Virus record (IMG/VR): IMGVR_UViG_3300023435_000659 | Location: 4,060 to 68,059 of that record | Source of the DNA: a virus | Direction: 5' to 3' (one strand) | DNA length: 64,000 bases | Shown here: positions 1 to 64,000 of the stretch, one piece after another | Numbering within the stretch: the stretch's first letter is position 1 | How the letters are laid out: each line of letters opens with the position of its first letter | The notes under the pieces: generated by a model | Told to the model about the DNA's origin: nothing | What the model saw: the letters and a program-made list of their open reading frames with translations, nothing else | Databases searched by the model: none | Translations under genes and position numbers: made by a program

Positions 1-92
1 GCATTTGCCTGCAAGCATAGTTCGTCTCCGTCCAACACCAATCCGTCAGCACGTTTTATTTTGGCCTTTAAGCCCTCTTGTTCATCGCTCAC
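1..92 (-). CDS. Hypothetical protein, truncated by window edge
   Basis: GTG overlapping the TGA of the 89..460 gene, GGAGG upstream; frame (MSDEQEGLKAKIKRADG...) open to base 1. Confidence 0.5.
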   Translation of the reverse strand, partial: MSDEQEGLKAKIKRADGLVLDGDELCLQAN

Positions 93-460
93 AACTCACC
101 TCCCGCCGCGTCTGCGGCAGTTTGTCCACGATGGCTTGCAGCCACTTTAGCATGAAACCATGAGCGAAACTTCACGTCGCAGTGCTCCCAATCGGCTGTT
201 GCCTCGTCACCACCCGCCTCTGCCTCAAAGAAGGATATGATGTGGTGCAACCGCTCGATTTCGTCGGCCTGTTTGATAACCATATTGAAAGCCCGACAAA
301 ACTCCTCATTGTTGCACCAATGGGTGTACGGCCACTTATGCGATGCAATCATTTTCTTCTGTCGGACGGCAAAGACTTCGCGGGCCTCACGGGTCGTCTC
401 TAGCGGCTCTCGGCACGATGCCGCGCGCCCTTCGAGCAATACTTTTTCTGTTATCTTCAT
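89..460 (-). CDS. Hypothetical phage protein (EIERL coiled-coil motif)
   Basis: ATGA coupling with upstream gene; GGAGG RBS; ends AAGGEL. Confidence 0.75.
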   Translation of the reverse strand: MKITEKVLLEGRAASCREPLETTREAREVFAVRQKKMIASHKWPYTHWCNNEEFCRAFNMVIKQADEIERLHHIISFFEAEAGGDEATADWEHCDVKFRSWFHAKVAASHRGQTAADAAGGEL

Positions 461-866
461 CGCTTCCCTCCCGTCGCGTTTGCGGCCACATGAAATATGT
501 GACTCACGCTAGTCACATAGTCTCCTGTATGGATCGCTTTCCTTGAGCAATCTACTATGTCCGCCATTGCAGCTTGCAATTCGTGAGCCTGATATAGTTC
601 GCACTGATAATAACTTTCCGGTGCCTCCCAGGCGGAATAGACGCTGGCCGGCACGTCTTCCCGGTTGCACTTTCCGACGGCGAAATGAAGCGCTTGCATG
701 GTTTTGTTTTCTGCTTGCAACCGCTCGATCTCACGACGAAGGCAATGCGGACAATCAGCCGCATGGGCCGTGTACGTTTGCACCCTGTTCGCACCCTTTT
801 CTATGTAGGACACCGTATGATTACATTCGCTGTCACGCATCACTCACCTCCCGCCGCTTGTGCGGC
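94..866 (-). repeat. Three copies of a gene-junction motif GCCGCAnnnGCGrCGGGAGG
   Basis: Copies at about 94-118, 462-486 and 842-866; ACTCACCTCCCGCCGC identical at 94-109 and 842-857. Confidence 0.8.
457..843 (-). CDS. Hypothetical phage protein (CxxC + EIERL motif)
   Basis: Coupled start/stop; GGAGGTG RBS; ends ATGGKR. Confidence 0.75.
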   Translation of the reverse strand: MMRDSECNHTVSYIEKGANRVQTYTAHAADCPHCLRREIERLQAENKTMQALHFAVGKCNREDVPASVYSAWEAPESYYQCELYQAHELQAAMADIVDCSRKAIHTGDYVTSVSHIFHVAANATGGKR

Positions 867-1244
867 TTGGTCGTCAAACAACCCGTCCGACAAATGGCAA
901 AGCGCGGAAATCGCCGGACGCGACGCCTCATAAATGCCAAGGCAAGCATCGCAATAGTCTCCACGGCACGGCCGGTGAATTTTCTCGGGTTGCCTTTCCG
1001 CTTGGAATCCCTGGACTTTTACACCGAGCAACGACTGGCTCATCTCGGTCGCCTCGGCCCCACATAATGCCCCGGTGTTTTGCAGTCCTATCCGTAGATG
1101 TATTTTCACGGCAGTGTATCCATTGCTTTTTCGAGTGGTGTTGGCACATACTCCGGTTCGATTTCCAGTGCGGTCTCTGTTTTGCCAAACAATAAGTCCA
1201 TTGTTTTCGCGAGTAGACTCATGGCAGTTCCTCCTGTGGCTCAC
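840..1244 (-). CDS. Hypothetical protein, start uncertain
   Basis: 3' end carries the shared AAGGE junction. A short alternative ORF from 1222 (MSLLAKTMDLLFG...) with an RBS occupies the 5' part. Confidence 0.45.
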   Translation of the reverse strand: MSHRRNCHESTRENNGLIVWQNRDRTGNRTGVCANTTRKSNGYTAVKIHLRIGLQNTGALCGAEATEMSQSLLGVKVQGFQAERQPEKIHRPCRGDYCDACLGIYEASRPAISALCHLSDGLFDDQAAQAAGGE

Positions 1245-1506
1245 TTAGCTTTTCGTAATTACGATCAACTTCTTCCAGGGTATCGGCCATCGCCGCGAAG
1301 GACTCGGCCATTGTGCGCGCGGCCACGGCATTGATGCCCATGCGGTAGGTAGACACGCATTCTGTTGGGTGGACGCCATTTAAGGAATCAAATGAATACG
1401 CCTTTTCCTCCAGCAGCAGGACTACCTCCGCCACCCCATACGATTTAATGTCGCCGCCCGGGTGCATGGACATCATGTTTGTAAGCATCGCCTTGACGTT
1501 TTTCAT
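1219..1506 (-). CDS. Hypothetical protein
   Basis: AAAGGA RBS before ATG at 1506 (MKNVKAML). Confidence 0.7.
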   Translation of the reverse strand: MKNVKAMLTNMMSMHPGGDIKSYGVAEVVLLLEEKAYSFDSLNGVHPTECVSTYRMGINAVAARTMAESFAAMADTLEEVDRNYEKLSEPQEELP

Positions 1507-1780
1507 GGCTTGTTCCTTTCGTTGGTCCTCGTAAAGAAGATAACTCCGCTGCCCGCTTGTTCCATACATCTATGTCGCAGTGGCGAAGATCATCTTGCGT
1601 ACCACCCCAGTGCCCGACTATAATTTCAAGCGGCCAGACTTCATACCAGCCCCACGACGTTCCATCTGTGGACACATGCCTATTTGTTTTGCGTTTGATT
1701 TGCATTACCCAATTCTGGGCATATTTGTTCTGCTTCCGCAATTGCTGTAAGTATCCAATGAACGTCTCTGGAGGGTTCAT
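1445..1780 (-). CDS. Hypothetical protein
   Basis: ATG 1780 just after upstream stop, GAGG upstream; C-terminus runs into the next gene through the 25-bp repeat. Confidence 0.6.
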   Translation of the reverse strand: MNPPETFIGYLQQLRKQNKYAQNWVMQIKRKTNRHVSTDGTSWGWYEVWPLEIIVGHWGGTQDDLRHCDIDVWNKRAAELSSLRGPTKGTSHEKRQGDAYKHDVHAPGRRH

Positions 1781-2207
1781 GTCGGGTTTAGTCCTCGTAA
1801 AGTAGCCGCACCCATAGCGAGGTTGTTTTGTTTTCGACAAGTCCCAGTGCCTTGCGGTTACGGAAAAGCATGCCTTCCATGCGGGTGTATAAATCACAAT
1901 TATCTCGCCGGGTTGATCGACCCCAAGTATATGAAGCGTCTTCTATCCTGGCAGTCTGCATGTGCGTTCGCACGTAAAGCCTCACGGCTTCCGGTTGCTC
2001 TTTTTGGGATGCCTCCAACCAGTACCGCTTTGCCGTTGGTATCTCGAAAAGGTCAGACAGAGAGTACCGTCCCTCGGCGCAGACAACTGCCGCTTCTGGA
2101 TCACTAGCAAGCGACAAAGTAACGGAATAGCGAAACTTCTTTCGTACTAACGCCGGCGATATTACGGCCATTGTTTCGGCTCCCTTTCGTTGGTCCTCGT
2201 AAAGAAG
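1515..2207. repeat. Perfect 25-bp direct repeat CCTTTCGTTGGTCCTCGTAAAGAAG (1515-1539, 2183-2207)
   Basis: Direct comparison; partial third copy at about 1790-1803. Confidence 0.9.
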
Positions 2208-2543
2208 GCGCACCCATAGCGCGGTTGTTTTGTTGTTGACAAGCCCCAGTGCCTTGCGGTGGTGGTGGAGTAGATTTCCCAGGGTAGGGTGCATGAGAGA
2301 CATAACCCGACGGGGCTTTCTGCCCCAGAAGTATGTACCCACATAAAACCTCACGGCTTCCGGCTGTTCTTTTCGGGACGCCTCTAGCCAATACCGCCTT
2401 GCGTCTGGTATCTCGAAAAACTCAGACAGGGAATGCTGCCCGTAAAGGCAGGCAACGGTGCCGTCCACGTCACTCGCTAATACCAGGGTTTCAAACCCAT
2501 TATGTTCTCTTTGCACCAGTGCCGGCGACGTTACGGAGACCAT
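1788..2543 (-). CDS. Tandemly duplicated hypothetical domain (two ~124-aa paralogs in frame; second start at 2171)
   Basis: Both halves share SPALV...FEIPxAxRYWLEASxKEQPEAVRxYV...RKALGLVxNKTTxLWVRLLYED; each has its own AAGG..CCGAAACAATGG start. Confidence 0.8.
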   Translation of the reverse strand: MVSVTSPALVQREHNGFETLVLASDVDGTVACLYGQHSLSEFFEIPDARRYWLEASRKEQPEAVRFYVGTYFWGRKPRRVMSLMHPTLGNLLHHHRKALGLVNNKTTALWVRLLYEDQRKGAETMAVISPALVRKKFRYSVTLSLASDPEAAVVCAEGRYSLSDLFEIPTAKRYWLEASQKEQPEAVRLYVRTHMQTARIEDASYTWGRSTRRDNCDLYTRMEGMLFRNRKALGLVENKTTSLWVRLLYED

Positions 2544-2643
2544 TGTTTCGGTTCCTTTTGGGGTTTCGGTTTTCGTTGGATTACCCAGCGAGTCCAGGCA
2601 ACTGTGAACAAGCCTGCCAAGGCGAACATTGCGATGTATTGAA

Positions 2644-2907
2644 TTACTTCGGGCATGGTTTTGCCTCTGGTTTAGGTAGCGGATGCCATCGCAACGGCAC
2701 ACGCTCGGTTGCGATGGCTTCGTCGGTAGTCCACTTTCCTCTGAACCACGTCAGGTCGCCGTAGCATTCGCACCATATCCAGCCATCAGCGTCGGCGTCG
2801 TAGATAAAGCTGCCAATAAACGGCCCATCCTCGTCCTCAAGGATGAGGACTTCATCCATGTTCACGTAGCTATCGCTGACTAATCGCCAGCCGGGATTAT
2901 TCGTCAT
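2644..2907 (-). CDS. DUF551-like phage protein
   Basis: N-terminal W, 'EVLIL', C-terminal WHPLPKP motif. Confidence 0.6.
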   Translation of the reverse strand: MTNNPGWRLVSDSYVNMDEVLILEDEDGPFIGSFIYDADADGWIWCECYGDLTWFRGKWTTDEAIATERVPLRWHPLPKPEAKPCPK

Positions 2908-3260
2908 GGTTTTGCCCTCGCAATTTCCGCTGCTTCCGTCGAACTGAAAACCATGTCCCAATCAGCGATGGCGATTTGACTGTTGTGCTGTAGGTGGAGA
3001 ACATGGCCGACAACACCGACGACGGGACCGTAAGTGTAAATGGCTTCTCCGCGAACGACATACACTGTCATCCCAGGCACGATCACTACGCCGTCCTTTG
3101 TGTGGCGAAACTTGGCGAGGTCTGCTTTTAGCCGGGCGATTTCGGCATCGCGTTCGCCGTACATTTCCTGTCCGCACGATTCACATAAGTTTTCGCCGAT
3201 TCCAATGTCCGGACCAACGAAACTACATTTACATTCACGACACGTTTGATGCTTAGTCAT
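2904..3260 (-). CDS. Hypothetical protein with N-terminal Zn finger (CxxC...CxxC)
   Basis: GGAGG RBS; CRECK...LCESC; AEIARL coiled coil. Confidence 0.7.
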   Translation of the reverse strand: MTKHQTCRECKCSFVGPDIGIGENLCESCGQEMYGERDAEIARLKADLAKFRHTKDGVVIVPGMTVYVVRGEAIYTYGPVVGVVGHVLHLQHNSQIAIADWDMVFSSTEAAEIARAKP

Positions 3261-3504
3261 CGTCTTCCTCCTTTCGCCCAATCGGAATGCTTATACCGAT
3301 ACGTTGCTTGACAATTTCTATCCCCGCGTCGGCCAGCGTCTTGGCAGCATACTCGCTGAGCGATCGGACAACGAAGCGACCCAGCGAATTGAAATACGCA
3401 ACCTCAACGCCGAGAATGCTGACAGTCGGATCGCCGGCGGCATCTCGATGCAGATCGAGTTCGATTGCCGGCTTGTCTTTTTCTAGTTTGTATTCAATTG
3501 ACAT
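3253..3504 (-). CDS. Hypothetical protein (distant paralog of 3669..3890)
   Basis: GAGG RBS; shared D..GD...I.G..VA...GR...TL..G..I...RI pattern. Confidence 0.65.
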   Translation of the reverse strand: MSIEYKLEKDKPAIELDLHRDAAGDPTVSILGVEVAYFNSLGRFVVRSLSEYAAKTLADAGIEIVKQRIGISIPIGRKEEDDD

Positions 3505-3664
3505 CGTCTTCGTCCTCTGGTTCGATTTCGTGATGGTCGTTCCACTCGTCAAATTCGCAGAACATTTGTCTTCCGCATTTCGGGCAGCGTTTCTCTGTCT
3601 CGGCACCGCGAAACTTTTCACGATAGTCGCACTCGCACTCGCACACCCAGTCCGCGCAGCTCAT
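3494..3664 (-). CDS. Small Cys-rich Zn-ribbon protein
   Basis: CECEC...CPKCG; acidic tail. Confidence 0.55.
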   Translation of the reverse strand: MSCADWVCECECDYREKFRGAETEKRCPKCGRQMFCEFDEWNDHHEIEPEDEDDVN

Positions 3665-3668
3665 CGTG

Positions 3669-3890
3669 TTATTCGTCGAGAGCAATTCGGCCTGTCCCGT
3701 CGATCTTGAGGCCAAGAGCCTCCAATGTCGCTATCTCCGAAACGGTCAAGTGCTGTCGCCACAGCCGGCCGTTGTCTCCAAACAACAGTGCAACTGTTAT
3801 CCCGTTGATTCTCCAGCGACCGTCGCCATCGGAATCAATATCCGTCGAAAGCACGGCCCGTGGCTCGGGCTCTGTAATCATGTCTGGCAT
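3669..3890 (-). CDS. Hypothetical protein
   Basis: GAGGAG RBS before ATG 3890. Confidence 0.65.
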   Translation of the reverse strand: MPDMITEPEPRAVLSTDIDSDGDGRWRINGITVALLFGDNGRLWRQHLTVSEIATLEALGLKIDGTGRIALDE

Positions 3891-3942
3891 GTCAGTTCTC
3901 CTCGTGTTCTCGCTGGGGTACATGGACATTCAGCGGGCGGTT

Positions 3943-4428
3943 TTACACGCCGCCGGTCATTACGCGGGAACGAATATCGACCAGTACGCTGGTGGCCGCA
4001 CTCGCCTCGCGACGGGCCACGCGGCCGATGGCCAGATGGCTGGTCGCCACCTTGCCGACCTGCTGGTCCAACAGCGGGCAGCCGTCGACTTCGTCCGGAC
4101 CGACTCCGACTAAATCGCCAAGCTCGAACGTGCCGCTCGGGCAATCGAACTCGAACACGCCGGTCGTGGCCACGCGGATCGGCGACGTGTCGCCGTCACG
4201 GCTCCGCTGCATGGCCACGCCCAGGAAGTTGTTGGCAAATCGCTCTTGCATCAATTTAGCAAAAGACATGTTACTGAATTCCCTATCGGGCCTGGGGATC
4301 ATCGACGCCGGCTTGGCATCATCCGCGTTCTGCCAGACCAGGTCGCTGATCTCGATTACCGTGGTCGAATCGTTTGCCGCCACCACCGGGTTCGTATCCC
4401 CGTATCGCCAACGCATCTTGTCGCTCAT
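3943..4428 (-). CDS. Capsid cement/decoration-like protein (DUF2190-like), misplaced in the early arm
   Basis: MSDKMRWRYGDTNPVV...FLGVAM...IRVATTGVFEF...GDLVG...AIGRV pattern typical of capsid cement proteins; AAGGAG RBS. Confidence 0.65.
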   Translation of the reverse strand: MSDKMRWRYGDTNPVVAANDSTTVIEISDLVWQNADDAKPASMIPRPDREFSNMSFAKLMQERFANNFLGVAMQRSRDGDTSPIRVATTGVFEFDCPSGTFELGDLVGVGPDEVDGCPLLDQQVGKVATSHLAIGRVARREASAATSVLVDIRSRVMTGGV

Positions 4429-4478
4429 TTTCAGTTCTCCTTGGTAAATGAAAACCCCGCCGCCGAATTGGCCGGGAA

Positions 4479-4655
4479 TTAGTCCTCAGTTAATTCTTTG
4501 TTGTGTCGTTTGCGAGTGCTTATTTTGTTACTGGTGGCACGAGGCACAGCCACGGAATTCTTGACGTTCCTTGCGTTACAAGAAAGGCAAAGGCGATTTC
4601 CTGGTCCGGTACTCTTGAATGGTTTTTGGCATCTAAGACAGTCGCGCATGGTCAT
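4479..4655 (-). CDS. 58-aa Zn-finger protein (not in the ORF track)
   Basis: MTMRDCLRCQKPFKSTGPGNRLCLSC...; fills the gap between co-oriented genes. Confidence 0.65.
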   Translation of the reverse strand: MTMRDCLRCQKPFKSTGPGNRLCLSCNARNVKNSVAVPRATSNKISTRKRHNKELTED

Positions 4656-4676
4656 GGCATCCGTTCCCTAATTGTT

Positions 4677-5063
4677 TCAATATAGCATTTCCTTGATTCG
4701 CTGCTGAAAATCACACCGGAACATTCCCGGTTCTTTCACGGTGTTTGGTACGGGCAGATCGCCATGTTTGGTCTGGGCGACGCTGTAGAGGTCCTCGGCG
4801 CCTTTGATTGGAATGTCTCGCCACTCGGCGGTTTCTTGTTCAGGGTGGATCCAGAGTTGCTGGAGGATGAGTTGCTGTTCCGGGCCCCATGGGAAATGGC
4901 TGGTGATATTCTCCCGTGGGTTTGCCTGCTCGATTACGGAAGCGGCAATGGCTTCTTCGCGAGCGGTGGATCGTGGGTTGTTGTAAATTACCCAGCGGAG
5001 CCGCATGGTGGGGATGGCACCATCAGGGTCAGCGATGAATTGAATGAATTGTTTGAATTTCAT
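4677..5063 (-). CDS. Hypothetical phage protein
   Basis: AAGGA RBS; LQQLW...EWRDIP motif seen in small phage proteins. Confidence 0.65.
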   Translation of the reverse strand: MKFKQFIQFIADPDGAIPTMRLRWVIYNNPRSTAREEAIAASVIEQANPRENITSHFPWGPEQQLILQQLWIHPEQETAEWRDIPIKGAEDLYSVAQTKHGDLPVPNTVKEPGMFRCDFQQRIKEMLY

Positions 5064-5064
5064 A

Positions 5065-5340
5065 TTATTCCTTTTTGTTGTGTTGTGCTTCATCCCGCTT
5101 CCGCGCGAACTCCTGTGAGAGATCGTGCTGGACCTGGATGTAGATTCGGTCATATTCTTCCTGGGTGATTATGCCTTTGTTGATTAGGAGGACGATGAGG
5201 GCACCGTAGGCAGTGGCGTGGGTTTGGTTAGCTTCGTTGAATTTGCTTCCGAGCAGTTGTATTTGCTGCTTGCTGGTAGCGGTGAGCTCATCCAAGACTT
5301 CTAAAATTTGTTTTATCAGTTGAATTCCTTCGTTGTTCAT
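5065..5340 (-). CDS. Hypothetical protein
   Basis: ATGA overlap with recombinase stop; LLINKGIITQEEY (SHOCT-like) motif. Confidence 0.65.
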   Translation of the reverse strand: MNNEGIQLIKQILEVLDELTATSKQQIQLLGSKFNEANQTHATAYGALIVLLINKGIITQEEYDRIYIQVQHDLSQEFARKRDEAQHNKKE

Positions 5341-5915
5341 TGCCACTCCCTTTTCTTCAATTTGCTATTCATCAAATCCGGCCGCAGCCGGTGCAAATAC
5401 CGAGACGTGGTTGACGTATGGACGTGGCCAAGTTGACTGGCGATGGTCGCCAAGTCGAACCCTTCTTCCAGCAGTTCGGACGCCGCGGTATGTCGTAGGC
5501 CGTGTAGGTGGCATCGACGATTGATACCGGCTTTCTCGCGAAGTCGAGCGATCTTGTGTCGGTAGTGGCTGGGATCGAGGTGGTTCCCGCGTGCTTGCTT
5601 GTTGGTGGCACAAAAGAACGGATTGTGGCCGTTAATTTCGAGCGACCTTCGACGTTCTGCCCAAGTCTTGAGGATATCCATAGCCCCGTCATCAAGCACG
5701 ACCGCACGGCCCTTCCCACCCTTATCGTTGTGGATGATGAGCATCTTCCGGTCCCAGTTGACGTCGGATGGGCGAATGTGCAAGGTGGCACTGATTCGCG
5801 TGCCGCCACGGTAGAGCGTTACGAATACGGCTTTGTCGCGGATGCCTGAAGTGGTGTTCGAGCAGGCTGCAAGTAGGGCCTTGGCTTCATCGCGCGAAAG
5901 TGGTTGAGGAAACAT
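5337..5915 (-). CDS. Tyrosine recombinase, catalytic domain only (192 aa)
   Basis: GTRISA (R), DKGGK (K), HGLRH (HxxR), QLGH, TTSRY (Y); no N-terminal core/arm-binding domain. Confidence 0.92.
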   Translation of the reverse strand: MFPQPLSRDEAKALLAACSNTTSGIRDKAVFVTLYRGGTRISATLHIRPSDVNWDRKMLIIHNDKGGKGRAVVLDDGAMDILKTWAERRRSLEINGHNPFFCATNKQARGNHLDPSHYRHKIARLREKAGINRRCHLHGLRHTAASELLEEGFDLATIASQLGHVHTSTTSRYLHRLRPDLMNSKLKKREWQ

Positions 5916-5952
5916 AATCCAGTGCCTTTCTGGTGCCTAGAGTGAAAAAGAG

Positions 5953-6010
5953 GTCGCGCGGCGGGCCGCTAGGCTGGCGGTGTTCGGTGGCTACACCTAC
6001 GCCGCACGAC
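5953..6010 (-). ncRNA. C4-antisense-like three-way-junction RNA in the recombinase leader
   Basis: 11-bp outer stem GUCGUGCGGCG/CGCCGCGCGAC enclosing GGUGU/ACACC and GCC/GGC hairpins; loop GCCUAG complementary to CUAGGC (5935-5940) near the RBS. Confidence 0.55.
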
Positions 6011-6046
6011 GTTTGAGGCTGAGGCCCCGTCTTTCTACATTTCGGC

Positions 6047-6075
6047 ATTCTATGTTCCATCTCAATTCATGTCAA
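6047..6075 (-). promoter_or_regulatory. Leftward sigma70 promoter
   Basis: TTGACA-17 bp-TAGAAT on the minus strand. Confidence 0.8.
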
Positions 6076-6082
6076 TATCGTC

Positions 6083-6111
6083 TTGACCATAATTGCGAGA
6101 AGTGCTAGAAT
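6083..6111 (+). promoter_or_regulatory. Rightward sigma70 promoter (leaderless xre mRNA)
   Basis: TTGACC-17 bp-TAGAAT; ATG 6 nt downstream; GTCAA-N7-TTGAC palindrome (6071-6087) spans both -35 boxes. Confidence 0.75.
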
Positions 6112-6117
6112 TCTGAC

Positions 6118-6339
6118 ATGAACACACAAAATGTTATGGTGAATGTCCGCGCGCTGGCCAAGAAATCCGGTCTCACCCAGCAGGTAATTGGCGAGCGAAT
6201 GGGCTATCCTGTAAAATCGGCCCGAAAATCGGTCTCGCAATTCCTCAAGGGTGGTAATCCGACACTCAACGTGATTGTAAAATTCGCTGAGGCGATGGAG
6301 ACAAACGTGGAATCCCTGCTCTCACCGAAAATGAATTGA
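6118..6339 (+). CDS. XRE/Cro-CI family HTH regulator
   Basis: GLTQQVIGERMG...VSQFLKG.NPTL..IVKFAEAM pattern. Confidence 0.88.
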   Translation: MNTQNVMVNVRALAKKSGLTQQVIGERMGYPVKSARKSVSQFLKGGNPTLNVIVKFAEAMETNVESLLSPKMN

Positions 6340-6345
6340 GTAACG

Positions 6346-9177
6346 ATGCCAATCTGTGACAAAAAGGGTTCGTCTACCCAGAGCATGGGTGATTACGAAT
6401 ACACTCACCATGAAGTTCCAGATGATCCTGAGTTGAATGTCTTTTGGCGGGCGGAAACATTAAGACTGGCCGCACAGAGTCATTCCAATGCCATTGTGTT
6501 TCGGCAGCAGATCATGGATCACTGCCGCAAGGACTTCTGGTATTGGGCTAAGGGGTTTTGTTTCGTTCACGAGCCGCGGATCCTTGATGACGATGCCGAG
6601 GAGTTTAATACGAAGGTGTCATTCCTGCCATGGCCGCATCAGATTCCCGTCGTCGACCGCATTCTGAAAGTGCTGGGGAAACGAGACTTGCGGGTGGTCA
6701 AATCCCGTGCCCAGGGTGCAAGTTGGATTCTGGTACTCATTTTCATTTGGTGCTGGCTGTTTAAGCCGGGATTCAAGGGGAATCTGGTATCTAAAGATGA
6801 GGTAGCTGTTGACCGCCGGAACGACATGGATTCACTGTTCGGGAAGGCCGATTGGCTCCTGGAAAAGCTCCCTGTTTGGATGGTTGGCAAAAAGAACAAG
6901 CACTGGCGTCGTGGCTACGGTGAACACTACTTGACGCGAATGGATGGCGAAACGGCGATCACAGGTTACGCTTGTACCGCGGATGTGGCTTCGGGCGGAC
7001 GTGCTATGGTGTTCGGGATGGACGAGCACGCCAAGCACCCCCGTGGCCCTGACAGGGAGGCTTTGGCTGCGACCCAGCCAATCACCCGCTGCCGGCTATT
7101 TATCTCGACCCCCAAAGGCCGAAGCGGTGCGTACTACGAGATTATCCACGACGACACAATCGAGGAGCCGGTCCTATACCTCTCCTGGAGGGACAACCCG
7201 ACGCAGAATCGCGGATTGTACCAGATCGTCAAGGGACAACCCGTGGTAATGGATGAGGAAAAGTACGGCCCATTGCTTTCTGAGTACCAGAACCACGAGC
7301 AGTGGACGAAGTTGAAGGAGCGACTGTCCGAACGAGGATACGACCTGACTGGCAAAGCCACTCGTTCGCAGTGGTACGACCAGGAATGCCTGCGTCCAGG
7401 TGCCAATCCCGTGCTCGTTGCCCAAGAGTACGACATGGTATTCGGCGCGGAGGGGGCACAGTATTTTGCGGAAGCGCTCATCAACCGCCTGAAAAATTGC
7501 GTTCGCCGGCCGAAGTTAGGCGAATACCACGTCAACTCGGAATCGCTCACGGGAAACTGGACGGAGAACCCAGACGGCCGATTCAGGATGTGGTGTGAAC
7601 TAGACATCCGCAAGTCCCCACCGATGGGTGAGTACGTGGTGGGATGTGACATTTCTGCCGGGCTGGGTGGATCGGGTGGTAGCAACTCGGCGATCACGGT
7701 GTTCAGCCGGCGTACCGGGCAAAAGGTAATGTCGTTCGCCACCCCTTCCGTAAAACCATACGAGTTTGCAGAGATAGCTATTGCGATTTGCAAGTGGTTC
7801 TGTAACTACAAAAGCGATCCGGCGTTTTTAATCTGGGAAAATCAGGGTCCAGGCAAGGAGTTCTGCCAGCGGCTGGAACGCAGTGGGTTTCAGCACTATT
7901 ACCGCCGGAAGTCTTCCGAAGAGGCTCCGCTGCACTCTCGACATAGCAACAAGCCTGGATACTGGATGAACAAGCGAAGCGCTATTCTGGGGCCATATAG
8001 GGAGGCTCTTCTAGAGGGCCATTTCGACAACCCGGATCAGGATGCTATCGAGGAACTTAGGCAGTACCAAATGGGCCTGGATGGCGAACCGTATCACGTT
8101 GCCAGCAAAGACAAGACCGATCCGACTGGAGCCGGTTCGGCGCACGGCGATCGTTGCTTTGTCAAGGGGACAATGATTTTGACTGATCGGGGAGAAAGAC
8201 CTATTGAACAATTGATTCCAGGCGATTTGGTTTGGACTCGCGATGGACTTCGGCCAGTGTTTGCATGTGGAAAAACAGGCGAAGAACAGGTTTTCAACGC
8301 GGATTTGTCGAATGGTCGTTCGCTAATTGGGACTGGGAGGCATCCTGTATGGACAGAAAATCGGTCATGGATCGACTTTTCATCGCTGACGTCCCGCGAT
8401 AGACTACTGGCATGGCAACGTCAACATTCAGACGACGAGGTGCGTTCATGTCAACAGAATCAGTCAGAGGGCGAGTGTACAAGTGCGACCCAAGCACGGA
8501 AACCATTGTGTTTAATGGGAGGAAGTACCACCGAAACTCCAATGCCAAGCAAAAGCACCGGCGAAGGTATTTCTGGGGCAGGCGAGAATATGGCAACGGC
8601 AAGAAGACCGCACTCCATGTCGCTATTTGGGAGTATCATAACGGACCTGTTTCAGAAGGTTATTTGGTACATCACAAAGACAATAGCCAGAGTAATAACG
8701 ACATCTCCAATCTTCAGTGTATCACCTATTCAGAGCACGGAAAGATTCACGGAAACGGCAAACACCTGGACGACTACCGACACAAAACGCTTTATTGGCA
8801 TAAGTGCGAATGGTGTGGCATCAATTACCAGACCTTCCGAAAATTCAGAACACGGTTCTGTAGCCCCGAGTGCGGACAAAAGCATCTATGCGAGAGCCGT
8901 AAAGTCTGTCGCAGGGAAGCACGCTGTCTACAATCTAAGCGTAGCTAATACGCCGGAATACTTCGCACAGGGCGTTCTTGTGCATAATTGCATTGCCGAT
9001 GGTCTTGCTTGGCACGCTTGCCTGATGTTCGGAGATCAGCACGTAGGGAACGTCTGGAGGAATACAGCGAACGTGATGAGCGCTACCGAAGATAACGTGC
9101 CGCGCGAATCGTTCGCTTGGCGGCGGGCTCAGTACCTGAAGATGCTGAAAAAAAAGAAGCTGGAAACTACTTGGTAA
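6346..9177 (+). CDS. terL: Terminase large subunit containing an intein (665 aa after splicing)
   Basis: PWPHQ, VVKSRAQGAS (Walker A variant), GMDE (Walker B), ISTPKG, YVVGCDIS nuclease motif, HGDR|CIA. Confidence 0.93.
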   Translation: MPICDKKGSSTQSMGDYEYTHHEVPDDPELNVFWRAETLRLAAQSHSNAIVFRQQIMDHCRKDFWYWAKGFCFVHEPRILDDDAEEFNTKVSFLPWPHQIPVVDRILKVLGKRDLRVVKSRAQGASWILVLIFIWCWLFKPGFKGNLVSKDEVAVDRRNDMDSLFGKADWLLEKLPVWMVGKKNKHWRRGYGEHYLTRMDGETAITGYACTADVASGGRAMVFGMDEHAKHPRGPDREALAATQPITRCRLFISTPKGRSGAYYEIIHDDTIEEPVLYLSWRDNPTQNRGLYQIVKGQPVVMDEEKYGPLLSEYQNHEQWTKLKERLSERGYDLTGKATRSQWYDQECLRPGANPVLVAQEYDMVFGAEGAQYFAEALINRLKNCVRRPKLGEYHVNSESLTGNWTENPDGRFRMWCELDIRKSPPMGEYVVGCDISAGLGGSGGSNSAITVFSRRTGQKVMSFATPSVKPYEFAEIAIAICKWFCNYKSDPAFLIWENQGPGKEFCQRLERSGFQHYYRRKSSEEAPLHSRHSNKPGYWMNKRSAILGPYREALLEGHFDNPDQDAIEELRQYQMGLDGEPYHVASKDKTDPTGAGSAHGDRCFVKGTMILTDRGERPIEQLIPGDLVWTRDGLRPVFACGKTGEEQVFNADLSNGRSLIGTGRHPVWTENRSWIDFSSLTSRDRLLAWQRQHSDDEVRSCQQNQSEGECTSATQARKPLCLMGGSTTETPMPSKSTGEGISGAGENMATARRPHSMSLFGSIITDLFQKVIWYITKTIARVITTSPIFSVSPIQSTERFTETANTWTTTDTKRFIGISANGVASITRPSENSEHGSVAPSADKSIYARAVKSVAGKHAVYNLSVANTPEYFAQGVLVHNCIADGLAWHACLMFGDQHVGNVWRNTANVMSATEDNVPRESFAWRRAQYLKMLKKKKLETTW
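8155..8988 (+). mobile_element. Intein (278 aa, Cys604-Asn881) in the TerL nuclease domain
   Basis: Block A CFVKGTMILT, block B GTGRHP, block F VYNLSV, block G VLVHN followed by Cys+1. Confidence 0.93.
8448..8948 (+). CDS. HNH homing endonuclease nested in the intein in the -1 frame
   Basis: LHVAIWEYHNG...VHHKDNSQSNNDISNL...EH.K.H (HNH_3-type); C-terminal CEWC/FCSPEC; GAGGTG RBS before ATG 8448. Confidence 0.88.
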   Translation: MSTESVRGRVYKCDPSTETIVFNGRKYHRNSNAKQKHRRRYFWGRREYGNGKKTALHVAIWEYHNGPVSEGYLVHHKDNSQSNNDISNLQCITYSEHGKIHGNGKHLDDYRHKTLYWHKCEWCGINYQTFRKFRTRFCSPECGQKHLCESRKVCRREARCLQSKRS

Positions 9178-9188
9178 GGAGTGATACG

Positions 9189-9590
9189 ATGATCGAGATC
9201 AAGGCGGACGCAGAACTTGACGAAGCCGTGGCTGACGCGATTGACTTGCAGTATTTTCCACGAACGGGTCCGTTTAGTGGTTTGCCTTATGTTGCCGTAC
9301 TCATCACACTGCGTGAATGGGACGAGATTCGCGGAATCGAGCACATTACCTGCGAAGGGGACATAGCTTGCATTCCGTTTCAACCCAGCATCGACTTGAA
9401 TGCGGCGTTTGCGGCGGCCGAGAAGGTGGAGTTGTTCGACCACGAGACACCGCCAAGCTATCGTCGCTGTCTGTTTGGAGTTGATGACGATACTTGGTGT
9501 GTTGGTGGTCCAGGGCTATCAGCGGATGGCCCCACCCCCGCCCTTGCGATCTGTGCCGCAATCCTAAAACTGAAAGAGGTAACCAAATGA
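9189..9590 (+). CDS. Phage ABA-sandwich-domain-like protein
   Basis: ELDEAVA...PSIDLNAAFAAAEK...TPALAICAAILK; TAAGGAG RBS. Confidence 0.7.
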   Translation: MIEIKADAELDEAVADAIDLQYFPRTGPFSGLPYVAVLITLREWDEIRGIEHITCEGDIACIPFQPSIDLNAAFAAAEKVELFDHETPPSYRRCLFGVDDDTWCVGGPGLSADGPTPALAICAAILKLKEVTK

Positions 9591-9943
9591 ATAACCGACC
9601 CATCAACCCTATTGGTCCCATCAATCCTAACTTCAACATGAACGACCCGTCACTCAAAGGTGGCGTCCCGCTCCAGCGGGTTCCTGTAATTCCCTGGGAA
9701 GCGTTTGTTGCTTGTGGGCTCCAGGTTTACAAGGATGGTAAGGTCCAATTATCTCTATTCGACCCCAAGCCCATGGCTACTGCCGATGAGGTACTTCAAG
9801 TCATGCTACTCCTCATATCTTCCCAAGGGAAGAAACCGGGCCCCATTGCCTGGGACACAGTTCCCGAGGAGGTCCATCGCCATTTCAAGTTCAAGGATGA
9901 GCCCGTCGACGGCGTACCCCGTCAAGATGGCATGTTCGGCTAG
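9587..9943 (+). CDS. Hypothetical protein
   Basis: ATGA overlap, GAGGT RBS. Confidence 0.7.
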   Translation: MNNRPINPIGPINPNFNMNDPSLKGGVPLQRVPVIPWEAFVACGLQVYKDGKVQLSLFDPKPMATADEVLQVMLLLISSQGKKPGPIAWDTVPEEVHRHFKFKDEPVDGVPRQDGMFG

Positions 9944-9998
9944 TGAGTCAATCTGCCAATTCTAGGTTGCCTGGGCAATCTATCTCGGCAAATCTCTA

Positions 9999-10027
9999 TT
10001 GACGATTGTGCGCGATCGCCGTATGTT
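9999..10027 (+). promoter_or_regulatory. Possible sigma70 promoter for head genes
   Basis: TTGACG-17 bp-TATGTT in an intergenic gap. Confidence 0.45.
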
Positions 10028-10091
10028 TACTGTGAACGCTCAATTTATAGGCAGGTGCCTACATTTTAATCAGTCAATGGAGACAGAAGCC

Positions 10092-10250
10092 ATGAAGAAC
10101 GAAGCCGCAAAGGCAGTCGAGAAGAAAATCTCTCCCGTAGAGGGGGAGCAAGGCGCGGTCAAAGAGGCCGGAAGCACTCCGCCGCCTTCTTACGGGCATG
10201 GCAGTGCCTCATCTGGAGGCACATCGGGCCAGATTCCAAAGGATGCCTGA
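10092..10250 (+). CDS. Small hypothetical protein
   Basis: GGAG RBS; 52 aa. Confidence 0.5.
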   Translation: MKNEAAKAVEKKISPVEGEQGAVKEAGSTPPPSYGHGSASSGGTSGQIPKDA

Positions 10251-10289
10251 CATCGCGCTATGACGCGAATTAAGGAATGAGGAATCCAT

Positions 10290-12188
10290 ATGGTAGCTTC
10301 ATACCCGGTTTTAGGTGGTGGTGTGCCTGCTGCTGTCGGGATGGGGCTTCCTTTGCCAGATCGGATCGGCGAGTCTGCTAAGCAAGCGGATGTCCCTGCC
10401 GGCCCCCTCACGCCGGATTTCATCAAGCGTCTCCATGACCAGATTGCAATGGCCGAAAAGGAGATGGAGACGTTTCGCGAGCAGAACAGGAAACGTCAGT
10501 CACTCTATGCCGGTCATGGTTACGGCACAAACGATGAAGAGGTTGATGCTCCGCTAAACGTCTACAACCTCGCCTTGCGAATCTACCAGCGGCGGCTCAT
10601 TAGTGGTGACCCCCGTGTCAACATACGGTCACGCTCCCCGAAGTCGCGACCTGAAGCCTACGAATTGTCCTTGGCTTGCGAACAATTGTTTCGTGAAATC
10701 AACCTCAAGGACACCATGAAAGAGGTTGTTCATCAAGGGCTGGAGAGTGTTGGCATTGTCAAGGTAGCCGTAACGCCTGGCGGCATGAATGAGTCGTTGG
10801 GGTTTCTGCATGATGCGTGGCAGCCGTTTTGCGATCCGGTTTTGCTGGAGAATTTCGCTTTCGATACGAACGCCAAGCGATGGGAAGAGATCGATTGGTG
10901 TGGGGACCGATACCGACTTCCGCTCGATGATCTACTGAATAACTCGGAGTGGGATCAGAAGATTGTTGCAACACTGGACAAGTCTCAGACTCGTCAGGAC
11001 GATGACTTGCGACAAAGCCCTGGTGACGAAAGCGTCCAGCGGATGGGTGTTGAAGATTCAGTGTTCCGCGATGACCTGCGGCAGTACGTTACCGTTTGGG
11101 ACATCTGGCTTCCGCGGGAGAAGCTATTAATTACCGTCCCCGACGGTCAGGGGCAACCGCTTCGTGTCAAGAAATGGGAGGGACCGGAAAATGGTCCGTA
11201 TCATCTGCTGCGGTTCGATCCACTTCCCGGCAACATCATGCCAGTATCTCCAGGTGGACACCTGGAAAGCCTTGCGAAACTGCTGAACCGAGCGATTCGG
11301 AAGCTGGGGAATCAGCTTGACAGGCAGAAGACAAACCCGACGATCACGCCTGCCGCTGCCAATGCTGGGGACGACAATACGATTAAGGATTGTCAAGATG
11401 GCGATGTCTTGCAACTGATGGATCCGAAGAATACCGGCGAGATTCGATCGGGTGGAATTGACCAGCAATCCTACGCATTCACTCAGGGCTTAATCAGTCT
11501 GTTCTCCTGGCTAGGTGGCAACCTTGATTCGCTTGGCGGGCTTGCGAGTAATGCTGGGACTGCCTCGCAACAGGAAATAGAACTGGCGGGTGCGAACAGC
11601 CTGATTGATGAGTTGAACGACCGGTTTACTGGATTCTTGCAGGGGGTTGTGACCGATTTGGCGTGGTACATCTACAAGGATCCCAAGGGGACACGCAGGT
11701 TAATCAAACGGGTAGAGGGCACCGATTGGGAAGTGCCGATACGCTGGGGGCCCAATCGGAGATCGCGATCGTTCTTTATGTTTGAGTTTGAGATTGATTC
11801 GTTCAGCATTCATGCCCGAACGCCGGAACAGCGGTTGCAGACAATTATGGAAATTATGCCGCGGATGATGCAAGCGGCGCAGGCCAAGATGATATTTGCC
11901 CAGGTCGGGGATGAATTGGATACGGAGGCGCTGTGGCGGTTGATTACCCGTTACACAGGGCTTACCGAGTTGTCGGAATTGATTCGATCTTCGGGTATAC
12001 CGATTACGGCTGAACCGGGTGGTGCGGATCGGATGCCCAGTGCGAACACAGGGATGCCGCACGAGTACATCCGCCGGAATGTTTCGAGCGGCGGTGGCGG
12101 CGGGGGGATGGCGCCGGGGCAGCAGGCATTGGCACAGATGATGTCGGCGGGCAACAATGGGGGCGGGCAGCAAGGAACACCAGCATGA
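10290..12188 (+). CDS. Portal protein
   Basis: 632 aa between TerL and scaffold/capsid; GIVKV, FDTNAKRWE, GTASQ motifs; Gln/Gly-rich tail as in P22-like portals. Confidence 0.82.
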   Translation: MVASYPVLGGGVPAAVGMGLPLPDRIGESAKQADVPAGPLTPDFIKRLHDQIAMAEKEMETFREQNRKRQSLYAGHGYGTNDEEVDAPLNVYNLALRIYQRRLISGDPRVNIRSRSPKSRPEAYELSLACEQLFREINLKDTMKEVVHQGLESVGIVKVAVTPGGMNESLGFLHDAWQPFCDPVLLENFAFDTNAKRWEEIDWCGDRYRLPLDDLLNNSEWDQKIVATLDKSQTRQDDDLRQSPGDESVQRMGVEDSVFRDDLRQYVTVWDIWLPREKLLITVPDGQGQPLRVKKWEGPENGPYHLLRFDPLPGNIMPVSPGGHLESLAKLLNRAIRKLGNQLDRQKTNPTITPAAANAGDDNTIKDCQDGDVLQLMDPKNTGEIRSGGIDQQSYAFTQGLISLFSWLGGNLDSLGGLASNAGTASQQEIELAGANSLIDELNDRFTGFLQGVVTDLAWYIYKDPKGTRRLIKRVEGTDWEVPIRWGPNRRSRSFFMFEFEIDSFSIHARTPEQRLQTIMEIMPRMMQAAQAKMIFAQVGDELDTEALWRLITRYTGLTELSELIRSSGIPITAEPGGADRMPSANTGMPHEYIRRNVSSGGGGGGMAPGQQALAQMMSAGNNGGGQQGTPA

Positions 12189-12748
12189 ACACAATTACCG
12201 ATGGAATGCGAGCTACAATGCAGGCGATTACCGCCGGCCTAAGTTGCGTTCGGGTAAGTTCATCGGCTACTAAGCACTTCCGCCATGACGGCGAAAAAGT
12301 CGTGGAAGTTGAGCGGCCTTGTGTAGTTGTTTCGCGGACGATGTTTCCGTACAAGTCAGTTGCAATGGCTGTGAATCCAAGCGAAGTGCCGGCAGTGAAG
12401 GAGCGATTGAAGAGGGAAGGGCTGTTCACGGAGTTTGATTCTGAGGGACGACCAGTTATCACAAGCACGAAGCAACAGGATGCCCTAGCCAAAGCGATGG
12501 GCATGAAGACTGGTCGGGATGGATATGGGCATACGGACGAGCACGGCAACTTCCAGAACAGTGGTCGACGTCGATCTGATGAAATAGCAGAGGGACGTGG
12601 CCGGGTTCGCAAGGCAATTAAGGAGTTGGAGGCAATGCCCGAAGAGGTGCCTGCCGGTGTTGTAGCGGGAGTACTTGACGAGTACGATATTGTTCCGGGA
12701 GTACTTGACGAGTACAACATTTTCCCAAACGAGGAGAACACAGGGTAA
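12185..12748 (+). CDS. Hypothetical protein
   Basis: ATGA overlap with portal; internal GVLDEY duplication. Confidence 0.7.
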   Translation: MNTITDGMRATMQAITAGLSCVRVSSSATKHFRHDGEKVVEVERPCVVVSRTMFPYKSVAMAVNPSEVPAVKERLKREGLFTEFDSEGRPVITSTKQQDALAKAMGMKTGRDGYGHTDEHGNFQNSGRRRSDEIAEGRGRVRKAIKELEAMPEEVPAGVVAGVLDEYDIVPGVLDEYNIFPNEENTG

Positions 12749-12753
12749 ATACG

Positions 12754-12906
12754 ATGGCAAAAAAGGAGAAGGAGAAGATTCGCCAATTGAAGGAAGGGGT
12801 TGGCTACGGCATGAAATACACGAAGAAAATGAAAGTGGTTGCCGTCAAGCCCAAGTCCAAAACCAATCGTGGCGGCTCTAGGAGAATTGGCGACATCGAG
12901 AAGTAA
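12754..12906 (+). CDS. Small basic protein (50 aa)
   Basis: MAKKEKEKIRQLK...; Lys-rich; fills the gap before the tRNA-like element. Confidence 0.5.
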   Translation: MAKKEKEKIRQLKEGVGYGMKYTKKMKVVAVKPKSKTNRGGSRRIGDIEK

Positions 12907-12907
12907 A

Positions 12908-13035
12908 GGCCCGATGGTGCAATGGCAGCACATCTCCGAAACACGTCCCACCCTGGGTCAGGGAGGGCGGTAACCGAGAGGTCCGCCTGTGCGGTTGAGG
13001 AGAAGACCGCGGGTTCGATTCCCGCAAGGGCCACC
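12908..13035 (+). ncRNA. tRNA-like RNA with a 61-nt insert replacing the anticodon loop
   Basis: GGCCC/GGGCC-A-CC acceptor; D arm GTGC-AATGGCA-GCAC; TCTCC/GGAGA stem; T arm GCGGG-TTCGATT-CCCGC. Confidence 0.7.
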
Positions 13036-13063
13036 GAGGAGGACGCGAGGTAATTTGACACAA

Positions 13064-13202
13064 GGAAGGGTCATGCAGCGATGCACGGCCTGAACGGACC
13101 AGGCAACCCCCGACTTGATCCCCGGGGGCGTCGGATTCCCGTTCCAGCGACAGCCTCACGACGGGAGGGTTGTGCGTCGCCGCATGGCCCTTCCGTTTTT
13201 TT
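13064..13202 (+). promoter_or_regulatory. Long branched hairpin plus T-tract upstream of the scaffold gene
   Basis: GGAAGGGTCATGC/GCATGGCCCTTCC and GCGATGCAC/GTGCGTCGC stems; inner GAACGG/CCGTTC and CCGAC/GTCGG; followed by T7. Confidence 0.65.
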
Positions 13203-13214
13203 GCGAGGCTCACG

Positions 13215-14447
13215 ATGACAACAGAAACAGCAAAACCAACTTCCCACCAAACGGGCACAACCCCCGACCCGATTGCGTCGAACGCACAGGATTTCAGCGG
13301 CAGTGACGATGAAGTCCTCGACAATTTCGCGGAAGTACCTAGCGATCAGGTTCCGATGGGGTTGGGCGGCGAGGCAGGAAAGCAATCGGAACCAGCAAGT
13401 TCTACGCTGGAAGCCGATATTGTAAATGGCACTACGAAACAATCCGGCGAGAAACTTCCGTCGGACTATCCCGCAGGCGGGCCCGAACCGGTTCAGGAGC
13501 CCGCAGGCGATGAAGGCACGGAGACTACTCCCGAGCCAATTTCCGAAGAACCGAAAACCCCCGAATTCCCGCCTGCGTTGCTGCAAATGGCGGGATATGC
13601 TGATGCCGCAGCGGCACAAAATGCTGGATTTAACAACCCAGATGCCTTGCTTGCCGCTGTTCAATGGCGCAGCCAATTGTTGACTCCGGGCACTCAAGTA
13701 GTTCAACCTGCTCCGCTTTCTGAGCAAGGGCTGTATCGACGCCCCGCTCAACCATCAACTCCTTCGGTGTCTCCCGCGCCAGAGCCAGTAGCCAAGCCGG
13801 AAGACACTGCCGATTTCAAGGCGTTTCAGTTGCCCACTGATAAACGGGACATGCTGGACGATGATTTGGTGGATGTGCTCGATCAAATGAACGAGCATTA
13901 CCAGCATGAACACGAGCATCACCAGCAGGAACTGAAGTCACTTCGCTCTTCTGTTAGCCAGCGGGAAGCTGATATAACCCGCCAGCAAGCACAGGAGGAA
14001 AGTGCGAGGTTTGACAAAGTGGTAAATGCTCTCGGCGATGAGTGGAAGGATGTATTCGGTGAAGGCAGCGGTACGGATTTGGCTCGAATGGGCCAGGACG
14101 ATCCTGCTGCGATGACTAACTTTAACCACCGGGTGCGGCTATTCGAGACTGTCGAAGCAGTGCGGGAAGTCAATGCTAAGCAGCAGTACAAGCCCATGAC
14201 CGTCGAACAAGAAGTTCAATGGGCCTTGTTGCAGCGATACCCTGACAAATTTCAACACATGATCTCCGGGAACTCTGATTCCAGCCAAAGCAAGGGAGTC
14301 ACCGCTAGTCGCCCGACTCAGCGAAAGACACCACCTAAAAACCAGAATCAAAAGGTTCTGGCCGACGTGGATGCCATGCTTCAAAAGCGGCATGGCCACT
14401 CGTTGGATATGGGCCAGGAGGATGAGTTTGATGGGAGAGAAATATAG
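13215..14447 (+). CDS. Capsid scaffolding protein (putative)
   Basis: Acidic, Pro-rich N-terminus plus coiled coil; directly upstream of the capsid gene. Confidence 0.7.
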   Translation: MTTETAKPTSHQTGTTPDPIASNAQDFSGSDDEVLDNFAEVPSDQVPMGLGGEAGKQSEPASSTLEADIVNGTTKQSGEKLPSDYPAGGPEPVQEPAGDEGTETTPEPISEEPKTPEFPPALLQMAGYADAAAAQNAGFNNPDALLAAVQWRSQLLTPGTQVVQPAPLSEQGLYRRPAQPSTPSVSPAPEPVAKPEDTADFKAFQLPTDKRDMLDDDLVDVLDQMNEHYQHEHEHHQQELKSLRSSVSQREADITRQQAQEESARFDKVVNALGDEWKDVFGEGSGTDLARMGQDDPAAMTNFNHRVRLFETVEAVREVNAKQQYKPMTVEQEVQWALLQRYPDKFQHMISGNSDSSQSKGVTASRPTQRKTPPKNQNQKVLADVDAMLQKRHGHSLDMGQEDEFDGREI

Positions 14448-14460
14448 GAGGACATCCTAG

Positions 14461-15510
14461 ATGGCAACCATTCAACCGGCCGATATCCCTGATATTGTGG
14501 CCACTACGCGGGTTTCAGAGGGGCGTCTGCGCTTTCAGCAGATTGCACAGAATCTGCCCTTCTACGAGGTCTTTTCTCGCTGGTTCAAGCGGGATAAGGT
14601 CATGTTTTCCAGCGGGTACAAGATTCAACGAACGCTGATGAACAAGTTGAATCGTGCGGCCTCAAAGCATGTTGGGTTTCTACAGCCCGACAAAGTAAAC
14701 ATCATGGACGTCCTGACGACCATGAGTGTCGAGTGGGTTCATGCCCAGACCGATTGGGGCATTATCTATCAGACCGATGTTCTGATGAACTCCGGCAAGG
14801 ACCTGATCCTGAACATCATCAAGCCGCGGCGTGTCGCATCGCTCTTGGGGCTTGTCGAAGAAATCGAGGAACTGTCCTTCGGGGCCGCTCCCGGCGTAAG
14901 CGACAACGTCAATCCGTGGGCATTGAAGTATTGGGTCACATACAATGCGACCGACGGCTTCACGGGTGCCGCTCCGGGCTCCCATACCACGAAGGGTGGT
15001 GTGAACACAACGAACGTACCGAACTTCAAGAATTACTCGATTACATACACGGATGTGAGCGACAACGATCTGGTGAAAAGCCTGCGAACGATGTTTCGTA
15101 AGTGTCGTTTCGTCAGCCCGATTAGTCATCCAGACTACCGGGGCCAGATTCGCGATCGCTATCGGCTGTACTGCAACGAGGAAACGATCTCCGCGTTCGA
15201 GGACATAGTTCGGTCGCACAACGAGAATCTTGGCAAGGACTTGGCGATGTTTGATGGTGCCGCGTATATCGCTGGCTACCCAATCATCTACATCCCGCAA
15301 CTCGACGACGATTCGTCGAGCGATCCGGTCTACGTCATAGATCACTCGACGTTTTACCCGGTGTGCCTGAAGGGCGATTACCTCCGGGAAACCGGCCCGC
15401 TCCAGGGCGAATCCCACAATACGTGGAACTGTTTCACGGATTTGACTTACAACTTCCTCAACGTGGACCCGCGGCGCTCCGGCGTAGCGGCCAAGTCTGA
15501 CCCGTCGTAA
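14461..15510 (+). CDS. Major capsid protein
   Basis: 349 aa after scaffold; GGAGG RBS; strongly biased codons; GYPIIYIPQLD...VYVID...PRRSGV typical of the HK97-fold C-terminus. Confidence 0.85.
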   Translation: MATIQPADIPDIVATTRVSEGRLRFQQIAQNLPFYEVFSRWFKRDKVMFSSGYKIQRTLMNKLNRAASKHVGFLQPDKVNIMDVLTTMSVEWVHAQTDWGIIYQTDVLMNSGKDLILNIIKPRRVASLLGLVEEIEELSFGAAPGVSDNVNPWALKYWVTYNATDGFTGAAPGSHTTKGGVNTTNVPNFKNYSITYTDVSDNDLVKSLRTMFRKCRFVSPISHPDYRGQIRDRYRLYCNEETISAFEDIVRSHNENLGKDLAMFDGAAYIAGYPIIYIPQLDDDSSSDPVYVIDHSTFYPVCLKGDYLRETGPLQGESHNTWNCFTDLTYNFLNVDPRRSGVAAKSDPS

Positions 15511-15574
15511 CGGTGGGAAATCACTGACCGCGTACCAATAATGTTCGCTAACGCGAAAAAGGAGTTCAATACCT

Positions 15575-16438
15575 ATGGGTACTACCAGACTTTCTGCCGA
15601 GGGTGCCGTTGGCCGCGGGTTAAGTCCCGCCATTTGGCAAGCATACGGCTTCATCGGTGGCAACTTCAACGATCCGTCGTTGATTCCGTTTTTCTTTGAC
15701 GATTTCGCAAACTTTCCAGTGATGGCAAGTGAAACCGCGCAAGCTGGCTATTACACCTACCAGGATTCTGGTGTGACCGTCCAAGGTTGTGCGGCGGTCG
15801 ATAACAGCGAAGGTGAGTTCGGAATCGTCGAAATTGCCGGCAACGATGCCGACAACGATGAAGGGCATCTTGAATTGGGTGCCAGCAAGCATGGGCTGGT
15901 TCGCATCGACCCGACTGCCGGGGAACGTGCGGTTGTGGCGTTCGAGTGCCGCATGAAGCGGACTTCGGTGACAGACAACCACACGGCCTTTGCCTTCGGG
16001 ATTGGCGAACCGACATTCTGCACAGTCGAGGGCCTAGTGGACAACACGGGGGCACTGTATGCCTCCGGGAAGGATTTTGTTGGCTTCCAAACGCTCACCG
16101 CGAGCAATGAGGAAATCGACACAATCTACCAGATTGACAGTACCGGCACAGTAGTTCAGGTCAAGGATAACGCCGGAACAGCCGTGGCCGATACCTGGAT
16201 CAAGCTGGGTGGCGTCTACGATCCTGGTGCCGAAGCCGACAAGAAGATGAAGTACTTCATCGACGGCGTGGAACTAGGTGATTCGGTGACCGATGCGATC
16301 ATCACCGCCGGAACCGCCTTCCCGACCGATGAAGAAATGACGTTGGTTTTGCTGACCAAAAACGGTGATGTCGGCACAACTACTCACGAAGTCTACATGG
16401 ATTGGTGGGCAATCGGAACCTATTCCGTTGATACATAA
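15575..16438 (+). CDS. Putative capsid-associated beta-sandwich (LamG/ConA-like) protein
   Basis: FFDDF start, KYFIDG, YMDW end; follows MCP; AAGGAG RBS. Confidence 0.65.
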   Translation: MGTTRLSAEGAVGRGLSPAIWQAYGFIGGNFNDPSLIPFFFDDFANFPVMASETAQAGYYTYQDSGVTVQGCAAVDNSEGEFGIVEIAGNDADNDEGHLELGASKHGLVRIDPTAGERAVVAFECRMKRTSVTDNHTAFAFGIGEPTFCTVEGLVDNTGALYASGKDFVGFQTLTASNEEIDTIYQIDSTGTVVQVKDNAGTAVADTWIKLGGVYDPGAEADKKMKYFIDGVELGDSVTDAIITAGTAFPTDEEMTLVLLTKNGDVGTTTHEVYMDWWAIGTYSVDT

Positions 16439-16461
16439 CGTCCACCTCGCGTGGGCCTCCC

Positions 16462-16493
16462 GCCCCCGGCAGTCCGTAGTGACTGCTGGGGGC
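16462..16493 (+). promoter_or_regulatory. Intergenic hairpin
   Basis: GCCCCCGGCAGTC-CGTAGT-GACTGCTGGGGGC. Confidence 0.55.
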
Positions 16494-16582
16494 ATTGTTG
16501 GATGCCGGCTTCCACGACCGAAGACGCGGCCGGGCTTGTGCCAACCGGACCATCTTAACCCCCGATGTAAAAGGGAAATTCG

Positions 16583-16996
16583 ATGTCTAACGAAAACGTC
16601 ATGCGGTTGTTCAATGATGCTGTTACTAACGGCCGAGTTCGCCCCAGACTGAATGTCATCGTCAAGACAGCCAGCTATACCGTCACATCAGGTGACTTTG
16701 GCTCGGTACTTACGACGCGCGGTGCTCAGGCCGCAGTTACGTTTACGCTGCCGGCAGCCTCGACGCAGAACAAGGGCGAGTGGATGTTGTTCGTCAACGT
16801 GGCCAACCAGAACATGATTATTGCCGGTGCCGATGAGGAGCTAGTTGTGTTCAATGACCTGACAGCCGATAGTATCGCGTTCCAAACCGGCAGCGAAAAA
16901 ATCGGCGGGGCATTCCTGGCGATCTCGGACGGGACAAGCTGGACTGTGCAGCCACTTGCAACAGAGACACAAACAGTAACCGTTGCTTCGGCTTAA
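16583..16996 (+). CDS. Putative virion decoration protein, copy 1 (no tail)
   Basis: KTASYTVT..D.G....TFTLPAA...ISDGTSW structural module. Confidence 0.75.
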   Translation: MSNENVMRLFNDAVTNGRVRPRLNVIVKTASYTVTSGDFGSVLTTRGAQAAVTFTLPAASTQNKGEWMLFVNVANQNMIIAGADEELVVFNDLTADSIAFQTGSEKIGGAFLAISDGTSWTVQPLATETQTVTVASA

Positions 16997-17098
16997 CGCA
17001 AAGAAGCAGGGAGTGCCGGTTCTCTTTATGTCCGAAGACGCGGGCAGGCATGGTGCCAACCGGACCATCGTTAATCCAGATGTAAAAAGGAACTTTCA

Positions 17099-17752
17099 AT
17101 GTCTTCTGAAAACATCATGCGGTTGTTCAATGATGCTGTTACTAACGGCCGAGTTCGCCCCAGACTGAATATCATCGTCAAGACAGCCAGCTATACCGTC
17201 ACGTCGGGTGACTTTGGCTCGGTACTTACGACGCGCGGTGCTAGTGGCGAGGTGACGTTTACACTGCCCGCAGCTTCGTCTGTCAACAAAAACAACTGGG
17301 CGTTGTTTATCAACATCGCCGACGAGAACATGATCGTGGCCGGTGCCGATGAGGGGCTGGTTGTGTTCAATGACCTGACAGCCGACAGCATTGGTTTCGC
17401 GACGAACAGTGAGAAGATTGCTGGTGGGTTTTTGGCAATTTCGGATGGAACAAGCTGGCTGGTTCTGCCGATTGCGACGGAAACCCAGACTGTCAATGTT
17501 TTCACGGCTGCATCAACTTCACCTTCGGCTTCACCGTCGCCGTCGAGTTCACCGTCACCTTCGGCTTCGGTGTCAAGTTCGCCGTCGACCTCAGTATCTG
17601 GTTCACCTTCAACCTCACCTTCGGCTTCACCGTCACCGTCGAGTTCACCGTCACCTTCGGATTCACCATCGGCTTCGCCATCACCATCGACCTCACCTTC
17701 GGCTTCGCCTTCTGGTTCGCCATCGGATTCACCGTCAAGTTCGTCGTCGTAA
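17099..17752 (+). CDS. Putative virion decoration protein, copy 2, with mucin-like Ser/Pro tail
   Basis: Paralog of 16583..16996 with near-identical 5' DNA, plus about 79 aa of SPSxS repeats. Confidence 0.8.
   Translation: MSSENIMRLFNDAVTNGRVRPRLNIIVKTASYTVTSGDFGSVLTTRGASGEVTFTLPAASSVNKNNWALFINIADENMIVAGADEGLVVFNDLTADSIGFATNSEKIAGGFLAISDGTSWLVLPIATETQTVNVFTAASTSPSASPSPSSSPSPSASVSSSPSTSVSGSPSTSPSASPSPSSSPSPSDSPSASPSPSTSPSASPSGSPSDSPSSSSS
17513..17749 (+). repeat. Ser/Pro/Thr low-complexity coding repeat
   Basis: TCACCNTCN-type units encoding SPSASPSPSS. Confidence 0.9.
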
Positions 17753-17761
17753 ACCGCCTTT

Positions 17762-17792
17762 GGCATGGGGTGGCAATGGACCGCCCCATGCC
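17762..17792 (+). promoter_or_regulatory. Intergenic hairpin between structural and GT genes
   Basis: GGCATGGGGTGG-N7-CCGCCCCATGCC; no T-tract. Confidence 0.5.
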
Positions 17793-17807
17793 GTGGATGT
17801 TAGTACA

Positions 17808-18536
17808 ATGAATGACTTGACCATCATCTACCTGACAGTCAATCAGATGCCGAAGTGCTGGGTGGAATTCCAGTTATCGCATCTTCGTCATGCAGCAGAG
17901 GGAAGGCCCATCATCTCAATTTCGCGAGAGCCGATGGACCTGGGGCACAACATCTTGCAAACTGGGCCGTTCGGGTACTGGAACATTTATCGGCAATTGT
18001 GTATCGGTGCAAAACTTGCCGAGACGCCTTATGTATCGCTGGCAGAAGACGATGTGCTGTATCCACCGCATCACTTCAGTGCCTTTCGTCCTCCTGCTGA
18101 TTCTGTGTCGTACAATCGGGCAAGATGGTCCCTGTTTACTTGGGACCCGATCTACTGTCTCAGGCAGCGAGTGTGCAATTGCACGCTGATTGCTCCGCGA
18201 GCACTTCTGATTGAGGCACTTGAAGAACGGATGGCGAAACACCCAGACGGTGATTCTCTTCCGGATACCCATGTAGGCGAGGTTGGTCGTCCGAGAGTGG
18301 ATCAGCGACTTAGGGTTAAGAGTCGCAAGAGCGTCGAATGGTGGTCGACTGCACCGGTTGTTCAGCTTAATCACTCAAGTGGAATTGATGTCAGGCAAAA
18401 CCAACAGCGCAAGGAACACGGTCAACTCAGGGCGCACGACGTTCCTTACTGGGGTAAAGCCGTAGACATTGCCGCAAAATATCTCGGAAGGCCCGTAGAG
18501 GTTCCCAAGAAACACAAGGAAAAAACACTGCAATGA
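17808..18536 (+). CDS. GT-A fold glycosyltransferase (GT2-like)
   Basis: LTIIYLT...GAKLAETPYVSLAEDDVLY (xDD motif). Confidence 0.7.
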   Translation: MNDLTIIYLTVNQMPKCWVEFQLSHLRHAAEGRPIISISREPMDLGHNILQTGPFGYWNIYRQLCIGAKLAETPYVSLAEDDVLYPPHHFSAFRPPADSVSYNRARWSLFTWDPIYCLRQRVCNCTLIAPRALLIEALEERMAKHPDGDSLPDTHVGEVGRPRVDQRLRVKSRKSVEWWSTAPVVQLNHSSGIDVRQNQQRKEHGQLRAHDVPYWGKAVDIAAKYLGRPVEVPKKHKEKTLQ

Positions 18537-19117
18537 ATCCACACGAATGTATTTCAGAGACGTTCAGTACCAAGGAACGTCGTGACAGTATGCCGCGATT
18601 GTTACGCCGAGGAACCAGGGATGATCTTGGAAAGGTCTTCAAGACCCTTGGATACCGGGATGGAGTAGAGGTGGGTACGAGGAAGGGCATTTTTGCCGAG
18701 ATCCTTTGCCGTGCTCATCCCGACATGCACCTGCGATGTGTCGATCCGTGGATGGGATACAACAGCGTGAGTCAGAAACGCCAGAATCTCATCTATCCCG
18801 AAGCCGTAAAACGGTTGTCGAAGTACAACGCAACCATCATCCGCAAGACAAGTATGGACGCGGTTGCTGATTTCGAGGATAGGTCACTTGATTTCATTTA
18901 CATCGACGGGAATCACAAGTTCGATTTCGTGATGCTGGATTTGATTCACTGGGTGCCCAAGATACGGAAGGGCGGGATTGTGTCGCTGCACGATTACAGG
19001 CCGGGACATTGGGCTGGTGTCGTGGAGGCAGTGGACGCCTACACGCGGTGCCATGATATTCGTCCGTGGTACGTGACCAGGGAAGGGGAGCCAACGGCAT
19101 TATGGGTTCAAGGGTAG
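18533..19117 (+). CDS. Class I SAM methyltransferase (Methyltransf_24-like)
   Basis: VEVGTRKG, VDPW, DFIYIDGNH, GGIVSLHDY. Confidence 0.88.
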   Translation: MNPHECISETFSTKERRDSMPRLLRRGTRDDLGKVFKTLGYRDGVEVGTRKGIFAEILCRAHPDMHLRCVDPWMGYNSVSQKRQNLIYPEAVKRLSKYNATIIRKTSMDAVADFEDRSLDFIYIDGNHKFDFVMLDLIHWVPKIRKGGIVSLHDYRPGHWAGVVEAVDAYTRCHDIRPWYVTREGEPTALWVQG

Positions 19118-19121
19118 GTAG

Positions 19122-19499
19122 ATGTTGCCAAGTATTGGAACACTGCAAGCTAAGGTTTGGGGTGACACTCGGTTACTCTATGCTGCCAACAACACACACT
19201 GCCACCTGATTAGATTTAGGAATGGAGGGTACTGCTCGAAGCACCGACACCAGCACAAGTGGAATCGCTTTGTCGTCCTCCAGGGGACGTTGATCGTCCG
19301 CATCTTTCGGAATGAGAAGATTCACGAGGAAACGACGGTACGAGAAGGCCAAATGACTGATGTGCCTCCGGGCGTTTGGCATCAGTTTGAGGCTTCAGAG
19401 GATGGCGAGGCGCTGGAATTCTATTGGGCCGAACTGGACGCAGAAGACATCGAGAGGAAGACGGAAGGAGGCATGGAGTGCGAAGCGTCGAGTCCGTAG
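19122..19499 (+). CDS. Cupin-domain protein (possible sugar isomerase)
   Basis: KVWG...CSKHRHQHK...VPPGVWHQF. Confidence 0.85.
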   Translation: MLPSIGTLQAKVWGDTRLLYAANNTHCHLIRFRNGGYCSKHRHQHKWNRFVVLQGTLIVRIFRNEKIHEETTVREGQMTDVPPGVWHQFEASEDGEALEFYWAELDAEDIERKTEGGMECEASSP

Positions 19500-19936
19500 A
19501 GCACCTGTGGAAATCACGCGCCAAGATCAGGCAGCGCAACAAGCGACGTCACGTAGAGAAGCTGCACAACACATTCCTGGAAGTGGTGGAGAATCTAGCA
19601 AGAGGCGAAGAGTACGATCCAGACCGGATGCGATCTTCGTCTTTTTTTCAATACATCCGTCGATACTACCAGCACTGGCAAGAGGAGCCGCTATCGGAAA
19701 GAGCCGACCGAGAAGTGCGGGAGCGAATGCAAGATGGAATCGACCTGTTTCACGACATCAAGCAGAGCGGTATGCGTGATCCGCTGGAGATGTTTATGCA
19801 AAGAGGCAGGCGGTATTTGGTTCTCGGTAACCGGCGGTTGGTGATCCTGCACGTTTTGGGCACGCCAGAGGCAGAAGTGTTGACCCACACGAGTTTTGAC
19901 GCATACTGCAAATCCCAGGAAGCGAAAGCCAGATGA
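19478..19936 (+). CDS. ParB/sulfiredoxin-like domain protein
   Basis: DIKQSGMRDPL...LVLGNRRL; GGAGG RBS before GTG 19478. Confidence 0.6.
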   Translation: MRSVESVEHLWKSRAKIRQRNKRRHVEKLHNTFLEVVENLARGEEYDPDRMRSSSFFQYIRRYYQHWQEEPLSERADREVRERMQDGIDLFHDIKQSGMRDPLEMFMQRGRRYLVLGNRRLVILHVLGTPEAEVLTHTSFDAYCKSQEAKAR

Positions 19937-20790
19937 AGGTATTTGTGCTAAACGATACGTCTTCGGTCAAGCGGCGTGGGAGAACGCATGACCATGCTGG
20001 CTCAAATGCCACGATGCGGGAATTGTATTCACTGCTGGCTGGACACGAGATCGTTGGCAGGCATTACGCCGGGTCGAGGAAGATAAAGAGCACCATTGCT
20101 GACAGCGACTTGGTTATCTGCAATGGCGAAGGGACGATGCACCACGACCGCTGGCAGGTGCATCTCATTATGGATGCGTTGCGCGAGGCTCAGGAACGAG
20201 GGCAAAAGACGGCACTGGTGAATTCAGTATGGCACGAAAACGGCAGGCGATATGATGACGTGCTGGACCGATTGGATTTCTTGTCGTTCCGGGAGATAAA
20301 CAGCCATGAGGCGTCTGGATGTCGTGGCAGGATATACCCGGACTTGGTGTTTGGCGGGGCATTTCTTTTGTCGCCGAAAAACAGAAGGTCGGAAATTTGC
20401 AAAGGCAACGATGTGGGAGGGATACTGAATTCGCTTCCGTACCGTCGCATCCCAGTGGAGGGTAGTTTCCAGGAGTGCATCGACCTGATGGCGGACTGCG
20501 CAGTGTACATTACGGGACAGTACCACGGCGTTATCTTGGCGATTATGACGAACACTCCATTTGTCGCCATACGGGGGAACACGCCGAAGATCGAAGGGTT
20601 GGTAAGAACTGCGGGGGTCAACATTGAGGTGTACGGGGACACGAATGACATGGGCGAACGTGTGGAGGCAGCCCGGAAGCGTCAAGACGCATTTGATGTC
20701 ATTCATGCTTACTACAGGAATGTGTTACTGCTACAGACGTGTCCTGAATTTTTGGAATTGTTGGGACTTAAACATCGTGAATATGCCTGA
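19933..20790 (+). CDS. Polysaccharide pyruvyltransferase family protein
   Basis: HAGS, NGEGTMH, SFRE..S, PDL, TGQYHG, TPKIEGL. Confidence 0.8.
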   Translation: MKVFVLNDTSSVKRRGRTHDHAGSNATMRELYSLLAGHEIVGRHYAGSRKIKSTIADSDLVICNGEGTMHHDRWQVHLIMDALREAQERGQKTALVNSVWHENGRRYDDVLDRLDFLSFREINSHEASGCRGRIYPDLVFGGAFLLSPKNRRSEICKGNDVGGILNSLPYRRIPVEGSFQECIDLMADCAVYITGQYHGVILAIMTNTPFVAIRGNTPKIEGLVRTAGVNIEVYGDTNDMGERVEAARKRQDAFDVIHAYYRNVLLLQTCPEFLELLGLKHREYA

Positions 20791-20805
20791 CACAAGGACA
20801 GCCAA

Positions 20806-21555
20806 ATGAGAGTTTCCGTTATCATCCCAGTTCTCAACAGCCACGAAGTGGTACGAAGGCAGATTCTGCACTTCGAGAGGATGAACCTGCCGGATGATGT
20901 TGAGATCATCATTATGGATGACGGAAGCGACCCGCCGTTGAAATTCGATACCGACGTTGTAACAATCCACCAGACCAACGAGACGCGGCCGTGGACGAGT
21001 TCCATTGCACGCAATCGGGGTGCGGAGATCGCCAAAGGCCGCAACTTAATTATGGCCGACGTGGGCTACATCATCCCCAAGAAGATGATAATGGAGGTGC
21101 ATGAGTTCACGGGTCAGAAGATGCAATGCATCCGCGAGTTCGGCGTGCTCGACGAAAACGGCTGTTTTACGCAAGATCGCGAAACCCTATTGGATTACGG
21201 TCTTTTGCCGGCCCGTTATGAAAGGCGAGGCGCCACGATACCACCGCATCCAAACGTCTACGCCATGAATCGTGACATCTTCCTTGAATTGGGAGGTTAC
21301 AACGAAGGACTTGTTCTTCGACGGCAGTACCCCCAGGGTGAAGACAATCTCTGGAAACACGTTTGGGCCAAGTGGCAGAAGGCAGGAAAGGGGCAGGTTG
21401 ATGAGTACCGGCCGACAGTCTATATGTTCCCGCGTGGGCAATTTTGCGGGGATGTGGATTACAACCCGCACAATCTGTTCCACGGCTTGACTCGCAAGAC
21501 CAGGACCAACGTGTTCTGGCACCGGCAATTGCGACGGGAGGCGAAGGCGAAATGA
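20806..21555 (+). CDS. Glycosyltransferase family 2 (GT7C-like C-terminus)
   Basis: VSVIIP, DDGS, ARNRGA, GGYNE...GED. Confidence 0.88.
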   Translation: MRVSVIIPVLNSHEVVRRQILHFERMNLPDDVEIIIMDDGSDPPLKFDTDVVTIHQTNETRPWTSSIARNRGAEIAKGRNLIMADVGYIIPKKMIMEVHEFTGQKMQCIREFGVLDENGCFTQDRETLLDYGLLPARYERRGATIPPHPNVYAMNRDIFLELGGYNEGLVLRRQYPQGEDNLWKHVWAKWQKAGKGQVDEYRPTVYMFPRGQFCGDVDYNPHNLFHGLTRKTRTNVFWHRQLRREAKAK

Positions 21556-22733
21556 ACATTACGCTTCTCAGATGCCCGTCTCCGTTCCTGATTGACGAGA
21601 AGGTCTTTCCACCGCTCGGGTTGCTGACAGTTGGGACTGCGCTAAAGCGTCAAGGTTGCTGTGTTACCGTGCGTGACGAAGTAGTGCCATGGTCCGACTG
21701 GTACGGTGTCGGCCCTACGACAGCAGAATATTCGACAGCGAAGAAACTGCTGCGTGCGATCAAGCACGATCGGCCGGATGCGAAAGTGATGATTGGCGGC
21801 CCACACGCCTCAACCCGCCCTGATAAATGCCTAGAAGACGGGTTCGACGTTGTTGCCGTAGGGGACGGCGAGAATTTGACAGTAGAGATGCTTACGAGCG
21901 GTGTTATTCATTTGCCTGAGTTGTTGCTGGACAGTTATCCAATCATCGACAGAGATCTCTTGGATGAGGGCATCCATGGATACCACTACGAGATTAACGG
22001 GATTCCGGCAACGAGTATGATAACCTCCAGGGGTTGCCCGTATCGGTGCGCCTTTTGTTCCAAATACTCAACAGGCGTGCGGTTCAGAAGCGCTGGGCTT
22101 GTCAACGACGAGATTACCCTTTTGCATGAAGTCTTTGGCTTCAGCGCATTGATGTTCTACGACGACACGTTTATTCTCCGCCCGCAGCGAGTGCTGGAGA
22201 TTTGTAAGCACCTGAAGACTTTGGGCATTGTCTGGAGATGTTTTGTACGGGGCGATCTGATCGTGAAACATGGGATGGACTTCGTGAAGCTCATGGCGGA
22301 TTCTGGCTGTGTGGAAGTGGCGATGGGTGTGGAATCCGGGTCCGATGAGATACTGAAGGCCATCCACAAGGGAGAAACTGTTTCTGACATTCGCCGAGCG
22401 ACTGAATGGCTGGATCACTACGGCATTCGCGTCAAGGGCTTGTTTATCGTCGGCTTACCCGGCGAAAGCTGGGAGACGCTGGAAGACACTACCCGCTTGA
22501 TAAGCGAGTTGCCTTTTTCGGCATTGGACTTCACGGTCTTCCAACCCTACGCCGGCAGTCCGATTTACGAAAACAAGCAGGATTACGACATTGACTGGGA
22601 TGAATTGCCGTGGGATGAGAGTTACTTCAAAAGCCGACCCGGCGAATACCATTGTCATGTCCGAACTTCTTCGTTAAGCTCCAAGGAAATCGAGTCCGCG
22701 AGAAACAAACTAGAATTGACAGGAGCATTGTAG
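21552..22733 (+). CDS. B12-binding radical SAM protein (class B methylase-like)
   Basis: PPLGL, GGPHA, GDGE, SRGCPYRCAFC (CxxxCxxC), DDTF, GVESGS, GLPGE. Confidence 0.93.
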   Translation: MNITLLRCPSPFLIDEKVFPPLGLLTVGTALKRQGCCVTVRDEVVPWSDWYGVGPTTAEYSTAKKLLRAIKHDRPDAKVMIGGPHASTRPDKCLEDGFDVVAVGDGENLTVEMLTSGVIHLPELLLDSYPIIDRDLLDEGIHGYHYEINGIPATSMITSRGCPYRCAFCSKYSTGVRFRSAGLVNDEITLLHEVFGFSALMFYDDTFILRPQRVLEICKHLKTLGIVWRCFVRGDLIVKHGMDFVKLMADSGCVEVAMGVESGSDEILKAIHKGETVSDIRRATEWLDHYGIRVKGLFIVGLPGESWETLEDTTRLISELPFSALDFTVFQPYAGSPIYENKQDYDIDWDELPWDESYFKSRPGEYHCHVRTSSLSSKEIESARNKLELTGAL

Positions 22734-23684
22734 ATGACGTTTGCAAAGGACCTTTCGATTATTGTGCCGGGCAGAAATGAGCAGTTCATGCGGCATACGA
22801 TTGAAGACGTGCTTTCGCATAGTCGAGGCGACACGGAAGTAATCGCAGTCTGCGATGGTAGCTGGCCGGACCCGCCGCTGCAAGATCACCCACAAGTCAA
22901 GCTATTGCATACCACTACCCCAGTGGGCCAGCGGGCGGCGACAAACCTTGGGGTGCAATTGAGTCGCGCCAAGTACATTATGAAGCTGGACGCTCACTGT
23001 TCCACGGACGAGGGTTTCGACATCAAAATGATGGAGAAGATGCAGCCCGACTGGACAATGATTCCAAGTATGCACCGGCTGCATATCTTCGATTGGGCGT
23101 GTCCTGACTGTGGAGAACGAGTGTACCAGGGAGCCAAGCCGAAAACGTGCGAAGAATGTGGTGGCACCGAATTCTATATGCACATGGTTTGGGAACCTCG
23201 CTTGCAGTTCGATCCAACGGTGTCGTGGCTATTTGACAAAGCACTGCACTTCCAGTATTGGCGGAAACATAAGCGCCGACCCGAAGTGAAGGAGCAGGCC
23301 GAATCGGGCATCATCGAAACGATGTCCTGCATCGGCTGTGCGTTCCTGATGGAGCGGGAGCGGTTCTGTGAGTTGGGCGGCATGGATGAAGGGCATGGAA
23401 GCTGGGGGCAGTACGGCACAGAATTGGCCTGCAAGGCGTGGCTGTCTGGCGGGAAGATGGTAACGTGTCTCGATACCTGGATTGCACATCTCTTTAGAAC
23501 AGGGAATTTTTCCAAGGGCAATAACTCAAGTTGGCCATATCCGATCTCGCAACGAGACATCGACAAGGCCAGGAAGTATTCCAGAGACCTATGGCTAAAC
23601 GATAAGTGGCCGAAGGCGGTTCGTCCGCTTTCGTGGCTGATTGAACACTTTAAGCCAATACCGGCTTGGCATGACAAGAAGTAA
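22734..23684 (+). CDS. GT-A glycosyltransferase resembling polypeptide GalNAc-transferases (GT27-like), with a Zn-ribbon insert
   Basis: SIIVPGRNE, KLDAHC (DxH), GGMDEG.GSWG...EL..KAWLSGG, IAHLFR...PY; CPDC/CEEC insert. Confidence 0.8.
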   Translation: MTFAKDLSIIVPGRNEQFMRHTIEDVLSHSRGDTEVIAVCDGSWPDPPLQDHPQVKLLHTTTPVGQRAATNLGVQLSRAKYIMKLDAHCSTDEGFDIKMMEKMQPDWTMIPSMHRLHIFDWACPDCGERVYQGAKPKTCEECGGTEFYMHMVWEPRLQFDPTVSWLFDKALHFQYWRKHKRRPEVKEQAESGIIETMSCIGCAFLMERERFCELGGMDEGHGSWGQYGTELACKAWLSGGKMVTCLDTWIAHLFRTGNFSKGNNSSWPYPISQRDIDKARKYSRDLWLNDKWPKAVRPLSWLIEHFKPIPAWHDKK

Positions 23685-23695
23685 GGAGAACCCCA

Positions 23696-24034
23696 ATGGC
23701 TTTTGCCAGAGAAGACGTTTTCGGAATGTTCTCACTGACTGCCGCAACGGAAATCTCGTTGCCGTTGGACGTGCGCTATCAGTACAAAATAGCCCACACG
23801 GGTGACGATGCGGCTGGAAACGATGACGCGAACTCGGCTAAGTCCGCATGGTTGTCTACGCTATCGGCCACAATCACCTGTGACGGCACCGTAGAGGACG
23901 AGAAATACGAGTTGGTGACCGACACCGATGAAACATTCGGTCCCGGCATCAGCACGTTGTACGTGAAGTCGACGACCAGTGCGGATGGCGTCATTAAGCT
24001 CTTCCGCATCGGCACCCCCACTAACTCCTACTGA
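23696..24034 (+). CDS. Hypothetical (possibly structural) protein
   Basis: AAGGAG RBS. Confidence 0.7.
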   Translation: MAFAREDVFGMFSLTAATEISLPLDVRYQYKIAHTGDDAAGNDDANSAKSAWLSTLSATITCDGTVEDEKYELVTDTDETFGPGISTLYVKSTTSADGVIKLFRIGTPTNSY

Positions 24035-24042
24035 GACCCATT

Positions 24043-24558
24043 ATGAAGTCACGAATGCCTGACGATTACACAATTCCCGATGATCCTGACACCGGCCGTA
24101 TGGATGCTGCGTATCTTCGATCCTGCCTTGGCCTTCGCGCCAAGCCCGATGAAGATCCTCCACAATTACCCCTGGCCGTGCGTCAGGTTCATTACGACAT
24201 GGCCCGATCGCTCTCTATTTTAGGGGCGATCGGGCCAGCGGGAATGGATCCAACACAACTAGCAACAGTGGTGACACTGGCATTGCGGAACGACTCACTG
24301 CAACTGCCGAAACCCGAGAAGTCAGCATACTCGTTCATGCCTGAAGTGGAGGCGGGCCGTGTCAAGATAGGCCAGAGGGTAGTGGTTCACTGGCGCAACA
24401 AAGACCATCCGGCGCATTTTATTGGGATGAACGGGGACCGCGTGGTATTGCTGCATGATGGGAACGAACGGCGATTCCGCCCTGATCTTGTGCGATACCC
24501 CAAGGAAGGTGAATTCCCGGAAGTTGCGGAGAATCTTAACTCGCCAGCAATAGCATAA
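24043..24558 (+). CDS. Hypothetical protein (SH3-like C-terminus)
   Basis: Co-oriented ORF; IGQRVVVHW beta-rich end. Confidence 0.65.
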   Translation: MKSRMPDDYTIPDDPDTGRMDAAYLRSCLGLRAKPDEDPPQLPLAVRQVHYDMARSLSILGAIGPAGMDPTQLATVVTLALRNDSLQLPKPEKSAYSFMPEVEAGRVKIGQRVVVHWRNKDHPAHFIGMNGDRVVLLHDGNERRFRPDLVRYPKEGEFPEVAENLNSPAIA

Positions 24559-24568
24559 GGGGGGCACC

Positions 24569-24823
24569 ATGCCTACAAACGTAAACGGCCTGGCTACGTG
24601 GATGAAAGTCGCGACAATAGCGGTGGGATTCCTTGCTACCTCGGTTGCTAGCGGTCTGAGTGGCGCGTACCTGATGGGGTCGAGTCGCTCGGATACGGCA
24701 GCGGCAATCCAGCAGAACACGGAATGCCGGAAGGACCACGAGCAGCGTATCCGGCTGGTCGAATCCACGCTGTCGCGAATGGACGCGAACTTGGAATGGA
24801 TACGCGAGGCATTGGAGAAGTAG
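24569..24823 (+). CDS. Small membrane protein (holin-like)
   Basis: N-terminal hydrophobic helix plus DHEQRIRLVE coiled coil. Confidence 0.55.
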   Translation: MPTNVNGLATWMKVATIAVGFLATSVASGLSGAYLMGSSRSDTAAAIQQNTECRKDHEQRIRLVESTLSRMDANLEWIREALEK

Positions 24824-24877
24824 CTTCGGCCGGTGCGGCTGCCGGTGCGGGCGTTCACTTTTTGACGAGGTAGTAGC

Positions 24878-26704
24878 ATGGCTGAATTTGCAATCAAGAT
24901 CGGCGACAGCGATAGCTACGATGACAAGGACATCATCGCCGCCTTCAGCGACCGGCATATCCAAGCCACGCACATGCAGCACCTTACGCACAAGCGGCTT
25001 GCCACGAAGAACGGCCATGGCTTGATGTTGCCCGGCTCGCTTATCCAGGCTCGGCTGGAGCGGGTAAGTGAGTTCCGATTCGAGCGGATAGACAAACGTA
25101 TGGTGCAAAGAATCGTCATTGCAACAAGCGAAGTTCAAAGCCTTAGTCATACGCCGAACGCGGCCGGCGAGTACATGGACGTTGTGGAGTTCGTTGCTCG
25201 GCGGTTGCGGTTCGCCAAGAAACCAATGTTTGGCCGCCCCGGTCGCGAAGTCTGGTACGGCGGCAACACAGACTATAGCCAAGCGGCCGTGGATGACGTT
25301 TGGCATCACATTGAAACGCATACCGAACACCGCAAGGCGAATTACGATCTATTCCCTGCCGGTACACGCGACCTGATAGATCATTTTTTCATCAAGACCG
25401 ACGCCTTTGACGATGCGACGGCGGATGAGTTGGTGGCTCCACTGCTTGACGACAAGGATGAGTTGGTGGCTCCACTGCTTGACGACAAGGACGAGACAAT
25501 CAAGAAACGCAAGCACCAGGTCAAGTGGGACGAGTTGCCGGGTATCTCAGCCAAGTCACGAGACGATATCCGCAACAAGAACAAGAGCGTGGACGGTAGA
25601 CGCAAGGGCAGTTTCAAGCGTGCTGATATCGTAGTCGTAAAATCCCTGATGGCAACAATCACCAAGAGCATCGGCACGTCAGCAGACCCAGCCCGCGACT
25701 ACAGCACAATAACGTTGTGGGAGGCTGCGTTGGGTGGTGCTGCCGGTGGTGCTGGTAATGACGCTGATGGCGAGTGCTATGCCGACAGCGATTTTGACGA
25801 AGATGTCGTGCTCGATGACGCAACACCAGACAGCATACTATTGACTGTACCAGAAGCAGAACGACACGATGGTACAGCCGATTCTGGTGTGAGGGTGCTG
25901 TGCAGCACAAGTCGTGGTCTCAATGTCACTACCAATGTCCCAACTATAGTGGAATGGTTAGAATGGGATGTAAATGGAAATCCACCAGACCATACGACTT
26001 ATTCTATATTCAAGTCTTCCGGAGATGACCCTACATTTAGAAACAATATCCTCCATGATGTATATGAAGACCCAAGCGGTTCCAATACAAGGGGAATTCT
26101 CATAGGTGACCCCGGAGTAGTCACTAATAATATCATCTATGATTTACAATCAGATGGGACTGCCAATAGGCATATGCATGGAATTCTAGTTGGTTCATCG
26201 TCTGGCGATGCTGCGTCGATTTACAACAACACTGTTTGGAATATCCGTCGAGAATCAACAGCAGGTAACGTGTGGGGTATCAGTATAGATGATGATGTTG
26301 TGGTTAAAGTTGCCAAAAATAACATCGCAATGGGTATCTCTGCTTTCAGTGGCACGGAACTTTGCTTTGAGAATATCTCTGGATACACGAATAGTGTTTT
26401 TGATTACAACTTGTCATCCGATGATTCACTTCCAGATGCTTTACACAATGTCGAAAGCAAAGCAGCAGCAAACCAATTCATTTCAACTGTAGATGGTAGT
26501 GAAGACCTGCACCTGAAAGCTGGAGCCGATGCAATTGGAGCAGGAACAGACCTCGGCACAACGCCAGATGGCGTGCAGTACGACATTAACAATTTCGACA
26601 GGCACACGGCGGCTGTGGTCTGGGACATCGGAGCGGATCAGTACGTTGCGGTCGTTTCCGGCAACCCATGGTATTACTACGCTCAACAAGGGGCAGCGGC
26701 ATGA
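24878..26704 (+). CDS. Two-part protein with C-terminal parallel beta-helix (tailspike/pectin-lyase-like)
   Basis: FRNNILHD, VTNNIIYD, IYNNTVWN, KNNIA, DLHLK...DIGADQY; 33-nt duplication (DELVAPLLDDK x2). Confidence 0.7.
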   Translation: MAEFAIKIGDSDSYDDKDIIAAFSDRHIQATHMQHLTHKRLATKNGHGLMLPGSLIQARLERVSEFRFERIDKRMVQRIVIATSEVQSLSHTPNAAGEYMDVVEFVARRLRFAKKPMFGRPGREVWYGGNTDYSQAAVDDVWHHIETHTEHRKANYDLFPAGTRDLIDHFFIKTDAFDDATADELVAPLLDDKDELVAPLLDDKDETIKKRKHQVKWDELPGISAKSRDDIRNKNKSVDGRRKGSFKRADIVVVKSLMATITKSIGTSADPARDYSTITLWEAALGGAAGGAGNDADGECYADSDFDEDVVLDDATPDSILLTVPEAERHDGTADSGVRVLCSTSRGLNVTTNVPTIVEWLEWDVNGNPPDHTTYSIFKSSGDDPTFRNNILHDVYEDPSGSNTRGILIGDPGVVTNNIIYDLQSDGTANRHMHGILVGSSSGDAASIYNNTVWNIRRESTAGNVWGISIDDDVVVKVAKNNIAMGISAFSGTELCFENISGYTNSVFDYNLSSDDSLPDALHNVESKAAANQFISTVDGSEDLHLKAGADAIGAGTDLGTTPDGVQYDINNFDRHTAAVVWDIGADQYVAVVSGNPWYYYAQQGAAA

Positions 26705-29700
26705 GTACGATATGGATGGATGTGGACGCAGCACTTGCCGAGGTGCCGGTGAACGTGGCGCCCTTGATTTCCGACAGTGATTTCAAAACTGTTGATGAGG
26801 GGATAGCCTACAACGAATCTAATATGGCGTTGTACTGGCATTTTACAACCACTGCCGGAGCAACAACCGTAACGGCGGTGACACCCACAACCAGTGGTCT
26901 ACACGATTGGGCTCATCAAGACCATGGGATGTACGCCATCGAGATCCCAACAGCCAGTGGAGATATCAACAATACAGAAGAGGGCTTTGGGTACTTCACT
27001 GGCGTTTGTGATGCGGTGTTGCCGTGGCGTGGGCCGACGATTGGGTTCAGGGCTGCCGCGATCAATAATCTCATGATCGACGACGCCGACCTGCTGACCG
27101 AAGTGATGTTCAACGATATCGTCTACGTGGACGACTCTGGCACGGCAGGCACGACGTGGCCGACCGGGTTGGCGTTCCAGCCGACGACCACGGTCGCGAG
27201 CGGCAAGGACATCGCCGACGCGATCAACATTAGACGACTCCACATCCACGGCTCGCATACGCTGGGCGAGGCGATGGAGCACTGGGCGTTCATCGCCGAC
27301 GGGCACATCGACACAGGCGACCTGTTCACACTGGGCGGTCAGAGCGTCGAGCATAGCACATTCGCGGGGATGATTATCACCGGGGCGATGGGGAGCACCA
27401 AGGGTGTGGCGAACGCCTGCCAGGCCATCGACTCCGCCGTCTATGCGGTGACGGACATGAACGCCTTGGTTCGCAACGGCTCCATAAGCGGGGCCTGCTC
27501 GATCCTTGATGACGGCTGGTTCGAGGCCGTTGATTGCAACTTCGGCTCACTGCTCGCCTGCACGCTGACAGTGCAAGGCTTGGGGGCAGGGTCGCATCTT
27601 CACATCCACGGAATGGGCGGGGAACTGACGCTGGCCGGAATGACTGAAGGGTCGGCCCAGATCGACATGAAGGCCGGGGCCGTGCTTATCATTGACAACA
27701 CCTGCTCGGCTGGTGCGCTAACGGTCACAGGCGACGGCACGGTCACGGGCACTGGCACTGGCACCTTCGCGTTGACGATCACGAAGCCGGTGGCGAACGC
27801 GGTTCAACTGGCGGGCGGAACCCAAAGCCTGACCGACCTGAAGGACTTCGCTGACACGGGCTATAATCCGGAAACGCACGCCGCAAATGCAGATATGATT
27901 ATGATTCACGGCTCCAACCTTACGGAAACCCCCGGACAACTTGCCGGGCGGTTCGTGAATTTCTTCGATCAGTCGGCGGCGGCGTACAATGTCAAAACAG
28001 CCCTTGCCGATTTCAAGGCAACAGGCTTTGCAACACCGACAAACATTACAGCGGGAACCATCACTACCGTTACGACCCTGAGCAACCTTCCGGCGTGCCC
28101 CGCCGATTGGCTCGACGCGGCTGGTATTAAAACAGGGGCGTTTTCCGCAGATGCCTTTGCTGCTGATGCTCTCGTGGCCGCTACGTTTGCTGCTTCTTCG
28201 CTGGACGGGAAGGGTGACTGGAGCACGGTAGTTCCTGATGCTGCGGGCGTTGTAGCGACAGCGCTGGGTAATCTCGAAACGCATGGCGATAGCACATGGG
28301 CAACGGCCACGGGGTTTTCTACTCACACGGCTGCCAACGTATTGACGGAGTTCGGCACGGGTTCTACGCTTACGGACTGCGCTACCGCAACGGGATTCAA
28401 TACGACCGTACCTGACGCTGCTGGCGTGGTAGCAACGGCACTCGGGTTACTCGAAACGCATGGAGACAGCGACTGGAAAACGGCCACGGGGTTCAGCACA
28501 CACGCGGCGGCAGACGTGTACACCGCCTTCGGGACCGGGGCCAATCTCACGACTTGTGCTACGGCAACCAGCACAACGTGCTCGGACAAGACCGGCTTTT
28601 CCGTCTCGCAAACCGGACTCGATGCGGTGCTCAAGACGACTACCTTCGCGTTGGCAATGGCCGATGCTACGTGGGATGAGGCGATCGCAGGCCACGCCAC
28701 CGGGACCACGTTCGGCGGGAAGAACCAGAAGGTTGTGCCCTCAGAGACGATTGACGATTACAAGGCGATCGGGTTCTCGACGCACAACGCGGCGGCGGTA
28801 TGGACGACAGGCAGTCGGGCACTGTCAACGCCAGCCGATTACAAAGCGGACGTATCGGCACTTGCCCTAGAGGCGTCGCTGTCCGACGGCTCGGTTACGC
28901 TACACAGCGACTACGATGCAGCGAAGACGGCTTACACCGGCACGCCGCCAACAGCCGACGCAATCACTACGGCAGTGTGGGCAGCGGGTACTCGCACGCT
29001 TACTTCATTCGGTTCGCTGGTCGCTGACATTGCAACGGCCGTTTGGGCGGCGACGACGCGCACGCTTACGGCGTTTGGTTTCACTGTGGTTACCGATGCC
29101 GCAAGTCGCACGGCAAGCAAGGCAACCGGATTCAGTACGCATACCGCGGCGGCCGTCAAGACGGAAATGGAAGCCGACGGATCCAAGCTCGACCATCTGT
29201 GGGAGATGACGGAAGACGACGACGGCACGCGACGGTTGACCGAAAACGCCCTCGAAGAGGCACCGGCGGGCGGCGGTGCTACGGCCGAAGAAGTCAGGAT
29301 CGAAATGGACAGCAACAGTACGCAGTTTGCAGCCATTGTCGAGGACACCAACGAACTGCAAACCGATTGGCTCAATGGCGGCCGGTTGGACAATCTCCTG
29401 GATACAGCGGCAAGTAGAGGAAGTAGTTCAACCGGCGAGGGAGCCTACACTGGCACACTGATCGTAGATGATGGCGAGGGGAACGGCCTTGCGGGTGCTG
29501 TGGTTGTCGCCCGCCGAAGCGGCATAGTGAAAGCCAGCGGTACGACAGACGATGATGGGCAGATTACTGACTGGGTATTTGACGCTTACACTTACGACTT
29601 GGCCGTGCGACTAGATAGTTACCAGCCGACAACAGATACTCTTGCAGTAAGTGCCGACGACTGGGAAAAGACGATCAGTTTGAGCGCCATGTCCATTACG

Positions 29701-30015
29701 TCGCCGAGTGCAATTTCGTTGTGTACGGTCCAGTTCCGTGTAATGCTTTCAGCCACGGCAGTAGAGGGAGCCGTCTGCAAGGCCAAGCTGCAAGGTATCA
29801 ATCAAGCATCGGATGGAACACTCCTGTCCAATGAAGAATTGTCCAGCACCACCAGTGCCCTCGGTGTGGCGGAATTGCAATTGGTCCGCAAAGACTCAAT
29901 CGTCAAGGGCAACGGCATCTACAAAATCTGGGTCGAGATTGCCGGGAAGCCGGTAGCCAGTGTGGAAACAACCATTCCTGGGCAAAGTGTCATATTGTTT
30001 GAAGACTTATTATAG
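26701..30015 (+). CDS. Large Ala/Thr-rich virion fibre/surface protein
   Basis: ATGA overlap; repeated ATGFSTH and AVW...TRTLT motifs; C-terminal carboxypeptidase-regulatory-like (GTTDDDG) domains. Confidence 0.7.
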   Translation: MSTIWMDVDAALAEVPVNVAPLISDSDFKTVDEGIAYNESNMALYWHFTTTAGATTVTAVTPTTSGLHDWAHQDHGMYAIEIPTASGDINNTEEGFGYFTGVCDAVLPWRGPTIGFRAAAINNLMIDDADLLTEVMFNDIVYVDDSGTAGTTWPTGLAFQPTTTVASGKDIADAINIRRLHIHGSHTLGEAMEHWAFIADGHIDTGDLFTLGGQSVEHSTFAGMIITGAMGSTKGVANACQAIDSAVYAVTDMNALVRNGSISGACSILDDGWFEAVDCNFGSLLACTLTVQGLGAGSHLHIHGMGGELTLAGMTEGSAQIDMKAGAVLIIDNTCSAGALTVTGDGTVTGTGTGTFALTITKPVANAVQLAGGTQSLTDLKDFADTGYNPETHAANADMIMIHGSNLTETPGQLAGRFVNFFDQSAAAYNVKTALADFKATGFATPTNITAGTITTVTTLSNLPACPADWLDAAGIKTGAFSADAFAADALVAATFAASSLDGKGDWSTVVPDAAGVVATALGNLETHGDSTWATATGFSTHTAANVLTEFGTGSTLTDCATATGFNTTVPDAAGVVATALGLLETHGDSDWKTATGFSTHAAADVYTAFGTGANLTTCATATSTTCSDKTGFSVSQTGLDAVLKTTTFALAMADATWDEAIAGHATGTTFGGKNQKVVPSETIDDYKAIGFSTHNAAAVWTTGSRALSTPADYKADVSALALEASLSDGSVTLHSDYDAAKTAYTGTPPTADAITTAVWAAGTRTLTSFGSLVADIATAVWAATTRTLTAFGFTVVTDAASRTASKATGFSTHTAAAVKTEMEADGSKLDHLWEMTEDDDGTRRLTENALEEAPAGGGATAEEVRIEMDSNSTQFAAIVEDTNELQTDWLNGGRLDNLLDTAASRGSSSTGEGAYTGTLIVDDGEGNGLAGAVVVARRSGIVKASGTTDDDGQITDWVFDAYTYDLAVRLDSYQPTTDTLAVSADDWEKTISLSAMSITSPSAISLCTVQFRVMLSATAVEGAVCKAKLQGINQASDGTLLSNEELSSTTSALGVAELQLVRKDSIVKGNGIYKIWVEIAGKPVASVETTIPGQSVILFEDLL

Positions 30016-30025
30016 GAGTGTAATC

Positions 30026-30487
30026 ATGCCGACCGTTCAGCTATATCAGTATTTTTGCGTGACTATTGACGGCAACCCAATTCGGGGCGGATCACTGTCA
30101 GAAGCCAAAAGCATCACCCTGGCCGACGGCGAGATTTCCGACCAGATATTCAAGGTGGCTCCGGAAACAGCCGTCAAAATCTGGGACAAGACCGAGAACG
30201 AAGCCATGGGAAATTTCGATTTCCTATGGCTGGAGACGGACCTGGACGTGTTAGTGCAGTTCACTACTGACGCCGGGACGACAGACGCCTACGACGTGAA
30301 AGAACTCAAGGGTTCTGGCAAGGCCGGCCAAATGGGGCCTGCTCTTAACTTGGGTTCCGATATCACAAAACTCCTCGACGGCTCGATTGATACGTTCGAC
30401 GGGACCGCCGACACGATTGACGAAATCTGGGTGCATAATTCTGACGACACGAATACAGCCCGCGTGCGAAGGGTGGTGGCAACATGA
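30026..30487 (+). CDS. Hypothetical structural protein
   Basis: AGGAG RBS. Confidence 0.65.
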   Translation: MPTVQLYQYFCVTIDGNPIRGGSLSEAKSITLADGEISDQIFKVAPETAVKIWDKTENEAMGNFDFLWLETDLDVLVQFTTDAGTTDAYDVKELKGSGKAGQMGPALNLGSDITKLLDGSIDTFDGTADTIDEIWVHNSDDTNTARVRRVVAT

Positions 30488-31227
30488 GCGAAACAACCGA
30501 TTACGATTTGGTCAAGACCGAGATCGCCAGTTTTATTGGCACCCCTGAACAACGATGGGACAGCCGAACCGCTATCGACGTGGAGTCTGCTATCCGCAAG
30601 GGGATTGAGGCAGTGGTCCACAATAGCCTCCATCAATGGTCGTGGATGCGCCCGACGTACCGGTTCCAAACGGCTGATGGCCAGCGTCGACACACACTGC
30701 CCTTGGACTTTGAGCAGTTCATTGATGCGATTTACTTCGATGGGGACAACTACACTTATCCGGCAATCAAGCAATTGCCGTCCAGCCGCTTGGCTCAGAT
30801 GTATGGCGAGTACAACAACACTGGCGTTCCGACAAACTATGCCCTGGAAGTTCTGGCCCATGACGGATCGACACAGCAGCACCAGCAACTCGTTCTTCAC
30901 CCGACGCCAGATGGCGAATACACTCTTGTTGGCCCGTATCAGGTCGGACCGATTCGGAATCTGGATACGGCACGGCCATGGTTTCCCGGCGGGCCGGAGA
31001 ATCGGGAGCTATTCATCGCAGCATGTTTGGCAGCAGCAGAATCAAAGTTCCTGGACGGGCCAGCGACCGACAAGCAGGACCAGTTCCAATCTGCGCTGGT
31101 AGCTGCAATCAGCCGCGATCACAAGAGGCAACCGAGAAACCTCAGCCAGATGGGAAGGCGAGGGCAGGGGCGTGATTCTTACCGATACAAGTTGGGGACA
31201 ACTTATCTTGGGGACCAAGATGTTTGA
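30484..31227 (+). CDS. Head-tail adaptor / tail tubular protein A-like
   Basis: HQWSWM...HTLPLDF...TGVPTNY...LHPTPDGEYTL. Confidence 0.72.
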   Translation: MSETTDYDLVKTEIASFIGTPEQRWDSRTAIDVESAIRKGIEAVVHNSLHQWSWMRPTYRFQTADGQRRHTLPLDFEQFIDAIYFDGDNYTYPAIKQLPSSRLAQMYGEYNNTGVPTNYALEVLAHDGSTQQHQQLVLHPTPDGEYTLVGPYQVGPIRNLDTARPWFPGGPENRELFIAACLAAAESKFLDGPATDKQDQFQSALVAAISRDHKRQPRNLSQMGRRGQGRDSYRYKLGTTYLGDQDV

Positions 31228-31242
31228 TCGAAAGGGCTGCTG

Positions 31243-32337
31243 ATGCCGCCTAAAGTTAAAACGTGGGAGTTGAGATGGCCGTCCATGGGCGTTGCTAGGC
31301 GGCAGGTCCATGAGCGAGTTGCAGCCGCCGTTTCGTATTCGACCCCCTGGGCCATGAATTGTCGCTTGGAAGATAGCTTGACCAACCGCCTCCGCGGCGG
31401 CTCATTTACTGCGATTGACGCAGGCGATAGGGAAGACCTGGTGTACCGTGACCGCCTATTGACAATCGACGGCAACGTAATCCAGGTCAGCCGACAGGGA
31501 GACCATTCCAACTTTGATTACAGCAAGGACATCTCCGATATTATGCGGGCAACCCGGTTTCAATTGTCGGAAGCCGGAGAAATCGGTGATGATGTAGTGG
31601 CTCTGATCCCTCACAAGGATTCATTCTTGCTTGGCTTCACTGCGGGCGAAACATGGGTACAGCGCGGGGATCCATTAACCGGTTCGCAACGAAACATATC
31701 CCGCGAAATCGGAATTATCGCTTCCGGGGCGTGGTGTACGGATCACGACACGGCGTACTTTCTATCTTCACGCGGGCTGTATTCAGTCAGTGTAGACGGG
31801 AGTGGGCTAAAGGCACTGTCTGAAGGCAAGATACCAGAGGATTTGGTGGGGCTGGAAGACGATGATTGCACGTTGACCTACAATCATGCTGATCGAGGCG
31901 TCTATATTCATTTGTCCGAAGGTGTCTCCTGGTTCTACAGTACGGAGGGAGACCAGTTTTGGCCGTTCGATCTGGATACGACAGACAACCATGTGCTAAT
32001 TGGCCCATTGCGTATCGGAGGGCCAAATCTTTTTGGCATAATCCAGACGCTACACGGCATGATGGCAGCCGATAGTGCAACTGTGCGGTGGCGGATAGTC
32101 GCAGGCAATACGGCAGAGGAGGTCTGCGATAACGGTAAGGCTGCTATTACTGCTGCATTGGATGGAAGCAGCTTTGATGAGTATTATGATGCAAGTGGCG
32201 CGTGGGAAGCAGGTAGATCCCATACGGCTTGGCCTCGCGTGAGGGCGCCCTGGGCTATCCTGTGGTTGAGTAGCAGTGATTCGTGGGCCTACGAAGGAAT
32301 AACAATGGAGTCTGCTCCTTTCGGAAAGTGGAGATAA
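31243..32337 (+). CDS. Tail nozzle / tubular protein B-like (beta-propeller)
   Basis: Follows adaptor; ISREIGI...YFLSSRGLY...LSE.KI motifs of P22 gp10-like proteins. Confidence 0.65.
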   Translation: MPPKVKTWELRWPSMGVARRQVHERVAAAVSYSTPWAMNCRLEDSLTNRLRGGSFTAIDAGDREDLVYRDRLLTIDGNVIQVSRQGDHSNFDYSKDISDIMRATRFQLSEAGEIGDDVVALIPHKDSFLLGFTAGETWVQRGDPLTGSQRNISREIGIIASGAWCTDHDTAYFLSSRGLYSVSVDGSGLKALSEGKIPEDLVGLEDDDCTLTYNHADRGVYIHLSEGVSWFYSTEGDQFWPFDLDTTDNHVLIGPLRIGGPNLFGIIQTLHGMMAADSATVRWRIVAGNTAEEVCDNGKAAITAALDGSSFDEYYDASGAWEAGRSHTAWPRVRAPWAILWLSSSDSWAYEGITMESAPFGKWR

Positions 32338-32340
32338 AAC

Positions 32341-35300
32341 ATGACCGTCCCAACAGTACCATGGCAGCCGCCCGCGCAAAGCGAAATTGTTTTCCCAGAT
32401 GCGCTAACGCCATATTCAGCATTATGGTGGACTTCTCAATCTGTCACGCAGATTCCGTCTGATACAGTTGGCTGGCTGGTGGCTCAGGGGTGGCAAATTG
32501 TTTCAGTTGATTATGACGAGGCTGCACGTCCCCCTACGCCTTACTATACACTGCAACGAAACTCGATGCAGAACTGGGGCATACTCCAAACGCTCCTGAA
32601 CTCATGGACCGTGGCGTACAACGACGCGCGGTGGGCGAATTCACTTCGCTACAATCAGATCGTGGCAAACTGGAGCGAATTGCTCACCACTAGCCAAACG
32701 CAGTTCGAGGCTGGAACAGGACAGCAGAATGCGCATGCGGCGATCTATATGGGTGACTTGGATGCGTACATGAATCAGGTGGATGCGCTCATTGATGCGA
32801 ACGAGGCTCAAATTGTAGCCGATGCAGCTACGGCCACAATAGCCTTGACCGCACTGGACGCCAAGCTCGCTGACCTTGAAGTCAATGTCACCACTAATGT
32901 CTCGACGATCAATGGCTTACTAGACAACCAAACACTGTATCTCGGTAGTTTCCTGACGGATTTTGCCATCAAACTGACGGAGTTGAACACAAACTATTCC
33001 ACTCATACTATTGCGATCGAATCGTTGCTGACTAATTCGACAACGCAGTTGGCGACATTTATCGCAGATCAGACACCAAAGCTCAGCCAGTTGGAAACGG
33101 AAGAGTCGAATGCACGCATGGCGGTAGAATCGCTTCTGGCCGGCGAAGCATCGTCCTTGGCAACGCACCTTATCAGTCACGCGGCAAAAATGAGTGAGGC
33201 GGGGCCACATGGCGATGCTACGCGGATAGGCGTGGAAGCATTATTGTCGGGTGAGGTTGAGTCCTTGGCGGCACACCTTATCGACTATACCGTGAAGCTG
33301 GCAGAGCCGGAACCGCACGGTGATACCACACGAACGGACGTAGAGGCGATACTGACTGGTGAAGTTTCGTCACTGGCAACACACCTCGTTGATTACGCCG
33401 CTAAATTGGCTGAACCGAAGCCGCACGGTGATACCACACGAACGGATGTGGAAGCGATATTGGCTGGCGAGGTTTCGTCATTGGCAACACATCTCGTTGA
33501 GTATGACGTAAAGCTGGCCGAGCCGAAGCCGCACGGTGATACCACACGAACGGATGTGGAAGCGATATTGGCTGGCGAGGTTTCGTCATTGGCAACACAT
33601 CTCGTTGACCATGCGGCGAAAATGAACGAAGCGGAGCCGCACGGCAACATAACGCGAGCGGCGGTAGAGGCGTTAATCACCACGAAATCGGAGGCGATGA
33701 CTACTTACTTGGCGAATTATGCTGCTGCAATAGCGCTTTTAGCAACCGATTTTGTTGCACATCATGCAGAATCCATTACGGATCAGGCAGATGCTCTGAC
33801 CCAACTGAATACGCACATCACGGCCTACGAGTCACATCTGCCAATCTTGGCTGCCAACTATACCGATCACGCCACCACAGTTGATGGGCTGCTGACTACA
33901 GCCAAGAGCGACCTGACAGACTATGCCACACAAACGGAATTGCTACTAGCAACACTCCTGGACGATTACGCCGGCATCGAAACAGAAATTGACGCTTTGC
34001 TGGCCGAAGGTTCATCCACGATTACAGCGCATGCCGCCGATTACAATACGGTACTTGGGCTATTGGAGCCAGATCATACCACGCATACGGTTACTGCGAC
34101 CGCGTTTTTGGATAATCTCGGCGTGACGGAATTGGCGCGAATCCACGAAGCATTCAACGCAACGCTATCGACACAAACGCAACAGTTGGTAGACCGGGGC
34201 ACGTATTCTTCCGATATAGCCGCAGACATTACCGCTAGAAACGCACGCGACCGCAACGAAGAGATTGTTGCCCTGAACGATCGGCTAATGCGCGAGCAGT
34301 GGGAGAATCAGCACAAGCTGTATGAGCAGCAAGTCGCAATGCGGGGCCGCACCCTAGACGGGAAGGATCGGGTGTATAACCTTCGGCAGGACGTGCTGCG
34401 ATACCACGCCACCCAGATAACCGGCGTATATGCCATGCTCCAGGACGTTCGCAACCGAACCCTCGGCGCTAGGCAGGGAATCTATGGGGCTCGGGACGCC
34501 AATTCCCGGCTTAATATCGAAGTGCAGGCAGGGCTTTATTCCAATCTACAGGATGTGCGGATCAGAACCATGGAGGCAGCGGATCGGGTTTATCAACTTC
34601 GAGATGCTTTGTCGAAATGGGCAAACGAAGAATTGCACCGCCTCTATGGCGAGCAACTTCAAGTGCGGCTCAAAGCAGCAGAAGCAATAGACCGTCAACA
34701 TGCCGTTCAGCAGGAAATCCTGAACGCAGAGGAATTGTCGCGAATGCGGTTGCATGAGCAACTGATGGACGAGATTCGCTTGGTACTGGACGGTCTGGAT
34801 CGCGAGCGGGCAGCCACATCTGACGTCGCAAAGACGGGGATAACTACCAAGCAGCAATTGCACGATCAGCTAATGAATGAAGTTCGATTGGTCTTGGACG
34901 GCCTTGATCGCGAACGGGCGGCCATATCTGATGTTGCAAAGACCGCCATGACCACCAAGCAGCAGTTGCATGAGCAGTTGATGAGCGAAGTTCGATTGAT
35001 GTTAGACGGCTTGGATCGCGAGCGGGCAGCTACGTCCGATGTTGCAAAAACCGGGATGACTACCAAACAACAGTTGCATGAGCAGTTGATGAACGAGGTC
35101 CGGCTGGTACTGGATGGGCTAGATCGCAAACGGGCAGCTACGTCTGATGTTGCGAAAACAGGAATGACCACCAAGCAGCAATTGCACGAACAACTGATGA
35201 ACGAGGTCCGGCTGGTACTGGATGGGCTAGATCGCGAGCGGGCAGCTACGTCCGATGTTGCAAAGACCGGGATGGTCACTCACGAGCGACTGTTTTCAGC

Positions 35301-35841
35301 GATACAGGGTGTGCTGGCAATGCTCCTCGACAAGCTCGAAAAGAAGCATGGCCTATCGGTGGACGTGTGGCGGAATGAGGCAAATCAGCGGGATCGCTTG
35401 CTGGAACAAATTCAGGCGGTTGTGTCGCAGCATATCGCCGGTATCGACCGGCAGCACGCGGCTCAACAGGATGTATCTCGCATTGCCATGTCCGAGCGGG
35501 ATACACTGCTGGGTCAGCTTCAGGATGCCGTAAAGGGTGTGTTGGCCGGCAAGGAGCGCTATGCAGCTATGACTATGCAGAACGCCCTGGCATTGTCGGA
35601 ACACCGGCACCGCATGGTGGTCGAGAAGATGAACGAATACGCAGTTAGGCTGGAGGGGCTGCAAGGGAAACACACCGAAGACATGCAGTTAATGGCCTAC
35701 CAGTTGGACGAACGAAACAAATTGTTGATCGGTCTCTATGGCTTCGTCGAAAGGCGAGAAGATGTGGGACCGAGTATTGAAGACCTAGCTAAGATTTGTA
35801 CTAGCCTCGGCGACAGCGGCGGGGGCTGGTTGACGCCGTAG
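32341..35841 (+). CDS. Long alpha-helical putative DNA-ejection protein with paired 36-aa repeats
   Basis: Helical composition; central LVDRGTYSS; two blocks of five 108-bp repeats. Confidence 0.7.
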   Translation: MTVPTVPWQPPAQSEIVFPDALTPYSALWWTSQSVTQIPSDTVGWLVAQGWQIVSVDYDEAARPPTPYYTLQRNSMQNWGILQTLLNSWTVAYNDARWANSLRYNQIVANWSELLTTSQTQFEAGTGQQNAHAAIYMGDLDAYMNQVDALIDANEAQIVADAATATIALTALDAKLADLEVNVTTNVSTINGLLDNQTLYLGSFLTDFAIKLTELNTNYSTHTIAIESLLTNSTTQLATFIADQTPKLSQLETEESNARMAVESLLAGEASSLATHLISHAAKMSEAGPHGDATRIGVEALLSGEVESLAAHLIDYTVKLAEPEPHGDTTRTDVEAILTGEVSSLATHLVDYAAKLAEPKPHGDTTRTDVEAILAGEVSSLATHLVEYDVKLAEPKPHGDTTRTDVEAILAGEVSSLATHLVDHAAKMNEAEPHGNITRAAVEALITTKSEAMTTYLANYAAAIALLATDFVAHHAESITDQADALTQLNTHITAYESHLPILAANYTDHATTVDGLLTTAKSDLTDYATQTELLLATLLDDYAGIETEIDALLAEGSSTITAHAADYNTVLGLLEPDHTTHTVTATAFLDNLGVTELARIHEAFNATLSTQTQQLVDRGTYSSDIAADITARNARDRNEEIVALNDRLMREQWENQHKLYEQQVAMRGRTLDGKDRVYNLRQDVLRYHATQITGVYAMLQDVRNRTLGARQGIYGARDANSRLNIEVQAGLYSNLQDVRIRTMEAADRVYQLRDALSKWANEELHRLYGEQLQVRLKAAEAIDRQHAVQQEILNAEELSRMRLHEQLMDEIRLVLDGLDRERAATSDVAKTGITTKQQLHDQLMNEVRLVLDGLDRERAAISDVAKTAMTTKQQLHEQLMSEVRLMLDGLDRERAATSDVAKTGMTTKQQLHEQLMNEVRLVLDGLDRKRAATSDVAKTGMTTKQQLHEQLMNEVRLVLDGLDRERAATSDVAKTGMVTHERLFSAIQGVLAMLLDKLEKKHGLSVDVWRNEANQRDRLLEQIQAVVSQHIAGIDRQHAAQQDVSRIAMSERDTLLGQLQDAVKGVLAGKERYAAMTMQNALALSEHRHRMVVEKMNEYAVRLEGLQGKHTEDMQLMAYQLDERNKLLIGLYGFVERREDVGPSIEDLAKICTSLGDSGGGWLTP
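33121..33660 (+). repeat. 5 x 108-bp tandem repeat, block A
   Basis: CCGCACGGTGATACCACACGAACGGA recurs at 33313, 33421 and 33529. Confidence 0.92.
34750..35289 (+). repeat. 5 x 108-bp tandem repeat, block B
   Basis: TTGCAY (LH) at 34750, 34858, 34966, 35074 and 35182. Confidence 0.92.
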
Positions 35842-35898
35842 GGAGGCAAGGGGTTTTGCTTTGGATTTTTAATTTGTCAAGCATATAGGAGATGAATT

Positions 35899-37107
35899 AT
35901 GGGCGCAGGTTCACACAGTGAATCTCTCTCGCTGGGTGGCCGGTCGTTGACTCGGACGGCAACCGTGAGTGGAGAAAATGACACTCTATTGGGCGGAACG
36001 AGTTCGCCAATCTCGCTGGCAGCCGGGAACACCGTAACCAATTGGGTAAAGACCGATGCCGATACGGCGTCATGCGTTTTGCCTTCCGGTCACGGCTACA
36101 CAAGCGGAAAGTTCGACGTGTATTCCTTGGCAGGCGTTATTTACCGTTATGTAGTGCAAGGCACGGTATCCGGCAACAATCTGACGCTGGATGGTGGGTC
36201 GGTGCAATGTGGCGGTGCTGGTTTCCCCAACAGCGAAACTGATGGGGTTATTGTCTGCAAGCAGCAGCAGCACAATGTTTCCTTGGATGGGGACAATGCG
36301 GTTCTGGTGGGCATACTGGCGACGTGTCCGGCGCACCTGGATATGCAGGATGCAGATAGTGACACGATTCGGGAAGTAACCTTATCGGCCAGCGAACCTG
36401 ACCTTTGGGATAGTGGGCAGGCGGTGAACCCCTACACGGGCGATCCAATCACCAAAATTCGTCTTAGCAACGGTTCGACGACGGCCGGCACGTTCCAGAT
36501 ACTGATTTCCCAGGATTCGGAAGTGTACCTGTCACCGTCAGAATCACCGTCAGCTTCGGTATCCGGTACGCCGTCGACTTCACCTTCGAGTTCGGTGTCA
36601 AGTTCGCCGTCAACTTCGGTGTCTGATTCGCCGTCGGATTCACCTTCGACTTCACCGTCACCTTCAACCTCGCCTTCAACTTCGGTGTCAAGTTCGCCGT
36701 CGGATTCACCGTCGACTTCACCGTCACCTTCAACCTCGCCTTCAACTTCGGTGTCAAGTTCACCTTCAACTTCGGTGTCTGATTCGCCGTCGGATTCACC
36801 GTCGACTTCACCGTCACCTTCAACCTCGCCTTCAACTTCGGTGTCAAGTTCACCGTCGGATTCACCATCGGCTTCGCCATCACCATCGACCTCACCATCG
36901 GCTTCGGTGTCAAGTTCACCTTCAACTTCGGTGTCAAGTTCGCCGTCGGATTCACCGTCGACTTCACCGTCACCTTCAACCTCGCCTTCAACTTCGGTGT
37001 CAAGTTCACCTTCGGATTCACCATCGGCTTCGCCATCACCATCGACCTCACCATCGGCTTCGCCGTCGAGTTCGCCGTCGGATTCGCCATCCAGTTCGTC
37101 GTCGTAA
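35899..37107 (+). CDS. Putative virion protein with ~191-aa mucin-like Ser/Pro/Thr tail
   Basis: AGGAG RBS; beta-rich N-domain then SPSTSVSSSPSDS repeats. Confidence 0.8.
   Translation: MGAGSHSESLSLGGRSLTRTATVSGENDTLLGGTSSPISLAAGNTVTNWVKTDADTASCVLPSGHGYTSGKFDVYSLAGVIYRYVVQGTVSGNNLTLDGGSVQCGGAGFPNSETDGVIVCKQQQHNVSLDGDNAVLVGILATCPAHLDMQDADSDTIREVTLSASEPDLWDSGQAVNPYTGDPITKIRLSNGSTTAGTFQILISQDSEVYLSPSESPSASVSGTPSTSPSSSVSSSPSTSVSDSPSDSPSTSPSPSTSPSTSVSSSPSDSPSTSPSPSTSPSTSVSSSPSTSVSDSPSDSPSTSPSPSTSPSTSVSSSPSDSPSASPSPSTSPSASVSSSPSTSVSSSPSDSPSTSPSPSTSPSTSVSSSPSDSPSASPSPSTSPSASPSSSPSDSPSSSSS
36532..37104 (+). repeat. Ser/Pro/Thr coding repeat
   Basis: 47 nt (37006-37052) identical to 17651-17697. Confidence 0.92.
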
Positions 37108-37141
37108 ACGTAAGCCAAGTTTCACTTAATGTCACGGCTCA

Positions 37142-38524
37142 ATGCTTCGTAAGCGCAAGCAACCCACTCCAGACTTTCGGCTTCCCCCGCCGTTTCAGCC
37201 GATAACAGGGGAACGGGCACCACTTGTAGTGCCTGGGGTGCATCCCTATTGCGCACTGATGCAAGTGGCGGACGAGGATACGCATGACAATTACGTGGTA
37301 TGCCGTGGATTTGACACTCGCATTAAAAAGTTCTTTGATTACGACAAGGATGACGCAGAGAATAAGCCGGGAATTTCGGTTGCCAAACCTTACGGGAAAC
37401 GAGTACAGGGGGCATACCAGTTGGGGCAAGTATTCGCTGCCTTTCTACCCCTGGGTCGGCTCGGGCAAAATCCGGGTCGGGTTGAGGATGATGGGGAACA
37501 CTGCCATGGACAACCCTTGAGCCTGGAAGATGAGGTAGTATTCCTCCTTGACGATAGTGACCATTACATCAATTGGATGCTCGTGGATGGTGGTCCGCTA
37601 CTGATGTGGGTGAAGTTACAGGAGAATTTGTACGAATGTGAAGAAGCCGAAGCACTGGTTGTTATTGCGGACGATGACGGACTGTTTTGCGATACGGGTA
37701 TAAGCCTGACTGTTTCTGATCCGCATGGGACTGTCCGCGCAAGTGCTTTGGCTGTGGGCGGGCGGTACATTCGGGCCGGAAATCGAGCACTGGTCATGGC
37801 CGTATCGGGCAGTGATTCAGATGGATCGTCTAGCTCTGATGTCAGTGCGAATTTGTGGGCAGCAATTACGTTTGGAAGTGGCGATTGTTGTGGCAGCGAA
37901 AGTTCGTCGAGCGAAGAAAGTTCGTCGAGCGAAGAAAGTTCGTCGAGCGAAGAAAGTTCGTCGAGCGAAGAAAGCAGCAAAAGTAGTAGTTCATCAGACG
38001 AATGTATAAAGTGTTTCACCGGTGTGTGTGCAGATGACATACCAATTGCCGATAGCGTTGAAGAAGGCGATTACGTCCTTGGTCTTAGGGACGGTTGCTT
38101 ATACTGGTTCCCGACTACCGATTGCGAAGACGAATCATCATCATCAAGTGGCGGTTTGGATTGTGTGGCGTGTAATGAATCGGGGCCTGAAGCAATGCCA
38201 TTGACGCTCAGTGGCATTTTGAAGGGAACAGAAGACGACAATGATGATCTGAACCAAGAATGGTCACTATCCCAAACCACTGATTGCGAATGGGAAATTA
38301 CTGGTGGCGACCTACCCTCGGCGGTAACCGGCATCGGACTGGTGATGGGCGTAGACGAAGAGCTTGCATGGGCGGAACTTACTATTTCCACAACCTCCGG
38401 CGAGGCGACATTTACCTATGACCACACCGCGGCAACAATGGATTGTCGTGACATTACTTTTGAGTTGGGTGGCGTATCCGACACCTGTTACACATGGACC
38501 CAAGCAGGTGCCGCAACCGGATAG
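37142..38524 (+). CDS. Acidic Cys/Ser-rich protein with SSSSEE repeats
   Basis: VAKPY motif; 4 x 18-bp repeat at 37898-37969. Confidence 0.75.
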   Translation: MLRKRKQPTPDFRLPPPFQPITGERAPLVVPGVHPYCALMQVADEDTHDNYVVCRGFDTRIKKFFDYDKDDAENKPGISVAKPYGKRVQGAYQLGQVFAAFLPLGRLGQNPGRVEDDGEHCHGQPLSLEDEVVFLLDDSDHYINWMLVDGGPLLMWVKLQENLYECEEAEALVVIADDDGLFCDTGISLTVSDPHGTVRASALAVGGRYIRAGNRALVMAVSGSDSDGSSSSDVSANLWAAITFGSGDCCGSESSSSEESSSSEESSSSEESSSSEESSKSSSSSDECIKCFTGVCADDIPIADSVEEGDYVLGLRDGCLYWFPTTDCEDESSSSSGGLDCVACNESGPEAMPLTLSGILKGTEDDNDDLNQEWSLSQTTDCEWEITGGDLPSAVTGIGLVMGVDEELAWAELTISTTSGEATFTYDHTAATMDCRDITFELGGVSDTCYTWTQAGAATG

Positions 38525-38531
38525 GTAAGCA

Positions 38532-39098
38532 ATGGGCGCAGTTCAATTATGGGGTGGAAAGATACTGTTTCGGCAGGCATACGGCAGCAAGATAGCGATT
38601 GATCCGGCGTGCTGCTGTGAGGAATCGTCGGAATCGTCGGAATCGTCGGAACTGCATTGTGTTTGCGAAAACCTGACCGACGGCGGGCCGTACACGTACC
38701 TCGCGACGTTCACGGGAGTGGTTGCGAAAGACCCGGTTGACTGTGCCGACTGCGGCGATTGGAACCAGCAGCATGAAGTTGATTGTGTTACGTCGTGCGT
38801 GTGGTCAAGTTACGGTCCTGGTGCGTCACCGCACATTGAAGGAGCAACTGGCCCAAAGGATACTATGCCGTGCCTTGGGGCGGTTGAAATTACGGCGACA
38901 GACATTGGGAACGGCGTCTCACTGAGAGTGGATGTCTACGAGAATGATGGATTACTGTCGGCGGTGTTTGCCAAGGACTTCTTGGGAGCGACGCCAATGG
39001 ACCTTGATAACCCCGGTGTAATTCCTCCATACGGAACGCCATACCTCAACAACGTAAAGTGTGACTGGACTAATGCAACCTGCACGATGACATCATAA
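38532..39098 (+). CDS. Cys-rich protein (CCC-EESSESSESSE)
   Basis: 3 x 9-bp repeat at 38621-38647; multiple Cys. Confidence 0.7.
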   Translation: MGAVQLWGGKILFRQAYGSKIAIDPACCCEESSESSESSELHCVCENLTDGGPYTYLATFTGVVAKDPVDCADCGDWNQQHEVDCVTSCVWSSYGPGASPHIEGATGPKDTMPCLGAVEITATDIGNGVSLRVDVYENDGLLSAVFAKDFLGATPMDLDNPGVIPPYGTPYLNNVKCDWTNATCTMTS

Positions 39099-39099
39099 C

Positions 39100-40626
39100 A
39101 TGAAAGCCACAAAGCAGGCTGCTAAAAAACCTGTTCGCAGCCGTGGGCTTGGAGACACGGTAGCAAAAGTAACCTCTACTATTGGGATTAAGCCGTGCAA
39201 AGGCTGCAAGAAACGACAGGCGAAACTGAATAAGTGGTTTCCGTACAAAAGAGCGACCATGAGCGATCTGAAATCATATTTCGAGCGGTGTTACGTCGTC
39301 AATCTGGACCGGCGCCCCGACCGATTGAAGTCGTTTCTCAGTCAAGTTCCCGCCGATTGGCCGTTTGTGAAGATCGAACGGTTTGCAGCGATTGACGGGA
39401 GAAAGTGCCCGCGGCCAACACATTGGCGGGCTGGCGGGGGAGCCTGGGGTTGCCGGGCCAGTCACTTGGCGATATTGCAGCAGTGCTTGCAGGATGGGGT
39501 TAAGTCGGTACTAATCTTCGAGGACGATGCCGTGTTCTGCGATGGGTTTGCCGGGAAGGTTGCGAAGTTTCTTCGGAATGTGCCCGACGACTGGGGGATG
39601 ATTTACCTTGGCGGGCAGCACTTGAAGGCCAAGCAACATCATCCCCAGCAAGTCAACAAGCACACCTATATTCCTTACAACGTCAACCGGACACATGCCT
39701 TCGCGGTAGGTGAGAATGGAATGCAAGCCGTTTACAAGCACCTCAATACCAATGACTGGCGATCCCGTCATCATATCGACCACCATTTGGGGCGTCTTCA
39801 TATGGCGAAAACTGTTCCGGTGTACTGCCCGCGAGAATGGTTGATCGGGCAAGCGATGGGCAAGAGTAACATTTCAGGGCGGACGCACCGTAAGCGGTTT
39901 TGGTCGCCTGCGGATCAGTCCACGAAGAAAATATCTCCTGCTGAACATCCGTTTGTTGCTGTTATCGGGCTGCATTCATCTGGATCGTCCGCCTTGGCCG
40001 GCGTATTGCATCACTTGGGAATGCACTTGGGAAATAAGCTAGTCGGATACTACGGCAGCGATCCGAACAAGTCGTGTGGGTTCGAGGCGGCTGGACTTAT
40101 GAAGCTCTGCGAACGGGCGATGCCATTTCCGCGAGCGACGATTGCAATTGCGGCGCAACCCGAGTTTGCCCGTAGACTCAAACGCTTTTGCAACGAGAAG
40201 CGCCGGGAAGCAAATGCAAAGGGCACGCTGGCGGCAATCAAATATCCGCAACTCTGCCGGGCCGGGGAACATCTTATCAATATCTTTGGTAACAAACTCC
40301 GTGTGATTCGGATTGATCGGCCACTGGAAGAATCCATTGCGTCGATCTGCCGGCGATACCCAAAGAAAGAGCCGCAGCAGTTGCGGCTCCATCAGGAATG
40401 GTTGCTTGCCGGTCGAGACGAACTGTATGGGAAATTGACCGACAAGCAGCGGATCACAGTCCGATACGCCGATCTGCTGGAAAATCCCAGTCGGGAAGTC
40501 GAGCGGCTGATCTCGTTTCTCAGTATCCGGCCGACGGCAGCCCAAATTGCCAAGGCAGTGGATTATGTAAAGCCGGAACAGCAGCACATTGCATCCGAAC
40601 TGAAATTGGCGGAGGCAACGGCATGA
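39100..40626 (+). CDS. Fusion: GLGD/CxxC small domain + GT25 glycosyltransferase + sulfotransferase-like domain
   Basis: RGLGDTV...CKGCKKRQ..LN; VVNLDRRPDR, GCRASH, FEDDA, YLGG; GLHSSGSS, KYP, RPLEE..AS, RYADLLENP. Confidence 0.85.
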   Translation: MKATKQAAKKPVRSRGLGDTVAKVTSTIGIKPCKGCKKRQAKLNKWFPYKRATMSDLKSYFERCYVVNLDRRPDRLKSFLSQVPADWPFVKIERFAAIDGRKCPRPTHWRAGGGAWGCRASHLAILQQCLQDGVKSVLIFEDDAVFCDGFAGKVAKFLRNVPDDWGMIYLGGQHLKAKQHHPQQVNKHTYIPYNVNRTHAFAVGENGMQAVYKHLNTNDWRSRHHIDHHLGRLHMAKTVPVYCPREWLIGQAMGKSNISGRTHRKRFWSPADQSTKKISPAEHPFVAVIGLHSSGSSALAGVLHHLGMHLGNKLVGYYGSDPNKSCGFEAAGLMKLCERAMPFPRATIAIAAQPEFARRLKRFCNEKRREANAKGTLAAIKYPQLCRAGEHLINIFGNKLRVIRIDRPLEESIASICRRYPKKEPQQLRLHQEWLLAGRDELYGKLTDKQRITVRYADLLENPSREVERLISFLSIRPTAAQIAKAVDYVKPEQQHIASELKLAEATA

Positions 40627-41021
40627 GCGTCAAGCAAATGCGGATTCCAAAGAGTATGAGGCAGCTATTGGAATTGGCTATGGCAATGACCGGCGGCAAA
40701 ATCGCTAATCAATCGCAGTGGGTAGAAGTAGAGCGTGATTTCGACCGGATAGCGGGCAGCTTGCCGGGCGTGGAGAAACTAAAGGGCAGTTCGGCGGACA
40801 TCCCGAAAGACATCGCACCTTTCGACGCCTGTTACATCGACGGCGACCATACCGAGGACGGTTGCAGCAGGGATATTCTCACCGTGTTGCCGCTAATGAA
40901 ACCGCATGCGCTGGTTTGCGGTGACGACTATTGCCGCAAGTCGGTACGACAAGCAGTGGCAAATTGCCTGCCGACTAAACAAGTACGACGATTCGGAAAG
41001 GAGTGGATGGTAAGGCTGTGA
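40623..41021 (+). CDS. Methyltransf_24-like protein lacking motif I
   Basis: FDACYIDGDH...D...KP...CGDDY present; no ExG SAM-binding motif. Confidence 0.65.
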   Translation: MSVKQMRIPKSMRQLLELAMAMTGGKIANQSQWVEVERDFDRIAGSLPGVEKLKGSSADIPKDIAPFDACYIDGDHTEDGCSRDILTVLPLMKPHALVCGDDYCRKSVRQAVANCLPTKQVRRFGKEWMVRL

Positions 41022-41755
41022 CAACTCACCTGTTAATGGTGCTGGGACTTGAATTCGACTGCAACTATCTGCCGCATCAAGCTAGGTGGTGGCATGATCG
41101 CGGCATCGACCAAGTGCATATCACCTTTCACTCACGCAAGCCCAGATCGCTACCGGACCTGAGTGAGTGGAAGCAGCCGGTAACTACCGCCCTATGGATC
41201 GGCACGTTTTACAGCGGGACGAAAGTTGCACACCTTGAGAAAATGCGACGGCAATATGTTACCAAAGACGATTTGTATGTCGTGGTTGACGCAGATGAAT
41301 TTCCGGCTATTAGCAATGTTACCGCCTGCTGGAAGAAGCAAGGCAGATGTGCGCCGGTCATGTATGGGAATAATGTGGATCGCTTTGCGAAAAAACCAGG
41401 AGTACTTGGCAAGCTGAACCCCGACGGAAATATCTTGGAGCAGTTTCCCGTTTCATGTCCTGGCTGGAGCCAGAGCGTGTTGGGTATGACGACATCGAAG
41501 GCACTGCTGTTTTGCGGCAATGTGGTTTACAAAGGCATCCACCAAAACAGATTCCATTCCCGCGACAGCTACCAAATTGCAGGCGGCAAGATCGCACGTA
41601 TCTGGCACTGCAAGTGGGTTAAGCAGCGCCGAGCCAAAGCAAGGGCCCGTATTCGCGATTGGCAAAACACAAAGAAGACAGGCCACGGCCACTGGAAGAA
41701 AAGCCGAAAGCTATTGAAGTACATTCGGCGAAAGGAAAGACACAATGGGAATTAG
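41018..41755 (+). CDS. GT-A glycosyltransferase-like protein
   Basis: YLPH...W...GID; VVVDADEF (DxD); HCKW. Confidence 0.65.
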   Translation: MTTHLLMVLGLEFDCNYLPHQARWWHDRGIDQVHITFHSRKPRSLPDLSEWKQPVTTALWIGTFYSGTKVAHLEKMRRQYVTKDDLYVVVDADEFPAISNVTACWKKQGRCAPVMYGNNVDRFAKKPGVLGKLNPDGNILEQFPVSCPGWSQSVLGMTTSKALLFCGNVVYKGIHQNRFHSRDSYQIAGGKIARIWHCKWVKQRRAKARARIRDWQNTKKTGHGHWKKSRKLLKYIRRKERHNGN

Positions 41756-43430
41756 ACTCGAACACCAACCGTCAGTCGGCATGGCATCCTATGCGGCCGG
41801 TCGTGGTATGTCCCGCGAACGGCAGAAAAAATATATGCTGGACCTCCTCAGGGAGCGGCAGAGGCAGCAGGCGCAACAGCAGGCACGACAGCAGGGATTC
41901 AACTACCGCACTTGGCTGGAGGGCAAGCGCCAGACGGCAACGAACCAGCGGATTGAGGATCAGCAAAAGTTCGGCATGGGGCAGGCGAAATTAGCAGCAG
42001 AAGGTCGGGATCGAGCCGAAACAGAGGAGAACAAGCTCGGTATGTGGAAGGACCAGTACGAGACGACTATGGGCGAATTTAAGTCGCTTCATACAGAAGG
42101 CCCTAATGCGTGGGTAGACCCAGAGAAGAAGGAGGAGTTTGATAAGTTGTACCGTGACATACAGACACTCGGTGACGATGACAATTTCGATGCCTTGGAT
42201 AGCTACAAGATGGCAGCAGAGAAGGGCCAGAAGTTCTTGAGCGAGTTTGATCGAGAGGCAGAGATTATCCAGTATGATAAGCGGAAGGGAAACACATACA
42301 CGAGGGATGATGGAGCAAAGTTCCTGAGGGCAACGGAACCTGATGGAGACGATAAATTCATGGGGATTGAGGGCGACCGGATAGTGACCATTGATGGCCA
42401 GAAGTATCGGAAGATATGGAATGGGCGTGACATAGATTTGGTTCCGCTTGAAAAGGCGGAAGACCCTTCCAAAGCGGCTGCGAAAGCGACTGCGGAGAAG
42501 GCTGATACGATTGCGAATCAGAATGCGATGAGAGCTACAAATAACAAACAGATAATGGATGCTGCAAAACTGGCAACTGGGGACCGCAAAGACTATGCTA
42601 GCGACGAAAAATACGAAGAGACGCTCGCAAGCAACATAGAAAAAGCAAAGCTCTTATATCCCCTTCCGTTCGAGGATAGCCAGGATGCGCCCGGTGACAG
42701 CAAGGATAAGCCCGGTGGAAGGCCAGTAGCGGGACTGAAATACGATGAGGCTACAGGGGATCTTCAGTCAACCGAGCCCACGGGCACACCTGGAGCGCCA
42801 CCACCGGAAGCACCGCCTCAACCCCAAGCCGTACAACCGGCACCTGCTGGTCAACAGCCAGCCCCAATGGACATGAACCTGCTATCAGAAGATGAAAGGC
42901 ATGATCTGGCCGCACTTCCTCCAGAGCAACGGCAAGCACACTACGACTCTCTTATGCAACGCCATGGTAGAACCCCTGAAGATCGAAAGGTTGCTGCCCA
43001 ACATGAAGAAGAATTCGGTCATTTAAGAGGGGCTCCAGAACCAGACTTGGAACCAATGCCAGACTTGGAACCAATGCCAGGAAAGTCAAATCGGGCTAAT
43101 GTTGATGTTGAAACCGACGAAGAGGTCCAGGCCGATTTCTTGAGGATGCAAGCCTCCAAAGGGCATGTCGCCCAAAAAATCAACCCGGAAATTGAAGGGG
43201 TGGACTTGACAATGCCCGTGCCGACAAAGCAATCTCGGGTGGGCACAAAGTCTCGCCAGGAACTTGTGACACAACGGGCAAAGCAAAAAGCCGATGCCCG
43301 TCGCAATAGGATAGCTGCTCGTCAGGGCAAGTTACCTGCGGGGCTACAGCGATTGGTAGCCTCGGCTAGGTCCGGCAACCGGAAAGCCCAGCAGGCTCTT
43401 ACGCAGCGAGGGATTCAATGGCAACAGTAG
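41745..43430 (+). CDS. Putative internal virion/ejection protein
   Basis: Gln/Arg-rich coiled N-terminus and Pro-rich linker; precedes the giant protein. Confidence 0.6.
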   Translation: MGIRLEHQPSVGMASYAAGRGMSRERQKKYMLDLLRERQRQQAQQQARQQGFNYRTWLEGKRQTATNQRIEDQQKFGMGQAKLAAEGRDRAETEENKLGMWKDQYETTMGEFKSLHTEGPNAWVDPEKKEEFDKLYRDIQTLGDDDNFDALDSYKMAAEKGQKFLSEFDREAEIIQYDKRKGNTYTRDDGAKFLRATEPDGDDKFMGIEGDRIVTIDGQKYRKIWNGRDIDLVPLEKAEDPSKAAAKATAEKADTIANQNAMRATNNKQIMDAAKLATGDRKDYASDEKYEETLASNIEKAKLLYPLPFEDSQDAPGDSKDKPGGRPVAGLKYDEATGDLQSTEPTGTPGAPPPEAPPQPQAVQPAPAGQQPAPMDMNLLSEDERHDLAALPPEQRQAHYDSLMQRHGRTPEDRKVAAQHEEEFGHLRGAPEPDLEPMPDLEPMPGKSNRANVDVETDEEVQADFLRMQASKGHVAQKINPEIEGVDLTMPVPTKQSRVGTKSRQELVTQRAKQKADARRNRIAARQGKLPAGLQRLVASARSGNRKAQQALTQRGIQWQQ

Positions 43431-46400
43431 CCGATTGGGATACACTGGCAGACGAGATACTTGGCCCGGCGGTAGGCGCCCCTAACTCACCGCCGGACTG
43501 GGATTCACTTGCAGATGACATACTCGATCCCGATCAGTCCGAACCGGAATGGCCAGACGAACCTATTCCCGCAGCCCCCACATCACTACCCCCGATAATA
43601 CAAGATTTACCGAAAGAAGGTGAACGGCAGGTTGATCGCAAAGTTCCGCTACAACCGCCTGCACCAAAGCCGCCGATCCAAGTGGAATACGGCGACAATA
43701 AGGTTGCTACGTTCCCACACGGCACACCCAAAGAAAGAATTTTGCGGACACTCCGCAAGCACACCGCCGACCAGCGCACCCTGACGCCCGAACAGGCGGG
43801 TGGCCGATCCCAGTGGATCGACTCGGACAAGCACACGGAGATGCGGAAGACCACACCCGTCAGTCAAAAAGGGCTGGAGGAATACGCGGAATTCTTTTCT
43901 AGTGAAGACGCCGATGGCAAGCCCATCGTAGTGAAGCCTGAAGACGTTACCCCGCAGATGCTGGAGGGGGTAATCAAGGCCCGTGAGGAATATGCGGCTG
44001 ATGCAGCAGGAGATCCGATCGACCTAGTAGCACTTCGCGAATTCAACGAAGACACCGCGGCGATGAAGCGGGACGTGGACCGCCCGTGGTCGAACGAGAC
44101 TACAGTGGAGCATTTCGCTAGGTTGATTGACAAGGAAATGACACCCGAAGAGATGGTTAAGGCGGCACGGACACAGGGGCTTGAAGGCGACATTACGCCA
44201 GAAAAGGCTCGTGCGGCACTTATCGAGAATCGAGCCGCGGCACGAATCCCAGAGGTGGTTGCTGCGGATGAGGAGATATTGGGGAAGCGGCCGGGGTATC
44301 GTGAACCAGAAGACAAGCCGCACCTTCCCCTACCTACCGGTACGCCTCCCACTTGGACTGACACGGATATGGGGGGGCACGCTCCAGCAAACGACAATGA
44401 GCGTATGGGGCAATACAAATACACCATTGCAAAATCGTATAGTGAAATTTGGGCACAAACACATCCGGAGTGGAAAGATAGTAATACTGAAAGCCGATTG
44501 GCACTCCTGAATCAGGCAAGAACAACTTACGGCCTACCTGAATTCAGGCAATTGCCGGGGCGCTTGGGTTGGAAAGCACATTCTAAGACCCATGCAGGCC
44601 GTAGCGGAATAGCTGTTCCGGCAGTCAGTGAACTTTCGGGGCATATGTATAACGTCCGAGTTCAGCGAGCTATGGAAAGTTTGCAAGCGGCGAAAGAGAA
44701 GGGACAGGAACCTCGCATCGGTGATATGTCCATTGCTTCCGAACACATGGAGGAAATGGCACAACTTGGACGCGGCTTGACTGTAGGAGGCTGGACGCAC
44801 GCAATTTCGTTGCCAATGCTTAAATTTATGGCTGAGTTTACGGTCGGAACTGCGGCAGTAGGAAAAACAGTCAAGGGCGTTCATGCTCTTTCTACCACGG
44901 CGCTGGCTAGGCAGACTGGTACACGTGTCGCTCTATTAAAACTCGCAACTCAGCTTGGCAGCAAGGCGAAGATGGGTGCCTATATCGGCGCCAAAAAAGG
45001 TCTCGTGTCGCGGGCGTCTGGGGCTGTTGGCGGCGGACTTGTTGCGGGTGTTATTCGTACTCCTGTTTTAGCGCCACGAATTGTTGAACAGACACTTACT
45101 GCTATGTCTCCCAGTTACATGCCGATGATAGGCGATGACAAAGCGGTGGAAGTATATCTAGCCAAATCTCCCGAGTCGTTCCTGAAAGCAGCTACTAAAG
45201 CAATGGGTTCTGCATACATCGAGATGTTGAGCGAAACGTCGGGTTACGGAATGCGGGCATTTAAGACCGCTATGCTTGGCCAAGTAATGAAACGGTTTGG
45301 CCTGAAAAGTGTCAAGCAGGGCATTGGGATTCTTGAGCGAATGGGTTATCACGGCATAGTAGAAGAGTTTGGTGAGGAACGGGTTTCCGCAACCATGCAC
45401 GCAGCGTTTGGTCTTGGGGAGTGGTCGGATGTTATTCCGGAGTCGCAGCAGGCGCTGGGCGAACTTGCATCATTTAGTGTTCCATCAATTGGTGGAGCGT
45501 CTTATAGTGCCCTCGTTAATAAAATGAATCCGCGATTGACTAGCAAGGATGTGCAAGCCATTAAAGACCGTTACAAGTCTGGTATTTCGCCGTCAAGAAC
45601 TGAGGGCAAACGATGGGGGATGGATGCGAAAGACATCAAGAATACGGGCACTCGGCGGCGGTGGCTTAACAAAACCGTTGCTGCAATAGCGGATCATCAG
45701 GTCGCTCAAGAGCTAGAAGAAATCGAGCGACAAGTCGCATGGGAAAAGTACCGCACGGAAGATACTGAAGCACAAGAGGAAGTAGCTGAGGAACAGCCCC
45801 AAGCGATCGAGCCGACGGTAGAGCAGCCGACCGCCCCGGAACCGCCCCGGGATAATTATCTACGCAGAGGGGCTGCCAAGGCAATCGCCAAGATTCAACA
45901 GCAGAGACAGGCCGAAGCGGCTGTCCCTGAAGGCGAGAAGCAAAAGCCCGTCGTGGCGGAGACACCGGAAGCAGCCGCCGAGGCCGAGACGCCCGCAGAG
46001 GAGCAGGAAGCGGCCAAGATAAAACAGCCCGTAAGTGGATATGACCCAGGCGGCATACTTCTTTTCCATGGCACAGACGAAGCGGGCCGTACCGCAATTG
46101 ACGAAAGCGGAATAATACGCGGTCCTGCATACCTTACGTCAGACGCAGATGCGGCCAACGAGTATGGCGGTGGTGCCGGCGCAACCGTATACGAAGTTCG
46201 CGTTAATCCATCAGAACTGCTGGTTGACTTTGATCTCCCCGGCGGACGACTGTTGGACGTTGCTAGTGCAAACGAATACACAGGAAACGAAGACTGGACT
46301 ATTGAAGATTACATTGAGTCTGGGCAATCTGTCGGCACGCAGGCCAGCGTGGCAATCCGCAAACACTCCGCACCGAAAAAGAAGAGGCCCGACGCGAAGA

Positions 46401-49400
46401 AGGCACCGGTTGCGGAGGCCCCCGCTAAAGCAGAAGCGGCGGAGGAAACCGAGGCCGAGGAGAAGAGGATTCGTCGTACTGGTGCTGGGTCCAGGGGGGG
46501 TGTTAGCGTCAAGGTTGTGCCTCATCGCACGAGTGAAGGTCGCTTTGAAGTCGCGGTAGTAAAGGATGGCACCCGTTTTTACACGGGCGACTACGCGGAC
46601 ATTGAGGGTGCCACCGAAGGGGCGATTGATCTCCTGAAGTCGCCTGGCAAGGTTGAACCGCCTGCGCCCCCGAAGACGAAGCCTGCTGAACCGGCTGCCG
46701 AGGTCCCTGCCCGCAAGCCAATTACTGCCAAAGGCGACGAAATTGACTTGTCCGGCGTATCCGACCAGCAATTGCGGCACCTATCGAAACAGCACAAAAA
46801 GACCTACGACGCGACAGACATCGGAAGTGCAATTGCGTCTGAGATTCAGAGCCGGGGAATCAAGGACTACCAGGAAGGGCCCCCAGAAGCGGCTCCGCTT
46901 CTCGAAAAGAAGACGGCGGCTCGAAACCTTCGCGAAGAGAAGGAGCGAGCAATCTCAACGGCCCACACCCAAAAGAACGCCGTCGAGCAGAAACTGACGA
47001 TCCAGAGTGCCCAAGCCCATGGCGTCCCGCTCGGGGGCCGAGGAGAGTATGGTCTTTCGGCAGCAAAGAAGTGGAAAAAACAGGTCCAGGCCGCCAAAGA
47101 GTGGGCGCGTCGCCACGAGGATTACAAAGCGGCTGAGCAAGCTATTGAGGATGCCGAGGCCGAAGTTGATCGGGTTAAGGCGTTGGAGGGTGAAGCAGAG
47201 TTAGCATACAGTCGCGAAGCAGGCAAGGATTTCCCGAAGGTCCCCGAGGGACAGGTGCGCTATGCGATCGAAAGTCGCGGCCAAGCCAAAGTCGGTAAGT
47301 TTGATCCTGAGCGTGGGCAGTATCAAGTCGAGTCGAGTGGGATGAAGGGTTGGGTGTCTCCCCAACCGCTTCTCGATAACTATGTTTCCAAGGAAGAACG
47401 CGACGAACTGAACAGGATTGAGCAGGAATACCGTGATGCCAAGGCGAAACTGAATGCCCAGAAAGCTAAAAGGGCAGAGAAGGAACGAGCAAAGGCCGAG
47501 AAAACGCAGCTTCAAGAATCACGAAAAAAAGCTCGGCGTGATGCGGCAAGCATTAACTATTTCCGCGACCTGAAGGAACGAGCCAAAAGAGTTAAGACAA
47601 AGAAGAAGCAAACTATCAAGATCGACGACGACAAGGCAGTTCGCCCATACACCAAAACGACAGGCGAGACTTGGGGCGATTGGGGAGTAGCGAAGGTTCG
47701 CGACAAGGAAGGGCTGCCTGTTTCCCACAAGGAGGATGGTGGCGTTGACCTGATTCACACGCCAAGTGGCAAGATCGTTCAGACGTTTCGCAACGCACCA
47801 CTTGCCAAGCAATTTGCCGCAATGATTGACGAATCGGGACTGGACTATGCCGCTGCACGAATGGAGGGCGAGAAGACCTCGTGGGAGAATCTTCAGCAGA
47901 TGTTCGATGCGTGGGGCGATGAAAACCTGAGCCATATTGCAGACGAGGATTTGGCGAGTAAGTTTACCGCTACTCCTATGGAGCCGGGCATTACCGCCGA
48001 CATCATCCTGGATTCCTACGACCTCGGCCAGCATGGTACTACACAAGATATGACCGATCAAGGCGCCGGAACGGTCAAGCAGCTTGTCAAGGATGTGCCC
48101 GAGTTTGCCTACGACCCGGTGTTCGTGGTGGACAATGACGGGATGCTGGTTTTCCGCGATCACTACACATTCAAGTTCCCGCCTGGACTGTTCAATCTTC
48201 ACCCATCTGAGATTCAGTCGGGTCAGACAGTTGGAATCAACCTGCCGGACCTTGGGCTGAAGTTAGAAACGAGTCAGGCCCAGGTTGTTGCGGCCGTGTT
48301 GAACAACGAGGGGTACACAGCCAAAAGTAGCGGGACCAGCGACCGCCTTACGGTGCGACGGGGTGGCAAGGTGTTCTCTGTCGCCAAGGACCGCGGAAAG
48401 GAATGGCGGGTGCAGGGGCCGGATTCGGCGATGGAGAAAGACCTGCAACGGCTGGTCGGCCAGATTCGGTGGGACCACCATTCGATGCGAGAGAAGATCG
48501 CTGTTGCCAGAGAGGAAGTCCAGCCCGCCCCCGAGCCAGCGGCACTAGAGGGTGTGGAAGGGAAGAAGACAAAACGACCGCCGGTAAGCGAGCATCGTGC
48601 AGCTACTGGTTCTGCGACGATGCGAGTTGGCGGCATTGACGTAAAACCGTCCGCAATCACGTCAAAGATGGCATCCAGTAAGCAAGGGCGGTCTCTGCTC
48701 AAGCAGTTGACAGATGACTCCGCGAAACCTCGCAAGTGGTCTGTTGGCCGTCGCAGCATATTTGAGTTCATTGCTAAAGCATTACATTCGCGGCTCATCG
48801 TGGCGCGATCGCAAGTCAGCCGAAAACACCCGGGCGTATATCACGAAAAACCGCATGTCTGGTTTACTAAGTCTGGTCTCGACGCGCCCACGAATCTGCA
48901 TGAAGCTGGACACGCCCTGCTGGGATTACTGAAAGACTTTGGCGAGTTGTCGGAAGAGTTTCAAGCAGAACTCACAGCATTTGCCGAAATCAATCAGCCA
49001 CCGGACGGATTTGCATCTGCCGTCAACCCCCATGAAGGAATGGCGGAATTGCTGCGGATCTGGACTACAGACCCGTTATCCATCCCCGATTCGCTTCGCA
49101 GTCAGTTCGAGTCGGTTGTGGAAAGCCGAGTACCCGGTACGCTGGATGCGTTGAAGGATGCCAGATTGGCGTTTCTCTACAACGAATCCCGCCCGCCAGC
49201 CCAGAAATTCATTGCCAATATCAACGACCACCGCAAGCGTGGCGAGCGAACACCAGCTAATCAAGCATCTGCTTACTGGCACGCACTCGCTCAAGAAGTT
49301 GTCGGCCCATCGGCCGCGTGGACGTGGCTGGAAAAAGAAATCTGGCGGAACATGCTCGGCACCCAGGGCGTTGGGGCCAAGTTAAAAGGCTGGTTTACTA

Positions 49401-52400
49401 AGGAAGGCAGCAAGGCCCGTCGCAACGCCAATGCTGTTGTTCGCGAGGTGATGGCCAGCCTGGAAGACACGCCTGCCGACGTGAAAACTGCTCAGCAACT
49501 CACGTTTCACGTTCCCAGTATCGTCAGCAATGCACTCTATGGGACGGAAGAAGGCACCAAAGGACTTCGGGTCCATCAGGTAGGAAGCGGGTTCCACGGC
49601 CTGCCCAATGCAGAGGAAGCTATCGCCCGCTTGCAGGCAGCCGGATTCGAGATCCCCGAAGCAGAGGGACATGGGGAATGGCTCGCCTTGCATCCCAGTT
49701 CACTGGAAGACACAAAGGCTGCCCTGGGCGATAGTTGGGAATCGTTCCTTGCATGGGGGCAGTATCGAACCGTTCTTTACCGGCATCGCCATGCTGAGGC
49801 GCGTGGCGAAGGATATTCCTACCCCATGATGGATCAACTGCCTCCAGACGTTCTGGAGAAAACGCTGGATGACATGGCCCGCGAACATCCGACGTGGAAT
49901 CAGCACTACAAACACTTGCAAACCCTGCAAGACCAAGCGTTATTGCTAGATGTGCTTTCCGGCGAACACACTGTTGATGAAGTCATTCGCATGAAGGAAG
50001 CCCACGAAGACTACTGGACGCTCCCGCGGCAGATGGAAAACCTAGCTATGCAGCAAAAGGCTGCGACTGGAATCCACCCGACATCGGGTGTTCGTGGCCA
50101 GCATGGTTCTCGACTGCCGTTCGTCTACGAGCAGGATGGCATCGAGCGAAAACTATATCGGCACATTTCTGCCTATTACGACATTATTGCGAAGCAAGCC
50201 ATGTTGCGGATGCAGCAACAAATGCGGGAGCATTCCAAATGGAAGCAATTGCCCTTTGCGGGGCGTAAATTTGTTGAAAGCATTATGGTTCCCCTGCGAA
50301 TGGACACGACTGTTGCGGCAACGCTTACAGAAGAAGAACTTCAACAGATGGCCGCCGATGCTATCAATGGTTATCTCGAACGGGAAGCAGGAGAGACATT
50401 GCCGGAGGAAATGCAGATCAAGCCCAAAGACGTAGTGCTGGACGAGAACAACAAGCCCATCTTCCGCCGCACGGCTCCGCGGATGGCCAACGTAATTTCA
50501 CTGTTCGACCCGAAACACCCTGGAGTCCGACAGTATTTCTATATCCCCGACCGAATTATCTTCATGTTGCAATCACAGAAGGGGACAAATCTTTTGGATT
50601 GGGCTCTGCCGGCATTGACCATTGGTCGCGAAATTACGGAACCGTTCAAGCGCGAATTGGTGCAGAACCTAGCATTCGCTACCCGTAACGTACCTCGCGA
50701 TATTACTACCGGCGTGGTACTGGCTGAAGACGAACGCTCTTTGGCTCCTGGTGTGACGCATGTTATTGGCTTGGTCGAAGACACATTAGGCAAGGATGCG
50801 GGCGAGCGAATGGCTGCCGAGTTGATTTCACGTAGCATGGAAGGCGTCCATCACGAACAACACAAGGGTGTGTGGGGAAGTTTTGTGGGGGCTATGTCGG
50901 AAGGAGTTGTCATTCATGGCTATGGTGACATGACATTTCCACAGCGGCTTGTCAAGGCACCAGGGCAAATAGCTTCTACGGTGTTGAAACCCATCACGTT
51001 TATCAACTGGCTCACAGGAGGCCGGTATGCCAGTTCCAAGGGCGAAACTGCTGGACGAGCCGGAGCGTATCGTATCGCTAGGGACCGTGGATTAAGCGCC
51101 GCCTCGGCACAAGCTAGGTTCGATCGGGCTACCGGCAACTTTACTCAACACACCCGAAACCGAGCCTTCGCCGAGATGTGGCGTATGATGGGATTCCTAA
51201 ATCCCGCGTGGCAGATTTCTTGGCAGATGTACGATCAGGCGCTCCATCCCGACCCGAAGGTTCGCCAGCAGTTCTACGCCTATAAGTTACCTATCGTCGC
51301 AGCAATGGGGATGGCAATGTCCGCTACGTCGTATCTTGGTGCAATGGCACTTATCGCCGCAACAAGTGATGACGACGAAGAAAAAAAACGTCGCCAGGAG
51401 GAATGGAAGCAACGACAACGAAATCGGTCGAACTGGAGTCGCGCTAGGTACGTACTCATAGGTCTATTTAAGCTGCCCTATGAGTACGGTCCCATCGGTG
51501 CGTTACAAAGCGCGGCTGCCGTCGCGACGATGGATGTATTGCTCGATGGAAAGGTGCAGCTAAACCGAATCGCAGACATTGCGGCTGCGAGGACATCGGG
51601 TGTCGCGGAAATGCTAGGTGACTTATTACCGGTTCCCATGCAAGTCAAGACTGGCATCGAACTGGCGCTGAACTACAAATTCTTTTTTGAGGAACCGGTC
51701 GTTGACCATCGACTGAGGGAAATGTACCCCGATTCGCCAGAACTCCAAACATGGCCCGATACGCCAGAACTATACAAGACAGTTGGCCGAACACTCGGCG
51801 TAAGCCCCGAGCAGATTCGTCATGCCACGCGGGGGATAATAACCTCGCTGGGCGACGATCTGGTGAGCACCCTGTCCAGGGCCGCTGAAGGCAAGCGAGT
51901 GCTTGGCGACGAGGCAGCAGACTTGCCACTGATTGGCCGCTTGATGTCCCGCGAAGCGCGAGGGTTTGCGTCCAAGCCCGTTCAGGATTTGCGGAAACTT
52001 GTCAAGGAATACGATGCACTACTCGGCGAAATCAAGGACCACAAACGGCGCGGTGTCGATACCAATGAATTAGAAGAACAAGTAAAGCAACTAGCACTGG
52101 CAAGAGTAATGAATTCCCTGGTGAAAGATGCTTGGGATGAAGCAAAGAAAGAACGTGAATCTGCATCGCCCGATCCGGAATTGGCAATGGAACATGAACG
52201 GCAGATGACAGACTTAGCGGCTCGGTTCTTCGAGCTAGTCGATGGCAAGACAACCAATCCTGAATTACGGGAACGATTGTACTTGTCAATTGTAACGGCA
52301 ATTAGCCGCATTGGCACACCGTCGCAGAAGGACGATGAAAGTAATGCAGACTTTGCTGTTCGTGTGAAAGCTGCCAATACTAGACGCGAGCGTCTATTTG

Positions 52401-52726
52401 TCGCCCAAGCTACAGTCGCTACCCCCTTGAATCTGCATAATCGCACAACCGAGACACAAAAAGCGTTACACAAGATATTGAGAAACGCAGCCCACACCGC
52501 TACATCAAAGCCAGATGGCCAAGACGAATGGACAGTTGAATGGGGCCGTCAGTCAGGCCAGTATCAACTCCTGCGAAGTTCTGGCATCCCCCTCAAAGAC
52601 GCCAAGCAGCTACTCTGGGACTATTATCGCTACCAGAAAGTGGACAAAACTGGCCACCCATACGGCTCTATCCCGGAAACCCACTCAGAACGGGTGGTAA
52701 GGCTAAGGAGACTTTATGGCACCTGA
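43418..52726 (+). CDS. Giant polyvalent internal virion protein (3102 aa): ART-like, HExxH zincin-like and LPD38-like domains
   Basis: LFHGT...AYLTSD...A.EY...VYEV (about 46058-46360); NLHEAGHAL (about 48892); KLPYEYG...IELALNY.FF...VSPEQI.H...G (about 51440-52000). Confidence 0.8.
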   Translation: MATVADWDTLADEILGPAVGAPNSPPDWDSLADDILDPDQSEPEWPDEPIPAAPTSLPPIIQDLPKEGERQVDRKVPLQPPAPKPPIQVEYGDNKVATFPHGTPKERILRTLRKHTADQRTLTPEQAGGRSQWIDSDKHTEMRKTTPVSQKGLEEYAEFFSSEDADGKPIVVKPEDVTPQMLEGVIKAREEYAADAAGDPIDLVALREFNEDTAAMKRDVDRPWSNETTVEHFARLIDKEMTPEEMVKAARTQGLEGDITPEKARAALIENRAAARIPEVVAADEEILGKRPGYREPEDKPHLPLPTGTPPTWTDTDMGGHAPANDNERMGQYKYTIAKSYSEIWAQTHPEWKDSNTESRLALLNQARTTYGLPEFRQLPGRLGWKAHSKTHAGRSGIAVPAVSELSGHMYNVRVQRAMESLQAAKEKGQEPRIGDMSIASEHMEEMAQLGRGLTVGGWTHAISLPMLKFMAEFTVGTAAVGKTVKGVHALSTTALARQTGTRVALLKLATQLGSKAKMGAYIGAKKGLVSRASGAVGGGLVAGVIRTPVLAPRIVEQTLTAMSPSYMPMIGDDKAVEVYLAKSPESFLKAATKAMGSAYIEMLSETSGYGMRAFKTAMLGQVMKRFGLKSVKQGIGILERMGYHGIVEEFGEERVSATMHAAFGLGEWSDVIPESQQALGELASFSVPSIGGASYSALVNKMNPRLTSKDVQAIKDRYKSGISPSRTEGKRWGMDAKDIKNTGTRRRWLNKTVAAIADHQVAQELEEIERQVAWEKYRTEDTEAQEEVAEEQPQAIEPTVEQPTAPEPPRDNYLRRGAAKAIAKIQQQRQAEAAVPEGEKQKPVVAETPEAAAEAETPAEEQEAAKIKQPVSGYDPGGILLFHGTDEAGRTAIDESGIIRGPAYLTSDADAANEYGGGAGATVYEVRVNPSELLVDFDLPGGRLLDVASANEYTGNEDWTIEDYIESGQSVGTQASVAIRKHSAPKKKRPDAKKAPVAEAPAKAEAAEETEAEEKRIRRTGAGSRGGVSVKVVPHRTSEGRFEVAVVKDGTRFYTGDYADIEGATEGAIDLLKSPGKVEPPAPPKTKPAEPAAEVPARKPITAKGDEIDLSGVSDQQLRHLSKQHKKTYDATDIGSAIASEIQSRGIKDYQEGPPEAAPLLEKKTAARNLREEKERAISTAHTQKNAVEQKLTIQSAQAHGVPLGGRGEYGLSAAKKWKKQVQAAKEWARRHEDYKAAEQAIEDAEAEVDRVKALEGEAELAYSREAGKDFPKVPEGQVRYAIESRGQAKVGKFDPERGQYQVESSGMKGWVSPQPLLDNYVSKEERDELNRIEQEYRDAKAKLNAQKAKRAEKERAKAEKTQLQESRKKARRDAASINYFRDLKERAKRVKTKKKQTIKIDDDKAVRPYTKTTGETWGDWGVAKVRDKEGLPVSHKEDGGVDLIHTPSGKIVQTFRNAPLAKQFAAMIDESGLDYAAARMEGEKTSWENLQQMFDAWGDENLSHIADEDLASKFTATPMEPGITADIILDSYDLGQHGTTQDMTDQGAGTVKQLVKDVPEFAYDPVFVVDNDGMLVFRDHYTFKFPPGLFNLHPSEIQSGQTVGINLPDLGLKLETSQAQVVAAVLNNEGYTAKSSGTSDRLTVRRGGKVFSVAKDRGKEWRVQGPDSAMEKDLQRLVGQIRWDHHSMREKIAVAREEVQPAPEPAALEGVEGKKTKRPPVSEHRAATGSATMRVGGIDVKPSAITSKMASSKQGRSLLKQLTDDSAKPRKWSVGRRSIFEFIAKALHSRLIVARSQVSRKHPGVYHEKPHVWFTKSGLDAPTNLHEAGHALLGLLKDFGELSEEFQAELTAFAEINQPPDGFASAVNPHEGMAELLRIWTTDPLSIPDSLRSQFESVVESRVPGTLDALKDARLAFLYNESRPPAQKFIANINDHRKRGERTPANQASAYWHALAQEVVGPSAAWTWLEKEIWRNMLGTQGVGAKLKGWFTKEGSKARRNANAVVREVMASLEDTPADVKTAQQLTFHVPSIVSNALYGTEEGTKGLRVHQVGSGFHGLPNAEEAIARLQAAGFEIPEAEGHGEWLALHPSSLEDTKAALGDSWESFLAWGQYRTVLYRHRHAEARGEGYSYPMMDQLPPDVLEKTLDDMAREHPTWNQHYKHLQTLQDQALLLDVLSGEHTVDEVIRMKEAHEDYWTLPRQMENLAMQQKAATGIHPTSGVRGQHGSRLPFVYEQDGIERKLYRHISAYYDIIAKQAMLRMQQQMREHSKWKQLPFAGRKFVESIMVPLRMDTTVAATLTEEELQQMAADAINGYLEREAGETLPEEMQIKPKDVVLDENNKPIFRRTAPRMANVISLFDPKHPGVRQYFYIPDRIIFMLQSQKGTNLLDWALPALTIGREITEPFKRELVQNLAFATRNVPRDITTGVVLAEDERSLAPGVTHVIGLVEDTLGKDAGERMAAELISRSMEGVHHEQHKGVWGSFVGAMSEGVVIHGYGDMTFPQRLVKAPGQIASTVLKPITFINWLTGGRYASSKGETAGRAGAYRIARDRGLSAASAQARFDRATGNFTQHTRNRAFAEMWRMMGFLNPAWQISWQMYDQALHPDPKVRQQFYAYKLPIVAAMGMAMSATSYLGAMALIAATSDDDEEKKRRQEEWKQRQRNRSNWSRARYVLIGLFKLPYEYGPIGALQSAAAVATMDVLLDGKVQLNRIADIAAARTSGVAEMLGDLLPVPMQVKTGIELALNYKFFFEEPVVDHRLREMYPDSPELQTWPDTPELYKTVGRTLGVSPEQIRHATRGIITSLGDDLVSTLSRAAEGKRVLGDEAADLPLIGRLMSREARGFASKPVQDLRKLVKEYDALLGEIKDHKRRGVDTNELEEQVKQLALARVMNSLVKDAWDEAKKERESASPDPELAMEHERQMTDLAARFFELVDGKTTNPELRERLYLSIVTAISRIGTPSQKDDESNADFAVRVKAANTRRERLFVAQATVATPLNLHNRTTETQKALHKILRNAAHTATSKPDGQDEWTVEWGRQSGQYQLLRSSGIPLKDAKQLLWDYYRYQKVDKTGHPYGSIPETHSERVVRLRRLYGT

Positions 52727-52729
52727 CGA

Positions 52730-52758
52730 TTGAATTACGCGGCTTTTTCCCTTATACT
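52730..52758 (+). promoter_or_regulatory. Sigma70 promoter (leaderless start at 52766)
   Basis: TTGAAT-17 bp-TATACT; ATG 7 nt downstream. Confidence 0.6.
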
Positions 52759-52765
52759 TCAGAAG

Positions 52766-53365
52766 ATGAGTAACATGCGAACAATGTTGTATTCCGAAGC
52801 CCGGCCGCAAATCAGGACCGGCGACCTGCTGCTGTACCGGCCGACCCGGTGGAATGAGCCGCTAAATAAGCGGATTGCACGCCGCGGGCCGCTCGACAAG
52901 CTGGAGCCGTGGCAACGCTACGCACACGCCGGCATGGCTGTCTGGTGTGAGGACGTCTTGCTTCAAGTCGATATACTCCAGGGTGTCGGCGGCCGTTGCA
53001 TACGGTTGTCTCGCGAGGTAGAGCGATTCCCTGGGCAGTACGACGTTTATCATGTGCTGGTGACGACAATAGCCCGCGAACCGTTGCGCATATTTCCACC
53101 GGCACGGCTCATGCTGGAGTTGGCCGGTTCCCGCTACGGCTGGGAATCACTTGCCTACGCCGCCGCTTCACAGTACGGCCTGGTCCCGACGATTGCCGAC
53201 GACGATCTGAACGGGTCGGTGCCGCATTGTTCGCAGGCGTTTTCCCGTGCGTACCGGACCATCGGTTGCGACCCGCTGAAGGGGCTCTCGGATAGATGCA
53301 CGACGCCGAACCACTTGGCGGTGCCGAGTTTTTCCCGATACCAACTCACCCTGATGGAAGGCTAA
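52766..53365 (+). CDS. Permuted papain-like NlpC/P60 (YaeF/YiiX-type) enzyme
   Basis: TGDLLLY...YAHAGM...G.RY...HCSQ...AY...TPNHL (His before Cys). Confidence 0.82.
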   Translation: MSNMRTMLYSEARPQIRTGDLLLYRPTRWNEPLNKRIARRGPLDKLEPWQRYAHAGMAVWCEDVLLQVDILQGVGGRCIRLSREVERFPGQYDVYHVLVTTIAREPLRIFPPARLMLELAGSRYGWESLAYAAASQYGLVPTIADDDLNGSVPHCSQAFSRAYRTIGCDPLKGLSDRCTTPNHLAVPSFSRYQLTLMEG

Positions 53366-53369
53366 GGCC

Positions 53370-53969
53370 ATGCGAACACGTTACTTGGCACTAGCAGTTG
53401 CAATTGTGCTGGCTGGTTGCGATGGTGTAATCACATACGAGCCACCGAACAAACCAAACAAGCCTTGCCCCGACGGTGTTTGTCCAGACGAAGGCAAGTG
53501 TCCTTTCGCTCTCGTACCGCCGATGGACTTGCCCATTGACTTGCGACAACGAAACTACAACGGTGGTTCCTGTTTTCACGCCGGCACAATCTCGGTTCTA
53601 CGGCATCAAAACTTACACACAGTAGCCGACCACTGGCGGGCAAACTTCGGTGGCGGTGCTTCGGTTGGTCGGATAGCGGGTGTAGCTGATTCGCTCGGCC
53701 TCAAATACGCTTACACGAATATCGGCGACCCCGAATTTCTGGAGTGGTGTTCCCGCACGAGACGCGGAGCATCCATCGCATACTACAGCAATCACGCGAT
53801 TACGTTCTGTGGTTACGTTGGTGGTAATGCAATCTTGATGGACAACAACCGAGTCGAGAAAGAAATCAAAGTTCCGAAGGCCACATTTCTCCGCAACTGG
53901 CGTGGCTATGGTGGGCAGGCGTTTACCGTTGTATACAGCCCAAATCCACCGAGACCGTGGCGGGGGTAA
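53370..53969 (+). CDS. Lipoprotein with papain/C39-like peptidase domain
   Basis: Lipobox LAGC; GGSC...NHAI...MDNN (Cys-His-Asp/Asn). Confidence 0.7.
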   Translation: MRTRYLALAVAIVLAGCDGVITYEPPNKPNKPCPDGVCPDEGKCPFALVPPMDLPIDLRQRNYNGGSCFHAGTISVLRHQNLHTVADHWRANFGGGASVGRIAGVADSLGLKYAYTNIGDPEFLEWCSRTRRGASIAYYSNHAITFCGYVGGNAILMDNNRVEKEIKVPKATFLRNWRGYGGQAFTVVYSPNPPRPWRG

Positions 53970-54000
53970 CACGTTTCCTCTTTTACAAGGAGTCCAAGCA

Positions 54001-54705
54001 ATGGACAAGAAAGCGAAGTATGCTTCGGTGTTGCTTTTCGCGTTGGCATTTCTGGTGCTGACGGGTTGGGTTTACACTCAAACAATTGACGCCGCAAAAG
54101 AACGAGCCAAGTTGGACACGTTCAACCGCACCGTCGATCTTGTTGTCGAAAATGCTCAAGAGCAGATATTCGATCTGCCCGAAGATGGAGGCGCATGGTA
54201 CACCACTGTTTTCGTTGACGCTGATTGGAGAAGCAAGCCGAATCAGCGCAGCCTTGTGGCGTGGTTTGAAACCTCTAATGGACTGCGTTCGCTGAAAGTT
54301 CAGACGCATTGGAATTTGTACGTGCCTACCAATCCGCTGTTTCGGTCACGATGGTCGGCAAAGGTTCCCACCCGCCCGTGCGTGATGGTTCAGAATTCCA
54401 AGGGTAAAGTGATTTACAAGGCGAGCGGTGAGAACATTCCGACCCATGCCGATCAACTCGTTGTGGATATTCACACGATGATTGAAGGCTGCCCGTGGGT
54501 GAACCCAAAACCGAAACCGGATCAGGACGTGATACCAAAACCGGATACCGACATAGATGCGTCGGACGTTGTGCCGGACATCGTGCCGGAAGTCGAAACA
54601 CCAAAGTCAGATACGGCAATCGCAGTGCTTGTGGGCATCATCGCCTTGGCTGCCGGCATTCTGATTCCAATCATCGACCATCTTAAGAGTGCTTTCAAGG
54701 CGTAA
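54001..54705 (+). CDS. Membrane protein with TM helices at both termini
   Basis: AAGGAG RBS; hydrophobic N- and C-termini; Pro-rich linker. Confidence 0.7.
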   Translation: MDKKAKYASVLLFALAFLVLTGWVYTQTIDAAKERAKLDTFNRTVDLVVENAQEQIFDLPEDGGAWYTTVFVDADWRSKPNQRSLVAWFETSNGLRSLKVQTHWNLYVPTNPLFRSRWSAKVPTRPCVMVQNSKGKVIYKASGENIPTHADQLVVDIHTMIEGCPWVNPKPKPDQDVIPKPDTDIDASDVVPDIVPEVETPKSDTAIAVLVGIIALAAGILIPIIDHLKSAFKA

Positions 54706-54748
54706 GCCCATTGCACTCTGTCACAATTTTTCACAAAGGAAAAACACA

Positions 54749-55162
54749 ATGATTTCAATTTCAACAACGGTCGTTCTGATTGCAATAGTCCTGTTTGGAG
54801 CAGGCTATTGGATCACTCAGAAGGTTCTCAAAAAAGACAAGCAAGTTGATCTCTGGCAGGAAGACCTTGCCGAACTGTCTGGCTGGCTGGAGAAAATCTG
54901 TATGCCGAAAATCGCAAGCATCGCTCGCTCGGCATCGGCAATCAACGTCAGTGGGGCGATCACGAAGCTCCGGGAACTGCGGGCACTGTGCCAGAGTCCG
55001 GCGGCGATGGTCGAGCTTTTGGCAGAGCATTTTTACTACCAACTACCGATTCGCCTCGATAGCGTTGAGGACCGTGCGGAAGTCGTGAAGTTGGTGCTCG
55101 GCCACCCGGAAACACGAGCCGCTGTTATCGCCGCTCTTAGTGACGACCAGTCGTCCCCATAA
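54749..55162 (+). CDS. Membrane-anchored hypothetical protein
   Basis: AAGGA RBS; N-terminal TM helix. Confidence 0.7.
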   Translation: MISISTTVVLIAIVLFGAGYWITQKVLKKDKQVDLWQEDLAELSGWLEKICMPKIASIARSASAINVSGAITKLRELRALCQSPAAMVELLAEHFYYQLPIRLDSVEDRAEVVKLVLGHPETRAAVIAALSDDQSSP

Positions 55163-55191
55163 GGGGGTTGGTGGCCGCAATGGAAGGACGA

Positions 55192-56991
55192 TCAGAACCC
55201 ACTTCCGCTGGGTTCTGCCGGGCTTTCCTTGCTATCGTCCGAGAACAGTGCCATGAAATGGGCCAAATCGAACCGCACGCCGCGACCGTGTACGCCACCA
55301 ACTCGTTGCCGAGTGGAATCAGCACCTTCGATTCGACGCAGGTATTGGCTGATCTCCTGCCCCTCCCAGCGAGTGCCGCGGAGCAAATTGGCTTGTATCT
55401 GCTGATACTGGAACATGATTGACGAACGCATGGCTCCAATATCTACCCGGATCCCAACGCCAGCAAGTACAGATAACCACTCGACATAGTTATCTGGCGC
55501 TGGGCCGTTGAGATGTTCGATTACCTGCCCAACGGTCAACCGGTGGCGTTCAAGCTGGACATGAGCCCCCAGAAGTGCCTTTACTAGAATTGCCTCATCC
55601 GCCTCAATCTCCTCGCCGCTGCTACATGCCTCATTCAACATCTGCCGCAGCAACCCGGCTGCCTCCTGGTCGCCCATCCCCAATACGGAGGATAGTATCC
55701 CAGCAGGCACGGCGTATGACTCCACTTGTCGAGGATCAGCACCTTCAACAGACACGCCCTTCAGGTCGATCGCCCGCTGGCGTGCCGCATGCGCAACGGA
55801 GAGGGCTACTGCAAGGCTTCGTTGACCAAGTTGGTACAAATCATCAGCCGGGGGCAAACAGAGCTTATTTCGCAATTCTGGGGACGCTGGGAGCAAATTG
55901 AGGATGATCGCACGATTCCGGTCGGCCTGATCTTCGTAGGGTAGCGAAATACCAGCTAACCAGCAAAGATGATGGAGTGAAAATGAGGTGGCTTGACCGC
56001 CTGGAGTGCCACGAATAGCGACGGCGCCACTTGATCGACTTGCTGACCGCAGCATTTTCAGGATTTCCCGCTGTTTCTGCACCTCCTTGCGATTTTTCGT
56101 ATCTACTTCATCGACAATAACTACTTTGGCTGATTTCCGCATCTCCTGCCGTAGCCCGGCGGCCGACGCATCGAAAGTCGAGATCGTCATATTGCAAAAT
56201 AGCCCCATTAGGGCCTCGCAGAAAATGGACTTTCCGGTCCCCGACGCCCCGAGCATATCAATCCGAGGACGCCAGGGCCAAAGCGTTTGGATCCATGTAG
56301 CAAATATCAGGGCGGATACGATGATTGTGTCTTGGCCACCACGCCATCGCCAACGACGGAAGAGGTCGACTAGATCGTCGGCAACTGCCCCTCGCCATTT
56401 GGGGGATTTAGCCTGTTCGAGCATGACTACCAGATGATCGTAGTCGTACCATGGCTTCGTGCCGCTGGAAAAATCAAGCAGCAAATCATCATGGCGGGGA
56501 TGTTCAATCCGTTCGATGCCGGCCGATGACAAGTGCATCCCCTCCCCTAGATTGACTAGCACTATCTCCTTATTTGAGCAGCTTGGCCAGACCCCAAAGC
56601 CTTTCTTCGACTCGTCGCCGATAATTTTCGGTGCCGAGAGGTGACCGAGCATATTTCGCACATCGCTAACCGAATACATGCTGGGAACATCCTCATTGGC
56701 GACGGTCACAGTCTTGCGAACGACTGGCCCACCGAAAAGCTGGAGCATTCGAGCGTAACGCAACCGATCGTAATCTCGAATAGATACCGTGCGGCGAAAA
56801 TACAGCGAGTAGACTTCGATGATGCCGTCTTCGCGGTGACCGAGTACGTCTATTTTCAAGGCTTCGGCTATCTGGCGCTCAGTGAAATCGTCAATATCCT
56901 GATCGGTGGGGCGACTGGCTGACGGCTGATTGTCGACCGGTGGTTGCCATGGTGAAACAAGATCAAGCAAGTCTCGGTAGGCTTTTGGCAT
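55192..56991 (-). CDS. Primase-associated P-loop helicase/ATPase
   Basis: GASGTGKS (Walker A), IVDE (Walker B), ADRNR; GAGG RBS. Confidence 0.78.
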   Translation of the reverse strand: MPKAYRDLLDLVSPWQPPVDNQPSASRPTDQDIDDFTERQIAEALKIDVLGHREDGIIEVYSLYFRRTVSIRDYDRLRYARMLQLFGGPVVRKTVTVANEDVPSMYSVSDVRNMLGHLSAPKIIGDESKKGFGVWPSCSNKEIVLVNLGEGMHLSSAGIERIEHPRHDDLLLDFSSGTKPWYDYDHLVVMLEQAKSPKWRGAVADDLVDLFRRWRWRGGQDTIIVSALIFATWIQTLWPWRPRIDMLGASGTGKSIFCEALMGLFCNMTISTFDASAAGLRQEMRKSAKVVIVDEVDTKNRKEVQKQREILKMLRSASRSSGAVAIRGTPGGQATSFSLHHLCWLAGISLPYEDQADRNRAIILNLLPASPELRNKLCLPPADDLYQLGQRSLAVALSVAHAARQRAIDLKGVSVEGADPRQVESYAVPAGILSSVLGMGDQEAAGLLRQMLNEACSSGEEIEADEAILVKALLGAHVQLERHRLTVGQVIEHLNGPAPDNYVEWLSVLAGVGIRVDIGAMRSSIMFQYQQIQANLLRGTRWEGQEISQYLRRIEGADSTRQRVGGVHGRGVRFDLAHFMALFSDDSKESPAEPSGSGF

Positions 56992-57005
56992 CCGTTCCTC
57001 AATCC

Positions 57006-58088
57006 TTAGTCTTGCGTTAGGAAGTCTCGCACATCTTCACCATTTTTAGGCTTCACTTCATATGGCAATTTAGCAGTCCGGACATCTTTTGCTACACTGT
57101 ATAGGGCCCGGCATCGCTTCTCGACCCCAACTTGGCCGGCATCGTCTGCATCCCCGATAACCACCACGGACAGCCCCGCTAGAATCTTGGCCTGATGCTG
57201 ATGGACGTCGGCCGTTGCCCCGGCTGGCGAGGCAATTACAGCCACTTTATCCCGCTGATCCACTGGAATCGCGGCCCACAGTGCCAACATGCACGTCGGG
57301 CCTTCCGGCCACCACACTAATTCCACCTTCTCACGCCGCTCCGGATCGCAGAGCAACATGAGAGTCGATAGTCCACATAGCGTGCCGGCAGTCGGGCCAA
57401 TCGACAGGTCCTTCGCCCAGGTTCGTTCTTTGGTTGAGTCCGTGCCTCGCGGTGTCACGTCGAACGGCTGGCCCGAGCAGTCGAATATCTGCCACGCCAC
57501 CGGATCGGCGTCGAGAAACCATTGGCCATAGCAGGGGATCGCAATCACCTGACGACAGCTATGGGTGTGCTTTAGTTCCTTTGTTTTCTTGTCGCGATAG
57601 CAGGGGTAGTGGGCCATCTGCCCACCGGCCGCCATGATGCTTTCGATTGTAATGCCTGGTTTCCGGAGGCACCAGCCCCGGCCAAGCACTTCATTACCGG
57701 GATCCGTCCAGCATTGGAAGATGAGTTTTTCCCGCCAATCGGTTTGTCCTTCCGCTACTCGTTTCTCCCGCCCGAGGGTTACACCAGCTTTTTCGGCGTA
57801 TGCTTTCCGTGCTGCCTTCCAGTCGGGGAACTTACCTGCACGAACTGCGAAGTCCCACAGCGAGCAGGTGAACGATTCGGTGTCCTTGCCGCCCGAGTCC
57901 CCGTAATAACCGGTTTTAATGTTGAACCAGGCCGACGGTCTTCGGTCCTTGCGTCCGAACGCATAACATGAAACCATTCCTGATGCTCGCGGATTACCAC
58001 TGGCGCGCACACCAAGCGCGGCGTACTCGGCGGCGATGTCGAGCCCTGCTAGGATTTCTACGTTAATCTCTTGTGGGGTTCTACTCAT
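57006..58088 (-). CDS. DNA primase (TOPRIM)
   Basis: DRRPSA N-domain; PEGPTC, GDADDAG, EDVRDF. Confidence 0.8.
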   Translation of the reverse strand: MSRTPQEINVEILAGLDIAAEYAALGVRASGNPRASGMVSCYAFGRKDRRPSAWFNIKTGYYGDSGGKDTESFTCSLWDFAVRAGKFPDWKAARKAYAEKAGVTLGREKRVAEGQTDWREKLIFQCWTDPGNEVLGRGWCLRKPGITIESIMAAGGQMAHYPCYRDKKTKELKHTHSCRQVIAIPCYGQWFLDADPVAWQIFDCSGQPFDVTPRGTDSTKERTWAKDLSIGPTAGTLCGLSTLMLLCDPERREKVELVWWPEGPTCMLALWAAIPVDQRDKVAVIASPAGATADVHQHQAKILAGLSVVVIGDADDAGQVGVEKRCRALYSVAKDVRTAKLPYEVKPKNGEDVRDFLTQD

Positions 58089-58617
58089 TCCTATGGTTCC
58101 AAAATTTCCACATGATCCGAAATGCGAGCAGTTCGGCATACCGTCGGTCGCCACCAAAATACCAGTGGACACCATATTTCTGCGGCCATGATGCTGCCGC
58201 TCCGATCACCATATCGCCAGTCACCCGGCGGCTATCGTCGTTGTCTAGCTCCTCGCAGATCGCAGATAGTGAGCCCTCGATTACTACGCACGCGAAGCCG
58301 CCCGACAACACAATCTCGGCCATGCGCTCATGTTCCCGGCGGAAACGAGCGTTGCCGCTGGTTATGGAGCCTACTAAGTCAGATGCCGATTTCCGTTCAA
58401 CGCAAAGCAATTCCTCCATGCCTTTGATCGTATAGTCACCAGTTTTCAGCCCCTTTACTTCATGTTGAATGACCCACAGCCGCTTCTCAATAACGATACC
58501 GGAAAACTGCCATGGCGCTTGTTCTCTAGTATCTCGAAGGACCACAAAAGGACAAACAAACAGATCGCGTACCGGGGCAGGCTTTGGTCGTTTCGTTGGT
58601 GGGCCACATTCGACCAT
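58081..58617 (-). CDS. ERCC4-domain nuclease
   Basis: DTREQ...TGDY...VERKS..DL..S...RF.RE.ERM. Confidence 0.9.
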   Translation of the reverse strand: MVECGPPTKRPKPAPVRDLFVCPFVVLRDTREQAPWQFSGIVIEKRLWVIQHEVKGLKTGDYTIKGMEELLCVERKSASDLVGSITSGNARFRREHERMAEIVLSGGFACVVIEGSLSAICEELDNDDSRRVTGDMVIGAAASWPQKYGVHWYFGGDRRYAELLAFRIMWKFWNHRNE

Positions 58618-58631
58618 CGTTTTGCCTGAAA

Positions 58632-58898
58632 TCAGTCGAGTATTCGGTCGTCGCACAAAGACATGCGCAAGAAGAATTCAGCCACTTCGCCTGGTTTCCG
58701 CATGGGCTCTGCTGAGAATCTTTTGCCATGGAAAATTATTGGTCGTCCACCTGTTGCATGAATCGTTCTTGCGAGTTCCTTACTTGCTTTCTCCATCACT
58801 GTTTTCGCTTCTGCCTGCTGCTGTACCAGGCTGTCATACAACTCTCTAGAATCCAGAAAGACCTTGATTGCCTTCTGGATTTTCTCATATTCGTTCAT
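58632..58898 (-). CDS. Hypothetical protein
   Basis: TAATG overlap with helicase stop; AAGGAG RBS. Confidence 0.65.
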   Translation of the reverse strand: MNEYEKIQKAIKVFLDSRELYDSLVQQQAEAKTVMEKASKELARTIHATGGRPIIFHGKRFSAEPMRKPGEVAEFFLRMSLCDDRILD

Positions 58899-61288
58899 TA
58901 CCAAATCTCCTTTGTGTTTGTGTCTGCCAAGACCAGCCCGGCATCTGTTGCATAGCGCCGGATTGTCTCGACCATGAATGTTTTACGCCGTTGGATAAAT
59001 GTCCGCCGGCATATCGAGTCCGCTGTGTGCTTCATGCCAACCAGAAAACAGGCTGTCTGCGCCCGGCTGACTCCAGTGTAGAAGTGCGCCCTATCACACA
59101 CTCCGTATTCCCCACTCGCTCCAGGATATTCATCAAGGCAGTAGATTATGATTTTCCATTGTGAGCCTTGTGATTTATGGGTTGTCACGGCGTATGCCAA
59201 GTCCAGGTCGCACCCCGTATCCGCTTTATTCCCACCGTTCTCGTCACCCTCTCCGTTTTTGTCTTCGTCCTGCTTTCTGTCAGCGCGAAAGATAATCACC
59301 GGCTTCTGGCTGCTTGGGAATTTCACTACAGTCTTCTTCTGCTCTGCATGGAGAACCCTGCCGATCTCGCCATTGGCTACCATGGCTTTTTCGTCGGCCG
59401 ATTTCCAAGTGCCGTCTTTCGACTGGGTAGCAAATGGGAGGAAGCTGTTACGGAGTTGTATAACCTTGTCGCCAAGCCTGAAGGGAGTACGGGTATCGCC
59501 ATCGCCATCGACCGGGTTCAGCAAATCTTGCAGCCGCCGGTTCAGCACCGTCCGGCTGAGCGGGCTCCTCTTGTTCACAGCGACCAGAACCTGCGCGTCC
59601 CAGACAGGATCATAGGGAGAGTCATCGCGTATTTGCTCCAGCAGACCGCACACCCTGGCTGGAGCCACCGAGCCACTACAAGTATGCAGCATCAGGTTCT
59701 TCGGGTCTTCGGCTTGCAGGTCGATTGTGTCGTCCGGTTCCCATGGTTGCTGATCCACAATGGCTGTACAGACGCGAACGATCGTGCCGGAATTTCTGTG
59801 TATTTCCTTTAATTCGCCGCAGGGCAGCCCGGCCTCGATCATGTCTCGTAGCGGAGCCCCGTATTCAACCGGAGGGAGTTGGTTGCAATCTCCGACCAGG
59901 AGTAGCCCGCAGCCTTTCGGGATCGCTGCCAATAGCGAGCGGAAGAGGCCGGTCCCCAGCATTGATGCCTCCTCGACAACCACGAATTGAGCGTCGAGCG
60001 GATTCGACTCGTTATGCTTAAACTCCCAGCCGCCTTCATCAACCGCCTCAACACCAAGGCCCGAGTGGATTGTGGTAGGAGTAAGACCGGACAATTTCGC
60101 TTCGGCCATCAATTCCTTGACCCGCTGAGCCGCTTTGCCGGTCGGGGCCATAACCTTGACGCAACCCTGGCCGTGCATCATCTGGATCGCACGAACGAGG
60201 CGGACAAGGGTGAAGGATTTTCCAGTCCCTGGTCGACCACCCAGCAAAACAACAGGACCGGCCAGAGCCTTCCTGAGTTCCGTGCGTTGATGATCCGTCA
60301 ATTCCGCAAACTCCGGCCGGTCCAAAGAAGGCCATTCAACTGATTCATTTGCCATCATTTCTATCAGCCGCCGGCAGCAATACTCTTCCGCGTCTGCCCG
60401 CTGGATGTCTGCGACCCAGAGCCTATCCTGTTCGTCCGTCCGGGTCCGCATGATCTTGCCTCTCACCGCCAATGTCAATGCTTTCGTTGGCGTTACTTTC
60501 GTTCCGGCCACCGCCGCCCTCAGATACTCTACCCCCTTTTCCCATTGCATCCACACATGCCCCTGACTGTCAGACTCCTTGCGTGTTGCGTAGGACAGAC
60601 AGTACGCCTGCCGCTTCAATCGTGACGGATCGTACCCTAATTCCAAGTAGAACCTATCTGCTTTTAAGAACCCGACACCACGCAGAGCTTGGGCCCGATG
60701 CGGGTAGCGAGTCAATATCTCGTGAGCTTTGGCCCCCCACAGTTGCAGCGCTTGCCTTACGCACACCTTGCCGAACCCGCGACCATCAAACAAGTCGTAC
60801 AGTTGGATTGTGAGGTCTTCGGCGGCCTTCAATCGCTCTAGGACCTTGGACGCCTCGCGAGCCTTCTGGGCTGAAAATCGCTTGTTTCCGACAGTTTCAG
60901 CCGCCCGTTCGGGTTCTTCTCGCAAGACTTTGACCGCATCACCCTGAAACTCATCCCATAGAGCGTGGGCGGTCGCTGGCCCGACATACTTTGCTTGCTG
61001 GAGGTACTTGACGATACCAGTTTGGTTGTGTGGTTGGATTGAGCAGAACGAGTCAAACCGAAAATTATGCTGGGTCTCGCCGCCCCACTGTTTTTGTTCC
61101 CAGCGGCCCCAGAATCGGAACGGTAATTGAGCTTGCAATTCGCCGGGATCCGCTTCGCCAAGCAGTGAAAATGCCCGCGGTAGATCGGCGTCGACCGGCT
61201 GCTGCTGCTTGGCCGACATGATCGTGAACGAGTCCCGGCGAAATTTCTCGTCGATCGGGACAGCAGTAATTTCAGTCAATTGGGCCAT
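58898..61288 (-). CDS. recD2: RecD2-like SF1B helicase
   Basis: HhH GVGFLKAD; GRPGTGKS; APTGKAA; TIH; EEASM; GDCNQLPPV; YAVTTHKSQGS; YTGVSRA. Confidence 0.9.
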   Translation of the reverse strand: MAQLTEITAVPIDEKFRRDSFTIMSAKQQQPVDADLPRAFSLLGEADPGELQAQLPFRFWGRWEQKQWGGETQHNFRFDSFCSIQPHNQTGIVKYLQQAKYVGPATAHALWDEFQGDAVKVLREEPERAAETVGNKRFSAQKAREASKVLERLKAAEDLTIQLYDLFDGRGFGKVCVRQALQLWGAKAHEILTRYPHRAQALRGVGFLKADRFYLELGYDPSRLKRQAYCLSYATRKESDSQGHVWMQWEKGVEYLRAAVAGTKVTPTKALTLAVRGKIMRTRTDEQDRLWVADIQRADAEEYCCRRLIEMMANESVEWPSLDRPEFAELTDHQRTELRKALAGPVVLLGGRPGTGKSFTLVRLVRAIQMMHGQGCVKVMAPTGKAAQRVKELMAEAKLSGLTPTTIHSGLGVEAVDEGGWEFKHNESNPLDAQFVVVEEASMLGTGLFRSLLAAIPKGCGLLLVGDCNQLPPVEYGAPLRDMIEAGLPCGELKEIHRNSGTIVRVCTAIVDQQPWEPDDTIDLQAEDPKNLMLHTCSGSVAPARVCGLLEQIRDDSPYDPVWDAQVLVAVNKRSPLSRTVLNRRLQDLLNPVDGDGDTRTPFRLGDKVIQLRNSFLPFATQSKDGTWKSADEKAMVANGEIGRVLHAEQKKTVVKFPSSQKPVIIFRADRKQDEDKNGEGDENGGNKADTGCDLDLAYAVTTHKSQGSQWKIIIYCLDEYPGASGEYGVCDRAHFYTGVSRAQTACFLVGMKHTADSICRRTFIQRRKTFMVETIRRYATDAGLVLADTNTKEIW

Positions 61289-61304
61289 GCCTGCAATCCT
61301 CGGG

Positions 61305-61348
61305 AAAAAACAGGGCGGCGGCTGCGGGAAAGGGACCACAGCCGCCGC
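61305..61348 (-). terminator. Rho-independent terminator-like hairpin
   Basis: 10-bp GCGGCGGCTG/CAGCCGCCGC stem followed by T6 on the minus strand. Confidence 0.5.
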
Positions 61349-61368
61349 AAGACGAACTGGAACGGAGT

Positions 61369-61938
61369 CTACCAGCTCATCCCCGGCCCCGGCGGAACCC
61401 CTGCCTCATTCTGCTGCTGGGGGGCAGTTTCCTGCTTGGTCTGCTGCCCAAGCATTCCGAGAAATTGCGCATCCTTCGGGATGTCTTTGGCCTTGTCGGC
61501 TGTGACGGCAAAGGTACGAAAGCCAATCCGCGGGTATGGACCCGGTTTCTCAGGGTCCACCTCGGTCTGACCCGTCGCCGGGTTCTTCCGCATGTTCGCT
61601 TCCATCTGGATGTCGGCGCAGCACTGCCGCCCCTTGAGAAGCGTTTCATCAACAGCCAGCCCTTGTTCGGCCGCCGTGGCTGCTTTTCGCTGTTCGGCGG
61701 TAACCAATCCAACCGCCTCGGCGAGATTATAGAACTTATCGACGGCTTTGCCTTCACATGGAAAGAACTCGCTGTGTATCTTGTCCTTCTGTGCTGGATC
61801 GGTAGCCGCCAACACCTGAAACGAGACTTTCACTGCTGTCCCGTACTGGGTTGATAGCTCCTGGCCTTCAATCAGTAGATGACACTTGCAGTTAGCGTCA
61901 ATCATCCGATTAGCGGATCCGGGGTCGCATTGCACCAT
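61369..61938 (-). CDS. Putative ssDNA-binding protein (DUF669-like)
   Basis: Position after AAA ATPase; OB-like strands, LKGRQC, flexible tail; GGAGG RBS. Confidence 0.55.
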   Translation of the reverse strand: MVQCDPGSANRMIDANCKCHLLIEGQELSTQYGTAVKVSFQVLAATDPAQKDKIHSEFFPCEGKAVDKFYNLAEAVGLVTAEQRKAATAAEQGLAVDETLLKGRQCCADIQMEANMRKNPATGQTEVDPEKPGPYPRIGFRTFAVTADKAKDIPKDAQFLGMLGQQTKQETAPQQQNEAGVPPGPGMSW

Positions 61939-62026
61939 TTCAATTTCCTCCGTTAAGTAGGGCCTTGAGTTATTATTGGCTCGCCGCTAGGCCCCATGTG
62001 GGCGGGAGACCATTTTCATGTCTGTG

Positions 62027-63565
62027 TCAAAAGGGAATCTTGTCACCCCCGTTTGTCGGCTCCTTGGGGCTCAGTAGATGCCCCAGCACGGCAATCCGGT
62101 CAATTGCCTGCAAATGAGTGAGGGATTCGGCCGTATTGTAGCCGAGCGCTTGCAGGAACAGTGCTTGCTCGTGCGGTGCCTTGTCGCCATACAACTCGAC
62201 GGTAAGTTCACGGATACGGTTCCGCTGATCCTGTGCTGCCGGGTCATTATTCAGCGGCTGTTTTTCCGTCGGCTCAGTGGGTGCCGGTTCCGGCATGGTA
62301 GCCAGTTGCTTTTCAGCCTGCGTCCTCAAGAGTGCGGACAATGCACCGTCAGACTGCGGATCGGTCAGCATTGCCGGATGCTCGACGCCAAATCTCTCCT
62401 GGAGCCACGCCTTGGCCTCGGCCCCAGTGGCGAAAAGATTCTTCATTTGCAGTAGGCATTCATTGACCCGAGCCTCCGACGCCATTTTGGGCGTAGTGTC
62501 CTTCGGTTGAGTGGTTCGGGTGGCTTCCGGCTGAACTGCGGCATTTCCGCGTGCCGCTGCCTGCCGAGCCATTTCGAGCGCCGAGACCTTTGACCCCTCT
62601 GCCTCGGCCTGGAACTGGGCAATCTGCTGCTGGGCGATAAGCCGATCGTCCTCGTTCATCTGGGCAGCCTCTGGCACCCGCTCTGCCGGCGTCAGTTTTT
62701 TGAAGTCCGGCGGGCTGGCAATGTAAGCTCGAATCGCATCCGGCGTGCATTCCGGAAGCCGCGGGGGAAGGATTGGCTGATCTTCGCTCGAATTGGCACC
62801 AAAACGTACCAGCCGCTCCTTCTTTAGGATGGCCGCGGGTACTCGCGGAGCCTCCTTCCCCTTGGCTTTCGGAGTGCGGTCAAGCTCGACATGCAGTGTC
62901 GCTAACTTCTCCAGCACATCCAGCCCCTCGGCAACCTTATTTTTCGTCCTTTGGCCACCAATCCACTCGTTTTTCAAATGGACCGTCAAAACAAACGTCT
63001 CGAACCGTAATCGACAATCGGTGCTCAGGATATGCGAGAGGATTGACTTGAGATCGGGCCAGAGCGTCATACTACTGGCCTTGGTGTATTCGTTCACCGT
63101 GCGGCCAAACGCTTCCGGATGCCGTCGTAGCCAGTCGATCAGCCCCTCTTGGAGCGGGGTGAAGGTGTCGACCATACCAACGCGGTACTTCCCAGCCGGC
63201 ACGTCGATGAGCGACAGATACCACGCACGGAAAAGAGATGCCGACGGCGAATCATTGCAATCCGCTTGTTCCTTCAAGATGCGCAACCAGCGGGGATCAG
63301 CACTACCTGGTGTCATCACCTTGTTGTGTACGCCCGCGGCAACCGCTGCCCGCGTATCTTTGTGGGTGAAATTCAGCGAGCCAGCATAAGAGTCGGAAGA
63401 CCCCTCCTGGTCGTACACAAGAGTAGTCGGCTCGATTTCAGTCGACGGCCGACGGCAATTGTCGTCGATCGTCAAGCCGAACAGTGTTTTTCCCGCGTTT
63501 ACTGCTCCAGATACCATGATAATTGGTATCCGCACCCCGCCCCACAATTCGTTGGATTCAGACAT
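62027..63565 (-). CDS. AAA_24/Sak4-like ATPase
   Basis: GAVNAGKT, YDQEGS, VDTFT; ends KIPF. Confidence 0.7.
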   Translation of the reverse strand: MSESNELWGGVRIPIIMVSGAVNAGKTLFGLTIDDNCRRPSTEIEPTTLVYDQEGSSDSYAGSLNFTHKDTRAAVAAGVHNKVMTPGSADPRWLRILKEQADCNDSPSASLFRAWYLSLIDVPAGKYRVGMVDTFTPLQEGLIDWLRRHPEAFGRTVNEYTKASSMTLWPDLKSILSHILSTDCRLRFETFVLTVHLKNEWIGGQRTKNKVAEGLDVLEKLATLHVELDRTPKAKGKEAPRVPAAILKKERLVRFGANSSEDQPILPPRLPECTPDAIRAYIASPPDFKKLTPAERVPEAAQMNEDDRLIAQQQIAQFQAEAEGSKVSALEMARQAAARGNAAVQPEATRTTQPKDTTPKMASEARVNECLLQMKNLFATGAEAKAWLQERFGVEHPAMLTDPQSDGALSALLRTQAEKQLATMPEPAPTEPTEKQPLNNDPAAQDQRNRIRELTVELYGDKAPHEQALFLQALGYNTAESLTHLQAIDRIAVLGHLLSPKEPTNGGDKIPF

Positions 63566-63600
63566 CTCCGTGTTCTCCGTATGAGTGTTACTTTACTTTT

Positions 63601-64000
63601 CTAGCCCAGTCCCATCGCCTGCGCAATCTGCATTGTGATCCGGACATCCTGCTCTAAGTACCTAATCGCTAGGGCCCGCTCCTCTGGCGTCCCGTGCCAC
63701 ATTCGGGAGAAGTCCGCTCCAGTGCAGCCCTCCAGCTTGCCCCCGAACCCAAATATCTTGGCTAGGGCGTTGAGCTTAATAAACTTGCCGTACTCTCCCA
63801 TCGTCCATGTGGTCATCGTGTCCGCAAAACTGTCCTGGTTGAAGTACACCCGGCTGCCGCGGAACGACAACACCCAATCTGGAACGGTCACATCCAGCAG
63901 CCACGACCGACGGACCAGAAACGGCAAGTCGAAACCGAAGCCGTTGTGGAACACAATCGTCTGCTCCATAAACTCGTCGCATATTTCCCACCATGATTCC
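63601..64000 (-). CDS. 3'-5' exonuclease (DnaQ/PolB-like), 5'-truncated by window
   Basis: HNGFGFDLPFL (ExoII), DTM, YLEQDV (ExoIII); frame open to the window end. Confidence 0.85.
   Translation of the reverse strand, partial: ESWWEICDEFMEQTIVFHNGFGFDLPFLVRRSWLLDVTVPDWVLSFRGSRVYFNQDSFADTMTTWTMGEYGKFIKLNALAKIFGFGGKLEGCTGADFSRMWHGTPEERALAIRYLEQDVRITMQIAQAMGLG

Follow-up and report, generated by a model that had tools for sequence, protein, structure and literature searches.

Mucin-type O-glycosylation and its GT27 initiators, the polypeptide GalNAc-transferases (ppGalNAc-Ts), are regarded as a eukaryotic, Golgi-based invention, and in the accessible portions of two papers (PMC4202792, PMC11074326) GT27 is described solely from eukaryotes. 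What, then, is a GT27-like gene doing among the structural genes of a tailed phage, and on what would its product act? Here, we address these questions for a window of 64,000 nucleotides from a viral record (IMGVR_UViG_3300023435_000659), for which an original prediction had named a GT27-like enzyme as the best candidate for the initiating step on Ser/Pro-rich tails. Judging from sequence comparison and gene order, the enzyme most likely initiates the cytoplasmic O-glycosylation of Ser/Thr/Pro-rich (S/T/P) tails, a reading to which we assign a probability of roughly 0.6. The features used in the argument are collected in Table 1.

Table 1. Features of the window; positions are counted from its first nucleotide.
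Feature	Position	Strand	Size or residues	Evidence and occurrence
Phage integrase	5337..5915
Terminase	6346..9177	+		structural block
Tail-less paralogue of the tailed small protein	16583..16996	+	137 aa	sequences almost collinear
Tailed small protein, candidate acceptor	17099..17752	+	217 aa, ~85-aa S/P tail (about residues 131-217)	directly upstream of the cassette
GTx, GT-A glycosyltransferase outside known families	17808..18536	+	EDD motif (E80, D82 invariant)	AF2 pLDDT 92.7
Class I SAM methyltransferase (Methyltransf_24)	18533..19117	+		Pfam 2.2e-18; 65/80 related loci
WbuC-like cupin	19122..19499	+		NCBIfam TIGR04366 1.4e-9 (under its cut-off), Pfam Cupin_2; 1/80 related loci
Polysaccharide pyruvyl transferase	19933..20790	+		Pfam PS_pyruv_trans 6.8e-17; 0/80 related loci
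Second GT2 (Glyco_tranf_2_2 type)	20806..21555	+		39/80 related loci
B12-binding radical SAM enzyme, HpnJ/PhpK-like, probable methyltransferase	21549..22733	+		Pfam Radical_SAM + B12-binding; 10/80 related loci
GT27-like GT-A glycosyltransferase gene	22734..23684	+	316 aa	ORF and translation, Pfam, profile, Foldseek, VIA-align, AF2
DxH metal motif (D86-A-H88)	22989..22997	+	residues 86-88	profile alignment
CxxC..CxxC zinc-ribbon insert	23100..23159	+	C123, C126, C139, C142	motif positions
WGQYGTE, replaces WGGENxE of GT27	23403..23423	+	residues 224-230	aligned with WGGENLE of GalNAc-T1, T9 and T10
H252-L-F-R255, distal Mn2+ ligand His and next Arg	23487..23498	+	residues 252-255	R255 in at least 90% of sequences
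Tailed larger protein, second candidate acceptor	35899..37107	+	402 aa: ~200-aa globular N-domain, then ~200 aa of SPSxSxS repeats (run residues 202-403)

Relationship of the phage protein to GT27

The predicted open reading frame is present with exactly the expected boundaries, and every quoted motif was recovered at its position: KLDAHCS at residues 84-90 (giving D86-x-H88), ETMSCIGCAFLMERERF at residues 195-211, WGQYG at residues 224-228, KAWLSGG at residues 234-240, and IAHLFR and WPYP at residues 250-255 and 267-270, respectively. The resemblance to ppGalNAc-Ts that these motifs had suggested is real and well above chance. In a phmmer search against the PDB, the top 16 of 22 matches were GalNAc-Ts, the best being GALNT10 (E 3.3e-10), and the matches included Toxoplasma GalNAc-T3 (8uhv). 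A 42-sequence profile likewise ranked GalNAc-Ts as the first 15 of its 33 PDB matches, with both halves of the protein covered (E 1.3e-19 to 8.7e-11). Using the AF2 model (pLDDT 93.3, pTM 0.91), all 30 Foldseek matches listed among ranks 1-50 were GalNAc-Ts (E 4.7e-16 to 5e-13), and VIA-align against 48,161 PDB representatives placed mouse GalNAc-T1 first (Z 26.1; 271 aligned residues at an rmsd of 2.9), followed by Toxoplasma GalNAc-T3 (Z 24.0) and then by the best ordinary GT2, K4 chondroitin polymerase (Z 17.9).

The metal site is conserved as well. Mn2+ is held by Asp209, His211 and His344 in mouse GalNAc-T1 (PMC4202792) and by Asp276, His278 and His414 in TgGalNAc-T3 (PMC11074326). When positions are counted along the alignment of the 42-sequence profile to mouse GalNAc-T1, D86 and H88 of the phage protein fall on Asp209 and His211, and H252 pairs with His344; all three residues are invariant in the 42 relatives.

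These data bear on the possibility that the protein is an ordinary GT2, with a GT27 likeness arising solely from the shared GT-A fold and a convergent DxH motif. Pfam also reported Glyco_transf_7C below its threshold, and no PHROG family was matched. An assignment to GT2 would fit the Pfam result, as Glycos_transf_2 (PF00535; residues 8-112, 3.8e-12, scoring 46.9 bits where 23.3 is required) is the only family above its cut-off; it would also fit the labels 'GT2 family' or 'cell wall biosynthesis' that relatives bear in public sources and the identity to GalNAc-Ts of just 18-20%. We nonetheless consider it very unlikely. Profile matches to solved bacterial GT2s are restricted to the first ~100 residues (E 2e-9 and weaker), whereas the match to GT27 extends into the C-terminal half (domain E about 1e-10), the Z scores of the GT27 enzymes lie 6-8 units above the best GT2 over the whole chain, and three of three metal ligands align. 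The structure comparison with GALNT enzymes and GT2s, which the original prediction had proposed, thus did not group the protein with ordinary GT2s.

The phage enzyme is related to the catalytic domain of eukaryotic ppGalNAc-Ts, of which it is a pared-down form. The GT-A domain of these enzymes (mouse T1, human T2 and T10, Toxoplasma T3) superposes on the whole phage protein, with model residues 2-316 aligning with GalNAc-T1 residues 113-429, and the HxFR and W..GG blocks are kept along with the DxH and distal His triad. As anticipated, the type II membrane anchor and stem and the C-terminal ricin-type lectin domain, the latter described for GT27 enzymes in PMC4202792 and PMC11074326, are missing from the phage protein. 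The first Rossmann-fold beta-strand of the AF2 model begins at residue 7, so an N-terminal extension is absent, and the chain ends at residue 316 with no Pfam match to a ricin lectin domain. Eukaryotic ppGalNAc-Ts reside in the Golgi lumen and are retaining enzymes that move GalNAc from UDP-GalNAc to Ser/Thr of a peptide, whereas the phage enzyme is presumably active in the bacterial cytoplasm.

Two further departures from GT27, both of them part of the original prediction, were confirmed. One is the CxxC..CxxC insert, formed by CPDC (residues 123-126) and CEEC (residues 139-142), for which the matches to DUF7129 and to zinc-ribbon or rubredoxin-like families were all sub-threshold; its four cysteines are invariant among the 15 closest relatives, and some distant family members are devoid of the insert. 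The other is WGQYG in the place of WGGEN, where W224, G225, Q226, G228 and E230 are invariant across close relatives. The Glu-Asn pair of WGGEN contacts GalNAc in GT27, and since both residues are replaced, the phage enzyme probably does not bind its donor sugar in the way that GT27 binds UDP-GalNAc. Because it has neither anchor nor lectin domain and does not retain the sugar-contacting residues of WGGEN, we do not count the enzyme as a full member of GT27.

Gene order and distribution of the cassette

Members of this large family, found on at least 571 IMG/VR contigs, are almost all viral. A tblastn search of 50,697 GenBank phage records, a set from which records close to this genome may be absent, gave no match at E 1e-5. 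Relatives were also found on 18 contigs binned into MAGs, whose taxonomy is scattered and includes several Planctomycetota/PVC; we judge these to be binned phage contigs and therefore claim no host for the family.

Across the family, the cassette runs from a tail-bearing protein through GTx and the methyltransferase, sometimes followed by the second GT2 and the B12-radical-SAM enzyme, to the GT27-like gene. Both in the window and in 80 related loci, the glycosyltransferases lie in the structural module and adjoin proteins with terminal extensions; in the window, the cassette is embedded in a structural block on the same strand as the terminase, an SU10-like portal (weak match) and large fibre-like ORFs. 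Enzymes of the cassette can also be fused: a Methyltransf_24 domain was joined to GT27-like proteins in three of ten long forms scanned, and in one relative (P0125) the second GT2 precedes the GT27-like domain within a single protein. NCBIfam matches of the B12-radical-SAM enzyme stayed under the equivalog cut-offs.

GTx itself matched nothing in Pfam, NCBIfam or PHROG and no PDB sequence, and its matches in structure comparison were weak and of a generic GT-A kind (SpsA, WrtF, AvpGT, TarP, PBCV-1 A64R). In an alternative reading, the tails may be O-glycosylated with the first sugar added by GTx or another enzyme, the GT27-like enzyme then extending an already glycosylated peptide. Initiation and follow-up are indistinguishable by fold, and some GalNAc-Ts of animals and of Toxoplasma favour substrates that already bear a sugar, TgGalNAc-T3 being one of them (PMC11074326). 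GTx is moreover linked almost as tightly (65/80 related loci), lies directly 3' of the tailed gene in close relatives, and led back to the GT27-like gene in 75 of 80 loci when used as the seed.

We regard this order of events as rather unlikely. In the five GTx-seeded loci lacking the GT27-like gene, the contig ends 8 to 3,134 bp past GTx, and no untruncated locus had GTx without that gene. Nine loci combine tails with a GT27-like gene and have no detected GTx, and the best structural matches of GTx are GT-A enzymes with sugar or polyol acceptors. In one case (L029), the syntenic slot holds a Thr-rich-tailed protein, a methyltransferase and the GT27-like gene and nothing else; that gene is the only one of ten ORFs scanned with a glycosyltransferase domain, on a contig that is a 12.5-kb fragment, so that a second glycosyltransferase could lie elsewhere in the genome or inside a Pfam-less ORF. 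Initiation by the GT27-like enzyme, as originally predicted, is consistent with these loci, and among the three glycosyltransferases of the cassette it is the sole one whose sequence has specific similarity to peptide O-glycosyltransferases.

Coupling to Ser/Thr/Pro-rich runs

The Ser/Pro-rich tails of the original prediction were found on two proteins, one of them the small protein directly ahead of GTx and the other a larger protein encoded in the tail-gene block, 12 kb downstream of the GT27-like gene. The N-terminal domain of the small protein belongs to a viral family; a nearby Atlas cluster bears the automatic name 'head decoration protein', which we treat as a lead only.

Strict S/T/P runs, defined as at least 40 aa, occurred in 61 of 80 viral loci seeded with the GT27-like gene, compared with 2 of 120 viral loci taken at random (Fisher p 1e-31), where the 80 loci are mutually related, their counts are not independent events, and the random loci were unmatched in lineage, length and GC (mean locus 8.3 kb vs 15 kb, GC 0.58 vs 0.50). 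Under a loose criterion, the counts were 69/80 and 27/120. All strict runs (132/132) lay on the strand of the glycosyltransferase, and the nearest run-bearing ORF was at a median distance of 2,051 bp; several of the 19 loci lacking a strict run within 10 kb are short fragments. Runs were likewise present in 10 of the 18 MAG-binned loci.

The run-bearing proteins of the related loci are non-homologous, and the N-domains of the two carriers in the window recur in just 6/80 (small protein) and 0/80 (larger protein) loci. As the carriers differ while the enzymes persist, the coupling is not explicable by the shared ancestry of one tailed protein. Ten large carriers scanned against PHROGs and Pfam yielded one beta-helix domain and two PHROGs of unknown function, the rest being matchless, and their place would presumably be in the virion.

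Seeding in the reverse direction, with a DNA pattern coding for SPSxSPSxSPS, recovered a GT27-like gene in 6 of 120 loci and in none of 120 control loci, so that the association in this direction is weak overall. What the pattern picked up was mostly linkers of (SP)n dipeptides and contigs of giant viruses. Of the 11 reverse-seeded loci whose strict runs reached 100 aa or more, a length cut set after the data had been seen, 6 had the gene. The notion that every S/P tail implies a GT27-like gene is ruled out by the same 6/120.

Many viral contigs bear S/P linkers without this gene, which agrees with another view of the cassette, namely that the runs are plain flexible linkers common in the lineage and that the enzymes modify a glycan of the host envelope or a lipid-linked sugar, as in serotype conversion or superinfection exclusion, or else phage DNA. 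Such jobs are common for phage GT2s (PMC12619734, PMC13326640), the window encodes an integrase, and a pyruvyl transferase and a WbuC-like cupin are enzymes one would expect in a polysaccharide locus. Even so, we think this view quite improbable: the scanned genes of the cassette showed neither a membrane segment nor a partner of the Wzx/Wzy/GtrA type, no base hydroxylase or hydroxymethylase of the ThyA type was found, the cassette shares its strand with the late structural block around it, long runs go with the enzyme across non-homologous carriers, and the specific similarity of the GT27-like protein is to enzymes with peptide acceptors. Glycosylation of DNA bases in particular was judged unlikely, since a thymidylate-synthase (PF00303) homologue is absent from the complete 68-kb genome (CheckV 100%), including the 10 replication-side proteins scanned.

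Proposed function and related systems

Under initiation by the GT27-like enzyme, a soluble, cytoplasmic, Mn2+-dependent GT-A protein would bind a nucleotide sugar at its DxH...H metal site late in infection and would transfer the first sugar to Ser/Thr hydroxyls of unstructured Ser/Pro/Thr-rich tails on proteins of the structural block, in this phage putatively the head-decoration-like small protein and the protein among the tail genes. The glycan may then be extended and decorated by GTx, the second GT2, the SAM methyltransferase, the B12-radical-SAM enzyme and the pyruvyl transferase, which would leave the phage particle with a brush of glycans resembling that of mucins. More tentatively, and with the odds somewhat against it, we suggest that the eukaryotic mucin-type initiators have a large sister family in tailed phages, carried by the viruses themselves and so far undescribed, which is dedicated to dense cytoplasmic O-glycosylation of Ser/Pro/Thr repeats and yielding a methylated (here also pyruvylated) brush on head and tail proteins.

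If true, a minimal, soluble and lectin-less homologue, plentiful in phages and tied to mucin-like repeats, would be a prokaryotic-virus counterpart of the eukaryotic initiators and a possible evolutionary link, with a bearing on the origin of GT27. Virion glycosylation in phages would widen from a few mycobacteriophages to many uncultured environmental phages, and would affect how hosts are recognised, how sticky the particles are and how well they withstand proteases or antibodies. The enzyme, as a putative 316-aa, single-domain peptide O-glycosyltransferase active in the cytoplasm, would also be a candidate tool for bacterial glycoengineering together with its matched natural acceptor repeats.

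Several known systems share parts of this scheme. With eukaryotic ppGalNAc-Ts, the phage enzyme has in common an association with Ser/Thr/Pro-rich, mucin-like acceptor sequences, which are putative acceptors in the phage. Serine-rich-repeat glycoproteins of Gram-positive bacteria are O-glycosylated in the cytoplasm on very long Ser-rich repeats by GtfA/GtfB, and their glycans are extended stepwise by several further glycosyltransferases from the same locus. Long Ser-rich repeats and putative co-encoded extension enzymes recur here, whereas the GtfA/GtfB initiator is a GT-B (GT4) pair in place of a GT-A enzyme, its substrates are secreted adhesins, and it is not known to be phage-borne. Chlorovirus PBCV-1 also glycosylates its capsid protein with GT-A enzymes of its own, and one of them, A64R (PDB 2p6w), is the GTx fold match mentioned above; PBCV-1 is, however, a eukaryotic virus with N-linked glycans, and A64R was absent from the Foldseek and VIA-align matches listed for the GT27-like model. 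In mycobacteriophages, phage-encoded glycosyltransferases place glycans on the C-termini of capsid and tail-tube subunits, as reported in PMC12619734, citing Freeman et al. 2023; the putative parallel in our phage is that it, too, glycosylates terminal extensions exposed on its own proteins. By comparison, the candidate acceptors described here are long periodic S/P/T repeats, which can reach hundreds of residues and sit on a variety of carriers, and methyl, radical-SAM and pyruvyl enzymes are additional members of the cassette. A literature search of main texts found no description of a phage GT27-like enzyme or of glycosylated S/P tails; GT27 does appear once in a virome study (PMC9602057), as an entry of a CAZyme table made automatically.

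Likeness to polypeptide GalNAc-transferases

By Pfam alone, the product of the gene under study would be labelled GT2 (Glycos_transf_2, 3.8e-12, residues 8-112; Glyco_transf_7C at 197-242, below the cut-off). The original prediction had placed it nearer to GT27, the CAZy family of polypeptide GalNAc-transferases (GalNAc-Ts), than to ordinary GT2s, and it was compared with the PDB in three independent ways: by sequence (phmmer and a profile), with Foldseek and with VIA-align. Against all PDB chain sequences, phmmer gave 22 matches at E <=10, the top 16 of them polypeptide GalNAc-transferases and the best GALNT10 (3.3e-10); entry 8uhv, labelled 'Glycosyl transferase', is Toxoplasma GalNAc-T3. 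A profile from a 42-member family alignment improved the best E to 1.3e-19, with GalNAc-Ts as matches 1-15 of 33 and covering both protein halves, whereas solved bacterial GT2s aligned over the first ~100 residues only, at 2e-9 or weaker. The GT2s matching this N-terminal part include Bacteroides 3bcv, Leptospira 6p61, GalT1 5hea and K4 chondroitin polymerase.

The AlphaFold model (pLDDT 93.3, pTM 0.91) pointed the same way. In the Foldseek check against GALNT structures that had been proposed, the predicted fold matched GalNAc-Ts exclusively among the 30 matches listed (ranks 1-50; E 4.7e-16 to 5e-13, TM (query) 0.54 to 0.66). VIA-align, run without Foldseek on 48,161 PDB representatives, placed model residues 2-316 on residues 113-429 of the mouse GalNAc-T1 chain (Z 26.1, 271 residues, rmsd 2.9) and scored Toxoplasma GalNAc-T3 at Z 24.0; after a drop came K4 chondroitin polymerase (17.9), AvpGT (17.3), WrtF (17.3), Leptospira 6p61 (17.2) and SpsA (17.0). 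The ~45 model residues without superposition on GalNAc-T1 comprise a four-cysteine insert and other loops. Profile, Foldseek and VIA-align thus all rank GalNAc-Ts first, in favour of GT27 over a clustering with ordinary polysaccharide GT2s, and the GT27-like observation is confirmed. The nearest known relatives of the phage enzyme are GT27 catalytic domains, and it is predicted to act like them.

All motifs originally quoted lie at the expected places: KLDAHCS (residues 84-90), WGQYGTE (224-230), KAWLSGG (234-240), IAHLFR (250-255) and WPYP (267-270). Invariant columns of the family alignment are T22, G65, N71, K84, D86, H88, D96, G201, W236, G239, H252, Y269 and F306, and R255 of HLFR is kept in at least 90% of the sequences. 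Counted in the HMMER alignment to 1xhb, D86/H88 fall on chain positions 122/124 and H252 on 257; with the chain numbering offset of 87 they correspond to Asp209/His211/His344 of mouse GalNAc-T1, its Mn2+ triad according to a passage of PMC4202792. The equivalent triad of Toxoplasma T3 is given in a passage of PMC11074326 as Asp276/His278/His414.

GT27 enzymes have a lectin domain, an anchor and the WGGEN motif, whereas the phage protein lacks all three. As predicted, lectin domain and anchor are absent from its 316 residues, the N-terminal anchor because strand 1 begins at residue 7. Where GT27 has WGGENLE, the aligned segment reads W-G-Q-Y-G-T-E, with Q226 and G228 fixed among the 15 closest relatives. 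In GT27, GalNAc is contacted by the Glu-Asn pair of this motif; if this holds, the phage protein has a different donor pocket and may use a donor other than UDP-GalNAc. The predicted CxxC..CxxC insert is also present (CPDC, 123-126; CEEC, 139-142); its cysteines C123, C126, C139 and C142, with sub-threshold zinc-ribbon or rubredoxin-like matches, are invariant in close relatives and missing from several distant ones. Since the three GT27 features are missing, we describe the phage enzymes as a GT27-like sister family, not as GT27 members.

Size and distribution of the family

Of 3,804 candidates from a word-indexed search, 3,693 proteins reached E <=1e-3; for the best 120, identity is 65-84%, the sources are metagenomes throughout and no name is more specific than 'GT2 family' or 'cell wall biosynthesis'. 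Among 50%-identity representatives, an exhaustive search found 1,538 at E <=1e-3, 623 at <=1e-10 and 240 at <=1e-30, many of them fusions of 500-1,350 aa. Ten long forms were scanned, with a second GT2 stretch in five and a C-terminal Methyltransf_24 domain in three. In one related viral locus (L064, 9460..12264) and the related long proteins P0122-P0130, the GT27-like domain is the N-terminal module of 560-1,350-aa fusions that also contain a second GT2 and a Methyltransf_24/CmcI-type domain, which amounts to the cassette as a single polypeptide.

The family is largely viral: at least 571 IMG/VR contigs carry a relative, and viral records make up 90-100% of each of the nearest ESM-Atlas clusters, except for one small cluster that is 57% bacterial. 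Close-relative patterns occurred at only 18 loci in 185,579 prokaryote species (one genome each), all on MAG contigs of scattered taxonomy, which we take to be binned phage contigs. The 50,697 GenBank phage records gave zero matches to the protein. Our literature search turned up neither a GT27-like enzyme from a phage nor phage proteins with glycosylated S/P/T repeat tails; GT27 was mentioned only in a table of automatically assigned virome CAZymes. Mycobacteriophages are already known to glycosylate the termini of their own virion proteins (citing passage in PMC12619734).

Coupling to Ser/Thr/Pro-rich tails and the first sugar transfer

Two paralogous small proteins lie directly downstream of the head-side genes, and the same-strand cassette block begins immediately after them. 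The small and large carriers, whose tails are the candidate acceptors, share the terminus SPSDSPSSSSS.

Features of the window
Feature	Position	Strand	Remarks
Tyrosine integrase	5337..5915	-	Phage_integrase, 1.8e-37
Large terminase	6346..9177	+	PHROG match
SU10-type portal	10290..12188	+	weak match
Tail-less small protein	16583..16996	+	137 aa; paralogue of small carrier
Small carrier	17099..17752	+	217 aa; C-terminal ~85 residues are SPSxSxS repeats
GTx (neighbouring GT-A glycosyltransferase)	17808..18536	+	
Methyltransf_24	18533..19117	+	
WbuC-like cupin	19122..19499	+	
ORF without assigned product	19424..19936	+	
Pyruvyl transferase	19933..20790	+	
Second GT2	20806..21555	+	
B12-radical-SAM enzyme	21549..22733	+	
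GT27-like gene	22734..23684	+	316 aa
608-aa protein	24878..26704	+	exact tandem duplication, ELVAPLLDDKD x2
1,115-aa protein	26668..30015	+	repeated ~35-aa units, VPDAAGVVATALG.LETHGDS.W.TATGFSTH.AA
Large carrier	35899..37107	+	~200-aa N-domain, then ~200 aa of SPSxSxS repeat
Single 3,102-aa ORF	43418..52726	+	~14% of phage genome

The 80 best IMG/VR loci (GT27-like gene +/-10 kb, 1.21 Mb) were compared with 120 random viral loci drawn via an arbitrary 15-mer (0.99 Mb). Loose runs (>=30 aa with >=70% S+T+P) were present in 69/80 against 27/120, the control matches being mostly short off-frame artefacts or poly-Ser. Strict runs (>=40 aa, <=3% R/C/W, homopolymers barred) were found in 61/80 against 2/120 (Fisher p 1e-31), in loci that are mutual relatives, so that counts are non-independent, and with a control differing in lineage, locus length and GC. 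Every one of the 132 strict runs shares its strand with the GT27-like gene, whose distance to the nearest run-bearing ORF has a median of 2,051 bp. Since 58 of the 132 end in the final 10% of the ORF, many are true tails, and others form repeat blocks inside it. Ten of the 18 MAG loci also had strict runs. Carriers belong to more than one family: the small-carrier N-domain occurs in 6/80 loci, the large-carrier N-domain in 0/80.

The genes keep a conserved order: the tailed protein comes first and the GT27-like gene last, and between them lie GTx, the methyltransferase and, each in some loci only, GT2 and a radical-SAM enzyme, in this order. Of the 80 loci, 65 have GTx, 65 the methyltransferase, 39 the second GT2, 10 the radical-SAM enzyme, one the cupin and none the pyruvyl transferase. 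Reverse seeding by S/P-coding DNA recovered the GT27-like gene in 6/120 loci against 0/120 in the control; the majority of the seeded loci were (SP)n linkers, and among those with strict runs >=100 aa, a length cut chosen post hoc, it was present in 6/11.

Glycosylation of phage DNA by the cassette is unlikely, as the complete genome yielded no ThyA-type gene, which that pathway requires according to the abstract of PMC13326640. The cassette may modify host glycans, but this would leave unexplained both the coupling to tails and the location inside the structural block. From their gene position we infer that the tail carriers are virion proteins. This is supported by a beta-helix match in one of ten large carriers scanned and, as a lead only, by an Atlas cluster for the small carrier that is auto-named 'head decoration protein'.

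As to which enzyme acts first on the tails, a scan seeded with GTx found the GT27-like gene in 75 of 80 returned loci; the other five are cut off 8 to 3,134 bp past GTx, at its usual site. Conversely, 15 GT27-seeded loci had no detectable GTx, and nine of these carry strict runs. The 12.5-kb locus L029, which is an entire contig, runs collinear with the window between a 287-aa head-side protein and an SU10-type adaptor. Its slot holds a tail-less paralogue, a Thr-rich-tailed paralogue, a methyltransferase and the GT27-like gene, nothing else, and the last was the only one of ten ORFs scanned with a Pfam GT domain. A further GT may lie elsewhere in the L029 genome or be invisible to Pfam. Given these loci and the specific likeness to peptide-acceptor enzymes, we infer, in line with the original prediction, that the GT27-like enzyme is a candidate initiator on the tails and the best candidate for their first sugar transfer.

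Ser/Pro-rich tails are usually accompanied by GTx; six loci without detectable GTx (L024 and L026-L030) have Thr/Ala-rich, almost Pro-free tails. The difference may be one of acceptor or glycan type, or simply of lineage. GTx itself had zero matches in Pfam, NCBIfam, PHROG and PDB sequences; its model is confident (pLDDT 92.7) and of generic GT-A fold, with an invariant E..D motif and weak structural matches (SpsA best, 1.9e-6, then WrtF, AvpGT, TarP and PBCV-1 A64R).

The phage genome and minor observations

The 68,059-bp source record, most of which is the window, is rated complete by CheckV. The window's portal match and a clear adaptor match in L029 (5515..6249, 3e-13) hint at an SU10-like podophage lineage, and the phage may be temperate, given its tyrosine integrase; a RecD2-like helicase is also encoded. 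The terminase is unusually long (943 aa), and the scatter of its PHROG match across residues 88-889 suggests a large insertion. The 608-aa and 1,115-aa proteins look fibre-like, with no family match for either. Outside the window, an ORF of the same genome (C1:361..1122, -) contains the PP-loop motif SGGKDS and by eye resembles PAPS-reductase or QueC; with the adjoining Cys-rich 461-aa ORF it may be a candidate DNA-modification module.

Other frames of the S/P-repeat DNA are open as well, so that gene callers could mis-annotate the region. The +1 frame (17391..17807) is an Arg/His-rich stretch that spuriously shifts the upstream end of the GTx ORF to 17391; GTx probably starts at 17808. The antisense frame (17191..17766, -) forms a 191-aa Gly/Glu/Asp-repeat ORF.
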